Part shown: in pieces, positions 1 through 64,000 of the stretch
How the letters are laid out: each line of letters opens with the position of its first letter
How positions within the stretch are numbered: position 1 is the stretch's first letter
NCBI GenBank assembly: GCA_003223135.1
Contig: QHXX01000018.1
Coordinates: forward strand, 65,904 to 129,903
Length of the DNA: 64,000 bases
Source of the DNA: Acidobacteriota bacterium
Lineage (GTDB): Bacteria > Acidobacteriota > Polarisedimenticolia > Gp22-AA2
Reading direction: 5' to 3'
Translations under genes and position numbers: made by a program
The notes under the pieces: generated by a model
Told to the model about the DNA's origin: nothing
Seen by the model: only the letters and a program-made list of their open reading frames with translations
Databases searched by the model: none

Positions 1-406
1 CGGCCACATCCGTGACGAAATCCGCGACCTCTATGGAGACATCCCGAGTCCGGCGGAGAGTCTCCTGGCCCTGGCGTCCGTGCGCCTCATGGCCGACCGC
101 CTGCAGATCCGCGCCATCGACTATGCCAGCGGGCGTGTGCAGATCCGGTTCACGGAGGATGCTCCGATCGACCCGGAAGTTGTGGTGCGCCTCGCCGCCA
201 CGCGTTCCGGTCTGAGCCTTCTGCCTTCGGGTGTGCTCCGCCTGCGGCTGGACGGCACCGGCGACCCCTCCGGAACGATCCGGCCGGCCGTGGACCAGTG
301 GCGCATCGCCGCCGTCCTGAACCTCTTGAAGTCGATCCGGACGGGTGATAGCATGCCCGCTGCTTCGCAGCCCACCGCTGTCGGGCCATCCACTGAGGAC
401 AGGTGA
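1..406 (+). CDS. mfd: Transcription-repair coupling factor Mfd, C-terminal fragment (5' end outside window)
   Basis: Frame-2 translation from nt 2 (GHIRDEIRDLYGDIPSPAESLLALASVRLMADRLQIRAIDY...) resembles the TRCF C-terminal domain; stop at 404-406. Confidence 0.55.
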   Translation, partial: GHIRDEIRDLYGDIPSPAESLLALASVRLMADRLQIRAIDYASGRVQIRFTEDAPIDPEVVVRLAATRSGLSLLPSGVLRLRLDGTGDPSGTIRPAVDQWRIAAVLNLLKSIRTGDSMPAASQPTAVGPSTEDR

Positions 407-506
407 GGAATCAGGCGCCCCAGGAAAACAGTCAAGGACAGGTGTGCGGCGCGGGAGCCTCGGCGGGTGCCGGAGTACGCGGTGGAGAGGCGCGGGCCGG
501 CGGGGC

Positions 507-1482
507 CATGGTGGCGACCGGCGTGTTGTTGGTCCTGCTGAACGCCGCTTGCTCCAGGAGACAGGACAACCCTTCCGACGCTGCCGCCTCCCCCACGCCC
601 GGCGCGAACCGGGCGCAGGCGATGCTCGATGCCCAGGTGGTCGCTACGGTCGGCGGTGATCCGATCTCGCTAAGGGCGTTCGAGCGCTACCTGGCGGACA
701 ACGTCGGCGACGCAGAAGACGACGATGCCGACCAGGCGAACGCCATCAAGAGCCGGCTCCTCGACCAGCTGATCGAGGAGCAGATCCTGTTGCGCGCCTC
801 CCAGGGCCTCGGGGTCACCGTGTCCGAGGTGGAGATCGACGACTACCTGACCCAGATCGGCGTGAGCGAGGGAGAGGCCGAAGTCGCCGGGGGTGAGGGC
901 AAGGAGGCCTTCCGCGAGAAGGTGCGCCAGAGCCTCGTCCTACAGAAGGTGAAGGACAGGGCCGTCCTGAGCAAGGTCGAGGTGACCCCGGGCGAGGTTG
1001 AGGACTACCTCAAGAAACAGTCGGAGACCGCCCGCGTCCCGCGTTCGGTTGTCCTGCGCCAGATCCTGATCGATGATAAGAGTCTGGCCGAGAGACTGTC
1101 CGCCCAGCTCGCGAAGGACCCCGCGAGGTTCGAGGCGCTGGCGCGTGACAGTTCCGTGGCCCCGGACAAGGGACAGGCCCGCGCCTACAGCGAAGACGAC
1201 CTGCCGGCCGAGATCAAGGACGCCGCCTTCAAGCTGGAGCCGGGTCAGGTCAGCCCGGTTCTGGAGTACGCCGGGGCCTTCCTGATCTTCCAGCTCGTGC
1301 GCAAGATGGAGGCGCAGGACGCCGACATGCGCGACGTGAAGCGCCGGGTCCAGGTCGACCTGTTCCGGAAGAAGGGAGAGCAGGCGCTCGAGCGCTACAT
1401 CGCCGATCTCAAGAAGGATACGGAAATCCATGTCAACCGCACCGTCCTCCCCTTCGATTACTCGGGGGAGTACCGCAACTAG
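507..1482 (+). CDS. SurA-like periplasmic chaperone / parvulin-type peptidyl-prolyl isomerase
   Basis: Hydrophobic N-terminus (MVATGVLLVLLNAACS), SurA-N-like helical region, PpiC/parvulin block (RQILIDDKSLAERL...GQVSPVLEYAGAFLIFQLV). The ORF extends upstream to 403; 507 ATG preferred. Confidence 0.65.
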
Positions 1483-2647
1483 CGCCCTCCTCGCGGTCGT
1501 CGTGTCTGTCCTCGTCCTGTCCGCGCCGGCCAGGGGCGCCATCGTCGAGGAGATCGTCGCCAAGGTGAACAACCGGATCGTCAGCAAGAGCGAGTTCGAG
1601 GAGCGTGGCGCTTACATCCTGAAGCAAATCTACCAGCAGTACTCGGGGACGGACCTCGATCAAAGGCTTCTGGATGCGCACGAGACGATGCTGGCGAACA
1701 TGATCACCGAGCTGCTCCTGGTGGAGAGGGCGCAGACCCTCCTGGATCTCGACAAGGTGCGCAAGAACCTGGTGGACGACTTTCGCAAGCAGCAGAACAT
1801 TCCAAGCGAGGAAGAACTTGAGCGACTGCTCAAAGAGCAGGGGATGACCCGCAAGGACCTGGAGGAACAGCTGATCCGGCTGGCGGTGCCACAGGAGATC
1901 ATCAACTACGAGGTGCGGCGAAAGATCAGCGTGAGCGACGCCGAAATCAAGCAGTACTACGACCAGCACCAGAAAGAGTGGGAGACGCCGGCCACCGTCA
2001 CCTTCAACGAGATCGTCCTGTTCTACGAGAACGCGAACCACCCCGAGGTGGTGTCGCGCGCCCAGGGGGTCGTGCGCGAGGCGCGCGCGGGGACCGAGTT
2101 CGGCGAGCTCGTGCAGAAATACTCCGAGGCCGGGAGCAAGGAGACGGGCGGCTTCCTCGGTCCGCTGGCCGCGACCGATCTGCACCCGGCGATCGCGAAG
2201 GCGGCCTTCGGTCTGGGGGTGGGTGACGTCAGCGATCCGATCGAGACGGGACGCTCGATCCAGGTTCTCCGGCTGGTGGGGAAGACGGACCGTATCGTCA
2301 AGACGATCGACCAGGTCAAGGACGCGGTCGCGAAGACGGTGCGCGAGGAGAAGTTCCGTCCGCGCTACGAGCACTACATCAGGAAGCTGTGGAAGGAGAG
2401 CCAGATCGAAATCCTGCCGAAGTACGAACAGTTCCTCGTCTGGTCTCCCCTCAAAGGGACGAAGGGGGCCGGGGAAAAGCTGCCGGTGGGCGCCCCGGGC
2501 GCGGAGCCCGAGGGACAGGGCGCCGCTTCCGAGACCCCGGGTCCGCCGCCCCTGGAACCGGCCGGTGGGGCCGGTGCGCCGGAGCCGAAGCCGCCGGGCG
2601 CTCTCCCGGCGCCGCAGGAGACGCCAACCCCAGGGATGGCCGACTGA
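1430..2647 (+). CDS. Second SurA/PpiD-like parvulin PPIase with Pro/Ala-rich C-terminal tail
   Basis: Signal-like N-terminus, SurA-N-like region, parvulin block (GGFLGPLAATDLHPAIAKAAFGLGVGDVSDPIETGRSIQVLRL), low-complexity PEP/PAP tail. Confidence 0.65.
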   Translation: MSTAPSSPSITRGSTATSALLAVVVSVLVLSAPARGAIVEEIVAKVNNRIVSKSEFEERGAYILKQIYQQYSGTDLDQRLLDAHETMLANMITELLLVERAQTLLDLDKVRKNLVDDFRKQQNIPSEEELERLLKEQGMTRKDLEEQLIRLAVPQEIINYEVRRKISVSDAEIKQYYDQHQKEWETPATVTFNEIVLFYENANHPEVVSRAQGVVREARAGTEFGELVQKYSEAGSKETGGFLGPLAATDLHPAIAKAAFGLGVGDVSDPIETGRSIQVLRLVGKTDRIVKTIDQVKDAVAKTVREEKFRPRYEHYIRKLWKESQIEILPKYEQFLVWSPLKGTKGAGEKLPVGAPGAEPEGQGAASETPGPPPLEPAGGAGAPEPKPPGALPAPQETPTPGMAD

Positions 2648-2870
2648 GCGGTCGGAAAAATTCAAGGTTGGCGGCCGGGCGGTTCTGTGGTAAATTTGCG
2701 CCAGGCAAACGTCCCCAGGTTTCTACCAGCCGGAACCGTTTTCTCGATTCTGGTGCGAGTTCTGTTCCGGGCGCTCGGGGCCCCGGACAGAAATCTCGGG
2801 AACCAGCCGTTATCCGAAGCCCGGAGCGTGGCGCGGGCGTGACCGCGCAGAACGTGAGGGATTCTCGAAC

Positions 2871-3263
2871 ATGCGTCGCTATGATTTCGACAACCAGGGC
2901 CCGGCGCAGGACGAACTCAGGCAGGGAGCGGACCAGGTGAATCGCAAGCTCATCCGACCGAACCTATCGGAGTTGAAGGACAGGCTGCAACCAAGGCAGC
3001 CGCGGCGCAAGCAGGTTCCCCCGGAGTCGACCAACGCCGAGGCGTTCTACTACCTGAAACAGATGAACTCCAAGACTCCTATGGTCGTCGTGCTCAAGGA
3101 TGGCGAGGAGCTGCGGGGAGTCATCGAGTGGTATGACCGCAACTGCATCAAGGTCAACCGCGTGGGCGCTCCCAACCTGATGGTGATGAAAGACTGCATC
3201 AAGTATATGTACAAGGCGGAGGAGCAGGACGAGAACCGGTCGCCGCGATCCGACGGGATCTGA
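2871..3263 (+). CDS. Divergent Hfq-like Sm-fold RNA-binding protein with ~55-aa N-terminal extension
   Basis: Sm1-like motif MVVVLKDGEELRGVIEWYDRNCI and Sm2-like KDCIKYM, compared with Hfq [21 protein letters not shown] / YKHAIS. Start uncertain (GTG 2937 possible). Confidence 0.4.
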   Translation: MRRYDFDNQGPAQDELRQGADQVNRKLIRPNLSELKDRLQPRQPRRKQVPPESTNAEAFYYLKQMNSKTPMVVVLKDGEELRGVIEWYDRNCIKVNRVGAPNLMVMKDCIKYMYKAEEQDENRSPRSDGI

Positions 3264-3327
3264 GCATCCGGAGAGACTCCGTCCGCCTCGTGCAGAAGGC
3301 CTGGCGCCCCGCCGGGCGATCTCCCGA

Positions 3328-4408
3328 ATGAAGCCTGCTATCGCCGTGACGACCGGCGACCCTTTCGGTGTGGGGCCCGAGGTCGCTCTCAAGGCGGCCC
3401 GAGAGCCCGCCGTCCTCGAGGTCTGCCGCCCGCTTCTCATCGGAGACCGCCAGCACCTGCGTGGGGTGGCGCTGGGACTGCCGGGGGCCACCGTGGGTGA
3501 CCCGGCCGCCTGGCCCGAGGTCTCGAAATCCCCCTTCGGGTGGGGCTCGAAGCAGGGCGACGACATCCTCGTCGAGTCCTGGCCGTCCGGGCCGGCCATC
3601 CACGACATGGCGGACCGCCCCGAGCCTCCCTCTTCCCCCGGGCCCTCGGCCGCCGGCGGACGCAGCTCGGTCATGTATGTGAAGCAGGCGGTGGGCCTGG
3701 TGCGCTCCGGCGCAGCCGCGGCCGTCGTGACGGCGCCCCTCAGCAAAGAGGCGATGCGCCTGGCGAACGTCCGCTACCCCGGCCACACGGAGCTTCTGGC
3801 CGATCTCTGCGGCCTCGAGCCGGATGAGGTGGCGATGCTGTTCCTTACGCGCGAACTCAAGGTCGCCCTCGTCACGGTCCATCTCGGGCTGAAGGACGCC
3901 ATCGCCTCCCTGTCGTCCGCCCTCGTGGAGTCGAAGCTACGACTGATCCATTCGGAGCACCGGCGTCTCTTCGGCGGGGACCCCCGGATCGCCGTCTGTG
4001 CCCTCAACCCGCACGCTGGCGAAGGGGGCCTGTTCGGCGCGGAGGAGCGCGACATCCTCCGGCCGGCGGTTGAGGCGGCGCTGGGCACGGGCCTGAACGT
4101 GGCCGGGCCGTTTCCCGCCGACACCCTGTTCGTGCGCGCCGCCCGAGGGGAGTTCGACGTCGTCCTGGCGCTCTACCACGATCAGGCGACGATCGCGGTC
4201 AAGGCGCGCTCGTTCGGGAGCGGAGTCAACATGACCCTCGGCCTGCCGTTCGTGCGCACCTCCGTCGATCACGGCACCGCCTACGACATCGCCGGCAAGG
4301 GAATCGCCGACCACGGGAGCATGGTCGAGGCGATCCTGCTCGCGGCGCGGCTGGCAGGAGGCTCGCCGGAGCGCGGGACCCCCCGAGGTCCGGGGGGCTC
4401 CCGGCCTC

Positions 4409-4422
<14 letters not shown>
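3328..4422 (+). CDS. pdxA: 4-hydroxythreonine-4-phosphate dehydrogenase PdxA
   Basis: MKPAIAVTTGDPFGVGPEV, HTELLADLCGL, NPHAGEGGLFG, ALYHDQATIAVK, SVDHGTAYDIAGKG motifs. Confidence 0.85.
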
Positions 4423-5210
<788 letters not shown>

Positions 5211-5396
5211 GATGCCGACTCGTGGGTCGTGCGGCCCAGCCGGCTGCGTTCGATGGCCCGGCGGCGCGCCGCGGTCAGGGTCACCACGCGCGCGCCGTGC
5301 GCCTGCGACCCCTTCCCGCCCGCGGGCCTGGAGCGGGGCCAGCGAACCGGCAGGCGGCGGCGCGCCCGGGCCTTGCGCCGCGCGGCGGTTTCGCGG

Positions 5397-6446
5397 CTAC
5401 GCGCGCGCCGGGCCATTGTTCAACCTAAGCACCCCGCGCGCCGGCCGCCCCGCGGTCCCCCCGGCACGCCCGGACGCGGCGACCTCCGAGTGGGGGTGGG
5501 CGCGACGGTAGACCTCGATGAGGCGGCGCGTCGACACGGCGGTGTACCGTTGGGTCGTCGACAGGGAGGAGTGACCCAAAAGCTCCTGAATCGAGCGCAG
5601 GTCGGCGCCGGCGTTCAGCATGTGCGTCGCAAAAGAGTGCCGCAGCATGTGTGGCGAGACGTGCTTCTGGAGAGCCGCGGCGCGCAGGCGCCCATTGAGG
5701 ATCCGGCGCACGCTGCGGTCGGTCAGGCGCCCGCCGCGGGCGTTGAGGTACAACGCGTCACGTGCCGCCCGTGGCATCGCCGAGTCCGGGCGCCCGGTCC
5801 GCCGGCCAGCGCGTCCTTCGGGGTGGTTTGGCAGGAGTTCCGGCCGCGCTCTCAGATAGGCCATCAGGGCCGAGACCGCCTTGGATCCGATCGGCACGAG
5901 GCGCTCCTTCCGTCCCTTTCCGAGCACGCGCAGCATCCCGTCCCCCGTGGCGCGGGACGTCTCCAGGTCGCCCAGGTCCGCTCCCACCAGCTCGGCCACC
6001 CGCACGCCGCTGGCGTAGAGCAACTCGAGGATGGATCGGTCGCGCAGGTCGCGCGCGCCCGTCCCGAAAGCGTGGTCGAGGAGCGATTCTACCTCATGCT
6101 CGCTGAGCGCGTGAGGCAACCGCCTCTCGAGCTTGGGCGTTGCGACCATCGCCGCGGGATTGGTCGCCACGAGTCCACCCCGCACCATGTGGCGGAACAA
6201 CGAGCGCAGGGATGCGAGCTTGCGTGCCACCGTCGCACGGCTGACGCCCCGGTCGTAGAGATGCGACAGGTACTCCCGTATGGCGTGATGATCGAGGGTC
6301 AGGAGGGTGGCCTGTTGCCTCGGTAGCAGACCGTTCGACACGAATTCCTGGAATTCTTTCAGGTCGGCGCGGTAGCAGCGCACCGTCTGGGGCGAGGCTT
6401 TGACGTTGTGCTCGAGGTACAGGAGAAAGTCCGCGACCGGGTCCAT
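5397..6446 (-). CDS. Tyrosine recombinase XerC/XerD family
   Basis: N-terminal core-binding domain (FLLYLEHNVKASPQTVRCYRADL), catalytic region HMLRHSFATHMLNAGADLRSIQELLGHSSLSTTQRYTAV with catalytic Tyr. Confidence 0.85.
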   Translation of the reverse strand: MDPVADFLLYLEHNVKASPQTVRCYRADLKEFQEFVSNGLLPRQQATLLTLDHHAIREYLSHLYDRGVSRATVARKLASLRSLFRHMVRGGLVATNPAAMVATPKLERRLPHALSEHEVESLLDHAFGTGARDLRDRSILELLYASGVRVAELVGADLGDLETSRATGDGMLRVLGKGRKERLVPIGSKAVSALMAYLRARPELLPNHPEGRAGRRTGRPDSAMPRAARDALYLNARGGRLTDRSVRRILNGRLRAAALQKHVSPHMLRHSFATHMLNAGADLRSIQELLGHSSLSTTQRYTAVSTRRLIEVYRRAHPHSEVAASGRAGGTAGRPARGVLRLNNGPARA

Positions 6447-6487
6447 TCCGCTGTGATTCTACCCGATCACCCTCCGCTCCTCCTTTC

Positions 6488-6517
6488 TTGACAGATGCCA
6501 CCGAGGGGGCGTAAATA
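6488..6517 (+). promoter_or_regulatory. Candidate sigma70-type promoter for pckA (TTGACA-18nt-TAAATA)
   Basis: TTGACA at 6488-6493 and TAAATA at 6512-6517 with 18-nt spacer, in the divergent xerC/pckA intergenic region. Confidence 0.35.
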
Positions 6518-6574
6518 GTGAGATTCACGGACAAGGGGGCGCGGCTCAGTCCCCCGGGCCACGAGGGGGGTTGC

Positions 6575-8191
6575 GTGGAAGAACCGTCAGGAGGGGCGGA
6601 GACCGCTTCCGTCAGCGGGCCGAGGACCTCTCTTATCTCCTCAGTCATCGATCTTCCAGTCAGGCCTCGTTCGGTCGTCGCCCGCCCCGACCCCGAGGAG
6701 TTGCGCACCCTGACGGAGCGCATGCCGAACTGCCTCACCACAAAGTACGGCAACGTCAACGTCCAGACCCGCGTCGTCGCCCGCAGCAAGGCTTCCACCT
6801 TCATCGTCACGGACGATCCGTCTCTGCACAGGGGCCAGCCGACGATGACGAAGGAGCAGGGCGAGCGGATGGCCAGCATTCAGGACGAGTACATCCACAC
6901 GCACGACATGGTCGTCGTGGACGGATACATCGGCAACGATCCGGTCCTGCGCACCCCCGCCCGCCTGATCATCGAGACCGGCAACGCCAACATCGCCGCC
7001 ATGCAGCAGATCCTCTACTACCCGCTCGATCGGGCCGGCGAGAGCGGCTTCGAGCCTCTTGTGACGGTGATCTACACGCCGGGCCTGGAGGCGAGGGGGT
7101 TCCCGAACGACCGGCTGATCGCGGTCGACCTTGAACGCGGGATCACGCGCGTCTTCAACTCGGACTACTTCGGCGAGTCGAAGAAGGGCGGCCTGAGGAT
7201 GTGGAACAAGCTGGTCTACGACAGGGGCGGCCTGGCCATGCACGCCGGCTGCAAGATCATCCCGGTCGGGGGACAGAACCGCGTGGCGCTCATCATCGGC
7301 CTGTCGGGCACCGGCAAGACGACGACCACGTTCTCCAAGCAGAACGATTCGAGACCGGTGCAGGATGATTTCCTGGCGATCATGCCGGATGGCAGCATCC
7401 ACGCGACCGAAAACGGCTGCTTCGCGAAGACGTTCGGCCTGGCCGAGGAGACCGAGCCGGCGATCTACCGGGCGGTCCTGAAGCCGACGTCCTATCTGGA
7501 GAACGTGTCGCAGAAGAATGGCATGCTCGACTTCTTTGACACCTCCTACACGCAAAACGGTCGTGCCGTCTTCAAGATGTCCGATATCGAGGGCGCGGGG
7601 GACGCGCGCGCGATCAAGAAGGCCGACATCCTTCTCATTCTCAACCGCAACGAAGACATCATCCCGGCGGTGGCGCGCCTGAGCGGGACGCAGGCTGCCG
7701 CGTACTTCATGCTGGGCGAAACCAAGGGAACGAGCGCCGGCGGGGCCGAGGAGGCCGGCCGGTTCCTGCGCATCCCGGGGACCAACCCGTTCTTCCCGCT
7801 CGACCACAGTCTGCAGGGGAACCGCATCCTCGAGATCCTGAAGACGAATCCGATGGAAGTGTACCTGATGAACACCGGGCGGATCGGCGGTGGCGAGAAC
7901 GACCCGCGCAGCCTCAAGGTGAAGATCCGACACAGCAGCGCCATCATCCAGGGGATCGCCGAGGGGACCATCCGTTGGGAGAGGGATCCCGACTTCGGAT
8001 ACGAAGTGGCGTTCCGTGTCGCGGGCATCGAGGGGGACGACGAGCGCCTGCTGCGCCCGCGCGAGCTGTACGCGCAGCAGGGGCGCCTCGACGAGTACCG
8101 GACGATCGTCGAGCGGCTGCGGGCCGAGCGCCGCGAGTACATGAAGTCCTTTCCCGGGCTCGCGCGCGATATCGCCGAATCCGTGTCCTGA
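6575..8191 (+). CDS. pckA: Phosphoenolpyruvate carboxykinase (ATP)
   Basis: Kinase-1a loop GLSGTGKTTTTFS, ARSKASTFIVTDD (like TGRSPKDKYIV), ~540 aa. Start set to in-frame GTG 6575 (RBS GAGGGGGG), because the ORF-track start 6518 lies upstream of the predicted TSS. Confidence 0.8.
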   Translation: MEEPSGGAETASVSGPRTSLISSVIDLPVRPRSVVARPDPEELRTLTERMPNCLTTKYGNVNVQTRVVARSKASTFIVTDDPSLHRGQPTMTKEQGERMASIQDEYIHTHDMVVVDGYIGNDPVLRTPARLIIETGNANIAAMQQILYYPLDRAGESGFEPLVTVIYTPGLEARGFPNDRLIAVDLERGITRVFNSDYFGESKKGGLRMWNKLVYDRGGLAMHAGCKIIPVGGQNRVALIIGLSGTGKTTTTFSKQNDSRPVQDDFLAIMPDGSIHATENGCFAKTFGLAEETEPAIYRAVLKPTSYLENVSQKNGMLDFFDTSYTQNGRAVFKMSDIEGAGDARAIKKADILLILNRNEDIIPAVARLSGTQAAAYFMLGETKGTSAGGAEEAGRFLRIPGTNPFFPLDHSLQGNRILEILKTNPMEVYLMNTGRIGGGENDPRSLKVKIRHSSAIIQGIAEGTIRWERDPDFGYEVAFRVAGIEGDDERLLRPRELYAQQGRLDEYRTIVERLRAERREYMKSFPGLARDIAESVS

Positions 8192-8305
8192 GCCCATTCC
8201 ACCGGATGCACCGCCGCCGAGCGTTTGACTCTCACGGTCGAATCACTTAGGATGTCGCGCGCATTTTTAAACCCCAGAACCCGTGGGAGAGAGGTGAACC
8301 AGACC

Positions 8306-8563
8306 ATGGCACACTCGAAGAAGTTCGTGACCGGCTGCGGAATGGTCCTCGCCGCCCTGCTCGCGGTGGCGTGCGCGGGCCAGCCGACGCAGGAGCAGAC
8401 CACGACGCCGGAGCAGACCTCGCAGGCCCCGGCCCAGCAGGCCGCTCCGGCGGACCAGGGCGCGGTCCCGGCCGGCGCTCCCGCCGAGGGCACGGCGCCC
8501 GCCGAGGGCACGGCACCGGCGCAGGGACAGGCTCCGGCCCAGGGTGACAAGCCGCACAACTAG
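8306..8563 (+). CDS. Small low-complexity (Ala/Pro/Gln-rich) putative lipoprotein
   Basis: MAHSKKFVTGCGMVLAALLAVACAG signal/lipobox-like, then repetitive APAQ/APAEGT segments. Purine-rich RBS upstream. Confidence 0.4.
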   Translation: MAHSKKFVTGCGMVLAALLAVACAGQPTQEQTTTPEQTSQAPAQQAAPADQGAVPAGAPAEGTAPAEGTAPAQGQAPAQGDKPHN

Positions 8564-8605
8564 ATCTCGCATCGGGACCGAGGCGTGCGGCACCAGGGTC
8601 AAGAT

Positions 8606-8645
8606 AAAGGGGGATAAGGATTTCGCCTTGTCCCCCTTTTTCATT
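8606..8645 (+). terminator. Rho-independent terminator
   Basis: Perfect 9-bp stem aaaggggga / tcccccttt (8606-8614 / 8631-8639) followed by T-rich tract. Confidence 0.55.
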
Positions 8646-8687
8646 TTCCGGCTCGATCTTAAGGCGGCCGGAGTATCGTGAGAGACC

Positions 8688-9248
8688 ATGCCCTTGACCG
8701 TCTTCACCATCGGCCATTCCAACCGGTCCCTGGATGCTTTCCTGGCGATCCTCAAGGCTCACCAAATCGAGTGCCTGGCCGACATCCGTACGATCCCGCG
8801 CTCACGCCACAATCCCCAGTTCAGCGCCGAATCCCTGGAGAAGTCCCTCCCCAGGGCCGGCATCTCCTATGCCCGCCTGCCCCGCCTGGGAGGGCTGCGC
8901 AGGCCGCGCAAGGACTCGCGCAACCTGGCCTGGCGCAACGACACCTTCCGTGGCTACGCCGACTACATGGAGACCGCCGAGTTCGAGAAGGGGATCGCCG
9001 AGCTCCTGGCCCTGGCTCGCGACCGGCGCACCGCCATCATGTGCGCCGAGGCGCTCTACTACCGCTGCCACCGGTCACTCGTCTCCGATGCGCTGGTGTG
9101 CCGAGGCGTCGAGACCGTGCATCTGCTCGACCGCAACAAGACGTCGGCGCACCGCCTGACGGCGTTCGTGAAGATCGAGGACGGCCGGCCCACCTATCCC
9201 GCGACTCAGCCGACGCTGCCGGTGCCGGGCGCCGACGAAGAGGAGTAG
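8688..9248 (+). CDS. DUF488 family protein
   Basis: N-terminal FTIGHSNRSLDAFLAILKAHQIECLADIRTIPRSRHNPQF, characteristic of DUF488. Confidence 0.7.
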   Translation: MPLTVFTIGHSNRSLDAFLAILKAHQIECLADIRTIPRSRHNPQFSAESLEKSLPRAGISYARLPRLGGLRRPRKDSRNLAWRNDTFRGYADYMETAEFEKGIAELLALARDRRTAIMCAEALYYRCHRSLVSDALVCRGVETVHLLDRNKTSAHRLTAFVKIEDGRPTYPATQPTLPVPGADEEE

Positions 9249-9279
9249 CGGCCGTGGTCGGGCGAGGTTCGGCGCGGTC

Positions 9280-10050
9280 ATGAACCGGCTCTCCGGTATG
9301 CGCGGCGTCCTGTTCGACGTCGACGGGACATTGCTCGAGGACGACCGGCCGATTCCCGGGGCGCCCCAGACACTCGATCGGGTGCGCTCCCTGGGGATCG
9401 CCGTCCGCCTGACGACCAACACATCCCGCCGCCCCAGATCGGCCGTGGCCTCCGTCCTGCGCCGGGGAGGGTTCCGGGTCGACGATCGGGAGGTCCTGGC
9501 CCCGTGCGTCCTGGCCCGCCGGCGCATCGTCGACTCCCAACGCACCCGCGCGGCGTTCCTTCTTCCTGCCGCGGCGCGCGAGGACTTCGAGGGTGTCGTG
9601 GAGGACGAAAAGCACCCCGACTGGGTCGTCGTCGGCGACATCGGCCGCGACTTCACCTGGGAACGGCTGAACCGGGCCTACCGCTGGATCCGGGGCGGCG
9701 CCGCGCTCATCGCCCTGCACAAGAACCGCGTCTGGGACAATGGGGTGGACGGCATCGTCCTCGACGCCGGTCCGTTCGTCGTCGCGTTGGAGTATGCCAC
9801 GGGTGTGGAGGCTGAGCTCGTCGGCAAGCCCTCGCTCCCCTTCTTCAGGCTCGCCCTCGCCGACCTCGGCCTGCCGCCCGATCAGGTGATGGTCGTCGGC
9901 GATGACCTCGAGGCGGACTGCCGTGGCGGCGCTGCGGCCGGTTGCCGGACCGCGCTGGTGCTCAGCGGCAAGACAGCCCGCGAGGAGGCGGCCCGCTCAC
10001 GGCTGCGCCCGGAGCGGGTGCTGGAGTCCGTCGCGGATCTCCTCGAATGA
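9280..10050 (+). CDS. HAD-superfamily hydrolase, subfamily IIA
   Basis: Motif I VLFDVDGTL, motif III GKP, motif IV VVGDDLEADCRGG; NagD-like architecture. Confidence 0.7.
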   Translation: MNRLSGMRGVLFDVDGTLLEDDRPIPGAPQTLDRVRSLGIAVRLTTNTSRRPRSAVASVLRRGGFRVDDREVLAPCVLARRRIVDSQRTRAAFLLPAAAREDFEGVVEDEKHPDWVVVGDIGRDFTWERLNRAYRWIRGGAALIALHKNRVWDNGVDGIVLDAGPFVVALEYATGVEAELVGKPSLPFFRLALADLGLPPDQVMVVGDDLEADCRGGAAAGCRTALVLSGKTAREEAARSRLRPERVLESVADLLE

Positions 10051-10054
10051 ACTC

Positions 10055-10648
10055 CTACAGGAGATCGAGGACGCACAGATGGTCGTAGAAGGCGTCGAAG
10101 TTTTGCTGGCCGGCGTCGGGGAACAGGGTCATCAGCTGTCCGTAGACCTGGTGCAGCTTGCGGCTGCTGCTCTTGAGGTACGTCCCGCGTGAGCGGTAGA
10201 CATCGCGGTTGTCCTTGCCCGCCGCGCCGACGGAGAGCGCCTGGTTCCAGGTCTCGAAGTAGGCGCGCTGGTCGCGGATGGCGTCGACCAGCAGCCGCTG
10301 CACCTCCCGCAGCCGCTCGGGGGCCGGCAGGCCGTCCAGGATCGCGATGAGTGAATCGACGCGGTCGCGGTACTCCTGCACCGACTTCCCCCTGCGCCCC
10401 TCGGACTGGAACCATGTCCAGGCCTGCATTTTCTCGACGATCGCGAGGTCGACGAGCTCGAACAGGCGCGACAGGTAGGCCGCCTCCTCCCGGCTGAAGC
10501 CCCTGGAGGTCGGGTCGAGGGTGGCGTGGCGGTGCTGCATCTCCCGGTAGGCCTCCTCGACGGTCATCGCCTGCACGGGCACGAGGGCCGAGAGGGCCAC
10601 GAAGGCGGCAAGAAGGGGGGCGCGCGCGCGGTCAATCCAGGTCCGCAT
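10055..10648 (-). CDS. Hypothetical secreted protein
   Basis: N-terminal signal peptide (LLAAFVALSALVPVQA), no recognisable domain. Overlaps the stop of the upstream TPR-like gene, suggesting co-transcription. Confidence 0.45.
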   Translation of the reverse strand: MRTWIDRARAPLLAAFVALSALVPVQAMTVEEAYREMQHRHATLDPTSRGFSREEAAYLSRLFELVDLAIVEKMQAWTWFQSEGRRGKSVQEYRDRVDSLIAILDGLPAPERLREVQRLLVDAIRDQRAYFETWNQALSVGAAGKDNRDVYRSRGTYLKSSSRKLHQVYGQLMTLFPDAGQQNFDAFYDHLCVLDLL

Positions 10649-12443
10649 CGGGGTCCTCCTCGGCGTCCGGCTCCTGCGTCTCCTTCGATTGCGATCCCAT
10701 CTCGGGATGGTCCTGCTCTTCGTGGAGGCTGCCGTAGATCGCCTCCCTGTACGCCCGCTCCTTCTCGAGATCTCCCAGGAGGAAGTGGACGTCGGACAGC
10801 TTCAGCATCAAGGCGGCGTCCGGCCCGCCCCGGCCCGCGCTCTCGCGGTAGCGGTCGAGGGCCCGGGCGTAGTCCTTTTCGAGAAATGCGGTGTCGCCCA
10901 GTCTCTCGAGCCAGGGGGAGGCCGGCAGGTTCATCGCCTTGAGGCGTAAGGCCATCCGCGTGGCGTAACGCCCGGCGTCGGAATAGGACTTCTTCGCGAG
11001 GAGGACGTAGAAGTACTCCTCAGGCAGAAGCGCTGTGTGGAGACAACTTTGCCAGTCGGCCGGGAAGCGCTTCCTGACCATGTCGAAGACCCGTCGGTCG
11101 AGGTCATTTGACAGGGCGACCAGGGCGCATTCCAGGCGCGGGTCGTCAGCGGCGCGCGCGGCGTGAGCGCGAAGAGGCCGCTCGGCGGCCCCGAGGTCGG
11201 AGCGAGCGAGGCCGATCATCGCCAGCAGGAGCGGAAGGCGCGGGTCGTCCTTCCAGGCGGCGTGTAGACCTGCCAGGCGGACATCGACCTGCTCCCACCG
11301 GCCCAGGGCCGCCAGCGACAGGACGGCGGATGCTTCGTACATCGTCCCGCCCGGGGCCCGCTCGATCGCCTTTGCGAACCGTTCGAGCGCCGCCTCGGCG
11401 TCGCCGCTCACGAGCGCCGAGCATCCGCCTTTCCAGAGAAGCACGGCTTGCAGCGCGCGGACCGATTCGGCGGTTCCCCCTCCGGGAATCGTGGCCGGAC
11501 GTCCATCGATCAGGTTCTCCAGAGTCGGCAGGAGCCCGTCTCGTTTCAGCGCCTCGATCGCGCCGAAGCCGAGGCCGAAATCCGAGAGGTCGATGACCGG
11601 GAGGCAGGCCGGCCTCGACTTGAGCAGCGCCTGGGCGTCGTTCCAGGTGTCGAAGAAAAGCTTGCGGCGTCCCGGGGCGACGAACGGACCGAGAGCGATC
11701 GGCTGATCGACAGTCAGCAGAATGTCGTCCACGTAGTAGTCGACGTTGGAGGTGTCGTGACCGTTGTCGCCAATGAATGAGAACTTGTCCACGGCCGACC
11801 CGGGCTCGTTGAAGGCGTTCGCCTGGGCCTTCAGGGCGACGACCGGGTCGTTCCTTCCCTCCTCGCGGATCGTCAGGTCGTACCTGCCCGCGGCGATGTC
11901 GTAGGCCACGTCCACCAGGTACCAGGAGAAGGACCTGATCTGAATGAGGCGCATCGGGATGCTGTCCGAGTACTGGCACAGCCAGCCGCCACGCGTCTGC
12001 AGCCAGAACGCCACGCCGTCCTTTTTCAGCGAGAACCACTGCGGGCCGGCCAGCGCGATGTTGAGCTGCTCGAGCGGGTCGGCCACCAGGAGGGCGAAGT
12101 GGGCGTAAAGCATGCCCGACTCGCGCCGAGGAAAATATCCCTGCAGCTCGGGGAAGTTGCCGTCATCGGCCACGTCTCGTATCTCGACCGAGCGGTACCC
12201 GCTGTAGCGAAAGGCCGTGGAGAGGTGAACGCGCCCCTTCGCCTTCTCGAACACGGCGAAGGCGTCAGGACCGGTGGCGAGGTTGGCGTCGTCGAATCCA
12301 TAGCTGACCAAAATGCCCGAGGCGGCGGTCGCCCCCTGGCCGTCATCGGCGGGTCGGGCGGCCGCGGCGAGAGCGGGCGCGACGGAGACGGTCAGCAGAA
12401 AAGACAGGGCGACGACGGGCGAGACGCGAGCCATCCAGGCCAT
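10632..12443 (-). CDS. Large secreted protein: N-terminal beta-rich domain + C-terminal TPR-like helical repeats + acidic tail
   Basis: Start chosen at MAWMARVSPVVALSFLLTVSVAPALAAA (signal peptide). The ORF's upstream Arg/Pro-rich extension to 12710 is rejected. Confidence 0.5.
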   Translation of the reverse strand: MAWMARVSPVVALSFLLTVSVAPALAAAARPADDGQGATAASGILVSYGFDDANLATGPDAFAVFEKAKGRVHLSTAFRYSGYRSVEIRDVADDGNFPELQGYFPRRESGMLYAHFALLVADPLEQLNIALAGPQWFSLKKDGVAFWLQTRGGWLCQYSDSIPMRLIQIRSFSWYLVDVAYDIAAGRYDLTIREEGRNDPVVALKAQANAFNEPGSAVDKFSFIGDNGHDTSNVDYYVDDILLTVDQPIALGPFVAPGRRKLFFDTWNDAQALLKSRPACLPVIDLSDFGLGFGAIEALKRDGLLPTLENLIDGRPATIPGGGTAESVRALQAVLLWKGGCSALVSGDAEAALERFAKAIERAPGGTMYEASAVLSLAALGRWEQVDVRLAGLHAAWKDDPRLPLLLAMIGLARSDLGAAERPLRAHAARAADDPRLECALVALSNDLDRRVFDMVRKRFPADWQSCLHTALLPEEYFYVLLAKKSYSDAGRYATRMALRLKAMNLPASPWLERLGDTAFLEKDYARALDRYRESAGRGGPDAALMLKLSDVHFLLGDLEKERAYREAIYGSLHEEQDHPEMGSQSKETQEPDAEEDPDADLD

Positions 12444-12576
12444 CCCTGCGAATCTAGGGCCCGGAGATCCGGCCGCGCAAGGCCGAATTCGGCGCGGGAC
12501 GAGGCTTACAGGAACGTCATCGCGACCCGTGCGGAGGGTTCCGGCGACACGCGGGTCGGACGGAGGACGACCCGGG

Positions 12577-13915
12577 CTAACGCCCCGGCACGCCCGCCGG
12601 CAGCGTCTGACCGATGAAGGCCTCGAGGTTGTCGAGGGCGCGACGGACGAGGAGGGCCTTCTTCTGTCTCTTGTCGCGGGTGTCGCGGTCGAGCGGCGGC
12701 AGGAGCCCAAAGGCGATGTTGGTCGGCTGGTAGTGAGCCGCGTCGGCGCAGGAGATGTACCGCGAAAGAGCCCCGAGGGCCGTCGTCGCCGGGAAGATCA
12801 AGGGTGGCTGGGTTTCCGCCAGGCGCGCCGCGTTGATGCCGGCGATGAGGCCGGAGGCGGCCGACTCGAGATACCCCTCGACACCGGAGATCTGGCCGGC
12901 AAAGAACAGGTCCCGCCGGCGACGGGCCTGGAAGGTCGGCAGGAGGATGGCCGGCGCGTTGATGTACGAGTTGCGGTGCACCTGGCCGAGGCGCGGAAAT
13001 TCCGCGCGCTCGAGGCCGGGGATCATCCGGAACACCCGGATCTGCTCGGCGAACTTGAGATGATTCTGGAAGCCGACCATCGAGTAGAAGTCGGCCGCCA
13101 GGTTGTCCTGCCGGAGTTGCACGACGGCGAACGGCTGTTTGCCTGTGCGAGGGTCGACGAGGCCGACCGGCTTCATCGGGCCGAATGCGAGCGTCTCACG
13201 GCCACGGCGGGCCATCTCCTCGATCGGCAGGCACCCCTCGAAGTAGAAGATCTCCTTCTCGAACTCGTGCGTCGGCGCCTCGGCCGCCCCCAGGAGGGCT
13301 TGGTGGAAGCGGTCGTACTCGGTCTCGGTGAGAGGGCAGTTGAGGTAATCCTCGCCCCCCTTGCCGTAGCGCGATGCCCGGAACACCTTCGACAGGTCGA
13401 TCGTGTCGGCATCCACGATGGGCGAGATCGCGTCGAAGAAGTAGAGGTATTCGCGTCCTGTGAAGCGGGCGATCGCGGACGCTATCGCCTCGCTGGCCAG
13501 GGGGCCAGTGCAAAGGACGCACGGCCCCTCGTCCGGGATCGCCCGGGCCTCTTCGCGCAGGACGCGCACCTGCGGGAGCGACTCAATCGCCTCGGTGACG
13601 CCGCGGGCGAAACGCTCGCGGTCGACCGCCAGAGCCCCGCCGGCGGGCACCCGGCACGCGTCGGCCACACGGATGATGAGCGAGTCGCAACGGCGCATCT
13701 CCTCCTTCAGGAGACCGGACGCCGTGTCAAGGAGGTTCGACTTCAGTGAGTTCGAGCAGACCAGCTCGGCCAGGTCGCCCGTCGCGTGGACCGGGGTCGT
13801 CCGAACCGGCCGCATCTCATGCAGATCGACGCGCAGGCCCCGGCGCGCCGCCTGCCAGGCGGCCTCCGACCCGGCCAAGCCGCCGCCGATGATGATGACG
13901 CGTGTTGTGGCCACG
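12577..13915 (-). CDS. trmFO: Methylenetetrahydrofolate--tRNA-(uracil-5-)-methyltransferase TrmFO
   Basis: FAD-binding TRVIIIGGGLAGSEAAWQAARRG, ELVCSNSLKSN, GQISGVEGYLESAASGLIAGINAA; start GTG (VATTRVIIIGGG). Confidence 0.85.
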
Positions 13916-13956
13916 CGTGACCTTAGCGTAAGCCGGAGCGGGGCGTCAAGGAACGG

Positions 13957-13984
13957 CCCTGTGGAACACCTGTCCCGGCTGTTA
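13957..13984 (+). promoter_or_regulatory. Possible promoter for SDR gene (-10 TAAAAT)
   Basis: TAAAAT at 13979-13984 with GGAACA ~16 nt upstream; AGGAG RBS before ATG 14022. Confidence 0.25.
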
Positions 13985-14021
13985 AAATGTGGCATCGCTC
14001 GGTCGAGCAAAGGAGACGCCC

Positions 14022-14744
14022 ATGGTCAGCACCAGGAGAGTCGCCGTCGTCACCGGGGCCAACCGCGGCATCGGCTTCGAGACCTGCCGGCAGCTGGCGA
14101 AACATGGAATGAAAGTCGTCCTGGCGGCGCGGGACGAAGCCAAGGGACGCGCCGCGGCGGAGCGCCTGCGCGACGAGGATCTGGATGTCGACTTCGCGCC
14201 TCTCGACGTGAGCGACGACGGGAGCGTCCGGGATTTCGCGCGATACATCAAGAAGTCCTTCGGCCGCGTCGACGTCCTGGTGAACAACGCCGGGATCATG
14301 ATCGACGGTAACGAAGAGGTCGGCTCCGGCGCGAGCGGCGTCATGCAGGCGAAGATCGAGACGCTGCGCCGCACGATGGAGGTGAACGTCTATGGGGCGC
14401 TGCGCGTCACCCAGGCGCTCTTGCCGCTCATGCCGAAGGAAGGCGCCCGCATCATCAACGTGTCGTCCGGGATGGGACAGCTCGCAGAGATGAACGGCGG
14501 CTGGCCCGGCTACCGGATCTCCAAGACTTCGCTGAACGCCCTGACGCGCATCTTTGCCGACGAGCTCAAGGAGACGGGAATCAGGGTCAACGCGATCTGT
14601 CCAGGCTGGGTGAAGACCGACATGGGGGGCGCGAAGGCGCCGCGCACGCCGCCGCAGGGCGCGGACACGGTGGTGTGGCTCGCGACCGAGCGCGAGGTTC
14701 CGACCGGAGGCTTTTTCAGGGACCGGAAGCCGATCCCGTGGTAG
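14022..14744 (+). CDS. Short-chain dehydrogenase/reductase (SDR) family oxidoreductase
   Basis: TGANRGIGF Rossmann motif, NNAG, catalytic SSGMG / Y...K context; carbonyl-reductase-like. Confidence 0.8.
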   Translation: MVSTRRVAVVTGANRGIGFETCRQLAKHGMKVVLAARDEAKGRAAAERLRDEDLDVDFAPLDVSDDGSVRDFARYIKKSFGRVDVLVNNAGIMIDGNEEVGSGASGVMQAKIETLRRTMEVNVYGALRVTQALLPLMPKEGARIINVSSGMGQLAEMNGGWPGYRISKTSLNALTRIFADELKETGIRVNAICPGWVKTDMGGAKAPRTPPQGADTVVWLATEREVPTGGFFRDRKPIPW

Positions 14745-14826
14745 TCCGCTGCGATGAACGCGCCGGCATCTTGAATACCGGACTGGCGGCCACTATATAT
14801 TCCGGCACGACGCAGGAGGCATCCGG

Positions 14827-15597
14827 ATGCGGCCCGCCGACCCGGCACCAGAGAACCCGATCGAACGATGGACGGGCGGGATCCGGAACGCGTTTCGCGA
14901 GGCAGGATGTCGGCCGCGCCCCGGCCTTCACGTCGGAGACGCACGGGTGATCCGGCGCCCCGCGGTCATCCTGCTCCTCGCAACGGCGCTTCTCACGGCC
15001 CTGGCTCCGGTCCCGGTGGCCGCCGGCGTCAGGTACGGCGACGCGGTTCCGGGAGTCATCCGTCCGTCCGACCTGGAGAGAATCAAGCGCGTCCTGCGAC
15101 TCGATCGCTTCTCGGTCATTGCGGCCGTCCGGCTGGGGGCGGAGGACGGACGCGAGGCGATTATCACCGAGCCTCTTTCGGACGAGACGCTTACGAAGGT
15201 GAAGGACGCGTGCGAAGCGGGCGGCTTCTGTCCCGACCCGGTCGGCTTCGTGGCCTCGCACGTCCTCATCGTTCTGCTCCGGGATGAAGACGTCGAGACG
15301 GTGGTCATGGTGCAGAGTGAGGCGCGCGGCCCGCGCGGCAGGCTGATCGATCTGCGCGACCTCGGGGTCGAGGGGGAGATCCTCGGCTGGAACGGCCGCG
15401 CCGATGCCGCCGACGGCCACGTTGCGCTCAGCCTGACCCCCATCACCACGACTCCGACCGGCAAGCTCGGCGCCGGGCTCGACCCGCCGCTCCTGATCCG
15501 CTTCAATTCGAAGCGCGATCGATTCCAGGTCTATGACTGCGTCGTGGGGGACGGCGGCGTGGCGATCTGCGAGTTCGAGGACGAGGCAGGAGATTGA
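14827..15597 (+). CDS. Hypothetical secreted protein
   Basis: Internal signal-like segment AVILLLATALLTALAPVPVAAG (possible start ~14940); no recognisable domain. Confidence 0.35.
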   Translation: MRPADPAPENPIERWTGGIRNAFREAGCRPRPGLHVGDARVIRRPAVILLLATALLTALAPVPVAAGVRYGDAVPGVIRPSDLERIKRVLRLDRFSVIAAVRLGAEDGREAIITEPLSDETLTKVKDACEAGGFCPDPVGFVASHVLIVLLRDEDVETVVMVQSEARGPRGRLIDLRDLGVEGEILGWNGRADAADGHVALSLTPITTTPTGKLGAGLDPPLLIRFNSKRDRFQVYDCVVGDGGVAICEFEDEAGD

Positions 15598-15610
15598 GGC
15601 TGCGGGCGCC

Positions 15611-18085
15611 TCAGGAGTTGACGGCTTTCTTGAAGCCGCACCCTTCGTGGTCGCAGAAGAGCGTCGTCCCGTCCTTCTTGGTGATCTTCTCGAGGATGTA
15701 AGGGCTGCCGCACGACGGGCAGCGCTCGGCCACGGGCCGGTACCAGGTGACGAAGTCGCACTTCGGGTAGTTGTTGCAGCCGAAGAAGACGCGCCCGCGG
15801 CGGGAGCGGCGTTCGACGATACGGCCGCCGCAATTGTCGCGCGGGCAGTCAAGCCCCACTTCCTTCAGCTTGATGTACTTGCACTCGGGGTAGTTCGAGC
15901 AGGCCGTGAACTCGCCGAAGCGACCGTCCTTCACCGCCAGTGGCTTTCCGCACTGCGGGCACTTCTCGTCGAGGATCCGATCCGGCTTCTTCGTGACCGT
16001 GATCTTCCCTTCCTTGTCCATCGCGATCTTCTTCGTGTTGCGGCACTTCGGGTAGGCGGAGCAGGCGATGAACGGTCCGAAGCGACCCCTGCGCAGGACC
16101 ATCGGCGAGCCGCACTTCTCGCAGGTGCCGTGGTCCTCCGGGATGGCCGGGGACTCGGAGGCGGCGGCCCCCTGTGCTCCGCCCGGTTTAGCCCCGTTCC
16201 CGTTGCCCAAGACGACCGTCGCGATCTCCTGGGTGTTCTTGCACTCGGGGTAGCCTGAGCAGGCCATGAAGCGGCCGTACCGCCCCCACTTGATGACCAT
16301 CGGCTTGCCGCATTTCTCGCAGACCCGATCGGTCGGCTCTTCCATCTTCTTGATGTTTTCCATGTTGGCCGTGGCCGCCTTCAGGTCCTTGGCGAACTGC
16401 TTGTAGAACCCCTTCAGGGCGTCCACGTAGTCCAGCCGGCCCTCCTCGATCTCGTCGAGCTCTTCCTCCATGCGGGCCGTGTATTTGACGTCGAGGATGT
16501 CCTCGAAGTGCTGCACCAGGAGGTCGGTGACCGTCATGCCGAGCTCGGTCGGCACGAACTTCCCTTCCTGCTTCTCGACGTAGTCGCGCGACTGGATGGT
16601 GGCCAGGATGGTGGCGTAGGTCGACGGCCGGCCGATGCCGTTCTCCTCCAGCTCCTTGACCAGCGACGCTTCGGTGAACCGGGGCGGCGGCTGCGTGAAG
16701 TGCTGCTTCGGGTCGAGCTTCTGCAGCTTGAGCCGCTCGCCCTCGGCGAGCGGAGGCAGGGCGCGCGTCGCCTCGTCCTCTTCCTGGGCGTCGGGCGCGT
16801 CCTTCTTGGTCTTCTCGACGATGTCCTGGTAGACCGCGAGATAGCCTGGAAACTTCATGGTCGAGCCGGTGGCGCGGAACAGGCACCTGCCGGCGACGAT
16901 ATCGGCGGTGGTCACGTCGAACACCGCCGACTTCATCTGCGAGGCGACGAACCTGTTCCAGATCAGGCTGTAGAGTAGATATTCGTCCTTCTGGACATAT
17001 TTCTTGACCCGATCGGGCGTCAGCTCCATCGAGGTCGGGCGGATACCCTCGTGCGCCCCCTGCGTCATCTTGCCGGTCTTGTAGACGCGCGGCTCTTCGG
17101 GCAGGAACTCGGGGCCGTGCGCCTTGACGATGTAGTCGCGCACCTCCTGCAGAGCCTCGGGGGCGATGCGCGTCGAGTCGGTTCTCATGTAGGTGATGAG
17201 ACCGACGGTGCCGATCTCGCCGAGATCCATTCCCTCGTACAGGCGCTGCGCCAGGGTCATCGTCTTGCGCACGGTGAAGCCGAGCTTGCGCGAGGCGTCC
17301 TGCTGCAGCTTGCTGGTGATGAAAGGCGGGACCGGGTTCTTCTTCTTTTCCTTGGATTCGACCGAGCGGACGACGAAGGCGGCATCCTTCAGGGCGGTGA
17401 GGACGGCGTCCGTGTCCTCCTTGGACTTCAGGTCCGCCTTCTTGTCGTCCACCTTGAAGAGCCGCGCCTCGAACGGGGGCGGCTCCTTCGCCTCGAGGAA
17501 AGCGCCCAGCGTCCAGTACTCCTCCGGCTTGAACGCCTGGATCTCGCGCTCGCGCTCCACCACCATGCGGAGCGCCACCGACTGCACGCGACCGGCCGAG
17601 AGCCCGCGGCGGACCTTCTCCCACAGGAGCGGGCTGACCTTGTAGCCCACGAGCCGATCCAGGATGCGCCGCGCCTGCTGCGCGTCCACCTTGTTCGAGT
17701 CGATCTTCAGCGGATTCTGGATGCCGTGCAGCACCGCTCGCTTGGTGATCTCGTTGAACATCACGCGGTGCAGGTTCTTGTTCGTCTTCTTGAGGATCTC
17801 GGCCAGGTGCCAGCAAATCGCCTCCCCCTCGCGATCGGGGTCGGGGGCGAGAAAGACCTTATCGGCCGACTCCGCGGCCGCTTTCAAATCGTCGATGACC
17901 TTCTTGCGGCCCGGCAGGATCTCGTAGGTCGGCTTGAAGTCGTGCTTCTCGTCAACGCCCAGACGCTTCTTCGGCAGATCGCGCACGTGACCCATCGAGG
18001 CCTTGACGGTGAAGTTGCGACCGAGGAATTTGTTGATCGTCTTCGCCTTGGCCGGCGACTCGACGATGACCAGCGACTTGCCCAA
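15611..18085 (-). CDS. topA: DNA topoisomerase I with multiple C-terminal zinc-ribbon domains
   Basis: Toprim N-terminus MGKSLVIVESPAKAKTINKFLG, catalytic Tyr region, four C4 zinc ribbons (CEKCGKPM.., CPQCGKPL.., etc.). Confidence 0.9.
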   Translation of the reverse strand: MGKSLVIVESPAKAKTINKFLGRNFTVKASMGHVRDLPKKRLGVDEKHDFKPTYEILPGRKKVIDDLKAAAESADKVFLAPDPDREGEAICWHLAEILKKTNKNLHRVMFNEITKRAVLHGIQNPLKIDSNKVDAQQARRILDRLVGYKVSPLLWEKVRRGLSAGRVQSVALRMVVEREREIQAFKPEEYWTLGAFLEAKEPPPFEARLFKVDDKKADLKSKEDTDAVLTALKDAAFVVRSVESKEKKKNPVPPFITSKLQQDASRKLGFTVRKTMTLAQRLYEGMDLGEIGTVGLITYMRTDSTRIAPEALQEVRDYIVKAHGPEFLPEEPRVYKTGKMTQGAHEGIRPTSMELTPDRVKKYVQKDEYLLYSLIWNRFVASQMKSAVFDVTTADIVAGRCLFRATGSTMKFPGYLAVYQDIVEKTKKDAPDAQEEDEATRALPPLAEGERLKLQKLDPKQHFTQPPPRFTEASLVKELEENGIGRPSTYATILATIQSRDYVEKQEGKFVPTELGMTVTDLLVQHFEDILDVKYTARMEEELDEIEEGRLDYVDALKGFYKQFAKDLKAATANMENIKKMEEPTDRVCEKCGKPMVIKWGRYGRFMACSGYPECKNTQEIATVVLGNGNGAKPGGAQGAAASESPAIPEDHGTCEKCGSPMVLRRGRFGPFIACSAYPKCRNTKKIAMDKEGKITVTKKPDRILDEKCPQCGKPLAVKDGRFGEFTACSNYPECKYIKLKEVGLDCPRDNCGGRIVERRSRRGRVFFGCNNYPKCDFVTWYRPVAERCPSCGSPYILEKITKKDGTTLFCDHEGCGFKKAVNS

Positions 18086-18153
18086 GTGCTCTCCTCCGCC
18101 CGCCGCTGTGAACGCGGGCGGGCGTTGTTATCTTTTGAAAATAGTGGCAGCCG

Positions 18154-19344
18154 TCAAAATTTGCAAGCCGCCGACGTGAATCGGCGTCCCGGAAGCTGCC
18201 GGACGAGGCCCCGTAGTTCGAGTTCCAGGAGCACGGCCAGAAGCGTTCCGGGCGGAAGACCGCACGCCACGCCGAGTCTTTCGATGCCGATGCCGCGCGT
18301 CTTCGGCACGCGCGACAACACCCGCCGCTCCTCCGGCGTCAGCGCCTGAACGTCGCAGGGCACCGCCCCTGGGCCGGACAAAAGCGGCGCCGCGGAGGAC
18401 GCAACACCGGTGTCGCGCGGCCCCGCCACGCGCGTCCCGGCGAGCGAGCGCGCGGCATCGACGATCTGTGGCGCCAGATCCTCGACGACGTCCGCCGCGC
18501 AGCGGCAAACCAGAGCGCCTGAACGCAAGAGGCCATTCGTCCCCTCGGCGTTCGGCTCGTCGACGGGCCCCGGCACGGCGTAGACCGTGCGCCCTTCGTC
18601 GGCCGCCAGATCGGCGGTGATGAGCGATCCGCTGTCGCGCGCCGCCTCGACGACCACCGTGGCCCATGACAGCGTCGCGATCAGCCGGTTCCGCTCCGGG
18701 AAGTGGCGCTTAAGCGGAGCCGTCCCGCAGGGAAACTCGGTCACGACCGCGCCGCTCCCGGCGATCAATTCTGCGAGCCTGCGGTGCTCCACGGGATAGA
18801 CCCGATCGAGCCCCGAACCGAGAACCGCGATCGTGCGCCCACCGCCCTCGAGAGCGCCCTTGTGCCCGGCCGCATCGATGCCGCGCGCCAGCCCGCTCAC
18901 GATCGTGAAACCGGACGCCGCCAGCCCGCGCCCGATACCGCTCGCCACCTCGAGGCCGTGACGCGTCGCACGCCGAGAACCGACGACGGCGATCGCCAGG
19001 ACATCCTCGGGCCGCAGCTCGCCCCACACGTAAAGGACCCACGGCGGATCCGACGCGACGCGCAGCAGGCGTGGATAACTCTCGTCCTCGAGGGTCAGGA
19101 CCGTGGCGCCTTGCCGGCGGGCGCGATCCAGCTCGTCGAGCGCCGCCTCCTCCCACCCTGGATGCAGCTCGGAGGTCAATGGTTCCAGGAGAGAGGACCA
19201 GTCACGGGTGCCGCTACCGCGCAGAACCCCGCTGTTGAGCCGCTGCCGTCTGCCGGGGCTTGCGGCGAAGTGCATGTTCACTGCGGCCCAGAGTAAGGCC
19301 GAGCGGGACACCCGACCTCGCGACCGACGCGGGGAGACACGCAC
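18154..19344 (-). CDS. dprA: DNA processing protein DprA (Smf)
   Basis: Rossmann-like DprA core VVGSRRATRHGLEVASGIGRGLAASGFTIVSGLARGIDAAGHKGALEGGGRTIAVLGSGLDRVYP. Conserved dprA-topA order. Alternative start at 19275. Confidence 0.8.
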   Translation of the reverse strand: MRVSPRRSRGRVSRSALLWAAVNMHFAASPGRRQRLNSGVLRGSGTRDWSSLLEPLTSELHPGWEEAALDELDRARRQGATVLTLEDESYPRLLRVASDPPWVLYVWGELRPEDVLAIAVVGSRRATRHGLEVASGIGRGLAASGFTIVSGLARGIDAAGHKGALEGGGRTIAVLGSGLDRVYPVEHRRLAELIAGSGAVVTEFPCGTAPLKRHFPERNRLIATLSWATVVVEAARDSGSLITADLAADEGRTVYAVPGPVDEPNAEGTNGLLRSGALVCRCAADVVEDLAPQIVDAARSLAGTRVAGPRDTGVASSAAPLLSGPGAVPCDVQALTPEERRVLSRVPKTRGIGIERLGVACGLPPGTLLAVLLELELRGLVRQLPGRRFTSAACKF

Positions 19345-19365
19345 AGTACCAGCGGCGGGGCGTGC

Positions 19366-19395
19366 TTGTCAAGGCGAGCCAACTTGCGATATAAG
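19366..19395 (+). promoter_or_regulatory. Candidate sigma70-like promoter upstream of the EPS locus (TTGTCA-18nt-TATAAG)
   Basis: TTGTCA 19366-19371, TATAAG 19390-19395; ~100 nt upstream of the 19500 start. Confidence 0.3.
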
Positions 19396-19499
19396 TGGCC
19401 GCCGCCTCGTAAGCGGCGGGAAAGCGCGGCAAACACGGTGGTTGCGCGCCGGCGCGCCTCTCATCCCGTGCCATCCGATTCGGTCAAGTCACAGGGGGT

Positions 19500-22388
19500 G
19501 TGACCTCGTCCGTCCTGCCGTCCGCGCGATCGTCGCACCATGCCGGGGCCTTCGTGCTTTGCGCCGCACTGCTCGGGATCGCGACCGTCCTGGGACTGGA
19601 GCGCTCACAGAATCGACCGAGGAGTTCACCGCCTTCGCCTGCCGGAGCGGATTACGATGAGGCCGTCCGACTCTATGTCGCCGGTCACTTCCAGGAGGCG
19701 CTCGAGGCGATCAACCGCGCGTCCGCTGCGGATGGATGGAGCGCTGCGCTGCGCGCGCTCGCCGGCTGGTGTCGTCTTCGGGCCGGCGCTCTGGCTGCGG
19801 CAGAGGCCGAGTTCCGCGCGGCGCTGAAGCTGGACGCGGGCGCCGTCGATCCACACGTGGGGCTGGGATACGTGCTGCTGCGCCGCGGTTCGTCGACGGA
19901 GGCGGAAGACCAGTTTCGTTTCGCCCTGCGCCGCGACGCCTCGAATCTCGACGCGCAGAAGGGGCTCGGTCTCGCGCTGCGTGACCAGAAGAAGTACTCT
20001 GACGCGACGCAGGCGTTTCGCGACGCGCTTCGCCTCAAGCCGGGCGATGCCGAGGCCGAGGGATTGCTGCAACAGGCGCTGGCCGCGGGAGACGGCGGCC
20101 GGGAGGAGCGGCCGCGCGGCCCGGCGACCGGCACGGCGATAAGGGTCGTCGCCCAGGCCAGGGACGGCAGGTTCTTCGTCCGGGAAGGCGGGCGCTTCCG
20201 GCCGCTGTTCGTGAAGGGAGTCAACATGGGGGTGGCGCTGCCGGGCCGCTTCCCCGCGGAATTCCCACCGGACGAGGCGACGTACCGCTCCTTCCTCTCG
20301 GCCATCGCCGGGATGGGCGCCAACGCGGTTCGCCTCTATACCCTTCTGCCCCCTTCGTTCTACGCAGCGCTGCGCCGGCACAACGACGCGGCCCGGTCGG
20401 CACCGCTCTGGCTCCTGCAGGGGATATGGACCGAGCCGCCGGCAGGCGATGACTACGACGGCGACGTGTTCGTCCGGCAATTCCGAGGCGAGATCCGGCG
20501 GGTCATCGACGCGGTGCACGGCAATCTCGACCTCGAGGCGCGGCCGGGTCATGCTTCGGGCATGTACCGGGCCGATATTTCGCCGCATGTCCTCGGTTAC
20601 ATTCTGGGCCGGGAGTGGGAGCCGCTGTCGGTTCGAACCTATGACGGCTGGTTCGCCAAAGGGCACAGAGAATCGTTCGCGGGTGCGTATTTCACGGCGC
20701 GCCTCGAGGATGGCGCCACGCCGTTCGAGCAGTGGCTGGCCCGGACCATGGACTTCGCCGTCGAATACGAGACCGGGGACTACCGCCAGCAGCGCCCGAT
20801 CTCGTTCGTCAACTGGCCCACGCTCGACCCGCTGCGACATCCGACCGAATCGACGGCCCCCGAGGAGGGAGCCTTCCTGCGCGCGATGGGCGAGGAGGAG
20901 ACGGCCGAGATGATCGAGGAGTACGGTGAGTGCGAGGATTGTGTCGGGGTGGACGCAGCGCGCATCGTCCCGACGCCCGACGCGCGGGGCGGTATCTTCG
21001 CGACCTACCACGCTTATCCTTATTACCCCGACTTCATGAATCTCGACCCCGGCTACAGCAGGGCGCGCGACTCGAAGGGTCCGAGCAACTTCATCGGGTA
21101 CCTGCGAGATCTCAAGACCCACCACGGCGCCCAGCCGGTGCTCATCGGCGAGACCGGGGTTCCGAGCAGCCGCGGCATTGCGCATCTCCAGCCTCAGGGG
21201 TGGAACCACGGCGGCCACACCGAGCGCGCGCAGGGGGAGATCGATGCCCGGCTGATGATGGATATCGACGAGGCGGGCCTGGCGGGCGGGGTGTTATTCG
21301 CCCTCCTCGACGAGTGGTTCAAGAGGAACTGGATGGTGTTCGATTTCGAAGTGCCGGCCGAGCGCAAGCCCCTCTGGCTCAATGTCCTCGACCCCGAAGA
21401 GAACTACGGTCTTCTGGCTGCGCGGCCGGGTGCCACGAGTTGGAAGGTGAAAGTCGACGGACGGGCGGAGGACTGGAACGGTGTGGCGCCGTTGGTGACA
21501 CGGCCCGAGGGCGGGCCGGAACGGCCGTTCAAGGACGGCTACGACCGGGCCCGCACGCTGCGAGGACTGGCGGTGACGTCGGACGAAGCCTACCTCTATA
21601 TCCGCCTCGATGTGGACCGGCTCGACGCCGACGGCGACGGCGCCCCCGACTGGGGAAAGGTGGCCTACCTCATCGGCATCGACACCTACGATGCACGGCG
21701 GGGGGATCACAGGTTGCCCATCACCGACAAGGCCGTCTCTCCCGCGGGCCTGGAGTTCTGCCTCGTCCTGGATGGCGCCGCCACGTCGAGACTCCTCGTC
21801 GATACCCCTTACGACCTCCAGACAAAGCGCCATCACCGTCCCTACGGTTCGGTCGAGAACGCCGACGGCCGCTTCATGGAGATCAAGGTCGAGACGAACC
21901 GCAGGCGCGTCGGACGCGACGGCACCGTCTACCCTGCCCAGCAGTCGAGCCGCTCACAGCTCATCCACGGCTCGATGGACCGGCGCGACCGGGACAGTTC
22001 GACGCTGACCGACTGGGCCGCCCGGACCGACTCGAACACCATCGAGATCCGCCTCGGCTGGGGGCTCCTGAACGTCACCGACCCGTCCTCCCGCTCTGTC
22101 CTGAGCGACGATCCGGACAATCTGAAGAACGTCGGCTGCACAAGAACCGCCGGCTTCCGCTTCTACGCCGCGGCGATCAAACCCGAAGGCGCCGCCGGAG
22201 GCCGGACGCCGATCGAGGCCCGGCTCGCCGATCGGCTGCCGCCGGGCGACCTCGCGCAACCGTCCGACCTGCCGATGTACGCCTGGCGCGGCTGGGACGA
22301 GCCGACGTACCACATCGAGAAGAAGGAGGGCTGGAGTATCTTGAAGCGGGCCTTCGAGGCGCTGCCGGCACACCGGGAGGCACCGTGA
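19500..22388 (+). CDS. TPR-repeat protein fused to a TIM-barrel glycoside-hydrolase-like domain (clan GH-A-like); putative EPS hydrolase
   Basis: N-terminal hydrophobic segment + ~4 TPRs. Then FVKGVNMGVALPG (GH5-like beta1), AGMGANAVRLY (like GFNxVR), GREWEP (possible acid/base), VLIGETGVPS (GExG nucleophile-like). Lies immediately upstream of the PgaA-like exporter. Confidence 0.55.
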   Translation: MTSSVLPSARSSHHAGAFVLCAALLGIATVLGLERSQNRPRSSPPSPAGADYDEAVRLYVAGHFQEALEAINRASAADGWSAALRALAGWCRLRAGALAAAEAEFRAALKLDAGAVDPHVGLGYVLLRRGSSTEAEDQFRFALRRDASNLDAQKGLGLALRDQKKYSDATQAFRDALRLKPGDAEAEGLLQQALAAGDGGREERPRGPATGTAIRVVAQARDGRFFVREGGRFRPLFVKGVNMGVALPGRFPAEFPPDEATYRSFLSAIAGMGANAVRLYTLLPPSFYAALRRHNDAARSAPLWLLQGIWTEPPAGDDYDGDVFVRQFRGEIRRVIDAVHGNLDLEARPGHASGMYRADISPHVLGYILGREWEPLSVRTYDGWFAKGHRESFAGAYFTARLEDGATPFEQWLARTMDFAVEYETGDYRQQRPISFVNWPTLDPLRHPTESTAPEEGAFLRAMGEEETAEMIEEYGECEDCVGVDAARIVPTPDARGGIFATYHAYPYYPDFMNLDPGYSRARDSKGPSNFIGYLRDLKTHHGAQPVLIGETGVPSSRGIAHLQPQGWNHGGHTERAQGEIDARLMMDIDEAGLAGGVLFALLDEWFKRNWMVFDFEVPAERKPLWLNVLDPEENYGLLAARPGATSWKVKVDGRAEDWNGVAPLVTRPEGGPERPFKDGYDRARTLRGLAVTSDEAYLYIRLDVDRLDADGDGAPDWGKVAYLIGIDTYDARRGDHRLPITDKAVSPAGLEFCLVLDGAATSRLLVDTPYDLQTKRHHRPYGSVENADGRFMEIKVETNRRRVGRDGTVYPAQQSSRSQLIHGSMDRRDRDSSTLTDWAARTDSNTIEIRLGWGLLNVTDPSSRSVLSDDPDNLKNVGCTRTAGFRFYAAAIKPEGAAGGRTPIEARLADRLPPGDLAQPSDLPMYAWRGWDEPTYHIEKKEGWSILKRAFEALPAHREAP

Positions 22389-24121
22389 GCCGCAGCCGGC
22401 GTCTGGTCGCGATCGTTGCCGTCGGCCTCGCCGTGTTCGCCGCTGCGGTCCTTCCGGCGGGGGCGGCGCCCCCGGCCGCCCGGGAGCGGGACACAACGCA
22501 GACGCCCGCTTCGGGCGCTCCGGTCGGGCGGCCGGTGGCCGACATCGTGAAGGAGGCGGACGCCGCCTTCGCGCGGGAGGACTTCAAGCAGGCGAAGGTC
22601 CTCTACGAGGAGGCGGCTCGCCTCGAGCCCGGCCACGTCCGCGCCCTGCATCGCCTCGCCCTCCTGCAGTCGTGGGACGGAGAACTCCGGGCGTCGGCCG
22701 ACAACTACCGCCGCGCCCTGGCTTTGGCGCCGGACGACTTCGACATAGAGCTCGGTCTCGCCCGGGTGCTGTCGTGGACGCACGAGTTCGGGGAGGCGTG
22801 CGTTCTCTACAGGAAGCTGCGCGAGAAACACCCGGACGACGCGCGCGTCCTCCTCGGTCTCGGAAACACACTGTCGTGGGCGGGCCGCTACGCCGAGGCC
22901 GACGAGGTCTTCAATGACATGGAGGCCCGCAAGATCGAGCCGATCCAGGCGCACGCCGGCCGGGCGCGCCTGCGCGGCTGGCAGGGGAAGCTCGACGAGG
23001 CGGCGCACTTCTGGCGCGACGTGCTGCGCGCGGATCCCGGCAACCTCGAGGCACGCATCGGTCTGGCGTACGTGCACCACTGGCAGGGACTCGATCGCAC
23101 GGCGCGCGAGCAGGCCGACAACATCGTCATCGACCACCCGGAGAGCAAGGAGGCGCGGGAGTTGAAGGAGGCGGTGCGGAAGGGACTGCGGCCGCACGCG
23201 GACGCGGACGCGTTCCGCTACAGCGACACCGACTCCAACCGGGTGGATGGCGGCACGGCGTCGTACACCTTCATGGCCGAGCCGCAGACCTCGATCAGGA
23301 TCGCCTACTCGACCTACGACGCGACGTTCCGCTGCGAGGACGCGCAGTTCTGCGATGAGCCGGGCCTCGCCGTCGGAGATGAGATCGACACGCGCGCGCA
23401 GGTCCTGACCGGTGCTTTGACGTCGCGCGTGATCTCCCCGCTGACCTTCAACGCCCGTCTGGGCGCGGTGCGGGAGGGGACCTTCGGCGGGGACACGCGC
23501 GTCGTCGGGGTCCTCGGCGGCTACCTCCGCTGGCAGGTCGGCCCGAGGTTCGCCCTCGGCACGAACGGCGGCCGGGACGTGTTCCTCGACACCGCCCCCC
23601 TCATCGACCGCGGCATCCGCATCACGGACGCCAATGCCCGCGTGGAGTTCCGTTTCAACCCGGCCTGGCTGCTCTCGGGCAGCGCCGGGGCGGCGTCGTT
23701 TTCCGACGGCAACGCGCGCCGCACGGCCGGGGCTGCGATCGAATGGCGTCTGCCGACGACGCACCCGTGGATCGCGGGCACGGTCGACGTCCGATACCGG
23801 TCGTTCAACGCCGACGAGGACAACGGCTACTTCGACCCGCGGCGCTACGACTCGGAGCTCCTGACCCTGGCGGTCTGGGACGACTACCGTGACGGCCTGC
23901 TCTACTGGAGGCTCGAGGGCACGTATGGACGGCAAGCCTTCACCGTCGGCGCGGTGAAACGCGACGACGCGGTGAGCGGCGGGTCCGTCCTCGCGGGCGT
24001 CAACTTCGCGCAGGGCAGGGCAGCTCTCGAGGCTTCGTACGCCCGCAGCGACTACGCGCTCAATGTCGCGCAGGGATTCACGTACAGCCGGACAGGGTTT
24101 TCCCTGCGGTTCCGGTTCTGA
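22385..24121 (+). CDS. PgaA/BcsC/PelB-like outer-membrane exporter: N-terminal TPR domain + C-terminal beta-barrel
   Basis: GTG start overlaps upstream stop (GTGA). Signal peptide LVAIVAVGLAVFAAAVLPAGA, TPRs, C-terminal alternating hydrophobic beta-strands ending ...FSLRFRF (terminal Phe). Confidence 0.55.
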   Translation: MSRSRRLVAIVAVGLAVFAAAVLPAGAAPPAARERDTTQTPASGAPVGRPVADIVKEADAAFAREDFKQAKVLYEEAARLEPGHVRALHRLALLQSWDGELRASADNYRRALALAPDDFDIELGLARVLSWTHEFGEACVLYRKLREKHPDDARVLLGLGNTLSWAGRYAEADEVFNDMEARKIEPIQAHAGRARLRGWQGKLDEAAHFWRDVLRADPGNLEARIGLAYVHHWQGLDRTAREQADNIVIDHPESKEARELKEAVRKGLRPHADADAFRYSDTDSNRVDGGTASYTFMAEPQTSIRIAYSTYDATFRCEDAQFCDEPGLAVGDEIDTRAQVLTGALTSRVISPLTFNARLGAVREGTFGGDTRVVGVLGGYLRWQVGPRFALGTNGGRDVFLDTAPLIDRGIRITDANARVEFRFNPAWLLSGSAGAASFSDGNARRTAGAAIEWRLPTTHPWIAGTVDVRYRSFNADEDNGYFDPRRYDSELLTLAVWDDYRDGLLYWRLEGTYGRQAFTVGAVKRDDAVSGGSVLAGVNFAQGRAALEASYARSDYALNVAQGFTYSRTGFSLRFRF

Positions 24122-24155
24122 GGCGCGGTTCTTTGCTCGCGCCGCGCAGCGAGGG

Positions 24156-24545
24156 GTGACGGCCGTGGCGGAGCAGGCCCGAATCCTGATCGCGGACGGC
24201 GACGCGCCCGTGCGACGCTTCGTGGCCGCGCTTCTCGTCCACGGAGGATACGAGGTGCATGAGGCCGCGGACGGCGAGTCGGCGCTTCAAAAGGCGGTGT
24301 CGCTCGCGCCGCGACTGCTGGTCCTGGACATCGTGCTGCCGGGGAAGGACGGTTTCGAGGTCATCAACTCGCTCAAGTCGAACCCGGCGACCTCCCGCCT
24401 GCCGATTCTGGTGCTGTCGGTGAAGGATCGCGAGGAGGATGTGGTGAAGGCGCTCGACCTCGGCGCCGAGGACTACGTCATCAAGCCGTTCAGCCCCCGC
24501 GAGCTCCAGGCGCGCATCCGCAAGATTCTCGAAAGGAGCCGGTGA
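24156..24545 (+). CDS. Stand-alone response-regulator receiver (REC, CheY-like) protein
   Basis: ILIADGD, phospho-acceptor context LLVLDIVLPGKDGFEV, LPILVLSVKD, AEDYVIKPF; no output domain. The ORF track starts at 24063, which overlaps the upstream gene. Confidence 0.75.
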   Translation: MTAVAEQARILIADGDAPVRRFVAALLVHGGYEVHEAADGESALQKAVSLAPRLLVLDIVLPGKDGFEVINSLKSNPATSRLPILVLSVKDREEDVVKALDLGAEDYVIKPFSPRELQARIRKILERSR

Positions 24546-24549
24546 CGCC

Positions 24550-25824
24550 GTGGATCCGGTGCGCCTTCTGATGGTCGAGGTGGTCGAGGGAGTCGGGGTC
24601 TTCCTCGCCCTTCTCACCTTTGCGATCGTCATCAACAAGGCGCTCCGCGAGGTGGGCGAGGCCCTCGACAGACACCGGCGCACGCTCATCGAGCCGGCCG
24701 TCTTCGAGTACCTCGGCGCCGCGTCCTCCAGGCCGCAGCGCGACGCCCTCCCGCGATCGTCGTCGCGCCGCGACCGGCGCCTGGTGGAGGAGTTCCTTCT
24801 CGAGGCGGCGCGCGTCGTGAAGGGGGAAACGCGCGACCGGGTGACCGCCGCCTTCGAGGCGCTCGGCTCGGTGCGCGAGGCGATCCGCGCTCTGCACAGC
24901 CGCCGCTGGTGGAAGCGCGCCGAGGCAGCCGAGAGGCTCGGGCTGATGCGAAGCCGCACGGCCGTCGCGCCGCTCGTGGCCCTGATGAGCGATCCGGAGG
25001 CGGAGGTGCGCATCCGCGCGGCCCGCGCCCTGGGTCTCGTTCGCGGAAGCACGTCGATCAGACCGCTCGTATCGGCCCTCGCGGACCCGAGCCGCTGGTC
25101 GGCGATCCGCGTCGCCGAGATTCTGATCAACGTCGGCGTCGAGGCGGTGGACGAGCTCCTCGTGGCCTATGAGACGTTGCCGCTTAACGCCCGAGTCTCC
25201 GCCCTCGACGTTCTGGGGCGCATCCGGAGTCTCAGGGCTGTCGGGCTGATGAAACAGTGTCTTTCGGACGCACACCCGGACATCCGGGCTCGCGCGGCGC
25301 ACGGGCTCGGCCTCATCGGCGATCCTGGCACCGCCCCCGACCTGATTCGCGCCCTCCGGGACACGGAGTGGCCGCCGCGCGCGATGGCGGCCAAATCGCT
25401 CGGCCGCCTCCGAGACCCTGCAGCCATAGGACCGCTGCGCGAGTCGATGAGGGACCGGCAGTGGTGGGTGCGTTACAACTCCGGCGAGGCGCTCCGGGCC
25501 CTCGGCCCCGAAGGTCTGGAGGCGCTGATCGACATGTTGAGCTCCGACGATCCGTACGCCCGTCACATGGCGGTGGCGCAGCTCGAAGAAGGCCGGGTCA
25601 TCGACCACTTTGTCGCGGACCTGACCTCGAACGACGCCGGCAAGCGCGCCGCGGCGATCCGCTTCGTCGACAAAGTAACCGCCGCCGCCCGCATCGACGA
25701 TACGACCCGGCAGGCGGCCAGAAGCGCCCAGGAAGGCGTGCGCCACGCGCTGTCCAACATCCTGAAAACGCCGTCGCCGGCACCTGCGTCCTCACCCGGC
25801 AAGGGGGACGGAGGACGTTCGTGA
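24550..25824 (+). CDS. Membrane-anchored HEAT/PBS-lyase-like repeat protein
   Basis: One N-terminal TM helix (GVGVFLALLTFAIVI), then >=6 HEAT-like repeats (EVRIRAARALGLV, WSAIRVAEILINVG, PDIRARAAHGLGLIGDP, WPPRAMAAKSLGRLRDP, WWVRYNSGEALRALG). Confidence 0.55.
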   Translation: MDPVRLLMVEVVEGVGVFLALLTFAIVINKALREVGEALDRHRRTLIEPAVFEYLGAASSRPQRDALPRSSSRRDRRLVEEFLLEAARVVKGETRDRVTAAFEALGSVREAIRALHSRRWWKRAEAAERLGLMRSRTAVAPLVALMSDPEAEVRIRAARALGLVRGSTSIRPLVSALADPSRWSAIRVAEILINVGVEAVDELLVAYETLPLNARVSALDVLGRIRSLRAVGLMKQCLSDAHPDIRARAAHGLGLIGDPGTAPDLIRALRDTEWPPRAMAAKSLGRLRDPAAIGPLRESMRDRQWWVRYNSGEALRALGPEGLEALIDMLSSDDPYARHMAVAQLEEGRVIDHFVADLTSNDAGKRAAAIRFVDKVTAAARIDDTTRQAARSAQEGVRHALSNILKTPSPAPASSPGKGDGGRS

Positions 25825-25852
25825 CCGGTCGCCGAGCCGCCGGTGGGCCACC

Positions 25853-27295
25853 ATGACCTGGATGTCCGTCCTGATCACAATCGTCCTCGCCTTCAACCGC
25901 TGGGTGATCTTCTACTTCGGCCTCCTGAACGGCGTCTATCTCTTGCTGTTCCTGGTGTCGTTCGTGGAGGTCCTGCGCTTCGTCAAGCGGACGTTCTTCT
26001 CCGACTACGAGCAAATCTTGAAGTCGGAGATGACCTGGCCCATCTCAATGATCGTCCCCGCCTACAACGAAGCGCGCAACATCGTCGAGACCGTGCGGTC
26101 GCTTCTCGCGGTGAACTATGGTCAGTTCGAGGTCGTCGTGGTGAACGATGGGTCCAACGACGGCACGCTCGAGCGCCTCATTTCGACCTTCGAGCTGAAG
26201 CGCACCGACCGCATCTACCGCCGCACGCTGCCGACCGGTCCCGTGCGCGGCATCTACGCCTCGCTCGAACATCCGAATCTCAGCGTCGTGGACAAGGAGT
26301 GGGGCGGCAAGGCCGAGGCGCTCAACTGCGGGATCAATGTGTCGCGCTACCCCCTGTTCTGCTCGGTCGATGCCGATTCGATCATGGAGGACAATGCGCT
26401 CCTGCGAGTGGTGAAGCCGTTCATGGAGCACCCCCAGGAGATGGTCGCCGCCGGCGGTATCGTTCGCATCGTCAATGGCTGCGAGGTGCGCGAAGGCCGG
26501 GTCGTGCGCATCGGCCTGCCGAAGAAGCCCTTGCCTGTCTTCCAGGTCGTCGAATATCTGAGAGCGTTCCTGGGAGGGCGCATCGGATGGAGCAGCCTGC
26601 GGTCGCTGCTCATCATCTCTGGCGCGTTCGGTCTGTACCGCAAGTCGGTGGTGATCGCCGCCGGAGGCTACGACAGCTGGTCGGAAACCGAGGACCTCGA
26701 GCTCGTCCTGAAGCTCCACGAGCACATGCGCAGGACCGGCCGCAAGTACCGCATCGTCTTCGTCCCCGACCCCGTATGCTGGACCGAGGTCCCGTCGACC
26801 TTTCGTGTCCTGGCTCGCCAGCGCAACCGCTGGCACCGCGGCCTGCTCCAGAGCCTGTGGCGCCACAAGCACATGATCTTCAACCCCGAGTACGGCGCCA
26901 TCGGCATGCTCGGGCTGCCCTACTTTCTTGTCTTCGAGTCCCTCGGCCCCTTCATTGAAATTCTCGGCTACATCACGGTCGCGCTCTCGTATTGGCTCGG
27001 CGTCCTGAACATCGATTTCTTCGTTCTCTTCCTAATCTTCGCCGTCTTCTTCGGGGTCTTCCTGTCCGTCGCCGCCGTGCTCCTGGAGGAGGTCTCCTTC
27101 CGCCGCTATCCCGGCTGGGAACACCTCGCCAGGCTCGTCTTCTACGGTGTCCTCGAAAACTTCGGCTACCGCCAGATCCTGGCCATCTTCAAGGTGAAAG
27201 CCTTCTGGGACTTTCTGCGGCGCCGTCGCGCCTGGGGCCGGATGGAGCGCGAGGGGTTCCGGGCGGGACCGGCGTCGCCGACCCTTCGGACCTAG
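25853..27295 (+). CDS. Processive family-2 glycosyltransferase, PgaC/IcaA/HmsR-like EPS synthase
   Basis: 2 N-terminal TMs, GT-A domain (VVNDGSNDGT; DAD in SVDADS), processive motif QRNRWHRG (QxxRW), C-terminal TM cluster; ~480 aa, no PilZ domain. Confidence 0.75.
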   Translation: MTWMSVLITIVLAFNRWVIFYFGLLNGVYLLLFLVSFVEVLRFVKRTFFSDYEQILKSEMTWPISMIVPAYNEARNIVETVRSLLAVNYGQFEVVVVNDGSNDGTLERLISTFELKRTDRIYRRTLPTGPVRGIYASLEHPNLSVVDKEWGGKAEALNCGINVSRYPLFCSVDADSIMEDNALLRVVKPFMEHPQEMVAAGGIVRIVNGCEVREGRVVRIGLPKKPLPVFQVVEYLRAFLGGRIGWSSLRSLLIISGAFGLYRKSVVIAAGGYDSWSETEDLELVLKLHEHMRRTGRKYRIVFVPDPVCWTEVPSTFRVLARQRNRWHRGLLQSLWRHKHMIFNPEYGAIGMLGLPYFLVFESLGPFIEILGYITVALSYWLGVLNIDFFVLFLIFAVFFGVFLSVAAVLLEEVSFRRYPGWEHLARLVFYGVLENFGYRQILAIFKVKAFWDFLRRRRAWGRMEREGFRAGPASPTLRT

Positions 27296-27307
27296 GAGCC
27301 CGCCCGA

Positions 27308-28633
27308 TCAGGGTGACAGAAGCTTCTTGATCTCTCCCACCAGGTAAAGCGACCCGCTGACGACGACGAGCGCGCCGGGACCGGCCGTCTCGCACGCGAC
27401 ATGGAGGGCTTCTTCGACGGAGTTCGAGCGCGACACGTCGGGGTGACGCGCGGCCGCGAGACGCTGAAGATATTCGGGGTCCTCGCCGCGGACGACAGGG
27501 AGACGAGTGACGATCACTCTGCGGACCAGGGGGCAGAGGAGGTCGAGCATCGTGGCGGCGGGCTTGTCCTTCATGGCGGCGAAGACGAGGACCTTGGGGT
27601 GGTCCTCCTGATACTCCTTGAGATAGGCCGCGAGAGTGGCGCAGCCGGCTGAATTGTGGGCGCCGTCGAGGAGCAGATCGGGCTCACCTCGGATGAGCTC
27701 GAGCCGGCCGGGCCAGACGGTGGTGCGGAGGCCGGAATTGATGCTACGCGCCTCGATGCCTTGGACTCCGACGGCCGCCAGGCGCTCGGTCAAAAGGACG
27801 GCGGTGACGGCGTTCTCCACCTGGTGGACGCCGCGCAGCGACAGGGCAATCTCGCGGTAGCGCCCGCCGCCCGGAGTTGCCAGCGAGAAGACAGGTGGAT
27901 CGAGAAAGTGTCGGGGGCCGGCAGGCGCGCCGTGGGCGGCGTCGCTGCCGGGGCGGACGTCGCAGTCCGTCGTCAGTATGACGGGCGCGCCGATGCGTCC
28001 GGCCTCCGCGCGGATCGCTTCCAGGGCTGCGGGTTCCTGCTTCGAGACGGCGGCCGTCACGCCGGGTCTGAGGATGCCGGCCTTCTGGGTGGCGATCTCG
28101 GCGAGGGTCCGGCCGAGCCAGCGGGTGTGGTCCATGGCGATCTGGGTGATGGCGCCGGCGAGGGGCATGACGACATTCGTGGCGTCGAACCGCCCGCCCA
28201 TTCCGACCTCCAGAACGGCTATCGGCACCTTGCGTCTCCTGAAGTGCAGGAAGGCGAGCGCGGTCGTCGCCTCGAAATAGGTCGGCGGGTCGTTTCTCAG
28301 CAGGCGGTCGCCGGCGATGACGCTGCGCAGCTCGGAGGTGAGAGCGGCGACTTCGGTCCCGGGGATCGGCTCCTCGCCAACGACGATCCTTTCTTCGAAG
28401 CGTACGAGGTGGGGGGAGGTGTAGACCCCGGGCGCGTAGCCGGCCTGCCGGAGGATCGAAGCGGCATAGGCGGCGACCGACCCCTTGCCGTTCGTGCCGG
28501 CAATCAGGACGGAGGGAAAGGCCGTCTGCGGGTCGCCGAGGCGCGCGAGGAGCGCCCGAATCCTGTCGAGGCCGGGGCGGATGCCGAGGGCCTCGAGCGA
28601 AGCGAGGTAGGCGAGCGCTTCCTCGTAGGTCAT
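27308..28633 (-). CDS. folC: Bifunctional folylpolyglutamate synthase / dihydrofolate synthase
   Basis: P-loop IAGTNGKGSVAAY, Mur-ligase central and C-terminal domains; accD-folC neighbourhood as in other bacteria. Confidence 0.85.
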   Translation of the reverse strand: MTYEEALAYLASLEALGIRPGLDRIRALLARLGDPQTAFPSVLIAGTNGKGSVAAYAASILRQAGYAPGVYTSPHLVRFEERIVVGEEPIPGTEVAALTSELRSVIAGDRLLRNDPPTYFEATTALAFLHFRRRKVPIAVLEVGMGGRFDATNVVMPLAGAITQIAMDHTRWLGRTLAEIATQKAGILRPGVTAAVSKQEPAALEAIRAEAGRIGAPVILTTDCDVRPGSDAAHGAPAGPRHFLDPPVFSLATPGGGRYREIALSLRGVHQVENAVTAVLLTERLAAVGVQGIEARSINSGLRTTVWPGRLELIRGEPDLLLDGAHNSAGCATLAAYLKEYQEDHPKVLVFAAMKDKPAATMLDLLCPLVRRVIVTRLPVVRGEDPEYLQRLAAARHPDVSRSNSVEEALHVACETAGPGALVVVSGSLYLVGEIKKLLSP

Positions 28634-28670
28634 GAAACCCCGCGTGGATCGAGGGGCCGCGGACAATCCT

Positions 28671-30017
28671 TCAGCCCGAAATCTCTTCGAGTGTCCGGCC
28701 GCGGGTCTCCTCGCCGAGGACGGCGACTGACGCTGCGCCAGCAGCCAGAATGACGGAGAACATGATGAAGACGGCCGTGAAGCCGCCTCCCCAGTTGCCC
28801 ATCAGCTTGCCGACGGCGAGCGGGGCAAGGATACCGCCGATTCGGCCGAAGGCGGCGGCGAAACCGGTCCCGGTGCCGCGCAGCCAGGTGGGATAGAGCT
28901 CCGGTGTGTAGCCGTAGGTCACGCCCCAGGCCCCCAGGTTGAAGAACGACAGCAGGCATCCCCAGAGGAGGAGGTCGTGTTCCGTCCCGGCGCTGCCGAA
29001 GAAATACGACCCGAGGGCGCACAGGAGCATGAACGACGTGAGCGTCCTCTTGCGGCCGATCGTTTCGACGAGGTAGGCGGCGGCGAAGTAGCCGGGGATC
29101 TGCGCGAGGGTGATGATGAGCGTGAACTTGAACGACGTCGCGAGGGGAAATCCCCGGCCGGCCAGAAGAGTTGGAAGCCATGTGAAGATGCCGTAGTAAG
29201 AGTAGGCCATGGCGAACCAGAGGAGCCACAGCATCAGCGTTCGGCGGGCCAGACCCGCGCCGAAGAGGTCGCGCAGCCGCGCCCGGCGGGAAGTGGCCTC
29301 ATGCGAGTCGGGGGTCAGAGCCTCTCCCGGCGCGAGACCACTATCCTTCTCGATCGACCTGAGAACGGCCTCCGCCTGGTCCAGCCGGCCGCGAGACGCG
29401 AGGTAACGCGGCGACTCCGGGAGGGCCCGGCGCAGCACAAAAACGTAGAGCGCCGGGAGCGCCCCGACCAGGAACGAAGTTCGCCATGGGAAGGCGGACC
29501 CGGTCGACTCAGCCCGGCGGGCGAGGAACTCGGCGATGATCGCCGCTGCGGCCCAGCCGAACGCCCAGAACGACTCCAGCAGCACGACGAGGCGGCCGCG
29601 ATGCCTCGCGGGGGCAAACTCGCTCACCAGGGAGGCCGCGACCGGCAACTCTCCGCCCAGCCCCAACCCAACCAGAAAACGGATCAGCACCAGAGACGCG
29701 AGCCCTTGCGCCAAGGCACACAGGCCGGTGGAGACGCTGAAGATCAACAGGGTCATCTGGAAGATCGCCTTCCGGCCGAAGCGATCGGCGAGGCTCCCGG
29801 CCACCGCCCCGCCCAGGAACATCCCCGCCAGTCCGGCGCTGGTTGCGACCGCGATCTGATCGGGGCCCAGGTGCCACTCGATCTTCAGCCGTGCTACGAC
29901 GAACGACATGAGGCCGCTGTCCATCGAATCGAACAGCCAGCCGAGCCCGCTCAGAAGCAGGAGACGGTAATGAAAACCTGCCAGGGGAAGGCGGTCCAGC
30001 CTATCGGCGACCCGCAT
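28671..30017 (-). CDS. Major facilitator superfamily transporter
   Basis: 12 predicted TMs, MFS signature (ADRFGRK; RFLVGLGLGGELP). Start MRVADRL at 30017 avoids overlap with accD. Confidence 0.7.
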   Translation of the reverse strand: MRVADRLDRLPLAGFHYRLLLLSGLGWLFDSMDSGLMSFVVARLKIEWHLGPDQIAVATSAGLAGMFLGGAVAGSLADRFGRKAIFQMTLLIFSVSTGLCALAQGLASLVLIRFLVGLGLGGELPVAASLVSEFAPARHRGRLVVLLESFWAFGWAAAAIIAEFLARRAESTGSAFPWRTSFLVGALPALYVFVLRRALPESPRYLASRGRLDQAEAVLRSIEKDSGLAPGEALTPDSHEATSRRARLRDLFGAGLARRTLMLWLLWFAMAYSYYGIFTWLPTLLAGRGFPLATSFKFTLIITLAQIPGYFAAAYLVETIGRKRTLTSFMLLCALGSYFFGSAGTEHDLLLWGCLLSFFNLGAWGVTYGYTPELYPTWLRGTGTGFAAAFGRIGGILAPLAVGKLMGNWGGGFTAVFIMFSVILAAGAASVAVLGEETRGRTLEEISG

Positions 30018-30033
30018 GCGGGTGGGAGAGTGG

Positions 30034-31080
30034 CTAGCTGACTTCGGGCGAAGACGTGATCTTGTTGCGCGCGACCAGGGGGGACGGGAAGGGCAGCGGT
30101 TCACGCGTCCGTCCCGGCTGGCTGGAGGCGACGTTCTCCGAGCCGCTCGCGGCGGCGCCTGGGACCAGGTCCGAACCGGCCGTCGAGGACGGGGCGGCAG
30201 ACGTCGGGGCGAATGCGGCCAGGGCTTCGGCGTTCATCAGGAACTTGAGGCAGCGGATTAGAATGTCGCGCATCTCGCGCCGCTCGACGATGAAATCCAG
30301 CATACCGTGCTCCACGAGAAACTCGGAACGCTGGAACTCCTCGGGTAGCTTCTCCCGGATCGTCTGCTCGATGACCCGGGGGCCAGCGAAGCCGATGAGC
30401 GCCTTCGGTTCGGCAATGTTCAGGTCGCCGAGCATTGCGAACGAAGCGGTCACGCCCCCGGTTGTCGGATCGGTCAGGATCGAGATGTAGGGCACCCGTG
30501 CCTCGTGCAGCTTGCCGAGCGCGGCGCTGATCTTGGCCATCTGCATCAGCGACAGCACCCCTTCCTGCATGCGCGCTCCGCCGGAGCAGCAGATGATGAC
30601 GAGGGGAATCCGTTCATCCAGAGCACGCTCGATCGCCCGGGTGACCTTCTCGCCCACTGCCGAACCCATCGATCCACCCATGAAGCCGTATTCCATGACC
30701 GCCATCATGACCTGGAGGCCGCCGATGGTCCCCCGGGCGTTGATGATGGCATCGTTCAGGCCGGTCTTCTCCCTGTATTCCCGAAGTCGGTCCCGGTAGC
30801 TCTTCACGTCCCGGAACTTGAGAGAATCGACTGAGTAGATGTCGGTATCCACCTCCTGGTAACGGGCGTCGTCGAACAGGGCCGAGAGACGCTCGCGGGC
30901 CGAGATGCGGAAGTGGTAATTGCACTTCGGGCAGACGTTGGCGTTCCGGAGGACTTCCTTCTTATAGATGATTTCCTTGCAGCCGTTGCACTTGACCCAC
31001 AGTCCCTCGGGGACCTGGATCCGCTTGTGTTCGACCGGCTGTTTGGGCTTCCTGATCTTCTTAAACCACGCGATTTCCAT
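30034..31080 (-). CDS. accD: Acetyl-CoA carboxylase carboxyltransferase subunit beta
   Basis: N-terminal zinc ribbon (CNGCKEIIYKKEVLRNANVCPKCNYH), carboxyltransferase core (GGSMGSAVGEKV, GGARMQEG); Ala/Ser/Pro-rich C-terminal tail. Confidence 0.9.
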   Translation of the reverse strand: MEIAWFKKIRKPKQPVEHKRIQVPEGLWVKCNGCKEIIYKKEVLRNANVCPKCNYHFRISARERLSALFDDARYQEVDTDIYSVDSLKFRDVKSYRDRLREYREKTGLNDAIINARGTIGGLQVMMAVMEYGFMGGSMGSAVGEKVTRAIERALDERIPLVIICCSGGARMQEGVLSLMQMAKISAALGKLHEARVPYISILTDPTTGGVTASFAMLGDLNIAEPKALIGFAGPRVIEQTIREKLPEEFQRSEFLVEHGMLDFIVERREMRDILIRCLKFLMNAEALAAFAPTSAAPSSTAGSDLVPGAAASGSENVASSQPGRTREPLPFPSPLVARNKITSSPEVS

Positions 31081-31627
31081 CTCGTCCTATCCCTCGAGGC
31101 GGGGTCAACGGCCAGAGAGTGGCGAGGATCATATCGCCACCGGGAGGCACGGTCAAGAAAAGCCTTCCGGGACGGGTCAAAGTCCGGCCAGCCGGGCCGC
31201 ATCCGACTGCACAGACTCGCAACATGCCTCGGGCAATTCCGAACGACGGGTGGACACGTCTAGTAAAGCTATTGTTCTCATACACATAGTATATGCCATG
31301 AGCTCCCACTGACGAAAACCTGGGCAGTTGGTGTGCGAGAGCTGGTCACTCCGACGGGGGACTCGCAGAGCATCAGGCCGCACCGGACAAGATTGATCTG
31401 CCCTGATCATCCATCGCAATAATCAGGAAATGAGCTAGTTAGGAAATCATGAGCAGGCTTGTACAGGGGTGCCGGACGGGATGGCACCACCCTTGCTCTT
31501 ATTGAAGCGACCAGTCGTGAAGGCCAAACCACTCGCGAGGGTGGGACGGAAAGCCAACGGGTCTCTTGAAGACGGCCGGGTTGCCAGCTGGGCGGCTCAA
31601 ACCGCCCGCTGTCGGTCAGGAGGCGCC

Positions 31628-33631
31628 ATGTCGAGAGGGGCCCGATCAGACCGCAGCCAGGGAAATCGCCACGGGTTCTGGGGCCGCTTCGTCCGCGCCG
31701 CCACCAACGCCCTCGTCGCAGTCCTTTTTATCACGCTGTCATTCCCTTCCGCGTTCGCCGAGAAAGGGAAGAAGGCGGGAGTCGCCTCGGATCTGCGGGA
31801 AGAATTCCGGAGTGGGTCACCGTCCGACAGGGTCCGCCTGGTGGTGACCCTGAACGGCGCCGATCCAGTTTATGTCGCCAACAGGGTTTATGAACTGGGC
31901 GGCAAGGCTGGACGCCATCTCAAGAACGTCGACGAGATGGCTCTTGAGCTGCCGCTCGGGTCTGTGCCTGACTTGGCGGAAATCGAGGGACTCGAGTATA
32001 TCGCTCCTGATCGTCAAGTCACGGGTCTTGCGAGCCATATCGAGGTTACGACCGGTGCCAGTCAGGTCTATCCGGTGTCGGGCGGCACCCTCAGCACCCT
32101 TCTGTCACTGACCGGCCTCGACGGGTCGGGCGTCGCGGTAGCGATCCTGGACTCGGGAATCGACGCCGACCATTTCGACCTGAAGGACGACAAGGGCAGG
32201 CGCCATGTCGTCCTCTCGTCGGATTTCACGGGCCGCGGAGGCCTGGATGACCCGTACGGCCACGGAACCAACGTCGCCGGGCTCATCGCCGGCGACGGCA
32301 GCTCGGCGTCCACGATCGGGCGTGACTACACCGGTATCGCGCCGGGCGCGAACCTCATCAACTTCAAAGTCCTCGACGAGAATGGGCGGGGCTACGTCAG
32401 TAGCGTCGTAGCGGCCATCGACCAGGCGATCTCCCTCCGCTATTATTACAACATTAAGGTCATCAACCTCTCGCTCGCGGCCCCGCCGGTCGACTCGTAC
32501 GTCAACGATCCCATGTGCAAGGCTGTCGAGCGGGCGACCCGGGCCGGGATCGTGGTCGTGGCGGCGGCCGGAAACTTCGGCCAGGACTCGAACGGCAAGA
32601 AGGTCTATGGCGGCATCACCTCCCCCGGCATCTCGCCGTCGGCGATCACCGTCGGCGCGACGAACACACGTGGCACCGACGTCCGATCGGATGACACGGT
32701 GGCGCCCTACTCCTCCCGCGGCCCGACGCTGGCACACACGACCGACCCGGTGACCGGCCAGGTCACCTACGACAATCTGGTGAAGCCGGACCTGGTGGCG
32801 CCCGGAACCCGTCTTGTGTCGCTTGAGCGGTACGGCAATCTCCTGGTGAGCTACTACCCGGTCCTGCACGTCGACACCGGCAACAACGTCAACAACAAGA
32901 GCCGGTACATGATGTTGACCGGCACATCGATGGCGAGCGGCGTGGTCTCCGGCGCCGTGGCGCTCATGATGCAGGCGAACCCGGGCCTGACCCCCAACCA
33001 GGTGAAGGCGATCCTGATGTACTCCGCCCAGATCATGGACGGCGAGGGTCTGTTCGAGCAGGGCGCCGGAATGCTGAACATCGAGGGCGCAGTGCGACTG
33101 GCGAAGGCGGCCAACCGCTTCGCCTATGCCCTGCCCGCCGGCGCGAATTTGATGTCCCTTGGAGCGCTGCCGGCGCCGGCGCAGACGACCGTCGCAGGCG
33201 AGACCTTCGCCTGGAGCCAAGGCCTCATCTGGGGCATCGGCATGCTGCGCGGTGAAGCGATTCTCACGACGCAGCAGCTCGCCTACGCACAGTCGCTGAT
33301 CTGGGGCATCGGCAGGCTCGATTCGTGGGGCGTGGGCGTCACTTACTACGACGGCCTGTTCTCCGACTCCTACGTCGTGTTCGGCAAGGGCAACCAGTGG
33401 AACTATGTCTCCTGGACCGCCGGTACGCCGCAGTCGAGCGGCCTCATCTGGTCCGATCGCCTCTACGGCTCCGGTCTCATCTGGGCGAACCAGCTGATTT
33501 CGAACGATTTCTTCGACGTCTCGTCCACCAGCCTGATCTGGGGCATCCGCGGCTACGGCGGCTCTGACTTGAGCCTCATCTGGGGCCTGCAGGACGCCGG
33601 GCTCATCTGGGGGATCGCCAATGCCTGGTGA
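31628..33631 (+). CDS. Secreted subtilisin-like serine protease (peptidase S8) with C-terminal [GS]LIW-repeat region
   Basis: Signal peptide. Catalytic Asp (AILDSGIDADHFD), His (HGTNVAGLIAG), Asn (AAAGNFG), Ser (GTSMASGVVSGAVALM). C-terminal ~150 aa contain 7 copies of [GS]LIW(G). Confidence 0.8.
   Translation: MSRGARSDRSQGNRHGFWGRFVRAATNALVAVLFITLSFPSAFAEKGKKAGVASDLREEFRSGSPSDRVRLVVTLNGADPVYVANRVYELGGKAGRHLKNVDEMALELPLGSVPDLAEIEGLEYIAPDRQVTGLASHIEVTTGASQVYPVSGGTLSTLLSLTGLDGSGVAVAILDSGIDADHFDLKDDKGRRHVVLSSDFTGRGGLDDPYGHGTNVAGLIAGDGSSASTIGRDYTGIAPGANLINFKVLDENGRGYVSSVVAAIDQAISLRYYYNIKVINLSLAAPPVDSYVNDPMCKAVERATRAGIVVVAAAGNFGQDSNGKKVYGGITSPGISPSAITVGATNTRGTDVRSDDTVAPYSSRGPTLAHTTDPVTGQVTYDNLVKPDLVAPGTRLVSLERYGNLLVSYYPVLHVDTGNNVNNKSRYMMLTGTSMASGVVSGAVALMMQANPGLTPNQVKAILMYSAQIMDGEGLFEQGAGMLNIEGAVRLAKAANRFAYALPAGANLMSLGALPAPAQTTVAGETFAWSQGLIWGIGMLRGEAILTTQQLAYAQSLIWGIGRLDSWGVGVTYYDGLFSDSYVVFGKGNQWNYVSWTAGTPQSSGLIWSDRLYGSGLIWANQLISNDFFDVSSTSLIWGIRGYGGSDLSLIWGLQDAGLIWGIANAW
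33222..33618 (+). repeat. In-frame short coding repeat (ctcatctgggg-type, x7) encoding [GS]LIW motifs
   Basis: ggcctcatctggggcatcgg, tcgctgatctggggcatcgg, ggcctcatctggtcc, ggtctcatctgggcg, agcctgatctggggcatc, agcctcatctggggcctg, gggctcatctgggggatc. Confidence 0.7.
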
Positions 33632-33659
33632 CGCCATGGATCCCCGGAGAGACGCGGAC

Positions 33660-34373
33660 ATGAAAGGGAACGTGTTCATCGGTGCGGTGGCGGCAGTCGG
33701 GGCGGCGGTCCTGGGCCAGAGCCTCTATCACGTGGCCGCGGACGGATTCGAGGCGAAGCACCTGGCGTGGCTCGGGATCGCAGTCCTCACCCTCCTCGTC
33801 GGCCGGCTCTCCGTCAAGCTGCCGCTGCCGCACTGCCGGGTGTCGTTCGCGGACGCCTTTGTCTTTCTTTCGGTCATGGTGTTCGGCGGCGACCTGGCGA
33901 CCATGACGGCGGCTCTCGACGGTTTCGCGTCGTCCAGCCGGGGAAAGGGTACCTGGCACAAGAAGGTATTCAACACGGCCGCGATGGCGTTGTCCGTCAA
34001 CCTGGCGGCGCGCGTGTTCACCCGATTGGTTCCGCAGAATGGGCAGTGGGGCATGCACGTGACCCTCGTGGACCTGCTGTTGCCCGTGGCGGCGCTGGCC
34101 TTCACGCAGTACGTGCTCAACACGGCCCTGGTGTCCGGCGTCGTGGCGCTCAAGGAGCGCCAGTCGCTGGTGGCGATTTGGCAGGACTCCTCGCCCTGGG
34201 CCGGCACGGCGTACCTTGCCGGCTCGGTGGCGGCGGCAATCGTCTTCCTGGTCGTCCGGGAACTCGGAGTCGTGTCTGCTTTCGCAATCCTCCCGTTCCC
34301 GGCTATTCTGTACCTCACATACCGCGCCTGTCTGGACAGGCTTGTGAGGACGAAAGGGGGGATGACCCTCTAG
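33660..34373 (+). CDS. Polytopic integral membrane protein (6-7 TM), unknown function
   Basis: Hydrophobic helices throughout. N-terminus FIGAVAAVGAAVLGQS resembles the N-terminus of the downstream HD-GYP protein (LMAVAAAGAALLGTA). Confidence 0.45.
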   Translation: MKGNVFIGAVAAVGAAVLGQSLYHVAADGFEAKHLAWLGIAVLTLLVGRLSVKLPLPHCRVSFADAFVFLSVMVFGGDLATMTAALDGFASSSRGKGTWHKKVFNTAAMALSVNLAARVFTRLVPQNGQWGMHVTLVDLLLPVAALAFTQYVLNTALVSGVVALKERQSLVAIWQDSSPWAGTAYLAGSVAAAIVFLVVRELGVVSAFAILPFPAILYLTYRACLDRLVRTKGGMTL

Positions 34374-34422
34374 GCGAACCGTGTTGAGCTGATGAGCTGA
34401 CTCGCAGGCGACCCCTGCGGAT

Positions 34423-34458
34423 GCCGGCCCCGTTGGCAGCGGGGCCGGCGCTTTTTTT
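34423..34458 (+). terminator. Rho-independent terminator
   Basis: gccggccccg-ttggcag-cggggccggc hairpin (10-bp GC-rich stem) followed by gcttttttt. Confidence 0.7.
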
Positions 34459-34873
34459 GGTGGGGTGCGGCAGAGACCGCGCTCCATCGCGCGTGATGAA
34501 CTAGTCGCGTCGGAGTCGATGCGCGGAAATCGCACACGCGGGGCTCAGAGTGATGCGACCTGGACACGTCCGCAGCCGGACATCATCACTGGATCCAACA
34601 GTTGAAGAACCGTCGTCGGCCCGATGCCTGGATGTGTGTGAGGTTTGTACAGCGCGCCTCCAAATCTATTGACGGTGATCATCTTGAGCCGTCGCCACCT
34701 TTCTGGCGCCGAGGTCTAACCCTCGCTGTTCCTTCACTTGCAGGCGCCCCCCGGACGTGGTGGTGATCGGATTGGACGTGGCACGGCCGTTGCGAATAAA
34801 GGCGACAACGGCGGCGCTCTGTCCGGCTCGGCCGACAGTCACCCATCAGGGGAGCAAGAGTTTCAAGGAGACC

Positions 34874-37012
34874 ATGCGGATCAGCGGACCGGGAGGAAGG
34901 CTCTATCTCATGGCCGTCGCGGCGGCCGGCGCGGCCCTGCTGGGCACCGCGGCCGCGGCCCTGTCGCTCCTCCTGATCGGCCAGATCGGCCTCGTCTCCT
35001 GCGTGGTCGTTCCACCCATCCTGCTGCTCGCGGTCTTGGTCTACCGCTCGTACAAGAGCCAGGCTTCGGAAAACCTGAAGCGTCTGGATGACCTGATGCA
35101 GGTGCACCTGTCGACCATCGAGGCTCTGGCGCTCGCCATCGACGCCAAGGACCCGCACGCGCAGGGACACACGCGCCGGGTGCAGGCGTACGCACTCGAG
35201 CTGGCGCGGCGGCTGCGGGTCCCGCGTCAGGACTACGAAGCGGTGAGCGCGGGGGCGCTGCTGCACGACATCGGCAAGCTGGCGATCCCGGACCACCTGC
35301 TCAACAAGCCCGGCAAGCTCTCGGACATGGAGTACCAGAAAGTCAAGGCCCACCCGTCCGTGGCCGCCGACATCCTGGCGAACGTGCACTTCCCGTATCC
35401 GGTGCTGCCCGCGGTGCGACACCACCACGAGCGCTGGGACGGGTCGGGCTACCCCGACGGCCTGCGCGGAGAGGAGATCCCGCTCGCGGCCCGCATCCTC
35501 ACCGTGGCCGACTCGCTCGAGGCGCTGACCTCCGACCGGGCGTGGCGGGGACGGAAGTCACCCGAGGAGGCCTGCTCCCTCATCGAAGCGTGGTCGGGAA
35601 TCCAATTCGATCCGGCGGTGGTGACGGTGCTGCGGAAAAGCCTTTCCGAGGTGATCGGCGCGGTCAGCGCCGTTCCGGAGCCGCGCAGGAGCGATGCGGC
35701 GGACGCACGGGCGCGCCTCGAGGAGGCCCTGGCGCGTATCGATTCGACCGGAATCTGGAACGGCCCGCCCGCTTCGGACGAGGAGGATCCGGGCGGGTTT
35801 GGCGACAGTCTGCACCTCGGCATCGGCGCGGAGCGGGCGCCCGCTCCCCAGCAGGCTGGCGGCGTGCCGGGCGTCGCGTCCGCGTCGGAGACGGGGACGA
35901 GCGTCTGGCTGGAGCGGGACGCCAGCGGCGCCATCGTCGGGCGCCAGACTTCCGTCCTGGGCTCCATCTCCTCGGCGCATCGCGAGGTCTACGCGCTGTA
36001 CGAGATCGCGCAGACGCTCGGGTCATCGCTACGCCTGTCGGAGGTGCTGGATCTGGTCGCAGCGAAGATCGGCCAGCTCGTTCCTTACCGCACCTGCGTC
36101 ATTTACCTCCTGGAGGACGACCACGAGGCGCTGTCGGCGCGGTTCGCGTCCGGCGCCAACGTCGAGCACCTGCGCGGACGATCGCTGCAGGTGGGCGAGG
36201 GGATCACCGGGTGGGCGGCAAGCCAGAAGAGCAACCGTTTCTCCAGCAGCCCCGACCTCGACCTGTCGGGCACCGAAGTCGACCCCTCGGAGTACTCGAC
36301 GGTGGCGGCTTTCCCGCTCATCCAGGACGGCAAGGCGCTCGGAGTGATCACCCTCTATTTCCCGAAGGGTGTCCCGTGCCTGGACGATTACATCCGCATG
36401 ATGGACATCATCGCCAAGCTCGCGGCCGCGGCGGTCTTCAACGGCACGATGTTCGCGGAGACGCAGGAGTCGGCGCTGACGGACGTCCTGACCAACCTGC
36501 CGAACTCGCGTTACCTGCGACAGGCGTTCGAGCAGGAGAAGGTGCGCAGCCAGCAGGCCGGCCAGCCGATGGCGTTCCTGGAGGCCGACCTGGACGACTT
36601 CAAAACGATCAACGATCGATACGGCCACAATATCGGCGACCGCTACCTGTCCGAGATCAGCCGCGTCCTCAAGAGCCACCTGCGCGAGCGTGACATCCTC
36701 GTGCGTCTGTCGGGCGACGAGTTCGCCGCCCTTTTGCCGATGACCGGCTTCGCCCAGGCGGCCCTCCTGGCCGAGCGCCTGCAGCAGGCGGTCGACCTGT
36801 TCACGCTGCGCCTGGAGGAGGGAAAGGTGGCACGTTCGGGGCTGTCGATCGGCATCGCCCTCTATCCGGTGGACGGCGAGGGGTTCGAGGACCTCCTGGT
36901 GCGCGCCGACCACAACATGTATCAGAACAAGGCCGCCCGCAAGAACGCCCGCCTCGAGCGCGCCCCCAACATCCTTCCGTTCCCGATCAAGAGCCCGGGT
37001 AAGATCGGCTAG
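34874..37012 (+). CDS. Membrane-anchored HD-GYP - GAF - GGDEF(SGDEF) c-di-GMP signalling protein
   Basis: 2 N-terminal TMs. HD-GYP (HDIGKLAIPDHLLNKPGKL...HHERWDGSGYPDGL), GAF (EGITGWAASQ...LGVITLYFPK), GGDEF domain with degenerate A-site RLSGDEFAALLP and intact I-site RERD. Confidence 0.8.
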   Translation: MRISGPGGRLYLMAVAAAGAALLGTAAAALSLLLIGQIGLVSCVVVPPILLLAVLVYRSYKSQASENLKRLDDLMQVHLSTIEALALAIDAKDPHAQGHTRRVQAYALELARRLRVPRQDYEAVSAGALLHDIGKLAIPDHLLNKPGKLSDMEYQKVKAHPSVAADILANVHFPYPVLPAVRHHHERWDGSGYPDGLRGEEIPLAARILTVADSLEALTSDRAWRGRKSPEEACSLIEAWSGIQFDPAVVTVLRKSLSEVIGAVSAVPEPRRSDAADARARLEEALARIDSTGIWNGPPASDEEDPGGFGDSLHLGIGAERAPAPQQAGGVPGVASASETGTSVWLERDASGAIVGRQTSVLGSISSAHREVYALYEIAQTLGSSLRLSEVLDLVAAKIGQLVPYRTCVIYLLEDDHEALSARFASGANVEHLRGRSLQVGEGITGWAASQKSNRFSSSPDLDLSGTEVDPSEYSTVAAFPLIQDGKALGVITLYFPKGVPCLDDYIRMMDIIAKLAAAAVFNGTMFAETQESALTDVLTNLPNSRYLRQAFEQEKVRSQQAGQPMAFLEADLDDFKTINDRYGHNIGDRYLSEISRVLKSHLRERDILVRLSGDEFAALLPMTGFAQAALLAERLQQAVDLFTLRLEEGKVARSGLSIGIALYPVDGEGFEDLLVRADHNMYQNKAARKNARLERAPNILPFPIKSPGKIG

Positions 37013-37137
37013 CCGGCCATATCCGCGGTCCGCCGGCACCCCCGCCCCGCGGCGGCCCCCGCTTGCAGTCGTGCTACTCTCCACGTCCGGTCCGCTGCGC
37101 ATCTGGTTGATCCTGCGCGGCGTCCAAGGAGGCGTCG

Positions 37138-38541
37138 ATGGCCGTCATACCGGGGGGTCGCCGGTCGTTGTCCCGGGGTCTCGCCGCGCTCGCGTTCATG
37201 GCGGTGGGTGCGGTGGCGGTCGTGTGCGCGGCACGCACAGGCGCCCCCGCCATACCGCTGTCCGGCCGGGCCGGCCCGACGCCGCGTAGCGCCGTCCTGT
37301 TCATCGGCGACGGGATGGGGCAGGCGTACGTGACGGTGACGCGAGTGGCGCGTGGCGGGTCGGGCGGACGGCTCCGCATGGACACGCTCCCGTACACCGC
37401 GCTCTGCCGCACCCATTCCAGCGACAGCCCGGTCACCGACTCGGCAGCCGCGGCGAGCGCGATGGCGTGCGGCCAGAAGACGGCGAACGGTGTCCTGTGC
37501 GAGGACGCCACGGCCATCTACGCGAAGCGGGACGGAAGAAAGCTCGAATCGATCGCGGTGTGGGCGAAGAAGAACGGCATGCACGTCGGGCTGGTGACGA
37601 CGACGACGGTGACGCACGCCACGCCGGCGGCGTTCTACGCGAACCACCGCGATCGCGAGGCCGAAGACGAGATCGCGAAGCAGACGATCGCGTCGGGCTT
37701 CGACCTGATCCTCGGCGGTGGGCGGACGTTTTTCGCCGAGGATTTGCGGGCCGAAGCGCGACGGCAAGGCTGGGAGATCGTGGAAACGGCCGACGAGCTT
37801 CGGGCGATCGATGACCCCGGCCGGCACGTCCTCGGCCTGTTCGCCGAAAGGCACCTTCCCTACCAGCCGGAGATCGAGGCCGGGCACAAGCAGACTGAAG
37901 CCGGCAAGACCGCGGAGGGCATGCCTGGAACGGCGGCAGGCGGCCTGGCGCGCGGAGGCGAGAGCCGGGACGCGACGCGTACGGCACCGACCCTCCCCGA
38001 GATGACGCGGTGGGCGGTCGACATCCTGAAGAAGAGCGACCGGCCGTTCTTCCTCATGGTCGAGGGCGGGAGGATCGACCACGCCGGGCACGCCAACTGG
38101 GCGCGGACGCTGGTGGACGAGACCGCCGCCTTCGACGAGGCGATCGGCTACGCCATCGACACGCTCGATCCGAAGACGACGCTGGTCCTGGTGACCGCCG
38201 ATCACGAGACGGGGGGTCTGGCGATGAACGGCTACCCGGATGAGAAGGACGGCATCTGGTCCCTCTACCGGGATCCTTTCGGCTCCAAGGGTGACGGGCC
38301 GTACCCGGTCATCACGTTCTCTAGCGGGCCGGGGACGACACGGCAGAAGCACGAGCCCCCGCACGGACCGGACGACCTGCGTCCTTCCGGGATTGCGCTC
38401 GAGAGCGCGGCCCACACGGGGGTCGACGTGACGCTCTATGCCTGGGGCGCGGGTGCGGAGGAGGTGCACGGCACGCTCGAGAACACCGCGATCTATTCGC
38501 TCCTCAGGGGCTACCTCGAAGGACGGCCGCCCGCGCGGTGA
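37138..38541 (+). CDS. Alkaline phosphatase (PhoA family), secreted
   Basis: Signal peptide; FIGDGMG, active-site VTDSAAAASAMACG (Ser), GLVTTTTVTHATPAAF, IDHAGHAN, ADHETGG. AAGGAGG RBS 7 nt upstream. Confidence 0.85.
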   Translation: MAVIPGGRRSLSRGLAALAFMAVGAVAVVCAARTGAPAIPLSGRAGPTPRSAVLFIGDGMGQAYVTVTRVARGGSGGRLRMDTLPYTALCRTHSSDSPVTDSAAAASAMACGQKTANGVLCEDATAIYAKRDGRKLESIAVWAKKNGMHVGLVTTTTVTHATPAAFYANHRDREAEDEIAKQTIASGFDLILGGGRTFFAEDLRAEARRQGWEIVETADELRAIDDPGRHVLGLFAERHLPYQPEIEAGHKQTEAGKTAEGMPGTAAGGLARGGESRDATRTAPTLPEMTRWAVDILKKSDRPFFLMVEGGRIDHAGHANWARTLVDETAAFDEAIGYAIDTLDPKTTLVLVTADHETGGLAMNGYPDEKDGIWSLYRDPFGSKGDGPYPVITFSSGPGTTRQKHEPPHGPDDLRPSGIALESAAHTGVDVTLYAWGAGAEEVHGTLENTAIYSLLRGYLEGRPPAR

Positions 38542-38609
38542 GCCTGACCGGGGTCCGGCCGGCGCGTGGGTGCGGGTCTGAACGTCGCGCCGGTCGCGGG
38601 GGACGTTCC

Positions 38610-39475
38610 TCAGAAGGCGGCCCGCGCGATCGACTCTCCGCGCGCGTCGTTCGCCATCCGGTGGAACGCGCGCCGGTACCCCGCGAGAACCAGGAGGCTG
38701 AGGCCGAAGGTCGCGACGATCGTGGCACCCGTCGGGAGGTCGAGCAGGAACGAGAAGGAGACCCCCGCCGCCGACACGAGGGTTCCCATGGTCCACCCGA
38801 TCGCGAGACGCGGTCCCAGCCTTTCGGCAAAAAACATCGCGGCCACGGAGGGAACGATGAGGAAGCAGAAGACCAGCAGCACGCCCGCGATGGCCACGGA
38901 GGACGTGACCACGAAGCCGAACGAGACGTAGAAGAGGAAGTCCCAGAATTTCACATTCCATCCGCGCCTCTCGGCTTCCGCCTCGTTCATCGAAATGAGC
39001 AGGAACCGCTCCCGAAAGATGTAGTGGAAGGCGCCGACAAGAGAGTAGAGGACGGCGGTCTTGAAGAGCTCCGGCCAGGTCACCGACAGAATGTTCCCTA
39101 CCAGCATCTCCTTCAGGTGCTCGGTCTCCTGGGTCGCCTTGGACATCAGCAGGATCGCCACGGCGGCCGAGACGACATAGACGATGCCGATGATCGCTTC
39201 CTGCGGGATGCGCGTCTTTCGGTGGACCCTCGTGACGGCGAAGATCGCCGCCCCCAGGAACGTGAATCCGAGCGAAAAGAGGTAGGCTCCGGTCTCGTGC
39301 AGGTCGTACCCTGCCAGATAGGCGACGGTCGTGCCGAGCGCCGCGATCTGCGCGAGCGACAAGTCGACGAAGATGACGCCGCGCTCGACAACGTGCACGC
39401 CGAGGTAGGCGTGAATCCCGGTCAGGATCAGGCTGGCCACGAAAGCCGGCAGAAGGATCTCAAAGATGGTCATGG
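38610..39475 (-). CDS. ABC-3 family metal (Zn/Mn) transporter permease (ZnuB/MntB-like)
   Basis: MTIFEILLPAFVASLILTGIHAYLGVHVVERGVIFVDLSLAQIAALG..., 8 TMs, ABC-3 family pattern. The ORF track extends to 39833 (rejected). Confidence 0.8.
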
Positions 39476-40399
39476 TTTGCCCTTCATGGCGCTGACGAAA
39501 GCGTCGATATCGTAATCGAAGAGCGCGAAGTAGTCCTTGATCTCCGGCAATCCACCCACCGAGGGATAGAAGCTCAGGACGGTCGCGCCCGTCTTCTCCG
39601 CGATGAACTTGGGGGTCTTGAGATCGAAGTAGGGCTCGACGAGGATCAGACGGATCTTCTCTGTCATGATCAGATTGATGATCTCCAGCGTGTGTGTCGG
39701 AGAGGGGGGGATGCCGGGCTTCGGCTCGACGTGTCCGGCGATGATGAGGCCGTAGCGGCGGGCGAAATTCGGCCACGAGTCGTGGAAGGTCACGATCTTG
39801 GTTGCAGCGTACGGCGCCATCTTCCCGGCCCATTCCTTTTCCTTCTCGGTGAGCCTGCCTTCGAAGGCCGCGAGATTGGCCGCGTAGGCTTCGCGGCCCG
39901 ACGGATCGAGTTCGGCCAGCTTCGCGGCGATCGACCGCGCGATGATGCGGCCGTTCTCGGGATCGGTCCAGTAATGTGGATTCCCGTAGGGGTGAACGTC
40001 GCCGAACGCGCGTGTCACCTGCTGCGTGGGGCGATTCAGGATTTCGCAGCCGGTCGACGCATCGAGGTACCCGGGCGACCCGGGGTGGATCTTTGCGTTG
40101 CGGCTTTGATCGAGGAGCGGCGGGAGATAGCCGATCTCCAGCTCGAGTCCAGCGACGATCAGCGCGTCGGCTCTCGAGAGCTTCAGGATGAACGACGGCT
40201 TGGCATCGACGAAGTGGGGGTCCTGGTACCCCTTCACGAGGGCGAGAGTCTCGACGCGATCCCCGCCGACCAGGTCGGCCAGCGAGGCGAGGTCCTGCAG
40301 GGTCGTCACGACTTTGAGCTTGGCGAAAGCCGGTGATTCCGGAAGTCCCAGAAGGGCCAGGGCGAGACCGGCGACGGCGAGCTTCGTTGGTTTCATCAT
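39470..40399 (-). CDS. TroA/ZnuA-like periplasmic metal-binding protein (ABC substrate-binding, cluster A-I)
   Basis: Signal peptide MMKPTKLAVAGLALALLG; metal-site motifs DPHFV, GNPHYW, TFHDSWPNFARRYGL. Confidence 0.8.
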   Translation of the reverse strand: MMKPTKLAVAGLALALLGLPESPAFAKLKVVTTLQDLASLADLVGGDRVETLALVKGYQDPHFVDAKPSFILKLSRADALIVAGLELEIGYLPPLLDQSRNAKIHPGSPGYLDASTGCEILNRPTQQVTRAFGDVHPYGNPHYWTDPENGRIIARSIAAKLAELDPSGREAYAANLAAFEGRLTEKEKEWAGKMAPYAATKIVTFHDSWPNFARRYGLIIAGHVEPKPGIPPSPTHTLEIINLIMTEKIRLILVEPYFDLKTPKFIAEKTGATVLSFYPSVGGLPEIKDYFALFDYDIDAFVSAMKGKP

Positions 40400-40406
40400 G
40401 AACTCC

Positions 40407-41757
40407 TTAGAACGGGTGGGCGCCATGGGCGCCGATCGCGAACTGGATCTGAAGAAGCAGCTCATCGGCGGTCTCTCCATCGGCGTACTCGCGGCGTCGA
40501 AGCTCGCCACGAACCTGGGAGAACTCGCTCGGCCAGAACGTCAGAAGAAGAGCCTTGCCTCGGTCTCTTTGCGTGGCATCGTCGGCATGCTCCGACGACT
40601 CGATGCGCGCCCCCGTGAACCAGCGCTTCGCGAGCTGGTACTCGCCGGAGAGGAACCAGCCCTCGGCGCCCTGGTCTCCGAGCGGATCTTCGCGCCGGCT
40701 CCGGATCAACTCACCCCTGAAAGAGGCGGAGCGGTACGTCGCCGTTCGCAACGGCTTCCAGCGCAGAGTGGCGTCGAGGCCCTCGAGGCGCGTCGCGGAC
40801 CGCGACGTCAGTCCGTTCGGTCCCAGGCCATAGGAGAGTCCGACCTCGAGATTCGTCGCCTCGCTCAGGTCGCGGAAGACCCTGTAGTGCCCGTTGTAGG
40901 CGAGATCGCCCCTCTGGGTGGCCGCGAACAGCTCTCCCGAGTCGCCTCGTAAGACCTGCAACGTCGCCTCTGAGAAGACCTCTCCCGGAAGCGGCACGAG
41001 GACCGCGACAGAGAGACCCGTGCCGATCCAGCCCTCTTCGCCCCCGAGAAGGTTCACGAGAGGCAGAGGCTCATCAGGCCAGGGAAGGACGTGGAGGTGC
41101 AGCGGATTGATCTTCCCGAAGGCGGTCCGCATCCGTCCGACCTTCGCGAGGAGCCCGGCGGGGAGAGAGGTGAAGGAGATGAAACCTTCTTCGACGTCGA
41201 CCCCCTCCTCGCCGAAGGAAAGGAAGAAGTCGGCGCGCGCGTACGGATCGACGATAGCCTGAAAAGAGACCTCCGACTCGCGCAGGCTCGAGCTCGGCAG
41301 GTTTTCCGTGCCGTTGCTGCCGCCGACGCCCAGGTAGTTGCCGATCACGGAGATGCTGGGATTGAAATAGTTGGAAGTCTGCGAGGCCGCCGCGGGGGGC
41401 GCGGCCGGCAGGCCCGGTGCCGGCGGCGGTGAAGGGATCGCGGACGCCGTCTCTCCCGGCGCTGCACCGAGTGCCATCCCCTGGCCCGACGCGAGCCCGG
41501 CGCGCAGCTGGTCGCGCAGCGTCTGGATCTGCCTCCTCAGTTCTTCGATCTCGCGCCTTAGGGCCTCGACCTCCTCCGCCGTGGGCGGGGCCGAAACCTT
41601 CACAGGTGGCTGTGAGGGGGCCGCCGGCGGGCTTCCCTGCGCCTGCGGGGCGCTCGGGGCCGAGGGCTGCGCGGCCTTTTCGTCGGCGCAAACCGCGGGG
41701 TGCAGGCCGAACCCAAAGATGATCGCCATCGCCGTGGACGACGTTCTGGATTTCATA
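40407..41757 (-). CDS. Outer-membrane beta-barrel porin-like protein with N-terminal Pro/Ala-rich linker and coiled coil
   Basis: Signal peptide MKSRTSSTAMAIIFGFGLHPAVCA, coiled coil EEVEALRREIEELRRQIQTLRDQLRA, amphipathic beta-strands, C-terminal ...GAHPF (terminal Phe). GGAGGG RBS 3 nt upstream. Confidence 0.5.
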
Positions 41758-41862
41758 ATCCCTCCGCAGAGACCAAGTCGCTCAACATCGGCACGGTCCG
41801 GCGGTTCACTTCGGTCCCCTTGCGGTTCAGGACGGGACCGGCAGGACCGCGCCGCGAATGCC

Positions 41863-42149
41863 TCAGAGGACGGGGGACCCCGGGGGGGCGCGCAGAGGCC
41901 TGAGATAGCGGGTGGCGGTGCCGAGGGGTGCCGGCGGGGGGAGCGCTGCGATCTCGGACGGTTCCCACGCCGGGCGGCCGGGGCCTTCCGGGGAGTGGGC
42001 CACTCCGGGAGAGTTGAGTGCCTTGCAGGTGGAGCAGTCGCGCTGCGCCGCGCTGTGCGGTGCCGCGGCATGCAGAATCGAAACGGCAAGGAGCGCCAGA
42101 ACAACCACAGCGCACCAGGGGATCCAGCCTGCCCGCCTCGATGGCCGCA
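41863..42149 (-). CDS. Small membrane-anchored hypothetical protein
   Basis: MRPSRRAGWIPWCAVVVLALLAVSILHAAAPHSAAQRDCSTC...; one TM; sits between the ABC ATPase and the porin gene. Confidence 0.25.
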
Positions 42150-42219
42150 TCAACGGTTCCTTTTGCAGTGGGTCCGGCATCGTACCGTACGCCCCGGGCA
42201 TTGTCAAAGGGCCCGGTCG

Positions 42220-43029
42220 TCAGCGGACAGGTGCGATCGGCACGATGAACGGGGCGCCCGATTCCGCGTCCCGCTCGATCCGGGCGTCCGTTTCATACAC
42301 CCGACGGATGAGCTCGGAGGTCAGGACGGTGGCCGGCGGCCCGTCGGCGGCGACGCGACCACGATGCAGCAGCACGAGACGCGAGCCGTAGCGCGCCGCC
42401 AGGTTGAGGTCGTGGCTTGTCGTGACGACGGTCAACCCCTTCTCCCGGTTCAAACGAACCAGGATTTCGTAGATCTGGAGCCGGTGTTTGAGATCGAGGA
42501 AGGCCGTCGGCTCGTCCATCAGGAGAATGCGCGGCTCCTGGGACAGGGCGCGGGCGATGAGCGCACGCTGGCGTTCGCCGCTCGACATCTCCTGAAGATG
42601 CGCGCTCTCCAGGTCCGCCAGGTCCATTTCGCGCAGCGCCGCGCGCGCCGAAGCGAAGTCTTGCGGCCGCTCGAGCCTCCACGCTCCGAGATGCGGCGCC
42701 CGACCCATGAGCGCTATCTCCAGCACCGTGAAATCGAACAGGATCCGGGCCTCCTGGAACACCACCGCGACCATGCGGGCGCGCTCGCGCGGCGAGACGG
42801 ACCGCACGGGCCTGCCCCCGAGCGCCACCTCGCCTCCCTGCGGTGCGAGAACGCCGCTCAAGAGCATGAGGAGGGTCGTCTTCCCGGATCCGTTAGGCCC
42901 GATGACGCCCACGAACTCTCCCGGCCTCACGGCCAGGGACAGCCCGTCGAACAGAGGCCCCCTGGCCCCGCGGTGGCGGAACAGGAGATCGCGGACGGCC
43001 AGAATCGGCGCGGGGTTCGGGGAGGTCAC
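42220..43029 (-). CDS. ABC transporter ATP-binding protein, FecE/BtuD (iron-complex/type II importer) family
   Basis: Walker A GPNGSGKTTL, signature MSSGERQRALIARAL, Walker B LLMDEPTAFLD, HDLNLAARYGSRLVLL. Confidence 0.8.
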   Translation of the reverse strand: MTSPNPAPILAVRDLLFRHRGARGPLFDGLSLAVRPGEFVGVIGPNGSGKTTLLMLLSGVLAPQGGEVALGGRPVRSVSPRERARMVAVVFQEARILFDFTVLEIALMGRAPHLGAWRLERPQDFASARAALREMDLADLESAHLQEMSSGERQRALIARALSQEPRILLMDEPTAFLDLKHRLQIYEILVRLNREKGLTVVTTSHDLNLAARYGSRLVLLHRGRVAADGPPATVLTSELIRRVYETDARIERDAESGAPFIVPIAPVR

Positions 43030-43087
43030 GCCGTGCTGCTCCCCGTGGCCGGGATCCCGACACCATGCTCAAGGTTCAGGTGCGCGG

Positions 43088-44104
43088 TCATTGAAAGTAC
43101 CCCCCTCCCGCCTGCCTGCGGTACAGCCAGAGAAAGAACGGTCCGCCGCACAGCGCTGTGACGACGCCGACCGGAATCTCGGTCGGCGCCATCACGGTCC
43201 GGGCGAGGGTGTCGGCGAATATCAGGAAGATGGCGCCTGTGAGCGCCGACGCGGGGACGAGGAGCCTATGGTCGGGGCCGAACATGAGACGCGCCGAGTG
43301 CGGCACGATCAGGCCGACGAAGCCGATCGGTCCGGCCACCGAGACGACGGCGGCGGTGATCAATGACGCCAGGATCACGGTCACGACGCGCGTCCTCTCG
43401 ACCGTGACGCCGAGTGAGCGGGCGGCCTCCTCACCCGCGGACATCAAATTCAGATCGCGACCATAGGAGGCGAGGCCGAGGAGGCTCAGGACCAGGACCA
43501 CCGAAAGGGCGGCGATGAGCCCGTACTCCTCGATCGGGATGGTCCCGATCATCCACAGCCGCACGCCGTGCAGGCGCGAGGATTCGACGACCGTCTCGAT
43601 CAGGAGGATGAGGGCCAGGTAGACGGTGTTCATGATGACGCCGATGAGGAGCATCGGGTAGGGGACGACCCGTCCGCGCGCGCTCGACAGCACAAAGAGG
43701 ACCGCCACGGTGGCGATCGCCCCGAGGAAGGCGGCCGCCTCCCGTACCGGCAGGACCGGTGCGATGGCCGGCAGGCCCAGCGCCGTTGCGGCAAAGGCGC
43801 CAAGGGCCGCGCCGCCCGAGACTCCCAGGATGTAAGGGTCGGCGAGCGGGTTGCGCAGGTCCGCCTGAAACACGGCGCCGGCCGCGCCGAGCGCCGCACC
43901 GGCGAGCGCGGCCATCAGGATGCGCGGCAGACGCACGCGCAGGATCATCGCCTGCGCGGTCTCCTCGTCGGCCGCGTGCCGCAGCAGATCGAGAAGCGTG
44001 TAGCGACTGCTCCCGAGACTGGCGCAGACCGCCACGGAGAGCGCGAGCGCGGCCAGGAGCGCGCCGATCGACAGCGCCAGGCGCCGCGAGGTGAGGGGCG
44101 GCAT
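43088..44104 (-). CDS. FecCD/BtuC-family ABC transporter permease
   Basis: NPLADPYILGVSGGAALGAFAATALG and 10-TM FecCD pattern. Confidence 0.8.
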   Translation of the reverse strand: MPPLTSRRLALSIGALLAALALSVAVCASLGSSRYTLLDLLRHAADEETAQAMILRVRLPRILMAALAGAALGAAGAVFQADLRNPLADPYILGVSGGAALGAFAATALGLPAIAPVLPVREAAAFLGAIATVAVLFVLSSARGRVVPYPMLLIGVIMNTVYLALILLIETVVESSRLHGVRLWMIGTIPIEEYGLIAALSVVLVLSLLGLASYGRDLNLMSAGEEAARSLGVTVERTRVVTVILASLITAAVVSVAGPIGFVGLIVPHSARLMFGPDHRLLVPASALTGAIFLIFADTLARTVMAPTEIPVGVVTALCGGPFFLWLYRRQAGGGYFQ

Positions 44105-45222
44105 CAGGAGCCGAGGTCGGAGCGGATCTTGAACAGCTGCATGACGTCCCGACGACTGAGAATGCCGGCGATCCGGCCCCCCACGACCACCGGCAGGCGA
44201 CCCACGACGCCGCGCACCATGCCCTCGAGGGCCGTCGCGCAGTCGTCATCCGGGTCGAGCGGCCGCAGGCTGGCCGCCGGCGTCATGATCTGCCGCACCG
44301 GCGTGCGGTTCCATTCTTCGCGCGGCACCCCTTTGAGCTGATCGAGGGACACCATGCCGGCAAACCTGTCTCCCGAGGTGACCGGGAAGCTGCCGCGTGG
44401 GTGGCGGAAGAAGTATTCGTTCGCCAGCTCTTCGAGACTGGCGTGCTCTGGCACCGTGATGACCGGCTGCGTCATGATGTGCCGCACCCGGTAGCCCGAC
44501 AGGGTGTCCCGCAGGAGGAGAAACTCGTAGGAGGCCGAGGCCGCCTGATTCAGGAAGATCCCGATGACCATCAGCCAGAGCCCGCCGAGGTTGTGGTTCT
44601 TCACGAGTTGCAGAAACCCCAGGCCCATGAGGCCGAAGCCGACGACCGAGCCGGCCCGGCCCGCGGTCCGTGTCGCCGACAACAGGTTGCCGCTCCGGGC
44701 CCACAGCCAGGCGCGGAGGATCCGCCCGCCGTCCAGCGGAAAGCCGGGCAGAAGGTTGAACAGGCCGAGCGCCAGGTTCAGCGCGGCGACATAATCCACG
44801 ACCTGCCGCCCTCCGTTGATGAGAGACGGCAGACCCGTGACAGAGAGAAGGTAGAACAAAATTGCCAGCGCGAAGCTTGTCAAAGGCCCTGCGGCGGCGA
44901 TGCGCACCTCGGTCCCGGGGTTCTGCGGCTCCGACGCCATTTCCGACACCCCGCCGAACAGGAACAGGCGGATGCGCGGCACGGGGATCCCGGCACGCTG
45001 CGCCAGGAGAGCATGCGACAGTTCGTGGACGAGGACGGATCCGAACAGGAGAAGGGCCGCGACGACCCCCAGAATCCAGGCTGCGCCACCTTGAATCGGC
45101 GGATGCGCTTCGGGGAAGTAGCCGGTCGCCAGGCTCCACACGACCAGGAAGAAGATGAACAGCCAGCTCGGGTCGATCACGACGCGGATGCCGACGATGT
45201 TCATCAGGTTGAAGCCGCGCAT
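44104..45222 (-). CDS. Site-2 protease family (peptidase M50) zinc metalloprotease with tandem CBS domains
   Basis: HELSHAL zinc motif in a TM helix, LPGFPLDGGRIL (LDG motif), C-terminal CBS pair (RVRHIMTQPVITV...; RQIMTPAASL...). Confidence 0.8.
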   Translation of the reverse strand: MRGFNLMNIVGIRVVIDPSWLFIFFLVVWSLATGYFPEAHPPIQGGAAWILGVVAALLLFGSVLVHELSHALLAQRAGIPVPRIRLFLFGGVSEMASEPQNPGTEVRIAAAGPLTSFALAILFYLLSVTGLPSLINGGRQVVDYVAALNLALGLFNLLPGFPLDGGRILRAWLWARSGNLLSATRTAGRAGSVVGFGLMGLGFLQLVKNHNLGGLWLMVIGIFLNQAASASYEFLLLRDTLSGYRVRHIMTQPVITVPEHASLEELANEYFFRHPRGSFPVTSGDRFAGMVSLDQLKGVPREEWNRTPVRQIMTPAASLRPLDPDDDCATALEGMVRGVVGRLPVVVGGRIAGILSRRDVMQLFKIRSDLGS

Positions 45223-45244
45223 GGGGGAAGTCTAACCCACCCCT

Positions 45245-46016
45245 TCAGGATCCCGAGACGATCCGTGCCAGGAGCTCCAGGACCGCGGCCGGGTCCGCGA
45301 GGCGCCATCGGGCGAGCGTACGCCGGTCAGTGGGGCCGACGCGAATGGTCGCACCGCGATCCCGAAGGACCCGGAAGCCGTCCTCATCGGTGGTGTCGTC
45401 GCCGACATAGACAGGGTACCAGGCGGGTCCGAAGCGCTCCAGCAGCCACAGGGCTCCCGATCCCTTGTCCGCTGCCGCCGGCTTCAGCTCCACGACGCGG
45501 GATCCCCGCAGGATCATCAGATTGCCGTCGTCCGTCACTTCCCGGCTGAAGCCTTCGAAAATCCGGGTCGCCCGCTCCTCCGATTCGTGATCGCAGCTTC
45601 GCATGTGAATTGCGATGGCCGCTCCCTTGTCCTCGATGCGCACGCACGGTACCGAGGCGAGGAGCGCCCGACAGCCCTCGGCCACCGTCTTCAGACGCGC
45701 GCGGCAGGGCGCGAGATCGACGCGATCGAGACACCGGCCTTCCGGGTCGACGTATTGCGCCCCGTGGAGCGCCAGCAGATGGCAGGCACTCCCCGGGAGG
45801 AGGCGCCGCAGGTCGTCCGCCGAGCGGCCGCTCACGATCACCACCCTGCGGCGCGGATGGGTCGTCAGACGATTGAGCAGAGCGAGCAATTCCGGGCCGG
45901 GGACGGCCCGCGAGGGGTCGTCGTGGAAGGGGACGAGTGTGCCGTCGTAATCGAGAAAGAGGAGAAGCCCGCGGTCGGCGGGCAGGAGACGGACGATCTC
46001 CTCCGGTGTCCGCGCC
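45245..46016 (-). CDS. otsB: Trehalose-6-phosphate phosphatase
   Basis: HAD motif I FLDYDGTLVP, motif II VVIVSGRS, C-terminal VYVGDDTTDEDGF. Confidence 0.75.
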
Positions 46017-46025
46017 ATCCTTCGG

Positions 46026-47537
46026 TCAGTTCGCCTCGCGGACGCCGAGGCGCCCGACGGGCTGAATCCAGGCGGCCGGCTCGAATGGGACGCCGGCCGG
46101 TCGCGCCGCGCCACGATGGACGTCCGAGCGAGCGAGAGAAAATCCGGCCGCCCTCAGGAACTCCCGGACCCACCAGTTGATGTCGCGGGACAGCACGCGG
46201 CTCCGCAACGCCTGCATCCGCTCCGTCTTTTCCTTCAAAGTCATGTCCATCGCACGGCGCAGCGTGTCGGCCACCTTCTCGAGATCGTAGGGGTTGACGA
46301 TCAGCGCCTCCTCCATCTCCTCGGCCGCGCCCGCCAGCTCGCTGACGATCAGCACCCCGTCGTTGCGGGTATGGCTGGCGACGTACTCCTTGGCCACCAG
46401 GTTCATCCCGTCCCGCAGGGGCGTGATCAGGGCCACGTCGGCCGCGGCGTAGAGAGCCGCAAGCGACTCTCGCGAGATCGACCTGTAGGAATAGCGGATC
46501 GGCACCCAGCTTCCCTCCGCGTAGAGGGCGTTCAGCCGTCCCGCAGTCTCGTCGATCTGTCTCCGGAGGAGGGCGTAATCATGCACGCGAGTGCGGCTCG
46601 GGACCGCAACCTGGACGAGAACCTGTCTGGAGCGGTTCTGGGAGTGTTTCTTGAGGAAAATCTCGTAGGCCAGGAAGCGTTCCAGGATCCCCTTGGTGTA
46701 GTCGAGGCGGTCCACCCCCAGGACGATCTGGTCCACTCCGAGGCTCTTGCGGAGCTGGTGCGCCTTGAGGAGGACGCCGGGTCGCCTCGCCAGGGTGTCA
46801 AACGCCTCGACGTCTGCTCCGATGGGACAGGCGATGATCCGCGGGTGCCGCCTCCCGAACTGTACTTCTCCCCTGGCTTCATTCACCGGAAGACCCAGCA
46901 GGACACGGCACGACTCGAGAAAGTGCCTGACGTAGTCTTGCGTGTGGAAGCCGATCAGGTCGGCCCCCAGCATTCCTTCCAGGATTTCGCGCGCCCAGGG
47001 CATGGCCTTGAAGACCCATGCGGGAGGAAAAGGGATGTGCCAGAAGAGCAGCGTCCTGAGGTGGGGCGCCAGCGTCCGAACCTGACCCGGGACGAGGGCA
47101 AGATGGTAGTCATGCACCCAGACGATGTCCCGGCGCGAAGCCTCGCGGACCGCCGCCCGGCTGAACTCCAGGTTGCAGCGCATGTAATCTCTGAAGAACA
47201 CGTGGTCGAAGCGGCACTTGTCGAGGAATCCGTGGCAAATGGGCCAGAGAACCCGGTTCGAGAAGCCATGGTAGTAGTTGGAGGCCGCCGCCTCGCTGAA
47301 CGGCAGGAGACGGAGTGAAAATGGCCCGCGCTCGTCCGTCAGAGCGGGGGGACGGCGCCGGCCCGGGGGCCTGTCGTCCCAGGCAATCCAGGTCCCTCCC
47401 TGGCTCCTGAGGACGGGCTCCAGGGCCGCGACCAGCCCGCCGGCGCTCCTGCGCGCCACGACCCGCCGGCGCACGACCGCCGTTGTGTAGGGACCGCGGT
47501 TGGAAAGAATGATCAGACGCGATGGGCCGAGCCGCAT
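46026..47537 (-). CDS. otsA: Alpha,alpha-trehalose-phosphate synthase (GT20)
   Basis: [46 protein letters not shown]. Confidence 0.85.
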
Positions 47538-47679
47538 GATGGGTTCGTCCTCCGTTCGCGCGATTGTTGAAGGTGACTGATGATATCACAACCCGGCCGG
47601 CCCGACCGCTCCAGGACCCTACCGGGCGGCGGGCGATGATGCTAAATTGGTCTGCCGATCGGCGGCAGAGGAGTGATCC

Positions 47680-49503
47680 ATGGGGAACCTCGACCTGGGG
47701 ATCGTCGGCAATTGCCAATTCAGCGGCCTCATCGACCGCCAAGCGTCGGTCGTTTGGTGCTGCCTGCCCCGTTTCGACGCTTCCCCCGTGTTCGCGTCAC
47801 TGCTCGACGCCGACAAGGGGGGCGCGTTCTCCGTACAGCCGGCACGGTCGTTCACCACGACGCAGGAATACGTGAGGAACACCTGCGTCCTGGTGACGAA
47901 GTTCGAGGTGGAGGACGGCACCGCGTTCGACGTGATCGATTTCGCCCCCCGCTTCTTGAAATTCGACCGTTACTTCAGGCCGCCGTGCCTCGTCCGCATC
48001 CTGAAGCCGACACGGGGGACCCCCCGGGTCGCCGTGCGCTGCGAGCCGACCACCGATTACGGGCGCGCGCGCGCGCAACCGACGACCGGGAGCAACCACA
48101 TCGCATATCTGGGATACGACCAGGAACTGCGGCTCACGTGCGATACCGGGCTCACGCACATCCTCGACAGAACTCCTTTCCTGCTCGATGAGACCCGCTA
48201 CCTCATCCTCACCTACGGCAAGCCCCCCGAGGGGCCTATCAAAATCCTCGCCGAAGAATTCCTGGAGCGGACGATCGCCTATTGGCGCACCTGGTGCAAG
48301 CACTGCACCATCCCCTTCGATTTCCAGGACGAGGTCCTGCGGTCGGCGCTGACGCTCAAGCTCCATATCTTCGAGGACACCGGGGCGGTGATCGCCGCCA
48401 CCACGACGTCGATCCCGGAGGCGCCGGGGAGCGGGCGCACCTGGGATTACCGCTACTGCTGGCTGCGCGACGCCTACTTCGTCATCGGCGCTCTCAACCG
48501 CCTCGGCCATTTCGAGGAGATGGAGAAGTTCATCACCTTTCTGAGAAACATCACGCGGGACACGCCCGACTCGGCCCTCCAGCCGGTGTACGGGATCGGC
48601 GGCGAGCGCGTCCTGGAGGAGCGTGAGATCCCCTGGCTGTCCGGCTTCCTCGGCGAGAAACCCGTCCGGGTCGGGAACAGCGCCTACGCGCACCGCCAGC
48701 ACGACGTGTACGGCGAGCTCGTCCTGAGCGTCCTGCCGTTCTTCTTCGACCGTCGGATCGTGGATTCTGACCCGGAGGGTCACTTCGCGGTCGTGGAGCG
48801 TCTGGTGGGACGGGCGGACGACCTGTTCGCGAAGCCGGACGCGGGAATCTGGGAATTCCGCTCGGAGGAGCGGCTGCACGTTTTTTCCAGCCTGATGTGC
48901 TGGGCGGCGATGCACTATGGGGAGCGGATCGCCCGGCACCTCGGCAAGACGAAGATGGCCGACGTCTGGCGGGGACGCGCCGGACAGATGCGCTCGATCC
49001 TCGATCGGGAGGGGTGGAATGAGTCCCTCGGCTGCTTCGCGATGACCTTCCGCGGGAACCAGCCGGACGCCAGCAATCTCCTGATGGCCATGGTGGATTA
49101 CCTGCAGCCCGACGATCCGCGGCTCGAGAGGATGCTGGCCTATTACGAGAAGACCCTCAAGGAAGGAGACTTCGTCTTCCGCTACCGCTCCCCGGACGAC
49201 TTCGGCCGTCCGAAGACCGCCTTTCTCATTTGTACCTTCTGGTTCATCGAAGCGCTGGTGTTTGCCGGCCGCATCGCCGAAGCGCGCGACATCTTCCGGA
49301 GAGTGATCGCCCGCGCCAACCACCTCGGTCTGCTCTCCGAGGACATCGACCCCGCGACGGGTGAGCTCTGGGGCAATTTCCCGCAGACCTACTCCCACGT
49401 CGGGCTCATCACCTCGGCGAGCCTGTTCGGGCGCGAGGGGAGCGATCCCTTCTATCCCGGGCTGTTTTTGCGCGGGAAAGCGGTCCGTTCGCGGCGCACC
49501 TGA
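47680..49503 (+). CDS. Glycoside hydrolase family 15 (glucoamylase/trehalase-like)
   Basis: N-terminal beta-sandwich (GIVGNCQFSGLID), GH15 (alpha/alpha)6 motifs (DYRYCWLRDAYF; GIWEFRSEE; LICTFWFIEAL). Confidence 0.8.
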   Translation: MGNLDLGIVGNCQFSGLIDRQASVVWCCLPRFDASPVFASLLDADKGGAFSVQPARSFTTTQEYVRNTCVLVTKFEVEDGTAFDVIDFAPRFLKFDRYFRPPCLVRILKPTRGTPRVAVRCEPTTDYGRARAQPTTGSNHIAYLGYDQELRLTCDTGLTHILDRTPFLLDETRYLILTYGKPPEGPIKILAEEFLERTIAYWRTWCKHCTIPFDFQDEVLRSALTLKLHIFEDTGAVIAATTTSIPEAPGSGRTWDYRYCWLRDAYFVIGALNRLGHFEEMEKFITFLRNITRDTPDSALQPVYGIGGERVLEEREIPWLSGFLGEKPVRVGNSAYAHRQHDVYGELVLSVLPFFFDRRIVDSDPEGHFAVVERLVGRADDLFAKPDAGIWEFRSEERLHVFSSLMCWAAMHYGERIARHLGKTKMADVWRGRAGQMRSILDREGWNESLGCFAMTFRGNQPDASNLLMAMVDYLQPDDPRLERMLAYYEKTLKEGDFVFRYRSPDDFGRPKTAFLICTFWFIEALVFAGRIAEARDIFRRVIARANHLGLLSEDIDPATGELWGNFPQTYSHVGLITSASLFGREGSDPFYPGLFLRGKAVRSRRT

Positions 49504-49510
49504 GAGCCGG

Positions 49511-50503
49511 TCAGTCCCGGATGACGTATCGCTCGACCAGCGGGTAAACAAGGTGGTAACCGGGGCTGCGGATGAGCGTCCTCTTGATGTATCCAATGGT
49601 GCGCGGAACGTATTCCAGGTACTCGGAGCGGCCACGCTGGCTGGCCATGTAGCCGAAGGTGCCGAGGTCCTTGAGATTTCGCTGCAGAGCCGCAAGGTCG
49701 AAGTCGCGCCGGAACTCTTCGGGCTCCGCACCGAGAGCGCGGCAGAGACGGTCGAGCATCTCTTCGGCCATCTTCGGGTCCAGGTCGAGCGACGAGTCGC
49801 GAAGAAGCGATGCGGCGTCGTACGTGTAGGGGCCCATGCGGGCGTCCTGGAAATCGATGAGACGGAGGCGGCCGCGCTCGACCATCAGGTTGCGCGATTG
49901 GAAGTCGCGGTGGCAATAGACGCGTGGGAGCCGGTTGCACTCCTCGGCCAGGTCGGCGTAAAAGGCATGCAGCATCGCATCGTCCACGGGGCCCGGGGTC
50001 ATCTGGCGGTGCCCGATGATGAAGTGCCGATGAAAATGATCGAGCTCGAAGAGGAAGCGCTCGCGGTCGAGGGCGCAGGTGGCGGCGAAATCACCCGGTC
50101 GGAGGGCGGCTGCCCCCTTCCTGTGCAGCCGGACGATCAGGTCGCAGGCTTGGCGGTAAAGCCGGGCCGCCTCATCGAGGCGCCGGTCAGACGCCGTGTT
50201 CAACAGATGCTTCTGTAGGGTGGCGTCCCCCAGATCTTCGGTGAGAACCAGGCCATGGGCCGGGTCGGAAGCGAGGATGCGGGGCACCGCGACGCCGATC
50301 GACTCGAGCACCCGGTGATTGCTGAACAGGGGTGCTGCGGAACCGAGCGGCTCGGAATGGATGATCAGGACGGCCGTCTTCGCGCCCGTGGTGACCCGAT
50401 AAAACCTTCTGGTGGAGGCATCGCCGGCAATTTCGTTGAGTTGGACACGGTGACCGAGAGCCTTCTCGAGAAAGGCCAGGACAGGGGCGTCGATCAGGGT
50501 CAT
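49511..50503 (-). CDS. Aminoglycoside-phosphotransferase-fold sugar kinase, AmgK-like (anomeric MurNAc/GlcNAc kinase family)
   Basis: GDASTRRFYRV N-lobe motif (like AmgK GDASFRRYFR), catalytic HRDFQSRNLMV, IDFQDARMGPYTYD. Confidence 0.6.
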   Translation of the reverse strand: MTLIDAPVLAFLEKALGHRVQLNEIAGDASTRRFYRVTTGAKTAVLIIHSEPLGSAAPLFSNHRVLESIGVAVPRILASDPAHGLVLTEDLGDATLQKHLLNTASDRRLDEAARLYRQACDLIVRLHRKGAAALRPGDFAATCALDRERFLFELDHFHRHFIIGHRQMTPGPVDDAMLHAFYADLAEECNRLPRVYCHRDFQSRNLMVERGRLRLIDFQDARMGPYTYDAASLLRDSSLDLDPKMAEEMLDRLCRALGAEPEEFRRDFDLAALQRNLKDLGTFGYMASQRGRSEYLEYVPRTIGYIKRTLIRSPGYHLVYPLVERYVIRD

Positions 50504-50573
50504 GGCCTGATCAGGGCCCACGACGACCCGCTCCTTGCGGGCATCCGGCCGTACGGCGGCTTGTTCAGGCTCC

Positions 50574-51668
50574 TCACAGGTTGATCATCCAGCAACTTCC
50601 CAGACGCTCCATCTTATGCTTCTTCCCCTGGTACCCTTCGGCTCGGAGAAAGATTTTGTTCGTCAGGCTGACGGCCGGCGGCACATAGACGCCCGAGGTG
50701 ACGATGCACTCCGACAGCCTGGATCCGTCGCCGATCCGCGCCCCGTCCCAGACGAGCGTCGAACGCAGGGAGCACGCTTTGCCTATGATCACCTGACGCC
50801 CGACGGCGACACCGGCCAGAAAGGCGCTTCCCGGGCCGATGCTCGCGCCGCGGCCCACGAATGCCGGAGGTTCGATCGCGACATCCTTAGGAGTGGCGAC
50901 GCGGTCCAGGTAGATACCCTCCGAGCTCCTCAGAGCCTCGAGTGAAGCATCCTTGCCGGCGCGCAGCACCGCGAGAGCCCCCTCAAGATACAGGCGGGGA
51001 TTGCCCAGCTCCCTCCAGAGGCCGGTGTGGACCTGTCCGCTGATCTTTCTGCCGGCGGCGATCAGCTTGGGATAGATGTCACTGTTGATCTCGGACCTTC
51101 CTGGTGGAATCGAGTCGAAGATTTCCGGTTCAAAAACATGGATGCCGGCGAAGCTGAAGCGCCCGATCCGCGCGTCGGAAGCGCCGGGAGGGTTGCCGGC
51201 GATCCGGATGATGCGATCACGCTCGTCCATCTCGACCGTGCTGTAGTCGGCCTTCGGATCCTGCGGCGTGAGGACCATGGTTGCGAGCGCCCCGGACTCG
51301 GAATGCTTCCTCAGGACCGCAGCGAGGTCGCAGTCGCTGATGCTGTCGCTGTTGACCATGAAGAACGGGCCGGAGCCCTTCAGGAATGATTCTGCCTTCT
51401 TCAGCCCGCCCGCGGTTCCCAGAATGACCGGCTCCTCGGTGTAGTGCACCTTGAGGCCGTGTTTCCGGCCGTCTCCGACCAGGCCCCTGATCGATTCCGG
51501 CTGGTAGTGCAGGTTGATCACGGCCTCCTTCACGCCATGACGGGCCAGGTGCTCGAGGGTATGGGCGATGAGCGGGCGATTGATCAGCGGCAGGGACGGC
51601 TTGGCCCGCTCTTCGGTCAGAGGCCACATCCGTTCGCCGAGACCGGCGGCCAGGACCATCGCCTTCAT
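50574..51668 (-). CDS. Sugar-1-phosphate nucleotidyltransferase with C-terminal left-handed beta-helix (MurU/GlmU-like)
   Basis: MKAMVLAAGLGERMWPLT...KPSLPL NTP-transferase motif; C-terminal hexapeptide repeats (GDGSRLSECIVTSGVYV). Confidence 0.7.
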   Translation of the reverse strand: MKAMVLAAGLGERMWPLTEERAKPSLPLINRPLIAHTLEHLARHGVKEAVINLHYQPESIRGLVGDGRKHGLKVHYTEEPVILGTAGGLKKAESFLKGSGPFFMVNSDSISDCDLAAVLRKHSESGALATMVLTPQDPKADYSTVEMDERDRIIRIAGNPPGASDARIGRFSFAGIHVFEPEIFDSIPPGRSEINSDIYPKLIAAGRKISGQVHTGLWRELGNPRLYLEGALAVLRAGKDASLEALRSSEGIYLDRVATPKDVAIEPPAFVGRGASIGPGSAFLAGVAVGRQVIIGKACSLRSTLVWDGARIGDGSRLSECIVTSGVYVPPAVSLTNKIFLRAEGYQGKKHKMERLGSCWMINL

Positions 51669-51848
51669 GATGCTATTGCGCCATACGTCGGCGGAGCGAC
51701 ATGTCTTGAAAGCCGCTCCGGACGGGCCTGTGGAAAACTCGGGTATGGAGAATTGCGCTGATCAGGCACGGGGTGCTCATGCGATAAAGACAAAACATCA
51801 CCGCAGAGAATGTCCGCCACCATTGATCAAATACCCTATTGGCATGAT

Positions 51849-52406
51849 CTAAGGGGCCTCGAAAAGCATGTCCTTCAGCGGCAGGCCGCGAAGCTTCAGG
51901 TACTCCTGGTAGAGGGCCAGGTAACTCTTGGCGATGTAGTCCGATGCTTTGTAGCCAAGCTGCGTCGCGACCTCGTCGATCAGGGGTTTCGGTCCTTCCA
52001 GCTCGAGGAAAACCCCTATCGGCGTCTCGTCCACCGTGATGATCAGCCCGGAGTAATGGTAGACAGCGCGGTACTTCTGGTAGCGGAACAGCGGACGCAT
52101 TCCGAGCCTGGAAAGAATGGTGGCCATTGTCTCGCCCGAAGAGATGACCACCTCCATCTCGTCCCGGACCTTGGCGCCGCCCTCGACCCGCGGCGCCTCC
52201 TTATAGGTGAGGGTTGACTCCCGTTTCAGGATGCGCACGCGCAGCATCGACTGGTTCATCTTCAGCGAGAAGCTCGGAAAGTCGTAGAGCTGGTTGTCCT
52301 CGAACTCCCTGGAGTGAACTTCCGCAGCCCCGATCTGCCGCAGCAGGGCAGGAACGGTCGCCGGATCCTCGACGCGCAGCTTCACCTCGACTTCGGTCTT
52401 CTTCAT
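51849..52406 (-). CDS. CYTH-domain protein (class IV adenylate cyclase / triphosphatase fold)
   Basis: Start MKKTEVEVKLRV (characteristic ExExK of the CYTH fold), ...LRVRILKRESTLTYKEAP...; the ORF's N-terminal extension is rejected. Confidence 0.6.
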   Translation of the reverse strand: MKKTEVEVKLRVEDPATVPALLRQIGAAEVHSREFEDNQLYDFPSFSLKMNQSMLRVRILKRESTLTYKEAPRVEGGAKVRDEMEVVISSGETMATILSRLGMRPLFRYQKYRAVYHYSGLIITVDETPIGVFLELEGPKPLIDEVATQLGYKASDYIAKSYLALYQEYLKLRGLPLKDMLFEAP

Positions 52407-52454
52407 CCATGCACCGCCCGGCAAACGCTCGCGTACCTTATCATAGGCATCCTC

Positions 52455-52724
52455 ATGGGAAAGACCACCAAGGCCACCCTGGTGTTCCTGGTCCTGTTCA
52501 TCGGAGGCGTGGTCTACCTCAGCACGCGGATCGCCCGCTCTACGTGCCGAGTCTGCGTGACTTATGACGGACACACGATCTGCCGCACCGCCGCCTCCGG
52601 AACCCGCAAGGCGGCGGTCGAAAGCGCCGTCACCAGCGCCTGCAGCGGTCTGGCCTCGGGAATGACCGAATCGATCAAGTGCGAGAACACGCCCCCCGAC
52701 AGCGTCGAGTGCGCAGAAGATTAG
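52455..52724 (+). CDS. Small signal-anchored cysteine-rich hypothetical protein
   Basis: MGKTTKATLVFLVLFIGGVVYL TM, then six Cys in CRVCVTYDGHTICRT...ACSG...IKCENTPPDSVEC. Confidence 0.3.
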   Translation: MGKTTKATLVFLVLFIGGVVYLSTRIARSTCRVCVTYDGHTICRTAASGTRKAAVESAVTSACSGLASGMTESIKCENTPPDSVECAED

Positions 52725-52746
52725 CCGGGGGACCCCGGACAGGTTC

Positions 52747-53718
52747 CTAGCGCGCCGTGGCGAGGGAGCGCTGGTCGACGTGCGTCCGGTTGCGGCCGGC
52801 CCCCTTGGCGCGATAGAGGGCGTCGTCGGCGGCCTTGACCAGGTCCTCGGGACGCTGGATCCGGTCGTTCAAGGGGAAGGTCGCCACGCCTGATGACACG
52901 GTGATCCGGATGACCGGCTCGGGGGCATCGGCGCCATGGAAGCGGTGGGCCTCGGTGACCCGACGGATCCGCTCGGCAAGACGCTGGCCGTGCACGGCGC
53001 TGGTCTGGGGAAGCAGGGCGACGAACTCCTCCCCGCCGTAGCGGGCGATGATGTCGGTCTCACGCGACGAGCGCACCATGATCTCGCCGAACTCCCTCAA
53101 GACGTTATCGCCCGCAGGATGGCCGTAGCGGTCGTTGACCTCCTTGAAGTGGTCGATGTCGAACACCGCGAGCGTGAGTCGGTTTGAATAGCGCCGCGCC
53201 CGCTTGAACTCGTCGGTCAGACGCTCGATGAAGTAGCGGTAATTGTAAAGACCGGTCTTCTCGTCGAACTGGATAAGGCGAGCCATCCGCTCGTTGGCCC
53301 GACGCAACTCCTCGTTGGCCTGCTCCAGCGCCCTGAACACCTCGCGCTTCTTCAACATGGTACGGACGCGCGTTTCGACCTCCTCGTACTGGAACGGCTT
53401 CATGATGAGGTCGTCGGCGCCGGTGTCGTCGAAGATCGCGGCGCGCCGCGTGTCCTCGCGGCCGGTGAGGATGATGACGGGGACGGTGGGATCGCCTCTT
53501 TTGAGCTCGCGCGCCACGCTCAGCCCGTCGACTTGGGGCATGACCTTGTCGACCAGGATCAGGTCGGGAGGATCCTGGCGGGCGATGTCCAGCGCCTCGC
53601 GACCGTCCCGCGCGCAGCGTACATAGTAATCCTGGGCCGACAGCCACTCGCGCAGCAGGCCGAGGTTGTCTTCCCTGTCGTCGGCGATCAGGATCTTGTA
53701 ATGGTTGCCGTCGGGCAT
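52747..53718 (-). CDS. Response regulator-diguanylate cyclase (REC-GGDEF, PleD/WspR-like)
   Basis: REC (ILIADDREDN; LILVDKVMPQVDG), GGDEF with active-site RYGGEEFVALLP and I-site RETD. Confidence 0.85.
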   Translation of the reverse strand: MPDGNHYKILIADDREDNLGLLREWLSAQDYYVRCARDGREALDIARQDPPDLILVDKVMPQVDGLSVARELKRGDPTVPVIILTGREDTRRAAIFDDTGADDLIMKPFQYEEVETRVRTMLKKREVFRALEQANEELRRANERMARLIQFDEKTGLYNYRYFIERLTDEFKRARRYSNRLTLAVFDIDHFKEVNDRYGHPAGDNVLREFGEIMVRSSRETDIIARYGGEEFVALLPQTSAVHGQRLAERIRRVTEAHRFHGADAPEPVIRITVSSGVATFPLNDRIQRPEDLVKAADDALYRAKGAGRNRTHVDQRSLATAR

Positions 53719-53719
53719 C

Positions 53720-54970
53720 TCAATCCATCTGCTTCCTCAGATATGTCGGCACGTCGAGCTCGTCCTGGAGGGAGGCGTACCCCAGGCTGGCGGAGACCTC
53801 GGCTGTCCGCGCCGGCTGCGGCACGGGCCCGCGGCGCAGGAAGGTCGGCGAGTCGAAGTCGCGCGCCGGACGGGCCGCCACCGCCGCGACGTCGGCCGCA
53901 GCCGGACGCTGGCCGAAGCCGCGCTGGGCCGCCGCGGCGGCCGCGGCGACGTGGGCCTCGGCGGCCTGCTTGCCGTCGCGGTTGAAGCCGGTCGCGATCA
54001 CGGTGATCTTGACGTCTTCCGTCATCGCCTTGTCGATCACCGTCCCGAAGATGATGTTCGCCTCCGGGTCGGCGGTGCGCTGCACCAGGCTCGAGGCCTC
54101 GGCCACCTCGTGCAGGGTCATGTCGGTCCCGCCGGTGATGTTGATCAGGATGCCGCGGGCCCCGTCGATGGTCGCGTCCTCCAGGAGCGGCGAAGAGATG
54201 GCGCGCTGCGCCGCCTCGATGGCGCGGTTGGGCCCCGAGGCCACGCCCGTCCCCATGAGCGCCATTCCCATGCCGCTCATGATCGTCTTGACGTCGGCGA
54301 AATCGAGATTGATCTCTCCCGGAATGGTGATGAGATCCGAGATCCCCTGAACCGCCTGGCGCAGGACGTCGTCCGCGAAGAGAAACGCGGCGCCCAGCGG
54401 CATCGCCTTGTCCACGGAATTGAGAAGCTTCTCGTTGGGAATGCAGATGACCGTGTCGACGGCTTCCTGCAGTTCCCTGAGGCCCTGCTCCGCCTGATCG
54501 CGACGTTTTTTTCCCTCGAAGCCGAACGGCTTGGTGACCACGGCGACGACGAGGGCGCCGAGCTCCGAAGCAAGACTGGCGATGATCGGCACGGCGCCCG
54601 TGCCGGTGCCGCCGCCCAACCCGGAGGTGATGAACACCATGTCGGCCCCCTGAAGGGCCTCGATGATCTTCTCGGAGTCCTCCAGTGCCGCCTGGCGGCC
54701 GATGTCGGGGTTGCTGCCGGCCCCCAGCCCCTTCGTCAGCTTGGCGCCGATCTGGATCTTGAGCGGTGCCCGAGACCCCTTGAGGGCCTGGCAGTCGGTG
54801 TTGGCCACCATGAACTCCACCCCCTGCAGGTTGGTGGAGATCATCCGGTTCACCGCGTTGCTGCCGCCTCCGCCGACGCCAATCACCTTGATGTTGGCGC
54901 CGACCGCCTTGTTCTCGTCGAAGGACAACCTCAACGCGGCCTTCGAGTCCTTCTCTTCCATCAGGATCAT
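53720..54970 (-). CDS. ftsZ: Cell division GTPase FtsZ
   Basis: Tubulin signature [14 protein letters not shown]7 loop NIDFADV, Ala/Pro-rich C-terminal linker; start MILMEE at 54970. Confidence 0.9.
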
Positions 54971-54981
54971 GCGTGTCTCCT

Positions 54982-56217
54982 CTAAAAGAGTTCGCTCAGC
55001 CAGCCTTTCACCATGTCGCCCATGCGGGCCAGGAGGAAGGGATGGTGCGGTTTCAGCGGCATGCTCTCGCGGCGCCGCGCGCCGTAAAGGGTCAGCCCCA
55101 CGACCGTGCTGTGCTGCGGTGTCGCGGCGGCATCGGCGAGCCCCCCGAGACCGGCGGGCGAGCCCCGGCGCACCGGCACGTTCAGGCAGCGCTCGGCCAT
55201 CTCCTGGATCCCCTCGAGCATCGACCCGCCGCCGGTCAGGACGACACCGGCGTGGAGGGTGCGGTCGAAGGCGCTGCGCACGAACTCCTCGGCGATCAGG
55301 GCGAAGATCTCCTCGACCCGGGGCTGGATGATCTCGCACAGGAGCGTACGCGACAGGACGCGCGGCTTGCGTCCGCCGACCGTCGGCACCTCGATGGTGT
55401 CCTCCTCGCCGACGAGCGAGGCCAGGGCGCAGCCGTGCTTCCGCTTGATCCTCTCGGCTTCAGGAATCGGAGTGCGCAGACCGACGGCGATGTCGTTCGT
55501 GACGTGCTCTCCACCCGTGGGCAGCGCCGCGATGTGCCTGATGGCGCCACGCTCGAAGATGACCAGATCGCTCGTCCCGGCGCCGATGTCGATGAGGGCG
55601 ATCCCCATCTCCTTCTCGTCGGGGCTCAGGACCGCGTCGGCGGCCGCGAGCTGCTCGAGGACGACCTCCTCGACCTCGACGCCGGCGCGGTTGACGCTGT
55701 TGACCAGGTTCTGCGCCGCGGTCACGGAGGCGGTGACGATGTGCACGTTCGCCTGCAGCTTCGAGCCGGTCATGCCGACCGGGTCGTGAATGCCGTCCTG
55801 GTCGTCCACCATGAATTCCTGCGGAAGGACGTGGAAGATCTCGCGCTCCGGCGGGATGTTCACCGCACGCGCCGCGGCCAGGACGCGGTGCACGTCGTCA
55901 CGCGTCACCTCGTGATCGCGCCCGGAGATGGCGACCACGCCGCGGCTGTTCAGGCCCCGCACGTGCGCGCCGGCGACACCGACGAAGGCGCGGTCGGCAG
56001 AGCAGCCGGCCATCAGCTCCGCCTCCTCCACCGCCAGCTTGATCGAGGCGACGCAGGCGTCGAGATTGACCACGACCCCCTTGCGCATGCCACGCGACGG
56101 GGCCGACCCAAAGCCGATGATGTCGATCACGCCTGCGTCCCTGGGCTCGGCGATCAGGACGCACACCTTGGTCTGACCGATGTCGAGTCCCACGATGTGG
56201 GTGCCGGGTCGCGGCAT
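54982..56217 (-). CDS. ftsA: Cell division protein FtsA
   Basis: Actin-fold motifs [38 protein letters not shown]. Confidence 0.9.
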
Positions 56218-56218
56218 C

Positions 56219-57076
56219 TCAGTCTCCCTTCATTCCAACGAGAGGCCGGAACGCGATGCGGTCCCGGAACCTCAGATCGACGTACGCGCCGTCGCCGAAG
56301 TCGGTGGCGAGGTAGCCACGCAGCGTCAGGTAACGATCGAGATTCGTGCCGAAATCGCGCGGGTTGAGGCGCACGGCCGGCCCCCCCCGGTTCATGCGCA
56401 GCTCCAGACGGTCGTCGCGCGACAGGTCGACCTCGGAGATTTCCTTGAGAAGGTCGGGATGCGTCTCCTGCAGGAAGGCGACCAGCGAGACGCCACGCTT
56501 CATCTGCGCCCGCCCGCGCTCGCCATTCCGGTCGTCGATACCGACGAGGATCGGATAGGAATAATCCTGTGTCTGCCGGCCGTTGGGGTCGATGGCCACG
56601 CCCTCGTCATCCACCAGCCAGACGCGGTCGTGCAGCAGCGCCAGCCCCTTCGGCACACGCTCCTCGATGGCGCAGAACACGCCATCCGGCAGGACGCGTT
56701 TCACGACCGCCCGCTTCACCCAACGGCGCGCCTCGAGATCGCCCCCCAGCCGGACCGGGTCGAGCCGGAACAGGTTCCGTCCCACGTAGCGGGCGAGCGA
56801 CCGGCGCAGATCGGGCTGCGGAGCGTAGCGCGTCTCGGAGAACTCGATGCGCCGCAACCGGAAGTACCGCGAGTGCGTCAGGTAGTGCCGCGCGCCCTCG
56901 ACCGTTCCGCCGAGGATGATGGCGCCGCAGAGGGTCGCCAGGAGCACGAGCCCGCCCCGGCGCCGGCGCTTGCGGAGCGCGCCGCTCCGGTGACGGCGCA
57001 GGATGCGCAGAGGTTCGGCGTCACCGCCGGCCCGCGCGGCGTCGATGGGTCCAAAGGCCGGACGCGCGCGCTTCAT
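56219..57076 (-). CDS. ftsQ: Cell division protein FtsQ/DivIB
   Basis: N-terminal TM, POTRA domain (FRLRRIEFSETRYAPQPDL), position between murB and ftsA. Confidence 0.7.
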   Translation of the reverse strand: MKRARPAFGPIDAARAGGDAEPLRILRRHRSGALRKRRRRGGLVLLATLCGAIILGGTVEGARHYLTHSRYFRLRRIEFSETRYAPQPDLRRSLARYVGRNLFRLDPVRLGGDLEARRWVKRAVVKRVLPDGVFCAIEERVPKGLALLHDRVWLVDDEGVAIDPNGRQTQDYSYPILVGIDDRNGERGRAQMKRGVSLVAFLQETHPDLLKEISEVDLSRDDRLELRMNRGGPAVRLNPRDFGTNLDRYLTLRGYLATDFGDGAYVDLRFRDRIAFRPLVGMKGD

Positions 57077-57993
57077 CTCCAGACGACCACCTCGGTCTCG
57101 AGCACGATGCCTGTCCTCCTGCCCACCTCGTCGCGCACCCTGTCGATCAGCGCCGCAACCTCGCCATAGTTCGCGCCGCCCCGGTTGACGATGAAATTGG
57201 CGTGCACGTCCGAGACGATCGCCCGGCCGACGGCGAGCCCCTTCAGGCCGCTCTCGTCGATGAGCCGCCCCGCGTGCCCGCCCGGCGGATTCTTGAAGAT
57301 GCAGCCGGCGTTCTTCGCCCCCGTCGGCTGGCTGCCCACGCGGTGGTCGTGATAGACGCGCATCCTTTCCCGGACGAGCGCCGGGTCCTCGGGCCTCAGG
57401 CGCAGGGTCGCGGCGGCCACGAAGCGGTCGCCGACGCCCGGACTCTTGCGGTACTCGAACGTCCCGGGGCCGGCCACGACCTCGTCGACCTGTCCCCGGC
57501 GGGAGATCGCCGTGAACGTGGCGACGGCATGGCCGAACATCCCCTCGTGCCAGCCGGCATTCATCCGCAGAGAGCCGCCGACGCTCCCCGGGATCCCCTC
57601 GGCGAACTCGATCCCGGACAGACCCGCGGACGCCGCACGCTTGACCAGTCGCGGCACCGGATACCCCGCCCCCACGCGCACCGTCTCCTTCTCGATCACG
57701 GGCTCCGCGTCGAGGCCCTGGGAAGAAATCACCACGAACGACGGTCCCTCGTCCGCCACCAGGAGGTTCGAGCCGGCTCCCAGGAAGTCGAACGGCACGG
57801 AGGCGGCGGCCAACCGGCGCATCACCTGCGCCAGGTCCTCGACGCGCTCCGGAACGAGGACGATGCGGGCGGGGCCGCCGACGCCGAGCGAGGTGCGCGC
57901 GCGCAGAGGCACGTCGCGCAGCACGCGGACGGAGGACTCGCCCAGGATCGCCTCCGCCTCCGCCACCCAGTCCTTCGCCGCCACCATCAGCAC
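57073..57993 (-). CDS. murB: UDP-N-acetylenolpyruvoylglucosamine reductase
   Basis: FAD-binding SLGVGGPARIVLVP, GAGSNLLV, C-terminal GAKNAGCIFKNPPG. Confidence 0.85.
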   Translation of the reverse strand: MLMVAAKDWVAEAEAILGESSVRVLRDVPLRARTSLGVGGPARIVLVPERVEDLAQVMRRLAAASVPFDFLGAGSNLLVADEGPSFVVISSQGLDAEPVIEKETVRVGAGYPVPRLVKRAASAGLSGIEFAEGIPGSVGGSLRMNAGWHEGMFGHAVATFTAISRRGQVDEVVAGPGTFEYRKSPGVGDRFVAAATLRLRPEDPALVRERMRVYHDHRVGSQPTGAKNAGCIFKNPPGGHAGRLIDESGLKGLAVGRAIVSDVHANFIVNRGGANYGEVAALIDRVRDEVGRRTGIVLETEVVVWR

Positions 57994-58000
57994 CGCCGCC

Positions 58001-59390
58001 TCAATGCCCCGGTGACCCGGCCGCGTTCAACACCTTCAGGAACTCGTCGCCGGCCTTGTAGACGCTCCCGGCGCCCATCGTGACCACCATGTCGCCGTCC
58101 CTGGCCCGCTCCAGAAGCCACTCGGGAACCTTCTTCAGGTCCTTCACCAACGTCACGTCCTTGTGACCGTGCGTCTTGATCGCCTGCGCCATCCCCTCGG
58201 CCGTGACGCCTGGAATCGGGGCCTCGCCGGCCGGATAGATGTCGCACACCGCCAGGACATCGGCGTCGTAGAAGGAGCCGGCGAATTCGCCGAGAAGCGC
58301 CTTGACGCGCGTGTAGCGGTGCGGCTGGAACACGACCACCGTACGCCGCCCGAAGGACTTCTTCGCGGCGGCCAGGGTGGCCAGGATTTCCGACGGGTGG
58401 TGCCCGTAGTCGTCGATCACCATGATCCCCCGGCTCTCGCCCTTGAGCTGGAAGCGGCGATCGGCGCCGGAGAAGTGCTGGAGCTCCGCGGCGATGGTCT
58501 CGAACGGCACTTCCAGATCGAGCCCGCAGGCGATCGCCGCGAGGGAGTTCGCGATGCTGTGCCGGCCCGGCACGCGCAGGCCGACCCGCCCAAGCTTCTT
58601 TCCCTGCAGCAGCACCGTGTAGGCCGCCGTGAATCCGTGGAGCTCGATGTCGGACGCCGAGAGATCGGCCTGCGCCGAGAACCCGTAGGTCACGACACGG
58701 CGCGACAGGCGCTTTAGGATCTCCTGCACGCCCGGATCGTCGAGACAGACGATCCCGACCCCGTAGAACGGCACCTTGTTCAGAAAGTCGGCAAAAGCGC
58801 TCTGGAGCCGCGGCAGCTCGCCGTAGTGGTCGAGGTGCTCGGCGTCGATGTTGGTCACGACGGCGATGGTCGGCGTGAGGCGCAGGAACGATCCGTCGCT
58901 CTCGTCCGCCTCGGCGACCAGGAGATCGCCGCGCCCCAGCTTGGCGTTGCTCCCGAGGACACCCAGGCGTCCTCCGATGATGATCGTCGGGTCGAGACCG
59001 GCGCCCGACAGGACCTGGGCCACCATCGAGGTGGTGGTGGTCTTGCCGTGCGAGCCGGCGATGGCGATGCCGTACTTGATGCGCATCAGCTCGGCCAGCA
59101 TCTCGGCGCGCGGGATGACCGGGATCTGCCGGCGGCGGGCCTCCAGGACCTCCGGGTTGTCCGACCGCACCGCGGAGGAAACGACGACGACGTCAGCGTC
59201 GCCGACGTTCTCGGCCGTGTGGCCGCGGGTGACACGCCCCCCCAGGGTCCGCAGGCGCTGCACCGTCGCCCCCTCCTCGAGGTCGCTGCCCGTCACCTGG
59301 TAGCCGAGGTTGATCAGCACCTCGGCGATGCCGCTCATGCCGATGCCCCCGATTCCCACGAAATGAATGCGGCGCGTCTTACGGAGCATC
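58001..59390 (-). CDS. murC: UDP-N-acetylmuramate--L-alanine ligase
   Basis: [38 protein letters not shown]; start MLRKTRR at 59390 (the ORF extends to 59539). Confidence 0.9.
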
Positions 59391-59432
59391 ACCAAGGCCT
59401 TCGCCTCCCGCGCGCGTAAGCACCCGCACGTC

Positions 59433-60509
59433 TCACGCCAGCATCTCCTCGACCATGTCCACGATGCGCGCGGCGGCGTCCGGGCGCGCCAGGGACGCGG
59501 CGGAGCGCTCCATCGCCACGACGCGCCCCGGGTCTTCACGGAGCCTCAGGATCGTCTTCGCCAGCTCCTCGCCGGCAAGGGACGATTCCTCCATCAGGAG
59601 GGCCGCGCCCGCCTCCTCGAGCTTGCGCGCGTTGTAGCGCTGGTGGTCGTGGGCGGAGGTCGGGAGCGGTACTAAGATCGAGGCCTTGCCGCAGGCGGCG
59701 ATCTCCGACACGCTGCTGGCTCCGGCGCGGGCGATCACCAGGTCCGCCCACTCGTACGCCTCGCGGATGTTCGTGATGTACGGCACCACATTCGCCTCGA
59801 ATCCGTGTCCCGAGTAGGCCGCCGACAGGCGTTCATGGTCGCGGGCGCCCGTCCCGTGCCAAAACCGCAGACCGAGCCTGTGCGCCCTCAAGTGGGGGAG
59901 TGCGTCGACGACAGCGCCGTTGATCGCCTTGGCCCCCTGACTGCCGCCGAAGACGAGGATATTGAAGGTGTCGCCCCGCGCCTTGCGCCTCGCCCCCCTG
60001 AAGGCGGCGCGGATCGGGTTGCCGGTCGGCTCGCCGCGCCCGCCGAAGTAGTGCCGGGTCTCCTCGAACGACACCGCCACCCTGCGCACCCACGGTGCCA
60101 GGAGCCGGTTGGTCAGCCCCGGGTAGTAGTTCTGCTCGTGAATGAGGGCGGGCAGGCGCAGCATCACCGCCGCCATCACCATGGGTCCGGAGGCGTAGCC
60201 GCCGACCCCGATCACCACCTTCGGCCTCAGCCGCATGAGTGTCCGGATCGACTGGGCGAAGCCGGCCATCGCCCGGCCGATCCCCCGCATCCTCCCGGCC
60301 AGAGATTTGCCCACGATCCCGCCGCTCTTGATGGCGACGAGACGAAAGCCGTGGGGCTCGAGGATGTCACGCTCGAGCTTCGTGCCCGCTCCCGCGAACA
60401 CGATTTCGACGCCCCGGCGCCGCGCCGCGAGTTCCTCGGCGATCGAGATGCCGGGGTACAGGTGGCCGCCGGTCCCGCCACCGGCGATGACGATCGTCTC
60501 GGCCGCCAC
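59433..60509 (-). CDS. murG: UDP-GlcNAc:undecaprenyl-PP-MurNAc-pentapeptide GlcNAc transferase
   Basis: [24 protein letters not shown]28 C-terminal FGGSQGA; GTG start ~60509 avoids a deep overlap with ftsW. Confidence 0.85.
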
Positions 60510-60523
60510 GTCCGGGGGCAGGC

Positions 60524-61618
60524 CTACGACGAATGCTGCGAAATGTTCAGCAGCACCCCGAGGGCGCACAGGCTGACGACCAGGCTCGAGCCCCCGTACG
60601 ACAGGAACGGCAGCGGGATCCCCTTCGTCGGCATCAAACCCAGCGTCACGGCCATGTTCAGCATCGCCTGCACGACCAGCCAGATCGTAATCCCCATCCC
60701 GAGGTAATAACCACCGCGGTCCGGGGCGCCGGCCGCCGCCACGACGCCGCGCCAAAACAGTACGCCGAACGCGACGATCACCGCCGCGGCCCCGATGAGC
60801 CCCAGCTCTTCGGAGATCACCGAGAACACGAAATCGGTGTGCGGCTCCGGCAGGAAAAACAGCTTCTGACGGCTCTCCCCGACGCCCTGGCCGTGCAGTC
60901 CGCCGCTGGCCACCGCCAGGATCGACTGGCGCACCTGGAAGCCGGCCCCCAGCGGGTCGTCGTCCGGGTTCATGAAGGACAGGATGCGGCGCACGCGGTA
61001 CGGCGCCTGCAGGATCAGGAGACCGATCGCCAGGGCGCAGGCGCCGCCGCTGAACACGAGGTAGCGCCAGCGCAGCCCGGCGAGAAACAGAAGCACGATC
61101 GCCAGGAGGACGTAGATTGCCGCCGTACCGAGGTCGGGCTGCAGGTACACCAGGAGGGCGAGCTGCCCGACCACGACGACGCAGGGGATGATCGTGCCGA
61201 CGACGTCGTTGACCCGCGCCTCCTTGCGCGCCATGAGATACGCCAGGAACAGGATGAGCGCCAGCTTGCCGATCTCGGACGGCTGGATCTGCACCGGCCC
61301 CAGGACGATCCAGCGATGGACCTGGTGCGCACGGTCGGAAGCCAGGGCCACGATCAGAAGCACCGTGCTCGCGAGGATGCCGAAGTAGACCACCGGCCGC
61401 TTCAGGAGGCGGCGGTAGTCGACGTGCATCGCCACGATCATGCCGCCGATGCCGAGGGCGGCGGCGATCGCCTGTTTCACCAGGAACAGGTGGGCGTTGC
61501 CGAAGCGCTCCAGGGCGATGACCGCCGAGGCGCTGTAGATCATCACCAGACCGAACAGGGTGAGGCCGATCCCCACGCCGAAGAGCGTCTTGTCGAAGGC
61601 CAGCTTGCGCGCCATCAT
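60524..61618 (-). CDS. ftsW: Peptidoglycan glycosyltransferase FtsW (SEDS family)
   Basis: 10-TM SEDS pattern (LFGVGIGLTLFGLVMIYSAS; PSEIGKLALILFLAYLM; LGTAAIYVLLAIV). ATGATG start overlaps murD stop (ATGA). Confidence 0.85.
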   Translation of the reverse strand: MMARKLAFDKTLFGVGIGLTLFGLVMIYSASAVIALERFGNAHLFLVKQAIAAALGIGGMIVAMHVDYRRLLKRPVVYFGILASTVLLIVALASDRAHQVHRWIVLGPVQIQPSEIGKLALILFLAYLMARKEARVNDVVGTIIPCVVVVGQLALLVYLQPDLGTAAIYVLLAIVLLFLAGLRWRYLVFSGGACALAIGLLILQAPYRVRRILSFMNPDDDPLGAGFQVRQSILAVASGGLHGQGVGESRQKLFFLPEPHTDFVFSVISEELGLIGAAAVIVAFGVLFWRGVVAAAGAPDRGGYYLGMGITIWLVVQAMLNMAVTLGLMPTKGIPLPFLSYGGSSLVVSLCALGVLLNISQHSS

Positions 61619-63003
61619 GACCTCGGCAGAAGGCGGAGGACGAGGCGGCGGAAATCCTCGCCGCGCTCCTCGAAACCGGTGTACTGGTCGAACGAGGCGC
61701 AGGCCGGCGCCAGGAGGACGACGCTGCCCTCCTCGGCGACCTGCCGCGCTGCCTCGACGGCCTCCGACATGCTCACGACCTTCGTCGTCGGGACGATCGT
61801 TCCGAGCTGCGCCGCGATCACGTCGCGCGCCTTTCCCATGAGCACCAGGTGCGCCACCCGCTCGCGTATGAGCGGGATGAGCCGCGGGAAGTCGCCTCCC
61901 TTGTCCTTGCCGCCCAAAATGAGCACGACCCTGCCCGGGAAGCTCTCCAGCGACTTGATCGTCGCGCTCACGTTCGTGGCCTTGGAGTCGTTGTACCAGG
62001 TCACGCCGCCGACGTGGAGTACCTTCTCGAGCCGGTGCGGCAGGCCGCGGAAGCCCGCAAGGGCGCGCTCGGCGCGCGGCAGGGGGACGCCGCACAGGTC
62101 GGTGACGAGCAGGGCGGTCATGACGTTTTCGACGTTGTGCGCCCCGAACAGCGGGATCGAGGCGAGGGAGATCGCCCGGATGTCGCGACCATCCCTGCGG
62201 ACCACGATCCGATCGTCCCTCAAGCAGGCCCCATCCTCGACCGTGGTCGCGCGGCTGAACGGGTGGACGTGCGCCTTGAGGGTCTTCGCCAGACCCCAGA
62301 CCTCCTCGTCGTCACGATTCAGGATGGCGTGGTCGGCCCTCCCCTGGTTCCTGAAGATGCGGGCCTTGGCCTGGTAGTACGGCACGGGGTCCGGGTAGCG
62401 GTCCTGATGGTCGGGGGACAGGTTCAAAAGCGCGGCGATCCAGGGGCGGAAGGTGTCGATGCCTTCGAGCTGGAACGACGAGAGCTCGACGACGTAGTAG
62501 TGATCGGGCGCGTCCTTCGGGATCAGGTCGGTCAGGGGCAGCCCGATGTTGCCGCAAGCGGTCGCCCGGAGGCCGGCCTGCGCGAGCAGATGCGCCGTCA
62601 GCGCCGTCGTCGTGCTCTTCCCGTTCGTGCCGGTGATGCCGATCAGGATCCCCTGCAGGAACCACGAGGCGAGCTCGACCTCGGCCACCACGCGCACGCT
62701 CCTGCGCCTCGCCTCGGCGATCGGCTCGATGGTAAGCGGGACGCCGGGGCTGACGGCGACGAGATCGGCCGAGGTGAAGCTCGTCACGTCGTGTCCGCCG
62801 AGCTCGAGTCTCGCCCCTGCGCGCCCGAGGGTTCCGACCTCCGCGCCGAGGTTTTCGAGCGGCTTGAGGTCCGTCAGGACAACGGACGCCTGGCGCGACA
62901 CCAGGAAGCGCGCCATCGCCACGCCGCTTTTCGACGCGCCGACCACGACGACACGACTGCCGGCGAGGCGGGGCGGGGTCGGGGGCCTGGGGAGCGCGCT
63001 CAT
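61615..63003 (-). CDS. murD: UDP-N-acetylmuramoylalanine--D-glutamate ligase
   Basis: VVVVGASKSGVAMARFL, GITGTNGKSTTTAL, Mur-ligase C-domain. Confidence 0.9.
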   Translation of the reverse strand: MSALPRPPTPPRLAGSRVVVVGASKSGVAMARFLVSRQASVVLTDLKPLENLGAEVGTLGRAGARLELGGHDVTSFTSADLVAVSPGVPLTIEPIAEARRRSVRVVAEVELASWFLQGILIGITGTNGKSTTTALTAHLLAQAGLRATACGNIGLPLTDLIPKDAPDHYYVVELSSFQLEGIDTFRPWIAALLNLSPDHQDRYPDPVPYYQAKARIFRNQGRADHAILNRDDEEVWGLAKTLKAHVHPFSRATTVEDGACLRDDRIVVRRDGRDIRAISLASIPLFGAHNVENVMTALLVTDLCGVPLPRAERALAGFRGLPHRLEKVLHVGGVTWYNDSKATNVSATIKSLESFPGRVVLILGGKDKGGDFPRLIPLIRERVAHLVLMGKARDVIAAQLGTIVPTTKVVSMSEAVEAARQVAEEGSVVLLAPACASFDQYTGFEERGEDFRRLVLRLLPRS

Positions 63004-63010
63004 CGCATCC

Positions 63011-64000
63011 CTATCGGAGTTTGAGGGTGGACAGCCCGATAAGCGAAAAGATGATGGCGATGATCCAGAAACGGATCACGACCTTCTGCTCCGGCCAGCC
63101 CGCGAGCTCGAAGTGGTGGTGGATCGGCGCCATCCTGAAAATCCGCTTACCTCGCAGCCGGAACGATGCAACTTGGAGGATCACCGACAGCGCCTCCACG
63201 ACGAACAACCCGCCGACGAAGACCAGGAGGATCTCCTGCTTGATCACGACGGCGACGGTCCCGAGAGTGGCCCCGATCGCCATCGAACCGACGTCTCCCA
63301 TGAACACCTCGGCCGGATTGCAATTGAACCAGAGAAAGCCGAGCGAGGCGCCGACCAGCGCACCGCAGATGATCGCCAGCTCCCCGCTGCCCTTGACGTT
63401 CGGCACGTCGAGGTAGCCTGAGACCTTCGCGTGCCCCGCGATGTAGGCGAGGATGGCGTAGGTCCCCGAGGCCACGAGAGACGAGCCGATCGCCAGGCCG
63501 TCCAGCCCGTCGGTCAGGTTGACCGCGTTCGCCGCTCCGACGATCACCAGCATCGCCCAGACAACGTACCAGCCGCCGAGATCGGGCGTCCACTTCTTGA
63601 AGAACGGGAACGAAAACTGCGTCGTGTAGCGCCCTTGGTCGGCGAGCCACAGGAGCCACAGGCCGAGCACGAGCGCCACGGCGATCTGAAGAGCCATCTT
63701 CTGTCTGAAAGTCAGCCCGAGGGACCTCTTCCGGGTGATCTTGAGGTAGTCGTCGGCGAAGCCGATGACCCCGTAGAGGAGCATGGATACGAGAACCATC
63801 CACACAAAGGGATTGGTGAGATCTGCCCAGAGAAGGGAGGGGAGCACCACCGCGATCAGGATGAGGAGCCCCCCCATGGTGGGTGTACCTTTCTTGGTTT
63901 GGTGGGAAAGAGGTCCCTCGGGTCTGATTTGCTGCCCAATTTGGAACTCGCGCAGTCTTCTGATCAAACCGGGTCCGAGGGCCAGGCTGATCAGAAGGGC
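63011..64000 (-). CDS. mraY: Phospho-N-acetylmuramoyl-pentapeptide transferase MraY (N-terminus beyond window end)
   Basis: [24 protein letters not shown], DDxxD-region FVGLIVPHSARL..., HHHFEL; the reading frame continues past 64000. Confidence 0.85.

Follow-up and report, generated by a model that had tools for sequence, protein, structure and literature searches.

A five-gene acidobacterial operon proposed to encode a synthase-dependent, PNAG-like exopolysaccharide system with a HEAT-repeat synthase partner

Composition and packing of the locus

What does a gene cluster make, and how is it controlled, when a PgaC/IcaA-like glycosyltransferase and a PgaA-like exporter are encoded next to a receiver domain, a HEAT-repeat protein and a hydrolase unrelated to PgaB? 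We addressed this question for a locus in a window of 64,000 nucleotides (the whole stretch of DNA analysed) from a soil acidobacterium, in which five genes form an operon that most likely makes and exports a sugar polymer. The original prediction had described these genes as co-directional and tightly spaced or overlapping; the ORF positions bear this out, with five tightly packed genes on the + strand filling positions 19500-27295, and the Pfam and NCBIfam searches agree with the domains it had assigned to the products:

P1: 19500-22388, + strand, 962 aa, TPR + glycoside hydrolase
Porin: 22385-24121, + strand, 578 aa, TPR + PgaA-like beta-barrel, predicted outer-membrane exporter
REC: 24165-24545 (longest ORF 24063-24545), + strand, 126 aa, stand-alone receiver
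HEAT: 24550-25824, + strand, 424 aa, single-TM HEAT-repeat protein
GT2: 25853-27295, + strand, 480 aa, predicted PgaC/IcaA-like membrane processive polysaccharide synthase

The stop of P1 and the start of the porin overlap in a GTGA junction, HEAT starts 4 nt past the REC stop, and a 28-nt gap separates HEAT from GT2; a site scan found no + strand terminator-like site inside the five-gene cluster. The start of REC is likely the GTG at 24165, since a GAGGGG ribosome-binding site precedes this codon and the 126 aa form is called on sister contigs (126-129 aa as called); the N-terminal extension from 24063 is not conserved, and with the GTG start REC would not overlap the porin. Housekeeping genes on the opposite strand flank the cluster, with dprA and topA upstream and folC-like, MFS and accD genes downstream. 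No sugar-nucleotide genes are conserved near the operon, which fits the use of a housekeeping precursor.

We consider it probable, on the basis of sequence and models, that the operon is a self-contained synthase-dependent (PNAG-like) exopolysaccharide system, in which HEAT would be the obligate co-subunit of the synthase, with an optional two-component input provided by REC. Features of the synthase-dependent class are present in the operon, namely a processive GT2, a TPR scaffold with an outer-membrane barrel, and a periplasmic hydrolase. We found no publication describing the five-gene system.

Synthase, exporter and hydrolase

GT2 matched the Pfam families Glyco_tranf_2_3, Glyco_trans_2_3 and Chitin_synth_2, and its best NCBIfam match was PgaC_IcaA (TIGR03937), at 125 bits against an equivalog cutoff of 422, so that on its sequence we class it as PgaC/IcaA-like yet outside this equivalog. 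Its identity to E. coli PgaC, relative to which it carries family-specific insertions, is 25% (E 6e-24), and in a profile alignment its residues 12-390 align with the Chlorella virus hyaluronan synthase. The AF2 model, of moderate confidence (pLDDT 70.6) and based on a shallow alignment in which all sequences were at least 66% identical, gave the Chlorella virus hyaluronan synthase (TM ~0.5) and BcsA as top Foldseek matches. The motifs NDGS (D99), DAD (173-175), TED (279-281) and QRNRW (323-327) are invariant in 34 homologues, and hydropathy places hydrophobic segments on both sides of the GT-A domain. The family match, the alignments and the structural matches thus agree with the PgaC/IcaA-like processive synthase originally proposed: rather than clustering with non-processive glycosyltransferases, GT2 groups with processive membrane synthases and is predicted to be of the inner-membrane type that forms its own translocation channel. 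As its homology suggests, it would draw on a common UDP-sugar to polymerise a beta-linked glycan, and would thread the chain across the inner membrane. The Bcs and Chlorella virus hyaluronan synthases have the same build (TM segments at the N-terminus, a GT-A domain carrying D, DxD, TED and QxxRW, interface helices and, at the C-terminus, a TM bundle) at ~15-18% identity to GT2, whereas the operon contains neither PilZ nor BcsB.

The porin comprises a Sec-type signal peptide (hydrophobic segment at aa 7-25), TPR repeats at about aa 50-265, a PgaA-like beta-barrel of ~310 aa and a C-terminal Phe. It matched TPR families in Pfam, PgaA_barrel below threshold (23.5 bits) and TIGR03939 (79 bits), and its residues 159-522 align with residues 407-747 of E. 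coli PgaA (hhalign probability 91.7%, E 7.6e-7). When a barrel-only profile was compared with the PDB, the sole meaningful match was the PgaA barrel 4y25 (E 0.076), with which it has the motif DFSDGNxR in common. These alignments point to a remote PgaA homologue, from the end of the TPR region through the barrel, and sustain, at the level of remote homology, the TPR + beta-barrel exporter foreseen for positions 22385-24121, including its prediction as an outer-membrane barrel. The polymer would accordingly leave across the outer membrane through a TPR protein with a PgaA-like barrel.

At the N-terminus of P1, aa 15-33 are hydrophobic and would form either a signal peptide or an anchor. Next come a TPR domain (aa 47-196) and a hydrolase domain of the clan GH-A (beta/alpha)8 type (about aa 215-605), and the protein closes with beta-sandwich domains (about aa 637-955). 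Invariant Glu residues lie at the end of beta-4 (W-E374-P) and of beta-7 (G-E551-T-G), corresponding to the clan GH-A pattern of an acid/base Glu after beta-4 and a nucleophile Glu after beta-7, and we assign the domain with confidence to the clan GH-A TIM barrels; the periplasmic TPR + TIM-barrel hydrolase-like protein of the original prediction therefore stands. P1 would dock through its TPR domain, and its retaining clan GH-A domain, recognisable by fold and catalytic residues, would trim or process what we infer to be the nascent chain. Neither P1 nor 120 homologues nor nine distant representatives matched a Pfam GH family, which sets P1 apart from PslG (GH39) and other exopolysaccharide-processing clan GH-A hydrolases, as do its N-terminal TPR and its place in a synthase-dependent rather than a Wzx/Wzy-type system. 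In the Bcs system, BcsC is likewise a TPR + barrel exporter and BcsZ likewise a periplasmic hydrolase, of GH8 fold versus the GH-A fold of P1.

The fold closest to the P1 hydrolase domain is a beta-1,3-glucanase. A polymer consisting of beta-glucan (curdlan-like beta-1,3-glucan or mixed-linkage) instead of N-acetylhexosamine, with P1 as its glucanase or transglycosylase, is nevertheless improbable in our estimate. Most probably the monomer is an N-acetylhexosamine and the polymer PNAG-like, because GT2 has affinity to PgaC and because relatives carry CE4 deacetylase fusions: two of their proteins (P0396 and P0487), which adjoin porin + HEAT or HEAT + GT2, join CE4 to the same type of hydrolase as P1.

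A closer likeness to PNAG operons also has to be weighed. With PgaABCD of E. coli (also HmsHFRS and IcaADBC) the operon has in common a PgaC-homologous GT2, a PgaA-homologous TPR + barrel exporter, a periplasmic polymer-processing hydrolase, a membrane-anchored synthase partner and, in relatives, the CE4-hydrolase fusion. The locus might accordingly be a divergent ordinary pga operon producing poly-beta-1,6-GlcNAc, in which P1 substitutes for PgaB's hydrolase half, HEAT stands in structurally for PgaD, c-di-GMP acts via an unrecognised site and REC acts indirectly. The PgaC_IcaA match and the identity to E. coli PgaC, the homology of the porin to PgaA and the CE4-hydrolase fusions, which mirror PgaB, all favour this explanation, and a survey of pga operons describes environmental variants that lack pgaB and pgaD (PMC7112194). 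We nonetheless judge it unlikely, given the distance of GT2 from the equivalog cutoff and its insertions relative to PgaC. Furthermore, P1 shows no similarity to PgaB (hhalign probability 0.1%), its clan GH-A barrel being unrelated to GH153. As originally predicted, the canonical PNAG partners are absent: the five proteins contain neither a CE4 domain (Polysacc_deac_1) nor a PgaD-like protein, and the operon holds no small membrane ORF, the single-TM HEAT being found upstream of the synthase instead. A protein of 424 aa thus replaces PgaD, a small two-TM protein clamped to PgaC by c-di-GMP.

Recurrence of the core and the HEAT partner

Our comparative set covered 80 genomes from several phyla that carry the whole cluster or its core, a recurrence which argues that the arrangement is not due to chance. 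The conservation of the REC, HEAT and GT2 neighbourhood across genomes, which the original prediction had left to be checked, was confirmed: HEAT lies directly upstream of GT2 in all 72 loci with enough flank, and REC is present in 57 of 69. A porin is found upstream in 34 of 58 loci and P1 in 28 of the 51 with enough flank; 22 loci have the complete set of five. REC is absent from Gammaproteobacteria and Myxococcales, the former having a compact P1-porin-HEAT-GT2 operon. The universal partner of GT2 is therefore HEAT, not REC.

HEAT matched HEAT_2 with 111 bits. Its one TM segment, near the N-terminus (aa 10-28), precedes a basic juxtamembrane stretch, and 27 homologues conserve the TM region as well as the segment NKAxRExRExxDRRRR. 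This order of helix and basic stretch indicates a single-pass inner-membrane protein whose solenoid should face the cytoplasm. There, as the co-occurrence suggests, HEAT would be indispensable to the synthase as its co-subunit or scaffold, in the role held elsewhere by PgaD, IcaD or PelE. In the Pel synthase complex, the scaffold is PelE, a membrane-anchored alpha-solenoid (TPR-like); PelB is a TPR + porin exporter, and PelA, a periplasmic hydrolase/deacetylase, docks on the TPR domain, so that the roles of the three match those proposed for HEAT, the porin and P1. By this analogy, the accessory proteins would be functional counterparts of canonical components, one a periplasmic hydrolase and another a PelE-like alpha-solenoid scaffold. 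The Pel system (PelD-PelE-PelF-PelG, PelA and PelB) has no sequence relationship to the operon and combines a cytoplasmic GT4, PelF, with a separate transporter-like PelG and c-di-GMP control via PelD, whereas the synthase here is a GT2 with its own predicted channel and the regulator a receiver domain.

In many relatives (Gemmatimonadales, strain Mor1), REC-HEAT-GT2 occurs without P1, and in some also without a nearby porin, indicating that exporter and hydrolase are not universal; in some loci dnaX, dprA-topA or other housekeeping genes adjoin the core. Such loci would suit another function, in which the product of the core is a glycolipid or a glycan of the cell envelope or periplasm, P1 and the porin having been recruited in some lineages only. 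The identity of GT2 across phyla, unusually high at 52-89%, would be in keeping with this, and one operon variant has an additional protein, with a polyprenol kinase-like C-terminus and a Cys-phosphatase motif, which hints at lipid chemistry. We regard such a function as very improbable: the core is co-transcribed with the PgaA-like exporter and the periplasmic hydrolase in the window and in the 28 loci with P1 upstream; many loci without an upstream porin have a porin-like TPR gene downstream instead; single polypeptides fuse GT2 to the hydrolase (P0469) or the TPR-hydrolase to the TPR-barrel (P0371 and P0378); and synthases that combine QxxRW with a TM bundle at the C-terminus typically translocate polymers. 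A secreted polymer thus remains our preferred reading.

The receiver domain and control of the system

Control of the proposed exopolysaccharide system looks to depend on the HEAT partner and a receiver protein rather than on a recognisable c-di-GMP receptor. No PilZ, GGDEF, MshEN or GAF domain was detected by Pfam and NCBIfam in the five proteins, nor was a c-di-GMP receptor domain of the PilZ, PelD, PgaCD or MshEN types found among them, and this lack of a known c-di-GMP-binding domain counts against a divergent pga operon. The conserved, Arg-rich C-terminal tail of GT2 (RRRRxWGxM) is a candidate c-di-GMP site outside any known domain. GGDEF proteins are encoded elsewhere in the window (34757-37012 and 52750-53718); they would suit a pga operon, but at least 7 kb, including housekeeping genes on the opposite strand, separate their genes from the operon. 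In the operon, the receiver occupies the place where the c-di-GMP-dependent PgaC-PgaD clamp would be, and the translational coupling of REC to HEAT, like the kinases fused or adjacent in relatives, also argues against the pga assignment.

REC matched Response_reg with 88 bits, and all 62 aligned orthologues retain the phospho-acceptor Asp together with the Ser/Thr (Ser in the window) and the Lys. The metal-binding position equivalent to CheY-D13 and PleD-D10, second in the N-terminal acidic pair for Mg2+, is Asp in most of the other aligned orthologues; the REC of the window and those of its closest relatives have Gly there, which may impair phosphorylation in this lineage. The ~40 window genes scanned included no histidine kinase. 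In two relatives only, a kinase adjoins the system: in one (L088), a PAS-HisKA-HATPase kinase overlaps the start of REC-HEAT-GT2::GH, and in the other (L033), the stand-alone REC is absent and its place is taken by a hybrid kinase, itself containing two receiver domains, directly upstream of P1-porin-HEAT-GT2. These two cases lend comparative support to the phosphorylation control put forward in the original prediction, while gating itself is something we infer. REC may be an optional two-component input, an add-on which, given its linkage, would pass a phosphorylation signal to HEAT-GT2 by protein-protein contact. A single-domain response regulator, EpsW, controls exopolysaccharide output in Myxococcus and belongs to a Wzx/Wzy pathway. 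It resembles REC as a stand-alone receiver in a polysaccharide locus that presumably works by protein-protein contact, and differs in having no HEAT partner, whereas REC is translationally coupled to the putative synthase co-subunit.

Gene order and conservation of the operon

The five genes lie on the forward strand of the window, whose G+C content is about 67%, and housekeeping genes on the opposite strand border them on both sides (dprA and topA upstream; a folC-like gene, an MFS gene and accD downstream). Their arrangement is as follows.

19500-22388, + strand: P1, TPR and predicted glycoside hydrolase protein, 962 aa
22385-24121, + strand: porin, TPR and predicted beta-barrel exporter, 578 aa; P1 stop and porin GTG start overlap (GTGA junction)
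24063-24545, + strand: REC, stand-alone receiver, longest open reading frame; a GTG at 24165 after a GAGGGG ribosome-binding site gives 126 aa
24550-25824, + strand: HEAT, single-TM HEAT-repeat protein; begins 4 nt past the receiver stop
25853-27295, + strand: GT2, predicted membrane polysaccharide synthase; preceded by a 28-nt gap

The 126-aa receiver product has the length called on sister contigs. A promoter and terminator scan, itself uninformative, gave no terminator-like site on the + strand within the cluster. The MAG assembly GCA_001920795.1 and contigs from soil metagenomes encode proteins identical to those of the window.

Scanning genomes for relatives of GT2 gave 281, of which the best 80 loci were analyzed. 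They belong to Acidobacteriota (about 46), Gemmatimonadota (17), Gammaproteobacteria (6) and Myxococcales (2), the rest being Ignavibacteria, Bacteroidota and others, and the nearest relatives among them are Acidobacteria gp22 / Polarisedimenticolia. The conservation of this neighbourhood in relatives, on which the original prediction depended, was borne out: among loci with sufficient flanking sequence, HEAT lies directly upstream of GT2 in 72 of 72, REC is present in 57 of 69, the porin is upstream in 34 of 58 and P1 in 28 of 51, and 22 loci carry the full five-gene set. When all open reading frames of the 80 loci were clustered, only the five genes and the topA/dprA synteny recurred, with no conserved sugar-nucleotide or kinase genes. 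In strain Mor1, REC-HEAT-GT2 adjoins dprA-topA as in the window, without P1. The gammaproteobacterial loci lack REC and form compact operons of four genes, P1-porin-HEAT-GT2, whose junctions overlap.

A second layout, REC-HEAT-GT2-porin'-X, places a porin-like TPR gene downstream of GT2 (L052, L053, L061, L068, L070 and L075; for example L061:12662-14926). Protein X, an uncharacterized membrane protein of 490-755 aa without a Pfam match, carries a HCxxGxxR Cys-phosphatase-like motif, present in one module and repeated in degenerate form in another, and its polytopic C-terminus resembles a polyprenol kinase or CTP-transferase; the window lacks it. Three MAG contigs labelled Patescibacteria and Dongiaceae (L017, L024, L082) bear an acidobacterial-type operon with GT2 identities of 69-73%, and are probably mis-binned.

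Predicted synthase, exporter and hydrolase

GT2 matches the Pfam families Glyco_tranf_2_3, Glyco_trans_2_3 and Chitin_synth_2, and among NCBIfam models it scores best against PgaC_IcaA, with 125 bits, far below the 422-bit equivalog cutoff. Aligned with E. coli PgaC over 333 aa, it is 25% identical (E 6e-24) and has family-specific insertions. A profile of its homologues aligns residues 12-390 to the Chlorella virus hyaluronan synthase and also matches BcsA and chitin synthase. In a Foldseek search with a moderately confident AF2 model (pLDDT 70.6), the leading matches were hyaluronan synthase (TM about 0.5) and BcsA. Hydrophobic helices border the GT-A domain, in which D99, D173-x-D175, T279-E-D281 and Q323-R-x-R-W327 are invariant across 34 homologues. 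Motifs, profile and fold matches thus uphold the claim of a processive-type synthase, and no grouping with non-processive transferases was seen. The cytoplasmic C-terminal tail (window 27200-27295, residues about 450-470) contains the conserved Arg-rich sequence RRRRxWGxMxRxGF, in which R457, W461, G462, M464, G468 and F469 are invariant; a ligand or partner protein might make contact there.

The 22385-24121 product has a Sec-like signal peptide, a TPR domain and a C-terminal region of about 310 aa whose last residue is Phe. PDB searches with full-length P1 and porin profiles gave TPR proteins only, and for the porin a barrel-only profile was needed; its sole meaningful match was the PgaA barrel 4y25 (E 0.076), with which it has a DFSDGNxR motif in common. 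A profile of 23 orthologues aligned porin residues 159-522 with residues 407-747 of E. coli PgaA at a probability of 91.7%, and PgaA_barrel scored sub-threshold in 4 of 16 family members. The signal peptide, the TPR domain, the PgaA alignment and the 4y25 match therefore support the predicted outer-membrane beta-barrel exporter, through remote homology to PgaA. NfrAB was ruled out as the nearest system: NfrB is much more remote from GT2 (E 0.008) than PgaC is, and NfrA gave no match to the porin (probability 7%).

Pfam detects only TPR repeats in P1, as it does in 120 homologues. The AF2 model built from 50 homologues (pLDDT 87.3) comprises an N-terminal helix, TPRs at 47-196, a (beta/alpha)8 barrel at about 215-605 and beta-sandwich domains. 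Invariant residues are R278, R371-E372-W373-E374-P375, H504, Y506 and E551, of which, in the model, E374 lies at the end of beta-4 and E551 at that of beta-7, the acid/base and nucleophile positions of clan GH-A. These observations support P1 as a clan GH-A hydrolase of a new family that occupies the place of PgaB; kinship with PgaB itself was ruled out, as the two proteins have no similarity. Clustered at 50%, sequences of the catalytic domain alone yield 1,290 representatives.

Among distant representatives of this hydrolase domain, several gene fusions were found; close homologues yielded none, and the long N-terminus of P0069 seems to stem from a wrongly called start. P0371 and P0378 join P1 to the porin in one chain (TPR-GH...TPR-BcsC_C-like barrel), P0469 is a GT2::GH fusion, and in P0396 and P0487 the hydrolase is followed by a CE4 Polysacc_deac_1 domain, which is absent from the window's operon. 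One GH-CE4 gene precedes a TPR-porin gene and HEAT at the end of its contig; the other follows a HEAT fragment and GT2 on a contig of 39% G+C.

These data support a synthase-dependent exopolysaccharide system on the PNAG plan, in which the synthase resembles PgaC and the exporter PgaA. The CE4 fusions in relatives and the affinity to PgaC favour an N-acetylhexosamine-type polymer; a beta-glucan, hinted at by GH157 and GH72 among the fold neighbours of the hydrolase, is a less likely alternative. The putative system is conserved across phyla and internally coherent, its assignment being purely computational.

The HEAT-repeat protein, the receiver and proposed regulation

HEAT has one TM segment (aa 10-28), followed by a conserved basic stretch and HEAT_2 repeats, and the positive-inside rule places its solenoid in the cytoplasm, the side where REC and the GT-A domain also lie. 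The evidence supports a membrane protein of a new family occupying the place of PgaD. Since HEAT accompanies the synthase universally, we interpret it as a co-subunit or scaffold of that enzyme and not just an adaptor for REC, which is the lineage-variable input.

REC conserves its phospho-acceptor Asp, Ser/Thr and Lys residues across the 62 orthologues aligned. The Mg2+-binding acidic position equivalent to CheY-D13 / PleD-D10 is Gly in the window (ADGD) and in its closest relatives L063 and L007, Ser in L006 and Asp in most other orthologues aligned, so that the phospho-acceptor site may be weakened or atypical in this lineage. Kinases occur in a few relatives: among the distant hydrolase representatives, one locus encodes PAS-HisKA-HATPase kinase / REC / HEAT / GT2::GH with overlapping kinase and REC genes, and in L008 a kinase lies 3.8 kb downstream from where GT2 starts. 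Of the 80 loci, only L033 has a kinase next to the operon. This hybrid protein of 1,102 aa, with two receiver domains, is encoded directly upstream of P1-porin-HEAT-GT2, and the locus lacks a stand-alone REC.

The lack of an output domain in REC, its translational coupling to HEAT and the fused or adjacent kinases in relatives suggest post-translational two-component control of the synthase, in line with the phosphorylation gating first proposed. Regulation in the window's own organism is the least certain part, given the atypical acidic pocket and the lack of a histidine kinase among about 40 genes scanned in the window. To our knowledge, c-di-GMP controls all known synthase-dependent exopolysaccharide systems. 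We entertain as a tentative and rather doubtful whole the reading in which phosphorylated REC would dock on HEAT to switch the synthase by two-component signalling instead of c-di-GMP, P1 would found an unclassified GH-A family, and the product would be a matrix polymer widespread in soil Acidobacteriota, Gemmatimonadota and some Proteobacteria.

Few kinds of synthase-dependent exopolysaccharide system are known: alginate, cellulose, PNAG, Pel and the recently added Nfr. Full-text literature searching found no description of a HEAT + REC + GT2 system; what comes nearest is a brief remark, in a survey of biofilm operons, on a pga organization without pgaB and pgaD in environmental bacteria (PMC7112194). 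If correct, the proposal would provide a second way to switch a polysaccharide synthase, one that relies on a two-component receiver and an obligate HEAT-repeat subunit. It would also bring in about 1,300 cluster representatives of a glycoside hydrolase domain that is so far unclassified, and name a candidate matrix polymer for abundant, poorly cultured soil phyla in which aggregation and desiccation tolerance matter. The GT2::GH, GH::porin, GH::CE4 and kinase::REC fusions offer ready hypotheses and constructs for experiments.

Other genes in the window

Four large open reading frames with coding-like GC3, at 10635-12710 (-), 41371-43158 (+), 60533-62374 (+) and 5145-6323 (+), match no Pfam family at E <= 1e-5. 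The gene at 34757-37012 (+), some 7.5 kb downstream from the operon, encodes a 751-aa HD_5 (HD-GYP-type) + GAF + GGDEF protein; no evidence linking it to the operon was found, and opposite-strand housekeeping genes intervene. At 52750-53718 (-) and 53723-55339 (-), a REC-GGDEF (PleD/WspR-like) diguanylate cyclase gene lies directly downstream of ftsZ and ends a cell-division and cell-wall cluster, with murC (58004-59539) and mraY (63014-63967) close by. A trehalose gene set occupies 45248-49500:

45248-46114, - strand: otsB-like phosphatase
46029-47537, - strand: GT20 OtsA-like synthase
47680-49500, + strand: GH15 trehalase-like gene, divergent

Follow-up and report, generated by a model that had tools for sequence, protein, structure and literature searches.

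A predicted polymer-processing enzyme with a clan GH-A-like barrel in a Pga-like exopolysaccharide operon of an Acidobacteriota bacterium

Organisation of the locus

The window considered here is a stretch of 64,000 nucleotides (68% GC) from an Acidobacteriota bacterium, in which five genes with overlapping or tight junctions form an operon. The first gene of the operon encodes a 962-aa protein, and the others encode a PgaA-like TPR porin, a response regulator, a HEAT protein anchored in the membrane and a GT2 synthase resembling PgaC:

19500..22388, + strand: whole gene of the TPR / GH-A-like barrel / CBM-like protein, 962 aa (ORF and translation)
22385..24121, + strand: TPR and PgaA-like beta-barrel outer-membrane porin (Pfam TPRs; PgaA_barrel, 3.5e-5; TIGR03939 PgaA, 1.9e-22)
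24156..24545, + strand: single-domain response regulator, start approximate (Pfam Response_reg, 5.4e-25)
24550..25824, + strand: HEAT-repeat protein with an N-terminal transmembrane helix (Pfam HEAT_2, 3.5e-32; helix read from the sequence)
25853..27295, + strand: membrane-embedded processive GT2 synthase, PgaC/NodC/chitin-synthase-like, with a QRNRW motif (Pfam GT2 families)

The first of these genes starts with GTG and spans 962 codons, with a GC3 of 0.83 that is typical for real genes of the window, and its product has more than 120 full-length homologues at 42–99% identity. The start of the porin gene overlaps its stop codon (GTGA), which bears out the remark in the initial annotation that the gene lies beside an exporter. 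BLASTP comparison of this porin with E. coli PgaA was not significant. A long overlapping ORF (20930..24121) was discarded as far as its 5' part is concerned, this being a high-GC artefact, and only 22385–24121 is retained as the porin gene. The response regulator gene occupies the same position in the loci of relatives, and the HEAT protein accompanies the GT2 synthase even in Firmicutes; none of these three genes figured in the initial annotation. The synthase, in which transmembrane helices flank the GT2 domain, is 25% identical to E. coli PgaC (E 6e-24) and matches TIGR03937 (PgaC_IcaA) at 3e-36, but since this score lies below the cutoff of that equivalog model, it is not regarded as a PgaC orthologue. 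No c-di-GMP-binding co-subunit of the PgaD, PilZ, Alg44 or PelD type was detected in the operon, no CE4 sequence was found anywhere in the window by tblastn (E<=1), and the operon includes no genes for the uptake or utilisation of sugars.

Domain architecture and fold of the 962-aa protein

The features recognised within the 962-aa protein are the following:

19548..19598 (aa 17-33), + strand: N-terminal hydrophobic segment, signal peptide or signal anchor (read from the sequence)
19647..20075 (aa ~50-192), + strand: TPR region of about four repeats (Pfam TPR_16, TPR_1, TPR_19)
20139..21317 (aa ~214-606), + strand: N-terminal beta-hairpin and (beta/alpha)8 barrel, clan GH-A-like (AlphaFold2 model with DSSP, Foldseek, hhalign)
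20607..20624 (aa 370-375), + strand: GREWEP after strand 4, with E372 as probable acid/base and E374 as the alternative (model and conservation)
21138..21167 (aa 547-556), + strand: VLIGETGVPS on strand 7, with E551 as probable nucleophile (model, conservation, GUS alignment)
21309..21332, + strand: invariant DEWFKRNW motif after strand 8 (conservation)
21399..22385 (aa ~634-962), + strand: C-terminal CBM9/CBM74-like beta-sandwich (AlphaFold2 model, Foldseek, profile match)

Homologues that lack the TPRs begin with signal peptides or lipoboxes, and from this we infer a periplasmic location, with which the hydrophobic segment of the 962-aa protein would fit. Pfam finds only TPRs in it, at about aa 52-192 and in roughly the four repeats initially proposed, and its NCBIfam matches are likewise TPR-only. 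Apart from a weak CBM9 match, searches of Pfam (E<=1), NCBIfam and PDB sequences (by phmmer and with the family profile) placed the protein in no known family beyond the TPRs. The 758-aa non-TPR part (aa 205-962) has no Pfam match even at E<=10, the GH5 model (Cellulase, PF00150) and CBM9 included, and no Pfam domains beyond TPRs were found in 14 family members. These results, along with the lack of similarity to E. coli PgaB, agree with the earlier judgement that the domain is not of the CE4, GH8, GH114 or GH153 type; to the extent that sequence searches of Pfam, NCBIfam and PDB can tell, the suggestion of a possible new hydrolase family stands as well.

The AlphaFold2 model of aa 205-962 (pLDDT 89.8, pTM 0.92) contains eight beta-alpha units, and all 50 of the 50 PDB matches listed by Foldseek belong to clan GH-A (GH157, GH2, GH5, GH1 and GH72), as had been anticipated from motifs in the initial annotation. 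The best of the matches listed is to GH157 (E 2e-11), followed by GH2 glucuronidases, GH5 enzymes (mannosidase, lichenase and endoglucanases), GH1 and GH72. The four motifs quoted at the outset, VKGVNMGVALPG (aa 238-249), GMGANAVRLY (aa 271-280), GREWEP (aa 370-375) and VLIGETGVPS (aa 547-556), are present as placed, and DSSP locates them on barrel strands 1, 2, 4 and 7 of the model. Profile comparison by hhalign with a 121-sequence profile of E. coli beta-glucuronidase (GUS) aligns strands 1, 2, 5 and 7 at a probability of only 27.6% and leaves strand 4 unaligned, while the corresponding value is 5% against the single GUS sequence and an uninformative 0.24% when the comparison is restricted to strand 4. 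The modelled structure and its neighbours support a central domain of the GH-A-type (beta/alpha)8 barrel kind without a match in Pfam, NCBIfam or PDB sequences.

The C-terminal domain comprises 330 aa, is modelled with a pLDDT of 92.6 and did not feature in the initial annotation. Its Foldseek matches are the CBM74 of Sas6 (7uww, E 2.4e-4), a glucodextranase and CBM9 (1i82 and 7nwn, E 1.4e-2); E values for the CBM9/CBM74 matches range from 2.4e-4 to 4e-2, which are weak scores with TM values of ~0.25-0.4. A similarly weak profile match to CBM9 1i82 (E 0.024) reveals 'DG..D.W' and 'DeaYLY' motifs common to both, and the domain, as modelled, can be described as CBM74- and CBM9-like.

Conserved residues and putative active site

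Conservation was counted over ~270 relatives of the 962-aa protein (267-272 per position). Each of the residues G240, N242, R278, E372, E551 and G553 is retained in at least 96% of them, so the motifs of the initial annotation are not chance, and the two candidate glutamates, for which conservation in homologues had been set as a check, are among these positions. Neither this check nor the prediction of the fold went against the initial proposal. E551, in the GETG sequence, is kept in 268/272 relatives and the neighbouring G553 in all 272. It lies within strand 7 (residues 343-348 of the construct, that is, of aa 205-962), and in the profile-profile alignment falls on E504, the known nucleophile of E. 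coli GUS ('IITEYG'). E551 is thus the probable nucleophile, as had been proposed.

The proposal that GREWEP provides an acid/base resembling the NEP motif stands with regard to its conserved glutamate and needs revision in two respects. The first Glu, E372 (264/269 relatives), is the likelier acid/base rather than E374 (228/270), and the preceding residue is not the Asn of clan GH-A but R371, an Arg in 224/269 relatives and mainly Ile, Thr or His in the others. E372 lies three residues past the end of strand 4 (construct 160-165), a spacing equal to that of A-N-E413 in GUS; because the GUS alignment is weak and leaves strand 4 unaligned, this assignment derives from strand order and conservation. 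The GH5 signature (R, H, N, E, H, Y, E and W on strands 2, 3, 4, 4, 6, 6, 7 and 8) is represented by six residues in the correct order, placed by strand order and not by superposition: R278 on strand 2 (263/267), E372, H504 and Y506 of the H-x-Y motif on strand 6 (261/272 and 267/272, respectively), E551, and W606 after strand 8 (270/270). The two exceptions are the Asn replaced by Arg and the strand-3 His replaced by Gln (Q307), a position at which 42/268 relatives have His. The most conserved motif of all is DEWFK(R/K)NW, with D604 and W606 each kept in 270/270 relatives and K608 in 263/270; from W606 onward it falls within construct residues 402-423, the one part of the model with low confidence.

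These residues bear directly on whether the protein is an enzyme at all. A non-catalytic periplasmic chaperone or scaffold, which would bind the nascent chain in the groove of its barrel and by its CBM-like domain and pass it to the porin, the glutamates serving for binding only, would be in keeping with the binding or docking roles that the TPR and CBM-like domains suggest and with the alteration of the canonical Asn-Glu to Arg-Glu. It also has a parallel in PgaB, whose C-terminal domain was long taken for a binding module, although that precedent ended with an activity being found (PMC5933820). Moreover, the GH-A-like set R278, E372, H504, Y506 and E551 is near-invariant over ~270 divergent members from many phyla, as would be expected from purifying selection on catalysis; this argues against such a role, so that the scaffold appears distinctly improbable.

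Distribution, gene linkage and domain fusions

The family comprises ~2000 clusters at 50% identity and occurs in at least 579 species genomes from at least eight phyla, Firmicutes included, its members carrying no annotation other than 'tetratricopeptide repeat protein' or 'hypothetical protein'. The system dominates in the soil and sediment phyla Acidobacteriota, Gemmatimonadota and Nitrospirota. Of 38 loci with 8 kb or more of sequence on either side, 33 have the porin gene next to the family gene and 20 have a GT2 gene within 10 kb. In four loci a CE4 gene stands between the family gene and the porin gene, and in one locus (L001) the same genes are found in a different order. A Gram-positive version occurs in Gorillibacterium, where a GGDEF regulator is followed by the HEAT, GT2 and family genes. 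Fusions repeat these associations: 9 of 46 long members carry a C-terminal CE4 deacetylase, one (P0203) has an N-terminal GT2, and porin-type TPRs are fused to P0126 and to eight further long members. Among cultured organisms, the complete operon is present in Geothrix paludis SG195, and members of the family also occur in Thermus arciformis and in Gorillibacterium. No exopolysaccharide genes are found near the Thermus arciformis and Cyanosarcina copies, the former adjoining MurJ and LytR-CpsA-Psr envelope genes.

Such orphan copies, together with the catabolic nature of the nearest structures listed (GH157 laminarinase, GH5 and GH2), would be expected if the protein were a glycanase that serves to break down an external beta-glycan (laminarin, mannan or a cellulose-like polymer) and that adjoins the exopolysaccharide genes by accident. 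This explanation is very hard to reconcile with the frequency at which the porin gene is adjacent, with the overlap between the porin start codon and the preceding stop, with the fusion of relatives to GT2, CE4 and porin-type TPRs, and with an operon devoid of sugar-uptake or utilisation genes, and it is given very little weight here.

Proposed function and mechanism

The 962-aa protein combines a GH-like fold with a gene position beside those for a synthase and an export pore, so it probably trims the secreted polysaccharide. It is proposed, with a probability of roughly six in ten, to process the polymer in the periplasm as the enzyme component of a synthase-dependent exopolysaccharide secretion system similar to Pga. 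On the best reading it is a predicted retaining endo-beta-glycanase acting on the nascent exopolysaccharide, and a non-homologous analogue of PgaB, BcsZ, CcsZ and PelA.

In the corresponding scheme, of which catalysis, stereochemistry, substrate, topology and protein contacts are the predicted elements, the membrane GT2 synthase would make and translocate a beta-linked polysaccharide, probably rich in N-acetylhexosamine, with the membrane-anchored HEAT protein and the response regulator probably assisting or regulating it. As the window contains no CE4, the N-acetylhexosamine component is suggested by the relatives. The polymer would then cross the periplasm and leave through the TPR/beta-barrel porin. 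The N-terminal hydrophobic segment would hold the 962-aa protein in the periplasm, its TPRs may dock to the porin or to other partners, and its CBM9/CBM74-like domain may hold the polysaccharide chain while the GH-A-type barrel would cut internal beta-glycosidic bonds by a retaining double displacement, with E551 as nucleophile and E372 as acid/base.

The retaining GH-A mechanism also permits transglycosylation, and fungal GH72 Gel and GH17 enzymes transglycosylate beta-1,3-glucan. A barrel acting as a retaining transglycosylase, which would introduce branches or cross-links into the exported polymer, lengthen it or attach it to another envelope glycan, would draw on the presence of GH72 Gel4 among the structural neighbours listed, on the large CBM-like domain, which could hold an acceptor chain, and on the envelope genes beside the Thermus copy. 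The sequence itself tells neither activity from the other; however, the closest structural neighbours listed (GH157, GH2 and GH5) are hydrolases, and in known synthase-dependent systems the corresponding step is served by hydrolases or lyases, BcsZ, PelA and AlgL among them. PgaB (PMC5933820) and CcsZ (PMC7710045) are further hydrolases at that processing step. Transglycosylation is accordingly considered unlikely, if somewhat less so than a purely binding role, and hydrolysis by a retaining endo-beta-glycanase is preferred.

A broader proposal, whose odds are put a little short of even, is that the locus belongs to a previously unrecognised and widespread synthase-dependent system, distinct from Pga, Bcs, Pel and Alg. 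It would consist of the HEAT protein, the GT2 synthase and the GH-A/CBM enzyme, to which a porin, a CE4 deacetylase and either a response regulator or a GGDEF protein may be added, and would produce an uncharacterised beta-linked, probably N-acetylhexosamine-based polymer. The enzyme would then be the founding member of a new CAZy GH family of clan GH-A, one whose acid/base motif is an unusual Arg-Glu pair. Loci of this kind occur in Acidobacteriota, Gemmatimonadota, Nitrospirota, Eisenbacteria, Desulfobacterota and Firmicutes.

Significance

Detailed molecular understanding of synthase-dependent exopolysaccharide systems is confined to a handful (alginate, cellulose, PNAG and Pel), nearly all of this knowledge coming from Proteobacteria and a few Firmicutes. 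The present locus suggests a further system of this type, in little-studied phyla of soil and sediment, where matrix polymers shape soil aggregation and carbon retention. Once defined, the activity of the 962-aa protein would add a glycoside hydrolase family and provide a matrix-degrading enzyme for the organisms that carry it. It would also reveal the polymer, since hydrolases associated with a synthase act specifically on the product of their own system, as was seen with CcsZ. Defining it would, moreover, test the HEAT protein and response regulator pair as a new control of a GT2 synthase, and the cultured carriers (Geothrix paludis SG195, Thermus arciformis and Gorillibacterium) make the system testable.

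Comparison with known systems

The best structural match is the clan GH-A endo-beta-1,3-glucanase LaGH157 (GH157; PDB 9g5g, 9g4n and 9fz9), which aligns over ~759 columns of the two-domain model. At ~12% identity the likeness is structural only, and LaGH157 (9g5g) was not returned when PDB sequences were searched by phmmer or with the family profile (E<=10). The 962-aa protein differs from it in having TPRs, a CBM9/74-like domain of far greater size, a gene context that is biosynthetic and not catabolic, and an Arg in place of the Asn before the acid/base.

As regards operons, a possible link with the products of the ydaJKLMN genes of B. subtilis, among which YdaL is deacetylase-like and the BcsB-like YdaN follows a GT2, was considered and then dropped. 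No literature description of the present operon type was found. The 'novel pga organisations' reported from environmental bacteria, in which pgaB and pgaD were not detectable (PMC7112194), may be the same loci.

In clostridia, the cellulose synthase operon encodes the GH5 endoglucanase CcsZ (PMC7710045), a case in which a clan GH-A barrel serves as the synthase-associated glycanase of an exopolysaccharide operon and replaces the non-homologous GH8 enzyme BcsZ. GH5 enzymes are among the structural neighbours of the 962-aa protein, which has a GH5-like R...E...HxY...E...W signature. In contrast to the CcsZ system, however, the synthase resembles PgaC and not BcsA, and the 962-aa protein carries extra TPR and CBM-like domains.

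The pgaABCD system for PNAG provides the closest functional frame, with PgaB combining a CE4 deacetylase and a GH153 domain (PMC5933820) and PgaA being a TPR porin (PMC9384988). Homology with PgaB was considered and rejected (BLASTP against E. coli PgaB, E 0.42; no Pfam match). Neither the 962-aa protein (no Polysacc_deac_1 match) nor the window contains a CE4, and no GH153 chain occurs among the structural neighbours listed for this protein. At the level of the system, PgaD is absent, a HEAT protein and a response regulator being present instead, and both the enzyme and the porin carry TPRs. Nevertheless, the operon position is the same and so, presumably, is the role, that of a periplasmic enzyme that modifies or cleaves the chain on its way from a PgaC-like GT2 to a PgaA-like porin, and in those relatives of the 962-aa protein that are fused to or followed by a CE4 the domain logic of PgaB is reproduced.

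Gene content and surroundings of the operon

Five closely packed genes form the operon, with the target gene at its head:

19500-22388, +, 962-aa target protein (GTG start, 962 codons)
22385 (start), +, TPR plus PgaA-like barrel porin, overlapping the target stop codon (PF21197, 3.5e-5; TIGR03939, 1.9e-22)
~24156-24545, +, single-domain response regulator, between the porin and HEAT genes
24550-25824, +, HEAT-repeat protein with an N-terminal TM helix
25853-27295, +, membrane GT2 (polysaccharide) synthase with TED and QRNRW motifs

In this window of ~68% GC, ORF 19500-22388 has a GC3 of 0.83 and a codon-position GC typical of genuine genes, and its translation contains all four motifs quoted in the initial annotation, namely VKGVNMGVALPG (aa 238-249), GMGANAVRLY (aa 271-280), GREWEP (aa 370-375) and VLIGETGVPS (aa 547-556). 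The location beside an exporter, also proposed there, agrees with the overlapping porin gene. A 1063-codon ORF in a different frame (20930-24121, +) overlaps the target gene; it is genuine only from 22385, the porin start, and its 5' part was rejected as a high-GC open-frame artefact. The GT2 synthase has PgaC/IcaA as best named match (3e-36, far below cutoff) and shares 25% identity with E. coli PgaC; E. coli PgaB has no similarity to the target protein.

In L004, L005 and L009, all close relatives, the response-regulator gene is placed likewise, and the Firmicute version of the operon (L003) has a GGDEF-response regulator in front of it, a hint that the synthase is controlled by a phosphorelay or by c-di-GMP. 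The HEAT protein, with its one N-terminal TM helix, is always directly upstream of the GT2 gene in Gram-negative and Gram-positive versions (7470-8525 in L003), and could represent a novel type of synthase co-subunit that takes the place of PgaD or PilZ-type partners.

The flanking genes are unrelated: dprA and topA lie at one end of the operon, and genes for a Mur-ligase-like protein and an MFS transporter at the other. Since dprA, with topA where checked, adjoins the operon both here (15611-19344, -) and in the loci of relatives L001, L004, L005, L006, L007, L009 and L017, this conserved position among several Acidobacteriota suggests vertical inheritance and not a mobile island. ORF 14827-15597 (+; 256 aa, gene-like GC3) gave no Pfam or NCBIfam match, and L004 has at the equivalent position a 218-aa gene without a Pfam match. 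Unrelated to the operon is a 720-aa subtilisin-like S8 peptidase (31469-33631, +), best matching a type VII secretion mycosin (4.9e-39, below cutoff).

Domain architecture and barrel fold

When the whole protein is searched against Pfam and NCBIfam, the TPRs at ~aa 52-192 are the sole domains detected, and the remaining 770 residues have no match; the 758-aa non-TPR part searched alone gave no Pfam match even at E<=10, nor did phmmer against all PDB sequences match the full protein at E<=10. The earlier suggestion of a possible new hydrolase family is thus upheld against these three collections, by which novelty was judged, and a recent CAZy family assignment may exist. A hydrophobic stretch at aa 17-33, together with the signal peptides or lipoprotein boxes at the start of TPR-less homologues, makes a periplasmic location a reasonable inference.

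Residues 205-962, aligned with 48 homologues, gave a confident AlphaFold2 model (mean pLDDT 89.8, pTM 0.92), in which DSSP assigns an N-terminal beta-hairpin followed by eight beta-alpha units, with strands 1-4 at 34-38, 72-75, 100-105 and 160-165, and strands 5-8 at 230-234, 297-300, 343-348 and 392-395 (construct numbering; add 204 for the full-length protein). Foldseek against the PDB returned 184 matches at E<=1e-3, the best 50 of which are all clan GH-A enzymes. The listed matches, at ~12% identity, include the GH157 endo-beta-1,3-glucanase LaGH157 (2e-11), GH2 beta-glucuronidases and galacturonidases, GH5 mannosidase, lichenase and endoglucanases, GH1 beta-glucosidases and GH72 Gel4; the TIM-barrel hydrolase fold previously read from motifs is therefore what the model predicts.

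The barrel is followed by a short low-confidence stretch (construct 402-423) and a beta-rich C-terminal domain, on which the initial annotation was silent. Modelled separately (aa 628-962, pLDDT 92.6), this domain has as its best Foldseek matches the large starch-binding CBM74 of Sas6 (2.4e-4), glucodextranase (1ug9) and CBM9 modules, and the family profile matches CBM9 (1i82, E 0.024) over 'DG..D.W ... DeaYLY'. Its assignment as a putative polysaccharide-binding beta-sandwich is moderately supported.

Candidate catalytic residues

Conservation was assessed by local alignment of ~270 family members from a word-indexed search and an exhaustive profile search:

R278, strand 2, kept 263/267
Q307, strand 3, Gln 225, His 42
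E372, after strand 4, kept 264/269
E374, after strand 4, kept 228/270 (Asp 18, Leu 6, Ser 6)
H504, strand 6, kept 261/272
Y506, strand 6, kept 267/272
E551, strand 7, kept 268/272
G553, strand 7, kept 272/272
D604, after strand 8, kept 270/270
W606, after strand 8, kept 270/270
21309-21332 (aa 604-611), +, after strand 8, DEWFK(R/K)NW

The GH5/clan GH-A pattern consists of Arg, His, Asn-Glu, His-x-Tyr, Glu and Trp on strands 2, 3, 4, 6, 7 and 8, and the family's residue set, as assigned on the model by strand order and not by superposition, would be this pattern. The proposed pair of conserved glutamates is found in E372 and E551. GREWEP does carry a conserved Glu after strand 4, as expected of an acid/base, but not the Asn of an NEP-like motif, the canonical position being taken by R371 (Arg in 224/269).

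As an independent check served E. coli beta-glucuronidase (uidA, GUS), whose known acid/base E413 (ANEP) and nucleophile E504 (ITEYG) were both confirmed in its sequence. The hhalign probability between the family profile and a 121-sequence GUS profile is only 27.6%; this alignment matches the pre-barrel hairpin, 'GVN' in strand 1, 'GAN.vR' in strand 2 and 'RPv.f.N' in strand 5, and places 'PVLIGETGVPS' on 'PIIITEYGVDT' with high local confidence, thereby aligning E551 with the nucleophile E504. Strand 4, ahead of which the family has an inserted hairpin, was left unaligned to GUS in this and a restricted run. E372 lies three residues past the strand-4 end (V-L-G-Y-I-L / G-R-E), just as the acid/base of GUS does (V-V-M-W-S-I / A-N-E), and this spacing plus its higher conservation make it the better acid/base candidate than E374.

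DEWFK(R/K)NW is the strongest and most invariant signature of the family. Most of it falls inside construct 402-423, the model's sole low-confidence stretch, and it could form a lid or make contact with a partner or with the membrane.

Distribution and genomic linkage of the family

The exhaustive profile search yielded 2020 cluster representatives at E<=1e-3, 827 of them at E<=1e-30, and a scan of species-representative genomes with DEWFK(R/K)NW as search pattern confirmed the family in at least 579. Carriers include Acidobacteriota (Polarisedimenticolia; Holophagae, including the isolate Geothrix paludis), many Gemmatimonadota, Nitrospirota, Eisenbacteria, Vulcanimicrobiota, Actinomycetota, Geobacteraceae and further Desulfobacterota, one cyanobacterium, Thermus arciformis, and the Firmicutes Gorillibacterium and Brassicibacter. 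Members are named 'tetratricopeptide repeat protein' or 'hypothetical protein' at source, except one CE4 fusion named after its deacetylase half.

Linkage to porin, GT2 and HEAT genes is strong: of 38 loci flanked by 8 kb or more on each side, 33 have a porin gene next to the family gene, 20 have a related GT2 within 10 kb and 13 have a detectable HEAT protein within that range. Gene order varies, being porin, response regulator, HEAT, GT2, enzyme in L001, and GGDEF regulator, HEAT, GT2, enzyme in Gorillibacterium, where an outer membrane is lacking. Fusions join the same functions: 9 of 46 long members carry a CE4 deacetylase at the C-terminus, homologue P0203 has a GT2 at its N-terminus, P0126 and another 8 long members are extended by porin-type TPRs, and two members contain HEAT repeats. 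Against this linkage and these fusions, an unrelated catabolic enzyme is the least likely reading, and a very improbable one. Two orphan copies, in Thermus arciformis (L084, 9281-11965) and Cyanosarcina radialis (L010, 9545-12184), had no porin, GT2, HEAT or other EPS genes found nearby; the former adjoins MurJ and a LytR-CpsA-Psr gene, so that the family could have a cell-wall-glycopolymer role in some lineages.

A separate CE4 gene lies between enzyme and porin in four loci (L032, L060, L064, with the ORF at 12424-12822, and L082), and such loci (Nitrospirota, Deferrimicrobium and some others) show the order HEAT-GT2-enzyme-CE4-porin. This order mimics the logic of pgaABCD; no CE4 is present within the window.

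Interpretation and comparison with known systems

The best-supported reading, with a probability of roughly 0.6, takes the protein as a candidate glycanase that processes the polymer of a Pga-like synthase-dependent secretion system. A transglycosylase instead is unlikely, and a non-catalytic escort is slightly less probable still. A beta-linked polymer is predicted both from clan GH-A chemistry and from the GT2 being an inverting enzyme; for some of the family at least, the recurrent CE4 partners of relatives point to a polymer of N-acetylhexosamine.

A literature search found no description of such an operon or family. 'Novel pga organisations' with undetectable pgaB and pgaD have been described in environmental bacteria (PMC7112194), and these may be loci of the present type. 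Synthase-dependent EPS pathways that include a periplasmic glycanase are already a known kind of system; new variations here are the enzyme family with its Arg-Glu motif and CBM-like domain, and the presence of a HEAT protein and a response regulator as partners. The protein would be a non-homologous analogue of PgaB (PMC5933820), BcsZ and PelA, the analogue closest in fold being CcsZ, the GH5 enzyme of the clostridial cellulose operon (PMC7710045).

Follow-up and report, generated by a model that had tools for sequence, protein, structure and literature searches.

A stand-alone receiver and a membrane HEAT-repeat protein linked to a processive glycosyltransferase: a candidate accessory and regulatory unit for extracellular polysaccharide synthesis

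Introduction

The cellulose, alginate, Pel and Gram-negative PNAG systems are activated post-translationally through c-di-GMP receptors. Production of PNAG by pgaABCD or icaADBC involves a PgaC-PgaD complex with c-di-GMP (PMC7112194), and in Pseudomonas aeruginosa the proteins PelD, PelE, PelF and PelG build an inner-membrane complex (PMC12345266 and references therein). In Myxococcus xanthus, the single-domain regulator EpsW, once phosphorylated (EpsW~P), acts post-translationally as an activator of the EPS enzyme EpsZ (PMC12802240).

Here we analyze a 64 kb stretch of acidobacterial DNA, referred to as the window, in which a preliminary description had noticed a receiver domain and a HEAT-repeat protein encoded next to a family-2 glycosyltransferase (GT2) synthase. 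The observation was confirmed in the sequence, and a comparison with related loci suggests that REC-HEAT-GT2 is an accessory and regulatory unit, so far undescribed, for making an extracellular sugar polymer. A literature search for HEAT with GT2, or for PgaC with response regulator, returned nothing relevant, and no prior description of the unit was found.

Results

Five genes on the + strand, from position 19500 to 27295, encode in this order a TPR/glycanase-like protein, a porin, a stand-alone receiver (REC), a HEAT-repeat protein and a GT2. No + strand terminator was found inside this region, and its best explanation is a single five-gene operon for a synthase-dependent extracellular polysaccharide, the polymer being probably β-linked. 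The product of the first gene (19500..22388, +, 962 aa) has N-terminal TPR repeats, its sole Pfam match, followed by a domain of about 750 aa for which a PDB profile search returned zero sequence relatives. The AlphaFold2 (AF2) model of this domain (pLDDT 88, pTM 0.90) gave as top Foldseek match a GH157 endo-β-1,3-glucanase (3.5e-11), followed by GH35, GH2, GH5 and GH1, and the domain contains one invariant Glu in the motif REWEP and another in GETG. From the model, the domain is predicted to consist of a (β/α)8 glycanase of clan GH-A-like type followed C-terminally by a β-sandwich, and would represent a new periplasmic glycanase domain.

The GTG start of the second gene (22385..24121, +, 578 aa) overlaps the stop codon of the first one (GTGA, as read from the sequence). 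Its product combines numerous TPR matches with a PgaA-like β-barrel for the outer membrane, the arrangement of the exporters of synthase-dependent EPS systems. It scores 79 bits (1.9e-22) against TIGR03939 PgaA, whose equivalog cut-off is 367, and 23.5 bits (3.5e-05) against PF21197 PgaA_barrel, below the cut-off of 27, and resembles PgaA at the domain level only. The last gene (25853..27295, +) starts with an ATG 28 nt past the HEAT stop codon and encodes a 480-aa protein with the motifs DGS, DAD, TED and QRNRW and with N- and C-terminal membrane segments, that is, the D, DxD, TED, QxxRW series and the flanking hydrophobic segments of a processive membrane GT2. The protein matches Glycos_transf_2, Glyco_tranf_2_3 and Chitin_synth_2 in Pfam and TIGR03937 PgaC_IcaA with 125 bits, below its cut-off of 422; a search of the PDB returned generic GT2 N-terminal matches only. 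Pfam and TIGR profile models detected no c-di-GMP-binding domain (PilZ, GGDEF, GAF or MshEN) in the operon proteins, and hence no receptor for post-translational control by this nucleotide among them. PilZ regular-expression matches found in the window were rejected because they lie outside the operon and in improbable frames.

REC (24156..24545, +) is a stand-alone receiver of the OmpR/PhoB type. Its GTG start at 24156 gives 129 aa, and an alternative GTG at 24165, with a better-placed GAGGGG, gives 126 aa. Residues 10-122 of 129 match PF00072 (2.8e-25, 89 bits, cut-off 30), and profile searches found no further domain, whether DNA-binding or other output, so that transcriptional control by REC is excluded. 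REC is 40% identical, without gaps, to residues 4-122 of PhoB, and its C-terminal end coincides with the end of PhoB helix α5; the PhoB equivalog model matches it across the receiver part of the model only. The equivalents of CheY D57, T87 (as Ser), K109 and P110 are kept in REC, and among 69 members of the receiver family D57 is present in 67, Ser at the T87 position in all 69, K109 in 67 and P110 in 69. The acidic Mg2+-binding pair of CheY (D12 and D13) is incomplete in REC, where the pocket reads A-D-G-D, with D12 kept and Gly at the D13 position. This position is Asp in 60 of the 69 relatives and Gly or Ser in the sub-clade to which the window REC belongs (window, L004-L007 and L010); the sub-clade also shows D57E in L010 and L016 and K109R in L004 and L016. 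Judging from these residues, phosphorylation may be weakened or abandoned in the sub-clade, and the Asp that the window REC has at position 14 might stand in for D13.

The HEAT gene (24550..25824, +, 424 aa) begins with a GTG 4 nt past the REC stop codon, with AAAGGAG 13 nt upstream. Its product matches HEAT_2 (3.5e-32), HEAT_PBS (3.9e-17) and HEAT in Pfam, and by hydropathy crosses the membrane once, with a TM helix at about residues 11-29 (24580-24636, +), separated from the repeats by a juxtamembrane stalk of basic charge. In the AF2 model (pLDDT 89) a long helix of residues 3-56 is followed at residues 117-359 (24898-25626, +) by eight helix pairs in a 30-31-residue register, corresponding to eight PBS-type HEAT repeats, with degenerate caps at the N- and C-terminal ends. 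A single hydrophobic 19-mer is found at the N-terminus of all 81 HEAT orthologues, with a mean K+R of 0.3 before it versus 6.7 in the 20 residues after it. This bias predicts an N-out/C-in topology for each of the 81 orthologues, which would place the solenoid in the cytoplasm, in one compartment with REC and the GT domain. Thus, the receiver without output domain, the single TM helix and the at least six repeats of the preliminary description are all borne out, the last being exceeded, and so is its statement that the window holds no cognate histidine kinase, since HisKA and HATPase_c were undetected across the 64 kb.

A fold search with the HEAT model returned generic solenoids only; the PDB relatives are alphaRep/PBS HEAT proteins, the alphaRep designs matching best, and the modelled fold is of the generic protein-binding scaffold type. 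The conserved Trp, Arg and Asp residues were rejected as a binding site because they belong to the PBS-HEAT repeat consensus; the repeats are generic and these residues mark no specific site. Scores against the NblB (52 bits) and CpcE (47 bits) equivalogs lie below the cut-offs of 300-330, and the protein represents a previously unannotated family with a clear functional neighbour.

For the comparison 82 related loci were used. GT2 lies directly downstream of HEAT in 75/75 testable loci from four phyla, with a 4-nt overlap at 55 of the 78 junctions measured, and the three contexts found independently from GT2 matches have REC-HEAT upstream (3/3). A stand-alone REC lies directly upstream of HEAT in 69/80 loci (Acidobacteriota 44/47, Gemmatimonadales 20/20, Myxococcota 0/4, Gammaproteobacteria 0/1 testable) and overlaps it by 4 or 1 nt in 37 of the 69; REC always adjoins HEAT and never GT2. 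It is missing in the other 11, where HEAT and GT2 are still conserved, and is therefore dispensable for whatever these two proteins do. Three REC-less loci (L014, L017 and L080) are nested among REC-containing Acidobacteriota. The lengths are conserved across loci at about 127 aa for REC, 412 aa for HEAT and 480 aa for GT2. The unit occurs in 177 species-level genomes, its carriers being Acidobacteriota subdivision 22/Polarisedimenticolia, Gemmatimonadales, Myxococcota and Gammaproteobacteria. Several little-studied bacterial phyla are represented among them. Only 3/82 loci have a kinase-like gene within 10 kb, and never at a conserved position.

The exporter genes are less constant. The porin directly precedes the unit in 32/41 Acidobacteriota loci and in 0/12 Gemmatimonadales loci, and in Gemmatimonadales the REC, HEAT and GT2 trio stands alone amid unrelated housekeeping genes. 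Other loci, cultured strain Mor1 included, have downstream a TPR-YaiO barrel in place of the PgaA-like porin. In Mor1 the gene order across region 3257861-3279102 of CP011806.1 is REC-HEAT-GT2-porin. Overall, the porin is found upstream, downstream or elsewhere. With exporter genes that vary in this way, it is REC-HEAT-GT2 that forms the conserved unit. The earlier picture of REC and HEAT as inserted between exporter and synthase was thus mis-framed, the exporter genes moving around a fixed trio, and the co-conservation that it had set as a check holds for GT2 but only in part for the exporter. Translational coupling, also suggested then, is plausible: the genes in the window are separated by gaps of 4 and 28 nt and do not overlap, whereas an overlap by 4 or 1 nt is the prevailing arrangement among the orthologues.

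In a profile search of 1.84 billion representatives for HEAT-GT2 or REC-HEAT fusions, giant HEAT proteins swamped the output. Three long candidates with N-terminal matches (P0358, P0364 and P0370) were rejected as HEAT-only, and the top 120 GT2 homologues were all of about 480 aa. Comparison of REC-containing with REC-lacking loci gave no convincing set of REC-specific positions in HEAT or GT2; a strict filter left only HEAT G223 and GT2 F389, a looser list consisted mostly of conservative changes tracking phylogeny, and the comparison was rejected as interface evidence.

Discussion

On the best reading of these results, GT2 has HEAT as its obligatory partner in the cytoplasm, and REC is an optional post-translational switch. 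In the model that we propose, the HEAT protein would be a dedicated inner-membrane partner of the synthase, positioned beside it by the single TM helix and offering its cytoplasmic α-solenoid, on or adjacent to the GT2 catalytic domain, as a platform for protein binding, a role that would be that of PgaD, IcaD or PelE in other systems. The stand-alone receiver would be an add-on input phosphorylated by a kinase encoded elsewhere; REC~P, we infer, would bind the HEAT-GT2 complex and turn polymerization on or off post-translationally, the receiver replacing the c-di-GMP receptor of other synthase-dependent systems. To the whole model, dedicated partner plus REC~P switch, we give a probability of about 0.45, having counted against it the rarity of kinase-like genes near the loci and the D13G, D57E and K109R changes in the sub-clade. 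Binding of REC~P to HEAT in particular is weakened by the loci that keep HEAT and GT2 and miss REC, by the failure of the comparison to yield convincing REC-specific positions in either protein, and by the Gly at the CheY-D13 position of the window REC. A c-di-GMP-independent switch in which REC~P and a HEAT adaptor, driven by phosphorylation, control a processive GT2 synthase allosterically is put forward tentatively, as something that falls clearly short of even odds.

REC~P might instead bind directly to the catalytic domain of GT2, promoting, for instance, synthase dimerization, while HEAT would be a structural or assembly co-subunit with a separate role, such as localization or recruitment of precursor enzymes. 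The HEAT-GT2 pair is unchanged where REC is missing and HEAT carries no REC-specific signature, as would be expected in that case; EpsW offers a precedent for direct enzyme binding, with dimerization proposed for EpsW-EpsZ, and REC keeps the PhoB-like α4-β5-α5 segment, which mediates dimerization in the PhoB family. However, a receiver acting on GT2 fits poorly with a gene that is always beside HEAT, often overlapping it, and never beside GT2, and GT2 likewise lacks a clear REC-specific signature; direct binding is in our opinion unlikely. The REC of the window sub-clade could also be a phosphorylation-independent pseudo-receiver, a constitutive small subunit of the complex in place of a switch, as the substitutions at D13, D57 and K109 and the 79 of 82 loci without a nearby kinase could suggest. 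Against this, the window REC keeps D57, S87, K109 and P110, its Asp 14 could replace D13, and the phospho-site is conserved almost throughout the family, and we consider a pseudo-receiver rather improbable.

Stand-alone receivers are often phosphate sinks or connectors, and REC could be one of these, serving a two-component or chemosensory pathway and co-expressed with the synthase without acting on it, which would agree with its being dispensable in 11/80 loci. Such a role is hard to sustain because the REC linkage outlasts neighbourhood change: the tight, often overlapping linkage with HEAT-GT2 is kept in two phyla whose neighbourhoods differ in other respects, and we hold a mere sink to be distinctly improbable. 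As for fortuitous adjacency or mis-called genes, for which only the generic nature of the REC and HEAT domains could be invoked, the comparative data already refute it, with adjacency of 75/75 and 69/80 across phyla, conserved gene lengths, strong profile matches and confident structure models, and its likelihood is negligible.

Should the proposed switch be real, direct gating of a synthase-dependent polysaccharide machine by two-component phosphotransfer would be without precedent, and the HEAT protein would be the first α-solenoid co-subunit of a bacterial synthase. A receiver and HEAT unit joined operonically to a synthase would constitute a different mode of control for such machines and would connect two-component or chemosensory signalling with the production of matrix by bacteria that abound in soil and sediment. 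The idea can be tested in a cultured carrier, Acidobacteria bacterium Mor1.

As in the EpsW-EpsZ pair, an orphan stand-alone receiver is tied here to a polysaccharide pathway, with a single receiver of 129 aa (PF00072 only) and no output domain inside an EPS operon; the kinase would also be encoded elsewhere, and control would hit the enzyme and not transcription. However, the target of EpsW is a large monotopic phosphoglycosyl transferase (PGT) of a Wzx/Wzy pathway, whereas the operon encodes no PGT and its enzyme is a synthase-dependent, processive GT2. A HEAT-repeat membrane protein is, moreover, encoded between receiver and enzyme, and the likeness would be one of role.

With pgaABCD and icaADBC the operon shares a TPR and β-barrel porin, a periplasmic glycanase-type enzyme, a membrane GT2 synthase and a non-catalytic membrane partner encoded beside the synthase, small in pga/ica and a 424-aa HEAT solenoid here. 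It differs from pgaABCD in the scores of the GT2 (125 versus 422 bits for PgaC) and of the porin (79 versus 367 bits for PgaA) and in that the five operon proteins gave zero matches to the PgaB CE4 deacetylase and to PgaD; the proposed input is a receiver domain in place of c-di-GMP. In Pel, too, a membrane-anchored α-helical repeat protein interaction module (PelE) and a signal receptor (PelD) control a glycosyltransferase, but PelE does not belong to the HEAT proteins, the ligand of PelD is c-di-GMP, and PelF and PelG are a soluble glycosyltransferase and the translocase, respectively; the likeness is by analogy only. The 31-residue repeat type (PF03130/PF13646) is that of CpcE/CpcF, NblB, MTH187 and the alphaRep scaffold, all of them soluble, whereas the window HEAT protein combines a TM helix that is conserved with a basic stalk, and its gene is invariably found beside that of a GT2. 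In logical position, REC and HEAT would resemble the PilZ domain of BcsA and that of Alg44, cytoplasmic signal-receiving modules on a processive GT2 synthase; yet PilZ, the GGDEF I-site and MshEN were not detected in the operon proteins, and the signal would be phosphorylation.

Organization of the operon

The + strand of the window between positions 19500 and 27295 contains a run of five genes with small gaps between them. Gene 1 (19500-22388) encodes a TPR protein of 962 aa, and gene 2 (22385-24121), whose GTG start overlaps the stop of gene 1 (GTGA), a TPR and β-barrel protein of 578 aa. They are followed by the genes of a stand-alone receiver (REC) of 129 aa (24156-24545), of a membrane HEAT-repeat protein of 424 aa (24550-25824), located 4 nt past the receiver stop and preceded by AAAGGAG 13 nt upstream, and of a processive family-2 glycosyltransferase (GT2) of 480 aa (25853-27295), starting 28 nt past the HEAT stop. 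The run constitutes a five-gene unit, since it is bordered upstream by dprA and topA homologues on the other strand and, past GT2, by a convergent gene on the minus strand; no terminator-like sites were found on the + strand within it.

GT2 matches the Pfam models Glycos_transf_2, Glyco_tranf_2_3 and Chitin_synth_2 and carries the motifs DGS, DAD, TED and QRNRW; with the PgaC/IcaA equivalog model it scores 125 bits, the cut-off being 422. Gene 2 reaches 79 bits with the PgaA model (cut-off 367) and is likewise under the cut-off of PgaA_barrel, its likeness to PgaA being at the domain level only.

The conserved unit

The HEAT alignment was scanned against one genome per species, and 177 genomes proved to have relatives. 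The 80 loci retained belong to Acidobacteriota (subdivision 22/Polarisedimenticolia, among them Acidobacteria bacterium Mor1, a cultured strain), Gemmatimonadales, Myxococcota and Gammaproteobacteria, and the ORFs called in them were compared with the five window proteins. GT2 directly follows HEAT in all 75 loci whose sequence extends 600 nt or more downstream, and the two reading frames overlap by 4 nt at 55 of the 78 junctions measured and by 1 nt at 4. Directly 5′ of HEAT, 69 of the 80 loci encode a stand-alone receiver (about 127 aa); the figures by group are 44/47 in Acidobacteriota, 20/20 in Gemmatimonadales, 0/4 in Myxococcota and, with one testable locus, 0/1 in Gammaproteobacteria. 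The overlap of the receiver and HEAT genes is 4 nt at 22 of these junctions and 1 nt at 15. The three contexts found independently through GT2 matches (66-70% identity) all have REC-HEAT upstream.

The exporter genes are not fixed around this unit. A TPR-barrel gene adjoins upstream in 32 of 41 Acidobacteriota loci, whereas it does so in none of 12 from Gemmatimonadales, in which REC-HEAT-GT2 is found alone, flanked by a Big_1-domain gene and dnaX. In Mor1, the Myxococcota and several unassigned MAGs a TPR-YaiO barrel comes after GT2 instead, in the Acidobacteriota MAG locus L090 such a gene is found downstream in the opposite orientation, and gene 1 is present in some loci and missing from others. 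Given the strict HEAT-GT2 linkage, the frequent receiver and the shifting exporter genes, the conserved unit is REC-HEAT-GT2 and its invariable core HEAT-GT2. Hence, the preliminary description of receiver and HEAT genes inserted between exporter and synthase is right for the gene order of the window but does not hold in general.

L090 has REC-HEAT-GT2 only; its minus-strand segment 8484-13143 encodes a sulfatase-family (PF00884) membrane enzyme of 844 aa, an unknown gene and the TPR-YaiO barrel; the enzyme may modify the polymer, and the barrel may be a substitute exporter. Two loci labelled Dongiaceae (L016, DATKFL010000358.1) and Patescibacteria (L020, DASROJ010000055.1) have the Acidobacteriota-type operon with unchanged gene order and a HEAT identity of 45-55%, which probably reflects contaminated or wrongly assigned MAG bins.

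The HEAT protein

The window protein matches HEAT_2 (3.5e-32), HEAT_PBS and HEAT, that is, only generic repeat models in Pfam, and no NCBIfam family at cut-off; the lyase and NblB equivalog models all score far under theirs. Close homologues in the protein collection number 186, are about 410 aa long and come for the most part from Acidobacteriota 'Polarisedimenticolia'. In the AlphaFold2 model (55 homologues as input, mean pLDDT 89) residues 3-56 form one unbroken helix followed by short helices, and residues 117-359 eight helix pairs in a 30-31-residue register, with a degenerate pair capping either side. Matches in the PDB by sequence and fold are restricted to alphaRep designs, MTH187, CpcE, deoxyhypusine hydroxylase, importin-α and the PP2A A subunit, all of them generic protein-binding solenoids. 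The invariant Asp, Arg and Trp were considered as a specific site and rejected, the 'D..W.VR' of the repeats being family consensus. What is family-specific are the ~115 N-terminal residues, comprising the TM helix, a basic stalk 'NKA.RE...DRRRR..LEP' and three short helices.

In all 81 orthologues the N-terminal part contains one strongly hydrophobic 19-mer, and only one (median Kyte-Doolittle 2.64). Lys and Arg average 0.3 before it and 6.7 in the next 20 residues, a bias that predicts an N-out/C-in topology placing the solenoid in the cytoplasm, with the receiver and the GT domain.

Three loci without receiver (L014, L017 and L080) have HEAT proteins 46-61% identical to that of the window over the best aligned segment, which in L080 spans query residues 102-376 only. 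These identities equal or exceed those of many receiver-containing loci, suggesting secondary loss of the receiver. In REC-containing loci, 91 HEAT and 210 GT2 positions reach 90% conservation or more, and 73 and 181 of them, respectively, still reach 75% or more in REC-lacking loci. Just one position in each protein passed a strict filter for REC-specificity, and the looser list consists mostly of conservative, phylogeny-linked changes. Judging from this carried-over conservation, the chief constraint on HEAT is independent of the receiver, which fits a primary HEAT-GT2 partnership with a regulatory, dispensable receiver.

The receiver and its signal

PF00072 (2.8e-25) is the sole Pfam match of the window receiver. 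In NCBIfam it matches best the receiver halves of regulators of the PhoB/OmpR type, and its gapless alignment with PhoB residues 4-122 (40% identity) ends where PhoB α5 ends. From its sequence, therefore, it is an OmpR/PhoB-type receiver devoid of the DNA-binding domain. Mean identity to the window protein within Acidobacteriota is 51% for REC, 49% for HEAT and 70% for GT2, the slowest-evolving of the three.

When the 69 operon receivers are aligned to CheY, D57 is conserved in 67, K109 in 67 and P110 in 69, T87 is Ser in all 69, position 106 is Tyr/Phe, and 60 have Asp at D13. The family looks phosphorylatable. The acidic pocket of the window receiver is A-D-G-D, with D13 replaced by Gly, and by Gly or Ser in the receivers nearest to it. 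Among the window relatives, D57 is Glu in L010 and L016, and K109 is Arg in L004 and L016, these three receiver genes all lying directly upstream of HEAT. The phospho-site of this sub-clade shows signs of relaxation, and the substitutions suggest drift to a phosphorylation-independent receiver; in the variant pocket of the window receiver itself, phosphorylation may be weakened or lost.

The preliminary description reported no cognate kinase, and indeed scanning for motifs and running phmmer with the cores of two histidine kinases detected no HisKA/HATPase_c anywhere in the 64 kb. At the other loci, too, the receiver is invariably an orphan, kinase-like ORFs lying less than 10 kb away in just 3/82 loci, at unrelated positions. 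In the receiver-less Acidobacteriota locus L080 a PAS-PAS-HisKA-HATPase-REC hybrid kinase (674-3889, +) is immediately 5′ of the first operon gene (operon from 3914), which may be a coincidence or an alternative signal supply. The sole further receiver domain in the window belongs to a PleD/WspR-like REC-GGDEF protein with a GGEEF motif (52747-53718, −), immediately downstream of ftsZ (53720-55339, −). A 751-aa protein (34757-37012, +) combines HD-GYP-type HD_5, GAF and GGDEF; c-di-GMP signalling thus exists in this genome, even if no c-di-GMP receptor is apparent in the synthase operon. In L011, a related locus, a REC-REC-GGDEF-EAL protein (12894-15245, +) is encoded about 210 nt 3′ of GT2 on the same strand.

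Gene 1 and the polymer

The C-terminal ~750 aa of gene 1 (20127-22385, +) have 3291 homologues, no Pfam match and no sequence relative in the PDB even by profile. Their AlphaFold2 model (pLDDT 88, pTM 0.90) is a (β/α)8 barrel plus β-sandwich, for which Foldseek gives a GH157 endo-β-1,3-glucanase as best match (3.5e-11), then GH35, GH2, GH5 and GH1, all of which are clan GH-A β-glycosidases (CAZy). The model and its Foldseek matches place the domain in this clan. Two invariant glutamates, in 'REWEP' and 'GETG', resemble, we infer, the acid/base and nucleophile motifs of the clan. The domain is a candidate for a new family of glycoside hydrolases linked to the polysaccharide system. A clan GH-A-like domain together with an inverting GT2 suggests a β-linked polymer and also a BcsZ- or PgaB-like periplasmic glycanase. 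The polymer is not demonstrably PNAG, since CE4 deacetylase and PgaD are absent and every equivalog score is under cut-off.

The window also contains a 720-aa ORF (31469-33631, +) with subtilase-like motifs (DSGID, HGT, GTSMA) and about nine C-terminal 'LIWG' repeats; Mor1 (L056) has two S8 peptidases downstream of the operon (14047-15951 and 16365-18179, minus strand).

Proposed mechanism and known systems

Taking together (i) the strict linkage, (ii) the overlapping reading frames, (iii) the matching topology and (iv) the scaffold fold, we propose that HEAT would act as a dedicated co-subunit at the cytoplasmic face of the synthase. The receiver alone is incapable of transcriptional regulation, and it would serve as a post-translational input to the HEAT-synthase complex. 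Gene position suggests HEAT as its docking partner, and analogy with EpsW suggests GT2; docking would result in either activation or inhibition of the synthase. We read the operon as an exopolysaccharide system of the synthase-dependent kind whose regulator acts post-translationally.

In the literature searched, we found neither a HEAT protein described as the partner of a polysaccharide synthase nor a description of this operon. The comparative evidence is strong, and one carrier is in culture; the general idea already has precedent, and the mechanism is a proposal. The closest experimental precedent for the receiver as post-translational input is M. xanthus EpsW, an orphan regulator consisting of a single domain, which when phosphorylated binds EpsZ, the enzyme that initiates EPS synthesis, and activates it (PMC12802240). 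In organization, the PelD/PelE pair of the PelDEFG complex and the c-di-GMP-stabilised PgaC-PgaD are analogous.

Follow-up and report, generated by a model that had tools for sequence, protein, structure and literature searches.

Tryptophan-rich C-terminal repeat units in an AprX-like subtilase encoded behind a predicted c-di-GMP riboswitch in an Acidobacteriota bacterium

We analysed a stretch of 64,000 nucleotides from an Acidobacteriota bacterium (the window), in which a gene for an AprX-like S8 subtilase ends in a C-terminal region with seven [GS]LIW motifs. Judged by sequence comparison, this tail appears to match no catalogued domain and to belong to a wider undescribed family of S8 protease tails. 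With a confidence slightly short of even, we infer that it is a non-catalytic β-strand/turn repeat module that would stabilise and tether the secreted enzyme. An earlier note on this DNA had offered three functional ideas, namely binding, a sorting signal and autoprocessing, of which a binding module is the most plausible; the tail is probably a surface- or matrix-binding module.

The protease gene and its catalytic domain are placed as follows:

31628..33631, + strand: S8 (AprX-like) subtilase gene, with ATG 31628 as likely true start (667 aa)
32123..33070, + strand: Peptidase_S8 catalytic domain, residues 219-534 of the open reading frame (ORF), with D228, H265, N369 and S487

The ORF (31469..33631, 720 aa) begins at GTG 31469, which was rejected as the start: a c-di-GMP-I aptamer lies at 31513-31589, and gene callers and homologues begin at the equivalent of ATG 31628. 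The homologues are 650-670 aa long and cover 93% of the ORF, and for P0024, which is 96% identical, gene callers give 667 aa. AGGAGG at 31619-31624 is the RBS of the S8 gene, and both RBS and ATG are kept in the alignment of homologues. The earlier note had read the protein as an intact S8 subtilase with its D/H/N/S residues, and this is borne out by the match to PF00082 (E 7.4e-51, 173.6 bits against a cut-off of 21.8, for ORF 31469..33631) and by all four catalytic motifs, with Asp, His and Ser in order and the oxyanion Asn: D228 (DSGID), H265 (HGTNVAG), N369 (AAGNFG) and S487 (GTSMASG), aligned to Tk-SP. The AF2 pLDDT of the catalytic domain is mostly 80-95. By inspection, about the first 44 aa of the protease (31628-31759) look like a Sec-type signal peptide. 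PF26036, listed for some homologues, was considered as a tail domain and rejected, since it is actually an N-terminal putative inhibitor/propeptide domain; a literature search on it returned nothing relevant.

The seven [GS]LIWx units span 33221..33613:

33221-33235, + strand: unit 1, GLIWGIG, ORF residue 586
33293-33307, + strand: unit 2, SLIWGIG, ORF residue 610
33440-33454, + strand: unit 3, GLIWSD, ORF residue 659
33473-33487, + strand: unit 4, GLIWAN, ORF residue 670
33530-33544, + strand: unit 5, SLIWGI, ORF residue 689
33572-33586, + strand: unit 6, SLIWGL, ORF residue 703
33599-33613, + strand: unit 7, GLIWGI, ORF residue 712

All seven motifs listed in the earlier note were thus found, at ORF residues 586-714. 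Their spacings of 24, 49, 11, 19, 14 and 9 aa are irregular in the window protein, and because of this a regular solenoid is unlikely for the C-terminal region as a whole. When the C-terminal 170 aa were shuffled 100,000 times with their composition preserved, no shuffle had seven or more LIW, and the maximum was 3. Trp makes up 7.1% of the tail compared with 0.2% of the remaining protein, and a scan for the pattern φ-φ-aromatic-small (φ, hydrophobic) matched 9 times within the C-terminal 170 aa and 3 times in the 497 aa before them. At the DNA level, the core CTSATCTGG(KS) occurs seven times, all at 33224-33612, and nowhere else in the 64 kb (0.49 expected; 0 of 100 shuffles reach 7), which agrees with the shared unit that had been counted seven times within 400 bp. 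The further claim that the motifs are encoded by a short in-frame DNA repeat did not hold, because TRF detected no tandem array in the window and codon bias accounts for the nucleotide identity: CTG and CTC (CTS) make up 86% of Leu codons in the genome and ATC 90% of Ile codons, and the 9-11 nt shared among units result from L-I-W-G being coded with this bias. Hence the recurrence of LIW is a protein motif and not a DNA repeat.

The seven motifs do not form one uniform array, but are divided among a junction (units 1-2), a predicted β-rich domain (units 3-4) and a tail of variable unit number (units 5-7):

33167..33313, + strand: junction module, ORF aa ~567-615, LPAPAQTTVAGETFAWSQGLIWGIGMLRGEAILTTQQLAYAQSLIWGIG, holding LIW units 1 and 2
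33314..33487, + strand: lineage-specific β-rich insert, ORF aa 616-673, with degenerate YVVFG and YVSWT and LIW units 3 and 4
33488..33628, + strand: Trp-rich tail, ORF aa 674-720, with LIW units 5-7 (SLIWGI, SLIWGL, GLIWGI)

Directly after the S8 domain, the window protein carries the junction pattern P-x-[QE]-[ST]-x-[IV]-[AG]-G-E-x-x-x-W-[SG]-Q-x-[LIV]-[IV]-W, and five further [small]-φ-φ-W-[G/S/T/N] units are present downstream of it. In the AF2 model built with 99 sequences (pTM 0.76 overall), ORF residues 551-673 (model residues 498-620) are predicted as a compact, β-rich region with pLDDT 62-91. Here the junction is modelled as four short β-strands and two short helices (pLDDT 62-89), the insert has pLDDT 74-91, and strands fall on GLIW of unit 1 and IWS of unit 3; the Trp-rich tail, which is the last 47 aa, has pLDDT <50. 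AF2 of the C-terminal 170 aa alone (19 sequences) gave a pLDDT of 35, and in a Foldseek search of the full-length model against the PDB the catalytic domain dominates the matches, which are therefore uninformative about how the C-domain folds.

Five of the seven LIW sites are 96-100% conserved among ~97 homologues from independent assemblies (48-96% identity): units 1 and 2 are 100% conserved and units 5-7 are 96-100% conserved, and units 3 and 4 are kept in 62% and 56% of homologues. The LIW motif is under strong purifying selection. Seven φ-φ-W units are found in 49 of 98 homologues. The earlier note had considered that the repeat number might collapse, and an independent assembly of a 96%-identical protein retains all seven units. 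Because the same units occur in independent assemblies and five sites are conserved in ~97 homologues, the unit count is not an assembly artefact. Tail unit number varies from 2 to 7 across homologues, and L012 shows a perfect 24-nt tandem expansion (x3.5). The window protein ends in W, and 67 of 98 homologues likewise have an aromatic residue (W, F or Y) at the C-terminus; R, L, D and E also occur there. The profile search for other LIWG-repeat proteins, which the earlier note had proposed, matched with the LIW-tail profile only 42 representatives among 1.84 billion proteins, which marks the family as narrow, and all full-length profile matches examined were S8 peptidases. A GTDB search with the single window protein reached only two genomes, and the clusters seen comprised ~90 of LIWG type and ~100 of NIVWG type.

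Searches for catalogued domains gave little. The last 170 aa matched 0 NCBIfam families at E up to 1, a Pfam scan of 16 tail-family members at E up to 10 yielded chance-level matches only, and a PDB sequence-profile search with the tail alignment also stayed at chance level (glucose-6-phosphate isomerase, E 0.025). Neither Pfam nor NCBIfam gave a match in the C-terminal 170 aa for P_proprotein, PPC, PKD, Por_Secre_tail, PEP-CTERM, autotransporter barrel, W_rich_C, CW_binding or ChW. The view that this is not a known protease C-terminal domain is therefore upheld for the C-terminal 170 aa as far as Pfam, NCBIfam and PDB sequence matches go; in agreement with the note, sequence comparison excludes a P-domain, PPC, PKD, Por tail or PEP-CTERM. 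Hexapep (PF00132) did not match the window protein in Pfam scans at E up to 10. By inspection the tail has no GGxGxD, no RTX model matched, and an N-terminal Sec-like signal is present; because of this signal peptide the protease would not be a T1SS substrate. In the literature we found nothing on the LIW motif or on a tryptophan-rich subtilase extension.

The nearest relatives were reached through the junction, which by hhalign is evidently homologous to the stretch preceding DNIVWG or GVLIGD hexapeptide arrays in related AprX-like S8 peptidases (97.4% probability, E 1.2e-11 against NIVWG-type tails; 98.6% probability, E 6.4e-16 against hexapeptide-type tails). Moreover, YVVFG and YVSW of the insert align with NIVWG units. 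The DNIVWG tails (L009:6974-9232, P0154 and P0244 ‘aprX 2’ from Acidobacteriota) are unannotated, and they share with the window protein the architecture, the junction and the unit logic of small/Asn, hydrophobic, hydrophobic, Trp, Gly, always C-terminal to S8. They differ in that their arrays are regular, with 8-17 units repeating every 6-13 aa, turns rich in Asp/Asn and tandem repeats visible in the DNA, whereas in the window protein a degenerate insert of ~60 aa is followed by no more than 3 regular units in the tail. The DNIVWG-type examples checked had no riboswitch, and their neighbour was Acetyltransf_3. The Hexapep left-handed β-helix of Pyrinomonadaceae-type S8 relatives likewise shares the junction, and its GVLIGD unit aligns with SLIWGI; however, the window protein puts Trp at positions that have to be L, I or V in the core of the helix, and its units do not recur every six residues. 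One hexapeptide-type relative, the distant P0118, scores above the Pfam threshold for Hexapep (31.8 bits, gathering score 27) and also matches LbH acyltransferases. The β-helix and β-roll likenesses of the Trp-containing arrays are consistent but weak, all of them under curated thresholds: the repeat arrays show a weak match to PL3 pectate lyase (E~0.07), and P0163 has a sub-threshold match to the grass antifreeze β-roll (PF21300, 21.5 bits). The grass ice-binding XXNXVXG roll of PF21300 and the RTX GGxGxDxUx roll of serralysin-type proteases also consist of stacked strand/turn units that are very short and contain Gly, and that either follow an enzyme domain at its C-terminus or occur apart from one. 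By inspection the NIVWG unit fits XXNXVXG, the PF21300 match coming from P0163 with none from the window protein; the RTX roll differs in the GGxGxD calcium motif, which inspection did not find in the window tail. Among proteins of solved structure, the closest to the catalytic domain is Tk-SP of Thermococcus kodakarensis (PDB 3AFG, 9UES; E 4e-36, ~29-32% identity). Both proteins have the S8 domain between an N-propeptide and a β-rich extension at the C-terminus, but there is no sequence similarity past the catalytic domain, and Tk-SP is without Trp-rich short repeats. Tk-SP has a C-terminal jelly-roll domain and a removable C-propeptide. This jelly roll seems to be unaligned with the window model, judging from the TM-score and from the length of the Foldseek 3afg alignment, which roughly equals propeptide and catalytic domain together.

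The surroundings of the gene connect it with c-di-GMP:

31513..31589, + strand: c-di-GMP-I clan (CL00126) riboswitch aptamer in the 5′ leader of the S8 gene, 39 nt upstream of ATG 31628
33660..34373, + strand: polytopic membrane protein, 237 aa from ATG 33660; an alternative ATG 33621 overlaps the S8 stop
34422..34460, + strand: terminator-like hairpin (13 bp, 10 GC) and T7 run, from a consensus scan
34757..37012, + strand: HD-GYP/GAF/GGDEF c-di-GMP turnover protein, true start probably internal to the ORF

The S8 gene is predicted to be under c-di-GMP riboswitch control. The aptamer scores 54.6 bits with Rfam RF01051 (gathering score 35) and 58.4 against 59 with the GGC variant RF03167, and is thus borderline between the parent model and the variant. 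It is kept upstream of homologous genes in L001, L002, L005, L006, L011 and L012 (seven loci with the window), where the aptamers score 53-65 bits. A leader hairpin at 31591-31608 has no U-tract, and RNA folding of the leader gave a z-score of -0.56, which is not significant, and no clear expression platform. The membrane gene lies directly 3′ of the S8 gene in L001, L002/L003, L004, L005, L006, L011 and L012; of the 9 LIWG-type loci examined, window included, 8 have it next to the protease gene, with which it is probably co-transcribed. The hairpin at 34422..34460 would then end a putative transcription unit of riboswitch, S8 gene and membrane protein, and the riboswitch-protease-membrane gene arrangement is kept in seven loci. 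The membrane protein has a match to Pfam MASE9 below threshold (E 0.0029), with a precomputed ‘MASE9 (weak)’ match for its L012 homologue; no invariant His was found across 6 homologues, and it is therefore without a Cys/His/Arg triad. The HD-GYP/GAF/GGDEF gene (HD_5 1.2e-40, GAF_2 1.4e-11, GGDEF 2.1e-41) is syntenic in L001, L002, L006, L007 and L011. An EPS-type cluster with TPR/PgaA-like, HEAT and GT2-synthase genes is nearby, and this neighbourhood suggests a possible link to exopolysaccharide. In Clostridioides difficile, the gene of the secreted M34 metalloprotease Zmp1/PPEP-1 stands directly behind a c-di-GMP riboswitch. The window gene likewise encodes a secreted protease behind such a riboswitch, which would imply a role in attachment or release for both, although protease class (S8), phylum and riboswitch variant differ. 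We found no paper joining c-di-GMP riboswitches to subtilisins.

Other explanations of the C-terminal region have to be weighed against a binding module. It could be an obligatory P-domain-like domain that packs against the catalytic domain for folding or stability and binds no ligand, with Trp as core or interface residues (compare the kexin/furin P-domain and the Tk-SP β-jelly roll). This is consistent with the compact β-rich region that AF2 places contiguous with the catalytic domain, with a junction that is kept in three S8 lineages whatever comes after it, and with the C-terminal β domain of the closest solved relative. Nevertheless we regard it as unlikely, because it leaves both the variable-number, highly conserved tail units and the long arrays of relatives (12-17 units) unaccounted for; P_proprotein and PPC have no sequence match, and the Foldseek alignment to 3afg seems to stop before the jelly roll. 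Still less likely is a C-terminal propeptide whose reiterated LIWG sites, cut between Trp and Gly (aromatic P1, small P1′), would be autoprocessed and trimmed stepwise during maturation or release. Seven to 17 copies would be superfluous for a cleavage site, hexapeptide-type relatives have Ile or Val at the Trp position, and the strongly conserved flanking small and hydrophobic residues fit a structural repeat better. Moreover, units 1-4 lie inside the predicted folded domain, units 1 and 3 on predicted strands, and would be inaccessible. What favours this explanation is that removal of a C-terminal extension occurs in many subtilases, Tk-SP and aqualysin among them, and that subtilisins accept large hydrophobic P1 residues; the predicted flexibility of the tail and the Trp-Gly junction common to LIWG and NIVWG types also agree with it.

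A sorting, secretion or anchoring signal, which the probably co-transcribed membrane protein would read or which would enter the outer membrane by way of an aromatic residue at the C-terminus, is improbable. The membrane gene downstream in 8 of 9 loci and the frequent terminal W, F or Y point in this direction, but L007 has the tail and no membrane gene, the NIVWG and hexapeptide types have no such neighbour, and a weakly MASE9-like protein followed by HD-GYP-GAF-GGDEF corresponds to a known MASE9 architecture. An exosortase/rhombosortase/CPBP-type pair was rejected, as the tail is without the TM helix and basic cluster of the PEP-CTERM, LPXTG or GlyGly-CTERM kind and the partner, only weakly MASE9-like, is without an invariant His. 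An outer-membrane β-signal or small barrel was also rejected, as the terminal residue varies, the pattern lacks amphipathicity and the AF2 model contains no barrel. Finally, that the units arose by mis-assembly or slippage of a DNA repeat, or by chance in GC-rich sequence, is hardly credible: a superficial 11-nt identity is all that speaks for it, and the missing tandem repeat, the codon bias, the seven sites in independent assemblies with conservation in ~97 homologues and the shuffles speak against it.

In the preferred explanation of a stabilising and tethering repeat module, the C-terminal ~170 aa would be diverged copies of one strand-plus-turn unit of small, hydrophobic, hydrophobic, Trp and Gly residues. 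The small residue and Ile of each unit may point into a β-sheet or solenoid-like core, and Leu and Trp would line one exposed face to give an aromatic strip. This strip would stabilise the protease and hold it on a surface, which may be the cell envelope, the exopolysaccharide matrix or an insoluble substrate. Expression of the protease would be set by c-di-GMP via the upstream riboswitch, and the protease may be a matrix- or surface-associated enzyme of the sessile-to-motile switch. A more speculative proposal, on balance doubtful, is that the [small]-φ-φ-W-G units form an undescribed short-period β-roll or solenoid with an exposed Trp ladder, which would provide adhesion in a large, uncatalogued family of secreted subtilases from soil bacteria; in this lineage it would hold a protease under c-di-GMP riboswitch control on the EPS matrix made by the neighbouring synthase cluster, and so couple matrix proteolysis in Acidobacteriota to the level of the second messenger.

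In soil Acidobacteriota, secreted subtilases belong to the main enzymes of protein breakdown, and to our knowledge it is largely unknown what keeps them near the cell or on the substrate. If the repeats merely form a stabilising domain, the result is a routine domain annotation; if they form a Trp-ladder solenoid, they would be a new short-repeat architecture for protein design and for carbohydrate or surface binding. The LIWG tail and its DNIVWG and hexapeptide cousins are a recurrent module for which we found no Pfam or NCBIfam model, solved structure or literature, and a family model would annotate at least some hundreds of metagenomic proteins. The conserved c-di-GMP riboswitch before the gene would add a serine protease to the few enzymes known directly behind such riboswitches, and provides, for an uncultured lineage, a concrete hypothesis of regulation that can be tested.

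The LIW motifs stand at the end of an S8 protease that is itself ordinary, and residues are numbered here along its mechanically called ORF:

31469..33631, + strand, S8 subtilase ORF of 720 aa (Pfam Peptidase_S8 at residues 219-534, E 7.4e-51)

The intact D/H/N/S set claimed in the earlier note is borne out by this match and by D228, H265, N369 and S487, which were all found, and by inspection the protein seems to carry a Sec signal peptide. The observation of the repeated units was also confirmed. Exactly the seven [GS]LIW motifs that had been listed were found, starting at residues 586, 610, 659, 670, 689, 703 and 712, within the final ~135 residues, and the DNA unit said to recur seven times does so: the core CTSATCTGG(KS) has seven copies, all between 33224 and 33612 and none elsewhere in the 64-kb window, against 0.49 expected by chance and with at least seven in 0 of 100 shuffles. 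In 100,000 composition-keeping shuffles of the tail, at least seven LIW triplets never occurred (maximum 3). Moreover, Trp makes up 7.1% of the last 170 residues versus 0.2% of the remainder of the subtilase, and the phi-phi-aromatic-small pattern matches 9 times in the 170-aa tail versus 3 times over the 497 residues outside it.

What recurs is a motif of the protein rather than a repeat in the DNA, and the statement that the array is encoded by a short in-frame DNA repeat is not supported. Tandem Repeats Finder reported no array over 33000-33700, the units are unevenly spaced (24, 49, 11, 19, 14 and 9 residues), and the nucleotides they have in common are those that codon bias would pick for L-I-W-G anyway, since in this genome (67% GC) CTG and CTC supply 86% of Leu, ATC 90% of Ile, and GGC and GGG 76% of Gly. 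The worry that the repeat count might reflect assembly collapse is answered by conservation, because an independent assembly encodes a protein that is 96% identical and has the same seven units, and seven phi-phi-W units occur in 49 of 98 homologues. Units 1, 2, 5, 6 and 7 are kept in 96-100% of ~97 homologues that are otherwise just 48-96% identical, and units 3 and 4 in about 60% of them; we regard the chance that the array is an artefact as practically negligible.

No established domain accounts for the tail, as the earlier note had supposed. NCBIfam and Pfam gave no match to the last 170 aa, and with the E limit raised to 10, 16 family members drew only chance-level matches from Pfam. All sequences in the PDB, searched by profile, likewise gave just a chance-level match, and nothing relevant to the motif strings was found among 8 million papers. 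The match to an established model that would have refuted the earlier note was therefore not obtained. PF26036, precomputed for some homologues, was rejected as the tail domain; it is an N-terminal putative inhibitor/propeptide domain. Of 1.84 billion proteins searched with a profile of the tail, as had been proposed, just 42 representatives matched, and all the full-length matches examined were S8 peptidases; the MAG labels of the homologues are for the most part Acidobacteriota or Polarisedimenticolia. Weaker matches and more distant S8 homologues reveal a plan in common, namely a catalytic domain, a junction and a lineage-specific tail. The ~50-aa junction, straight after the catalytic domain, reads LPxPQ[ST]TIAGETFxWSQGLIWGxGxLxGxAxLTxQQxAYAQSLIWG and contains units 1 and 2. 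In the window's clade it is followed by a ~60-aa insert and another three to seven LIWG units, in many other S8 genes from soil metagenomes by regular DNIVWG[ST] arrays (17 units in the 752-aa protein at L009:6974-9232), and in Pyrinomonadaceae-type relatives by GVLIGD hexapeptide arrays; in the Trp-repeat protein P0163 the tail is a perfect 17-aa repeat, AVDPNAIIWGHRSxA, in 12 copies. No curated model covers Trp repeats in any of the three tail types. Profile-profile comparison confirmed the homology of the junction with the NIVWG type (97.4% probability, E 1.2e-11) and the hexapeptide type (98.6%, E 6.4e-16), and other AprX-like subtilases have tails to which this one is homologous at its base. 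In the alignments SLIWGIG faces GVLIGDG as well as NIVWG, and YVVFG and YVSWT of the window protein stand opposite NIVWG units; therefore the insert consists of degenerate copies of the LIWG/NIVWG unit.

Unit number differs between homologues and is variable at the C-terminal end of the tail. The tail of the related locus L012 has a perfect 24-nt tandem repeat in 3.5 copies encoding LVWGNDSG, and DNIVWG arrays are also tandem repeats at the DNA level; therefore some lineages do multiply the unit through DNA duplication. The window's units are an old, diverged set. In P0022, a single 228-aa metagenomic fragment, everything between unit 1 and the tail is absent (…WGQSLIWGFN-GYGGYDAGLIWG…), which may reflect either a faulty assembly or the in-frame loss of DNA between stretches that code for LIWG. 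On the long contigs L009 (5001-6521 and 6974-10010) and L010 (5001-6298), an Acetyltransf_3 (GNAT) gene comes after every DNIVWG-type subtilase gene, L009 holding two such pairs, and several of the S8 genes of this type in the two loci appear frameshifted (e.g. RRQHRLGH is the +1 reading of DNIVWGT).

Structure prediction places part of the tail in a folded beta-rich domain. Modelled alone on 19 sequences, the tail was unpredictable (pLDDT 35); for the whole protein and 99 sequences pTM was 0.76, and model residues 498-620 (ORF 551-673) form the predicted domain at pLDDT 62-91, with short strands at QTTV, ETFA, GLIW, GMLR, TYY, VSW, IWS and RLYG. Over the final 47 residues (units 5-7) pLDDT stays below 50. 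Indirect hints, which are leads and not tests, suggest that the arrays are built as beta-helices or beta-rolls: the hexapeptide-type relative P0118 scores above the Pfam Hexapep threshold (31.8 bits versus 27) and matches many LbH acyltransferases, P0163 scores a sub-threshold 21.5 bits (threshold 30) against the grass antifreeze beta-roll, whose heptad XXNXVXG by inspection fits (S/D)DNIVWG, and the L009 array matches PL3 pectate-lyase beta-helices at E~0.07.

The gene stands behind a candidate c-di-GMP-I-class riboswitch aptamer, among these features:

19500-22388 and 20930-24121, + strand, two long overlapping TPR ORFs in different frames, the second with a weak PgaA beta-barrel match
24550-25824, + strand, HEAT-repeat protein
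25853-27295, + strand, GT2 synthase with a Chitin_synth_2-like region
31513-31589, + strand, c-di-GMP-I clan aptamer directly 5' of the subtilase gene (RF01051, 54.6 bits versus a gathering score of 35)
33660-34373 (alternative start 33621), + strand, conserved polytopic membrane protein of ~237 aa, directly 3' of the protease gene
34422-34460, strong terminator-like hairpin after the membrane gene
34757-37012, + strand, HD-GYP + GAF + GGDEF protein, the next gene

Against the GGC variant RF03167 the aptamer scores 58.4 bits (gathering score 59). It lies inside the stretch of 53 codons with which the mechanical ORF opens; the gene really starts at ATG 31628, behind an AGGAGG, both kept in homologues, and gene callers likewise give 667 aa. 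The riboswitch precedes the homologous gene in six loci (L001, L002, L005, L006, L011 and L012) and was not found in the more distant L007 or with the other tail types examined. No clear expression platform was recognised: the hairpin at 31591-31608, 3' of the aptamer, lacks a U-tract. Of the 9 LIWG-type loci examined, the window included, 8 have the membrane gene directly after the protease gene. Its product matches MASE9 weakly and has invariant residues including C72, D78, R107, K114, N118, Y164, N167, R213 and R235, with no invariant His. Because of this likeness, and because the architecture MASE9-HD-GYP-GAF-GGDEF has been described (bioRxiv 10.1101/2021.11.05.467447), the protein looks like a sensor module that has become detached, perhaps one belonging to the following gene, whose own domains could allow both synthesis and degradation of c-di-GMP. 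A sortase was considered for it and rejected on the MASE9 likeness, the lack of an invariant His and the gene that follows. In five related loci the HD-GYP/GAF/GGDEF gene is syntenic with the protease behind the riboswitch, which suggests a module for local c-di-GMP feedback. The EPS-type cluster upstream on the same strand (19500-27295), whose overlapping TPR ORFs may represent either two genes or one that is frameshifted, keeps its synteny in L002, L006 and L007. L001 and L006, from the same MAG (GCA_040961615.1), share the order accD, riboswitch, S8, membrane protein, HD-GYP/GGDEF with S8 proteins just ~60-76% identical to the window's, which suggests either that a segment was duplicated or that the bin mixes two related genomes. 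A 692-aa ORF at 10632-12710 (- strand) matched nothing in Pfam at an E cut-off of 1e-4.

The tail is thus a conserved, selected and uncatalogued C-terminal extension of diverged strand/turn units. We tentatively favour, at somewhat under an even chance, a picture in which stacking of the units would turn their small residue and Ile towards the interior and Leu and Trp to the outside, and the resulting aromatic strip would stabilise the protease and keep it tethered at the envelope, in the matrix or on an insoluble substrate. A purely structural role, as in P-domains, would agree with the predicted beta-rich fold and is a clearly less likely reading. Slightly less probable again is a C-terminal propeptide with repeated autoprocessing sites between LIW and G. 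The steady adjacency of the membrane gene would suit a signal for sorting or anchoring that its product recognises, which we consider improbable. Attached to an enzyme class that is known, the tail is an accessory repeat module not described before and belongs, as one branch, to a larger family that lacks annotation; its regulatory context of riboswitch, c-di-GMP enzymes and EPS-type genes renders the function of the tail testable.
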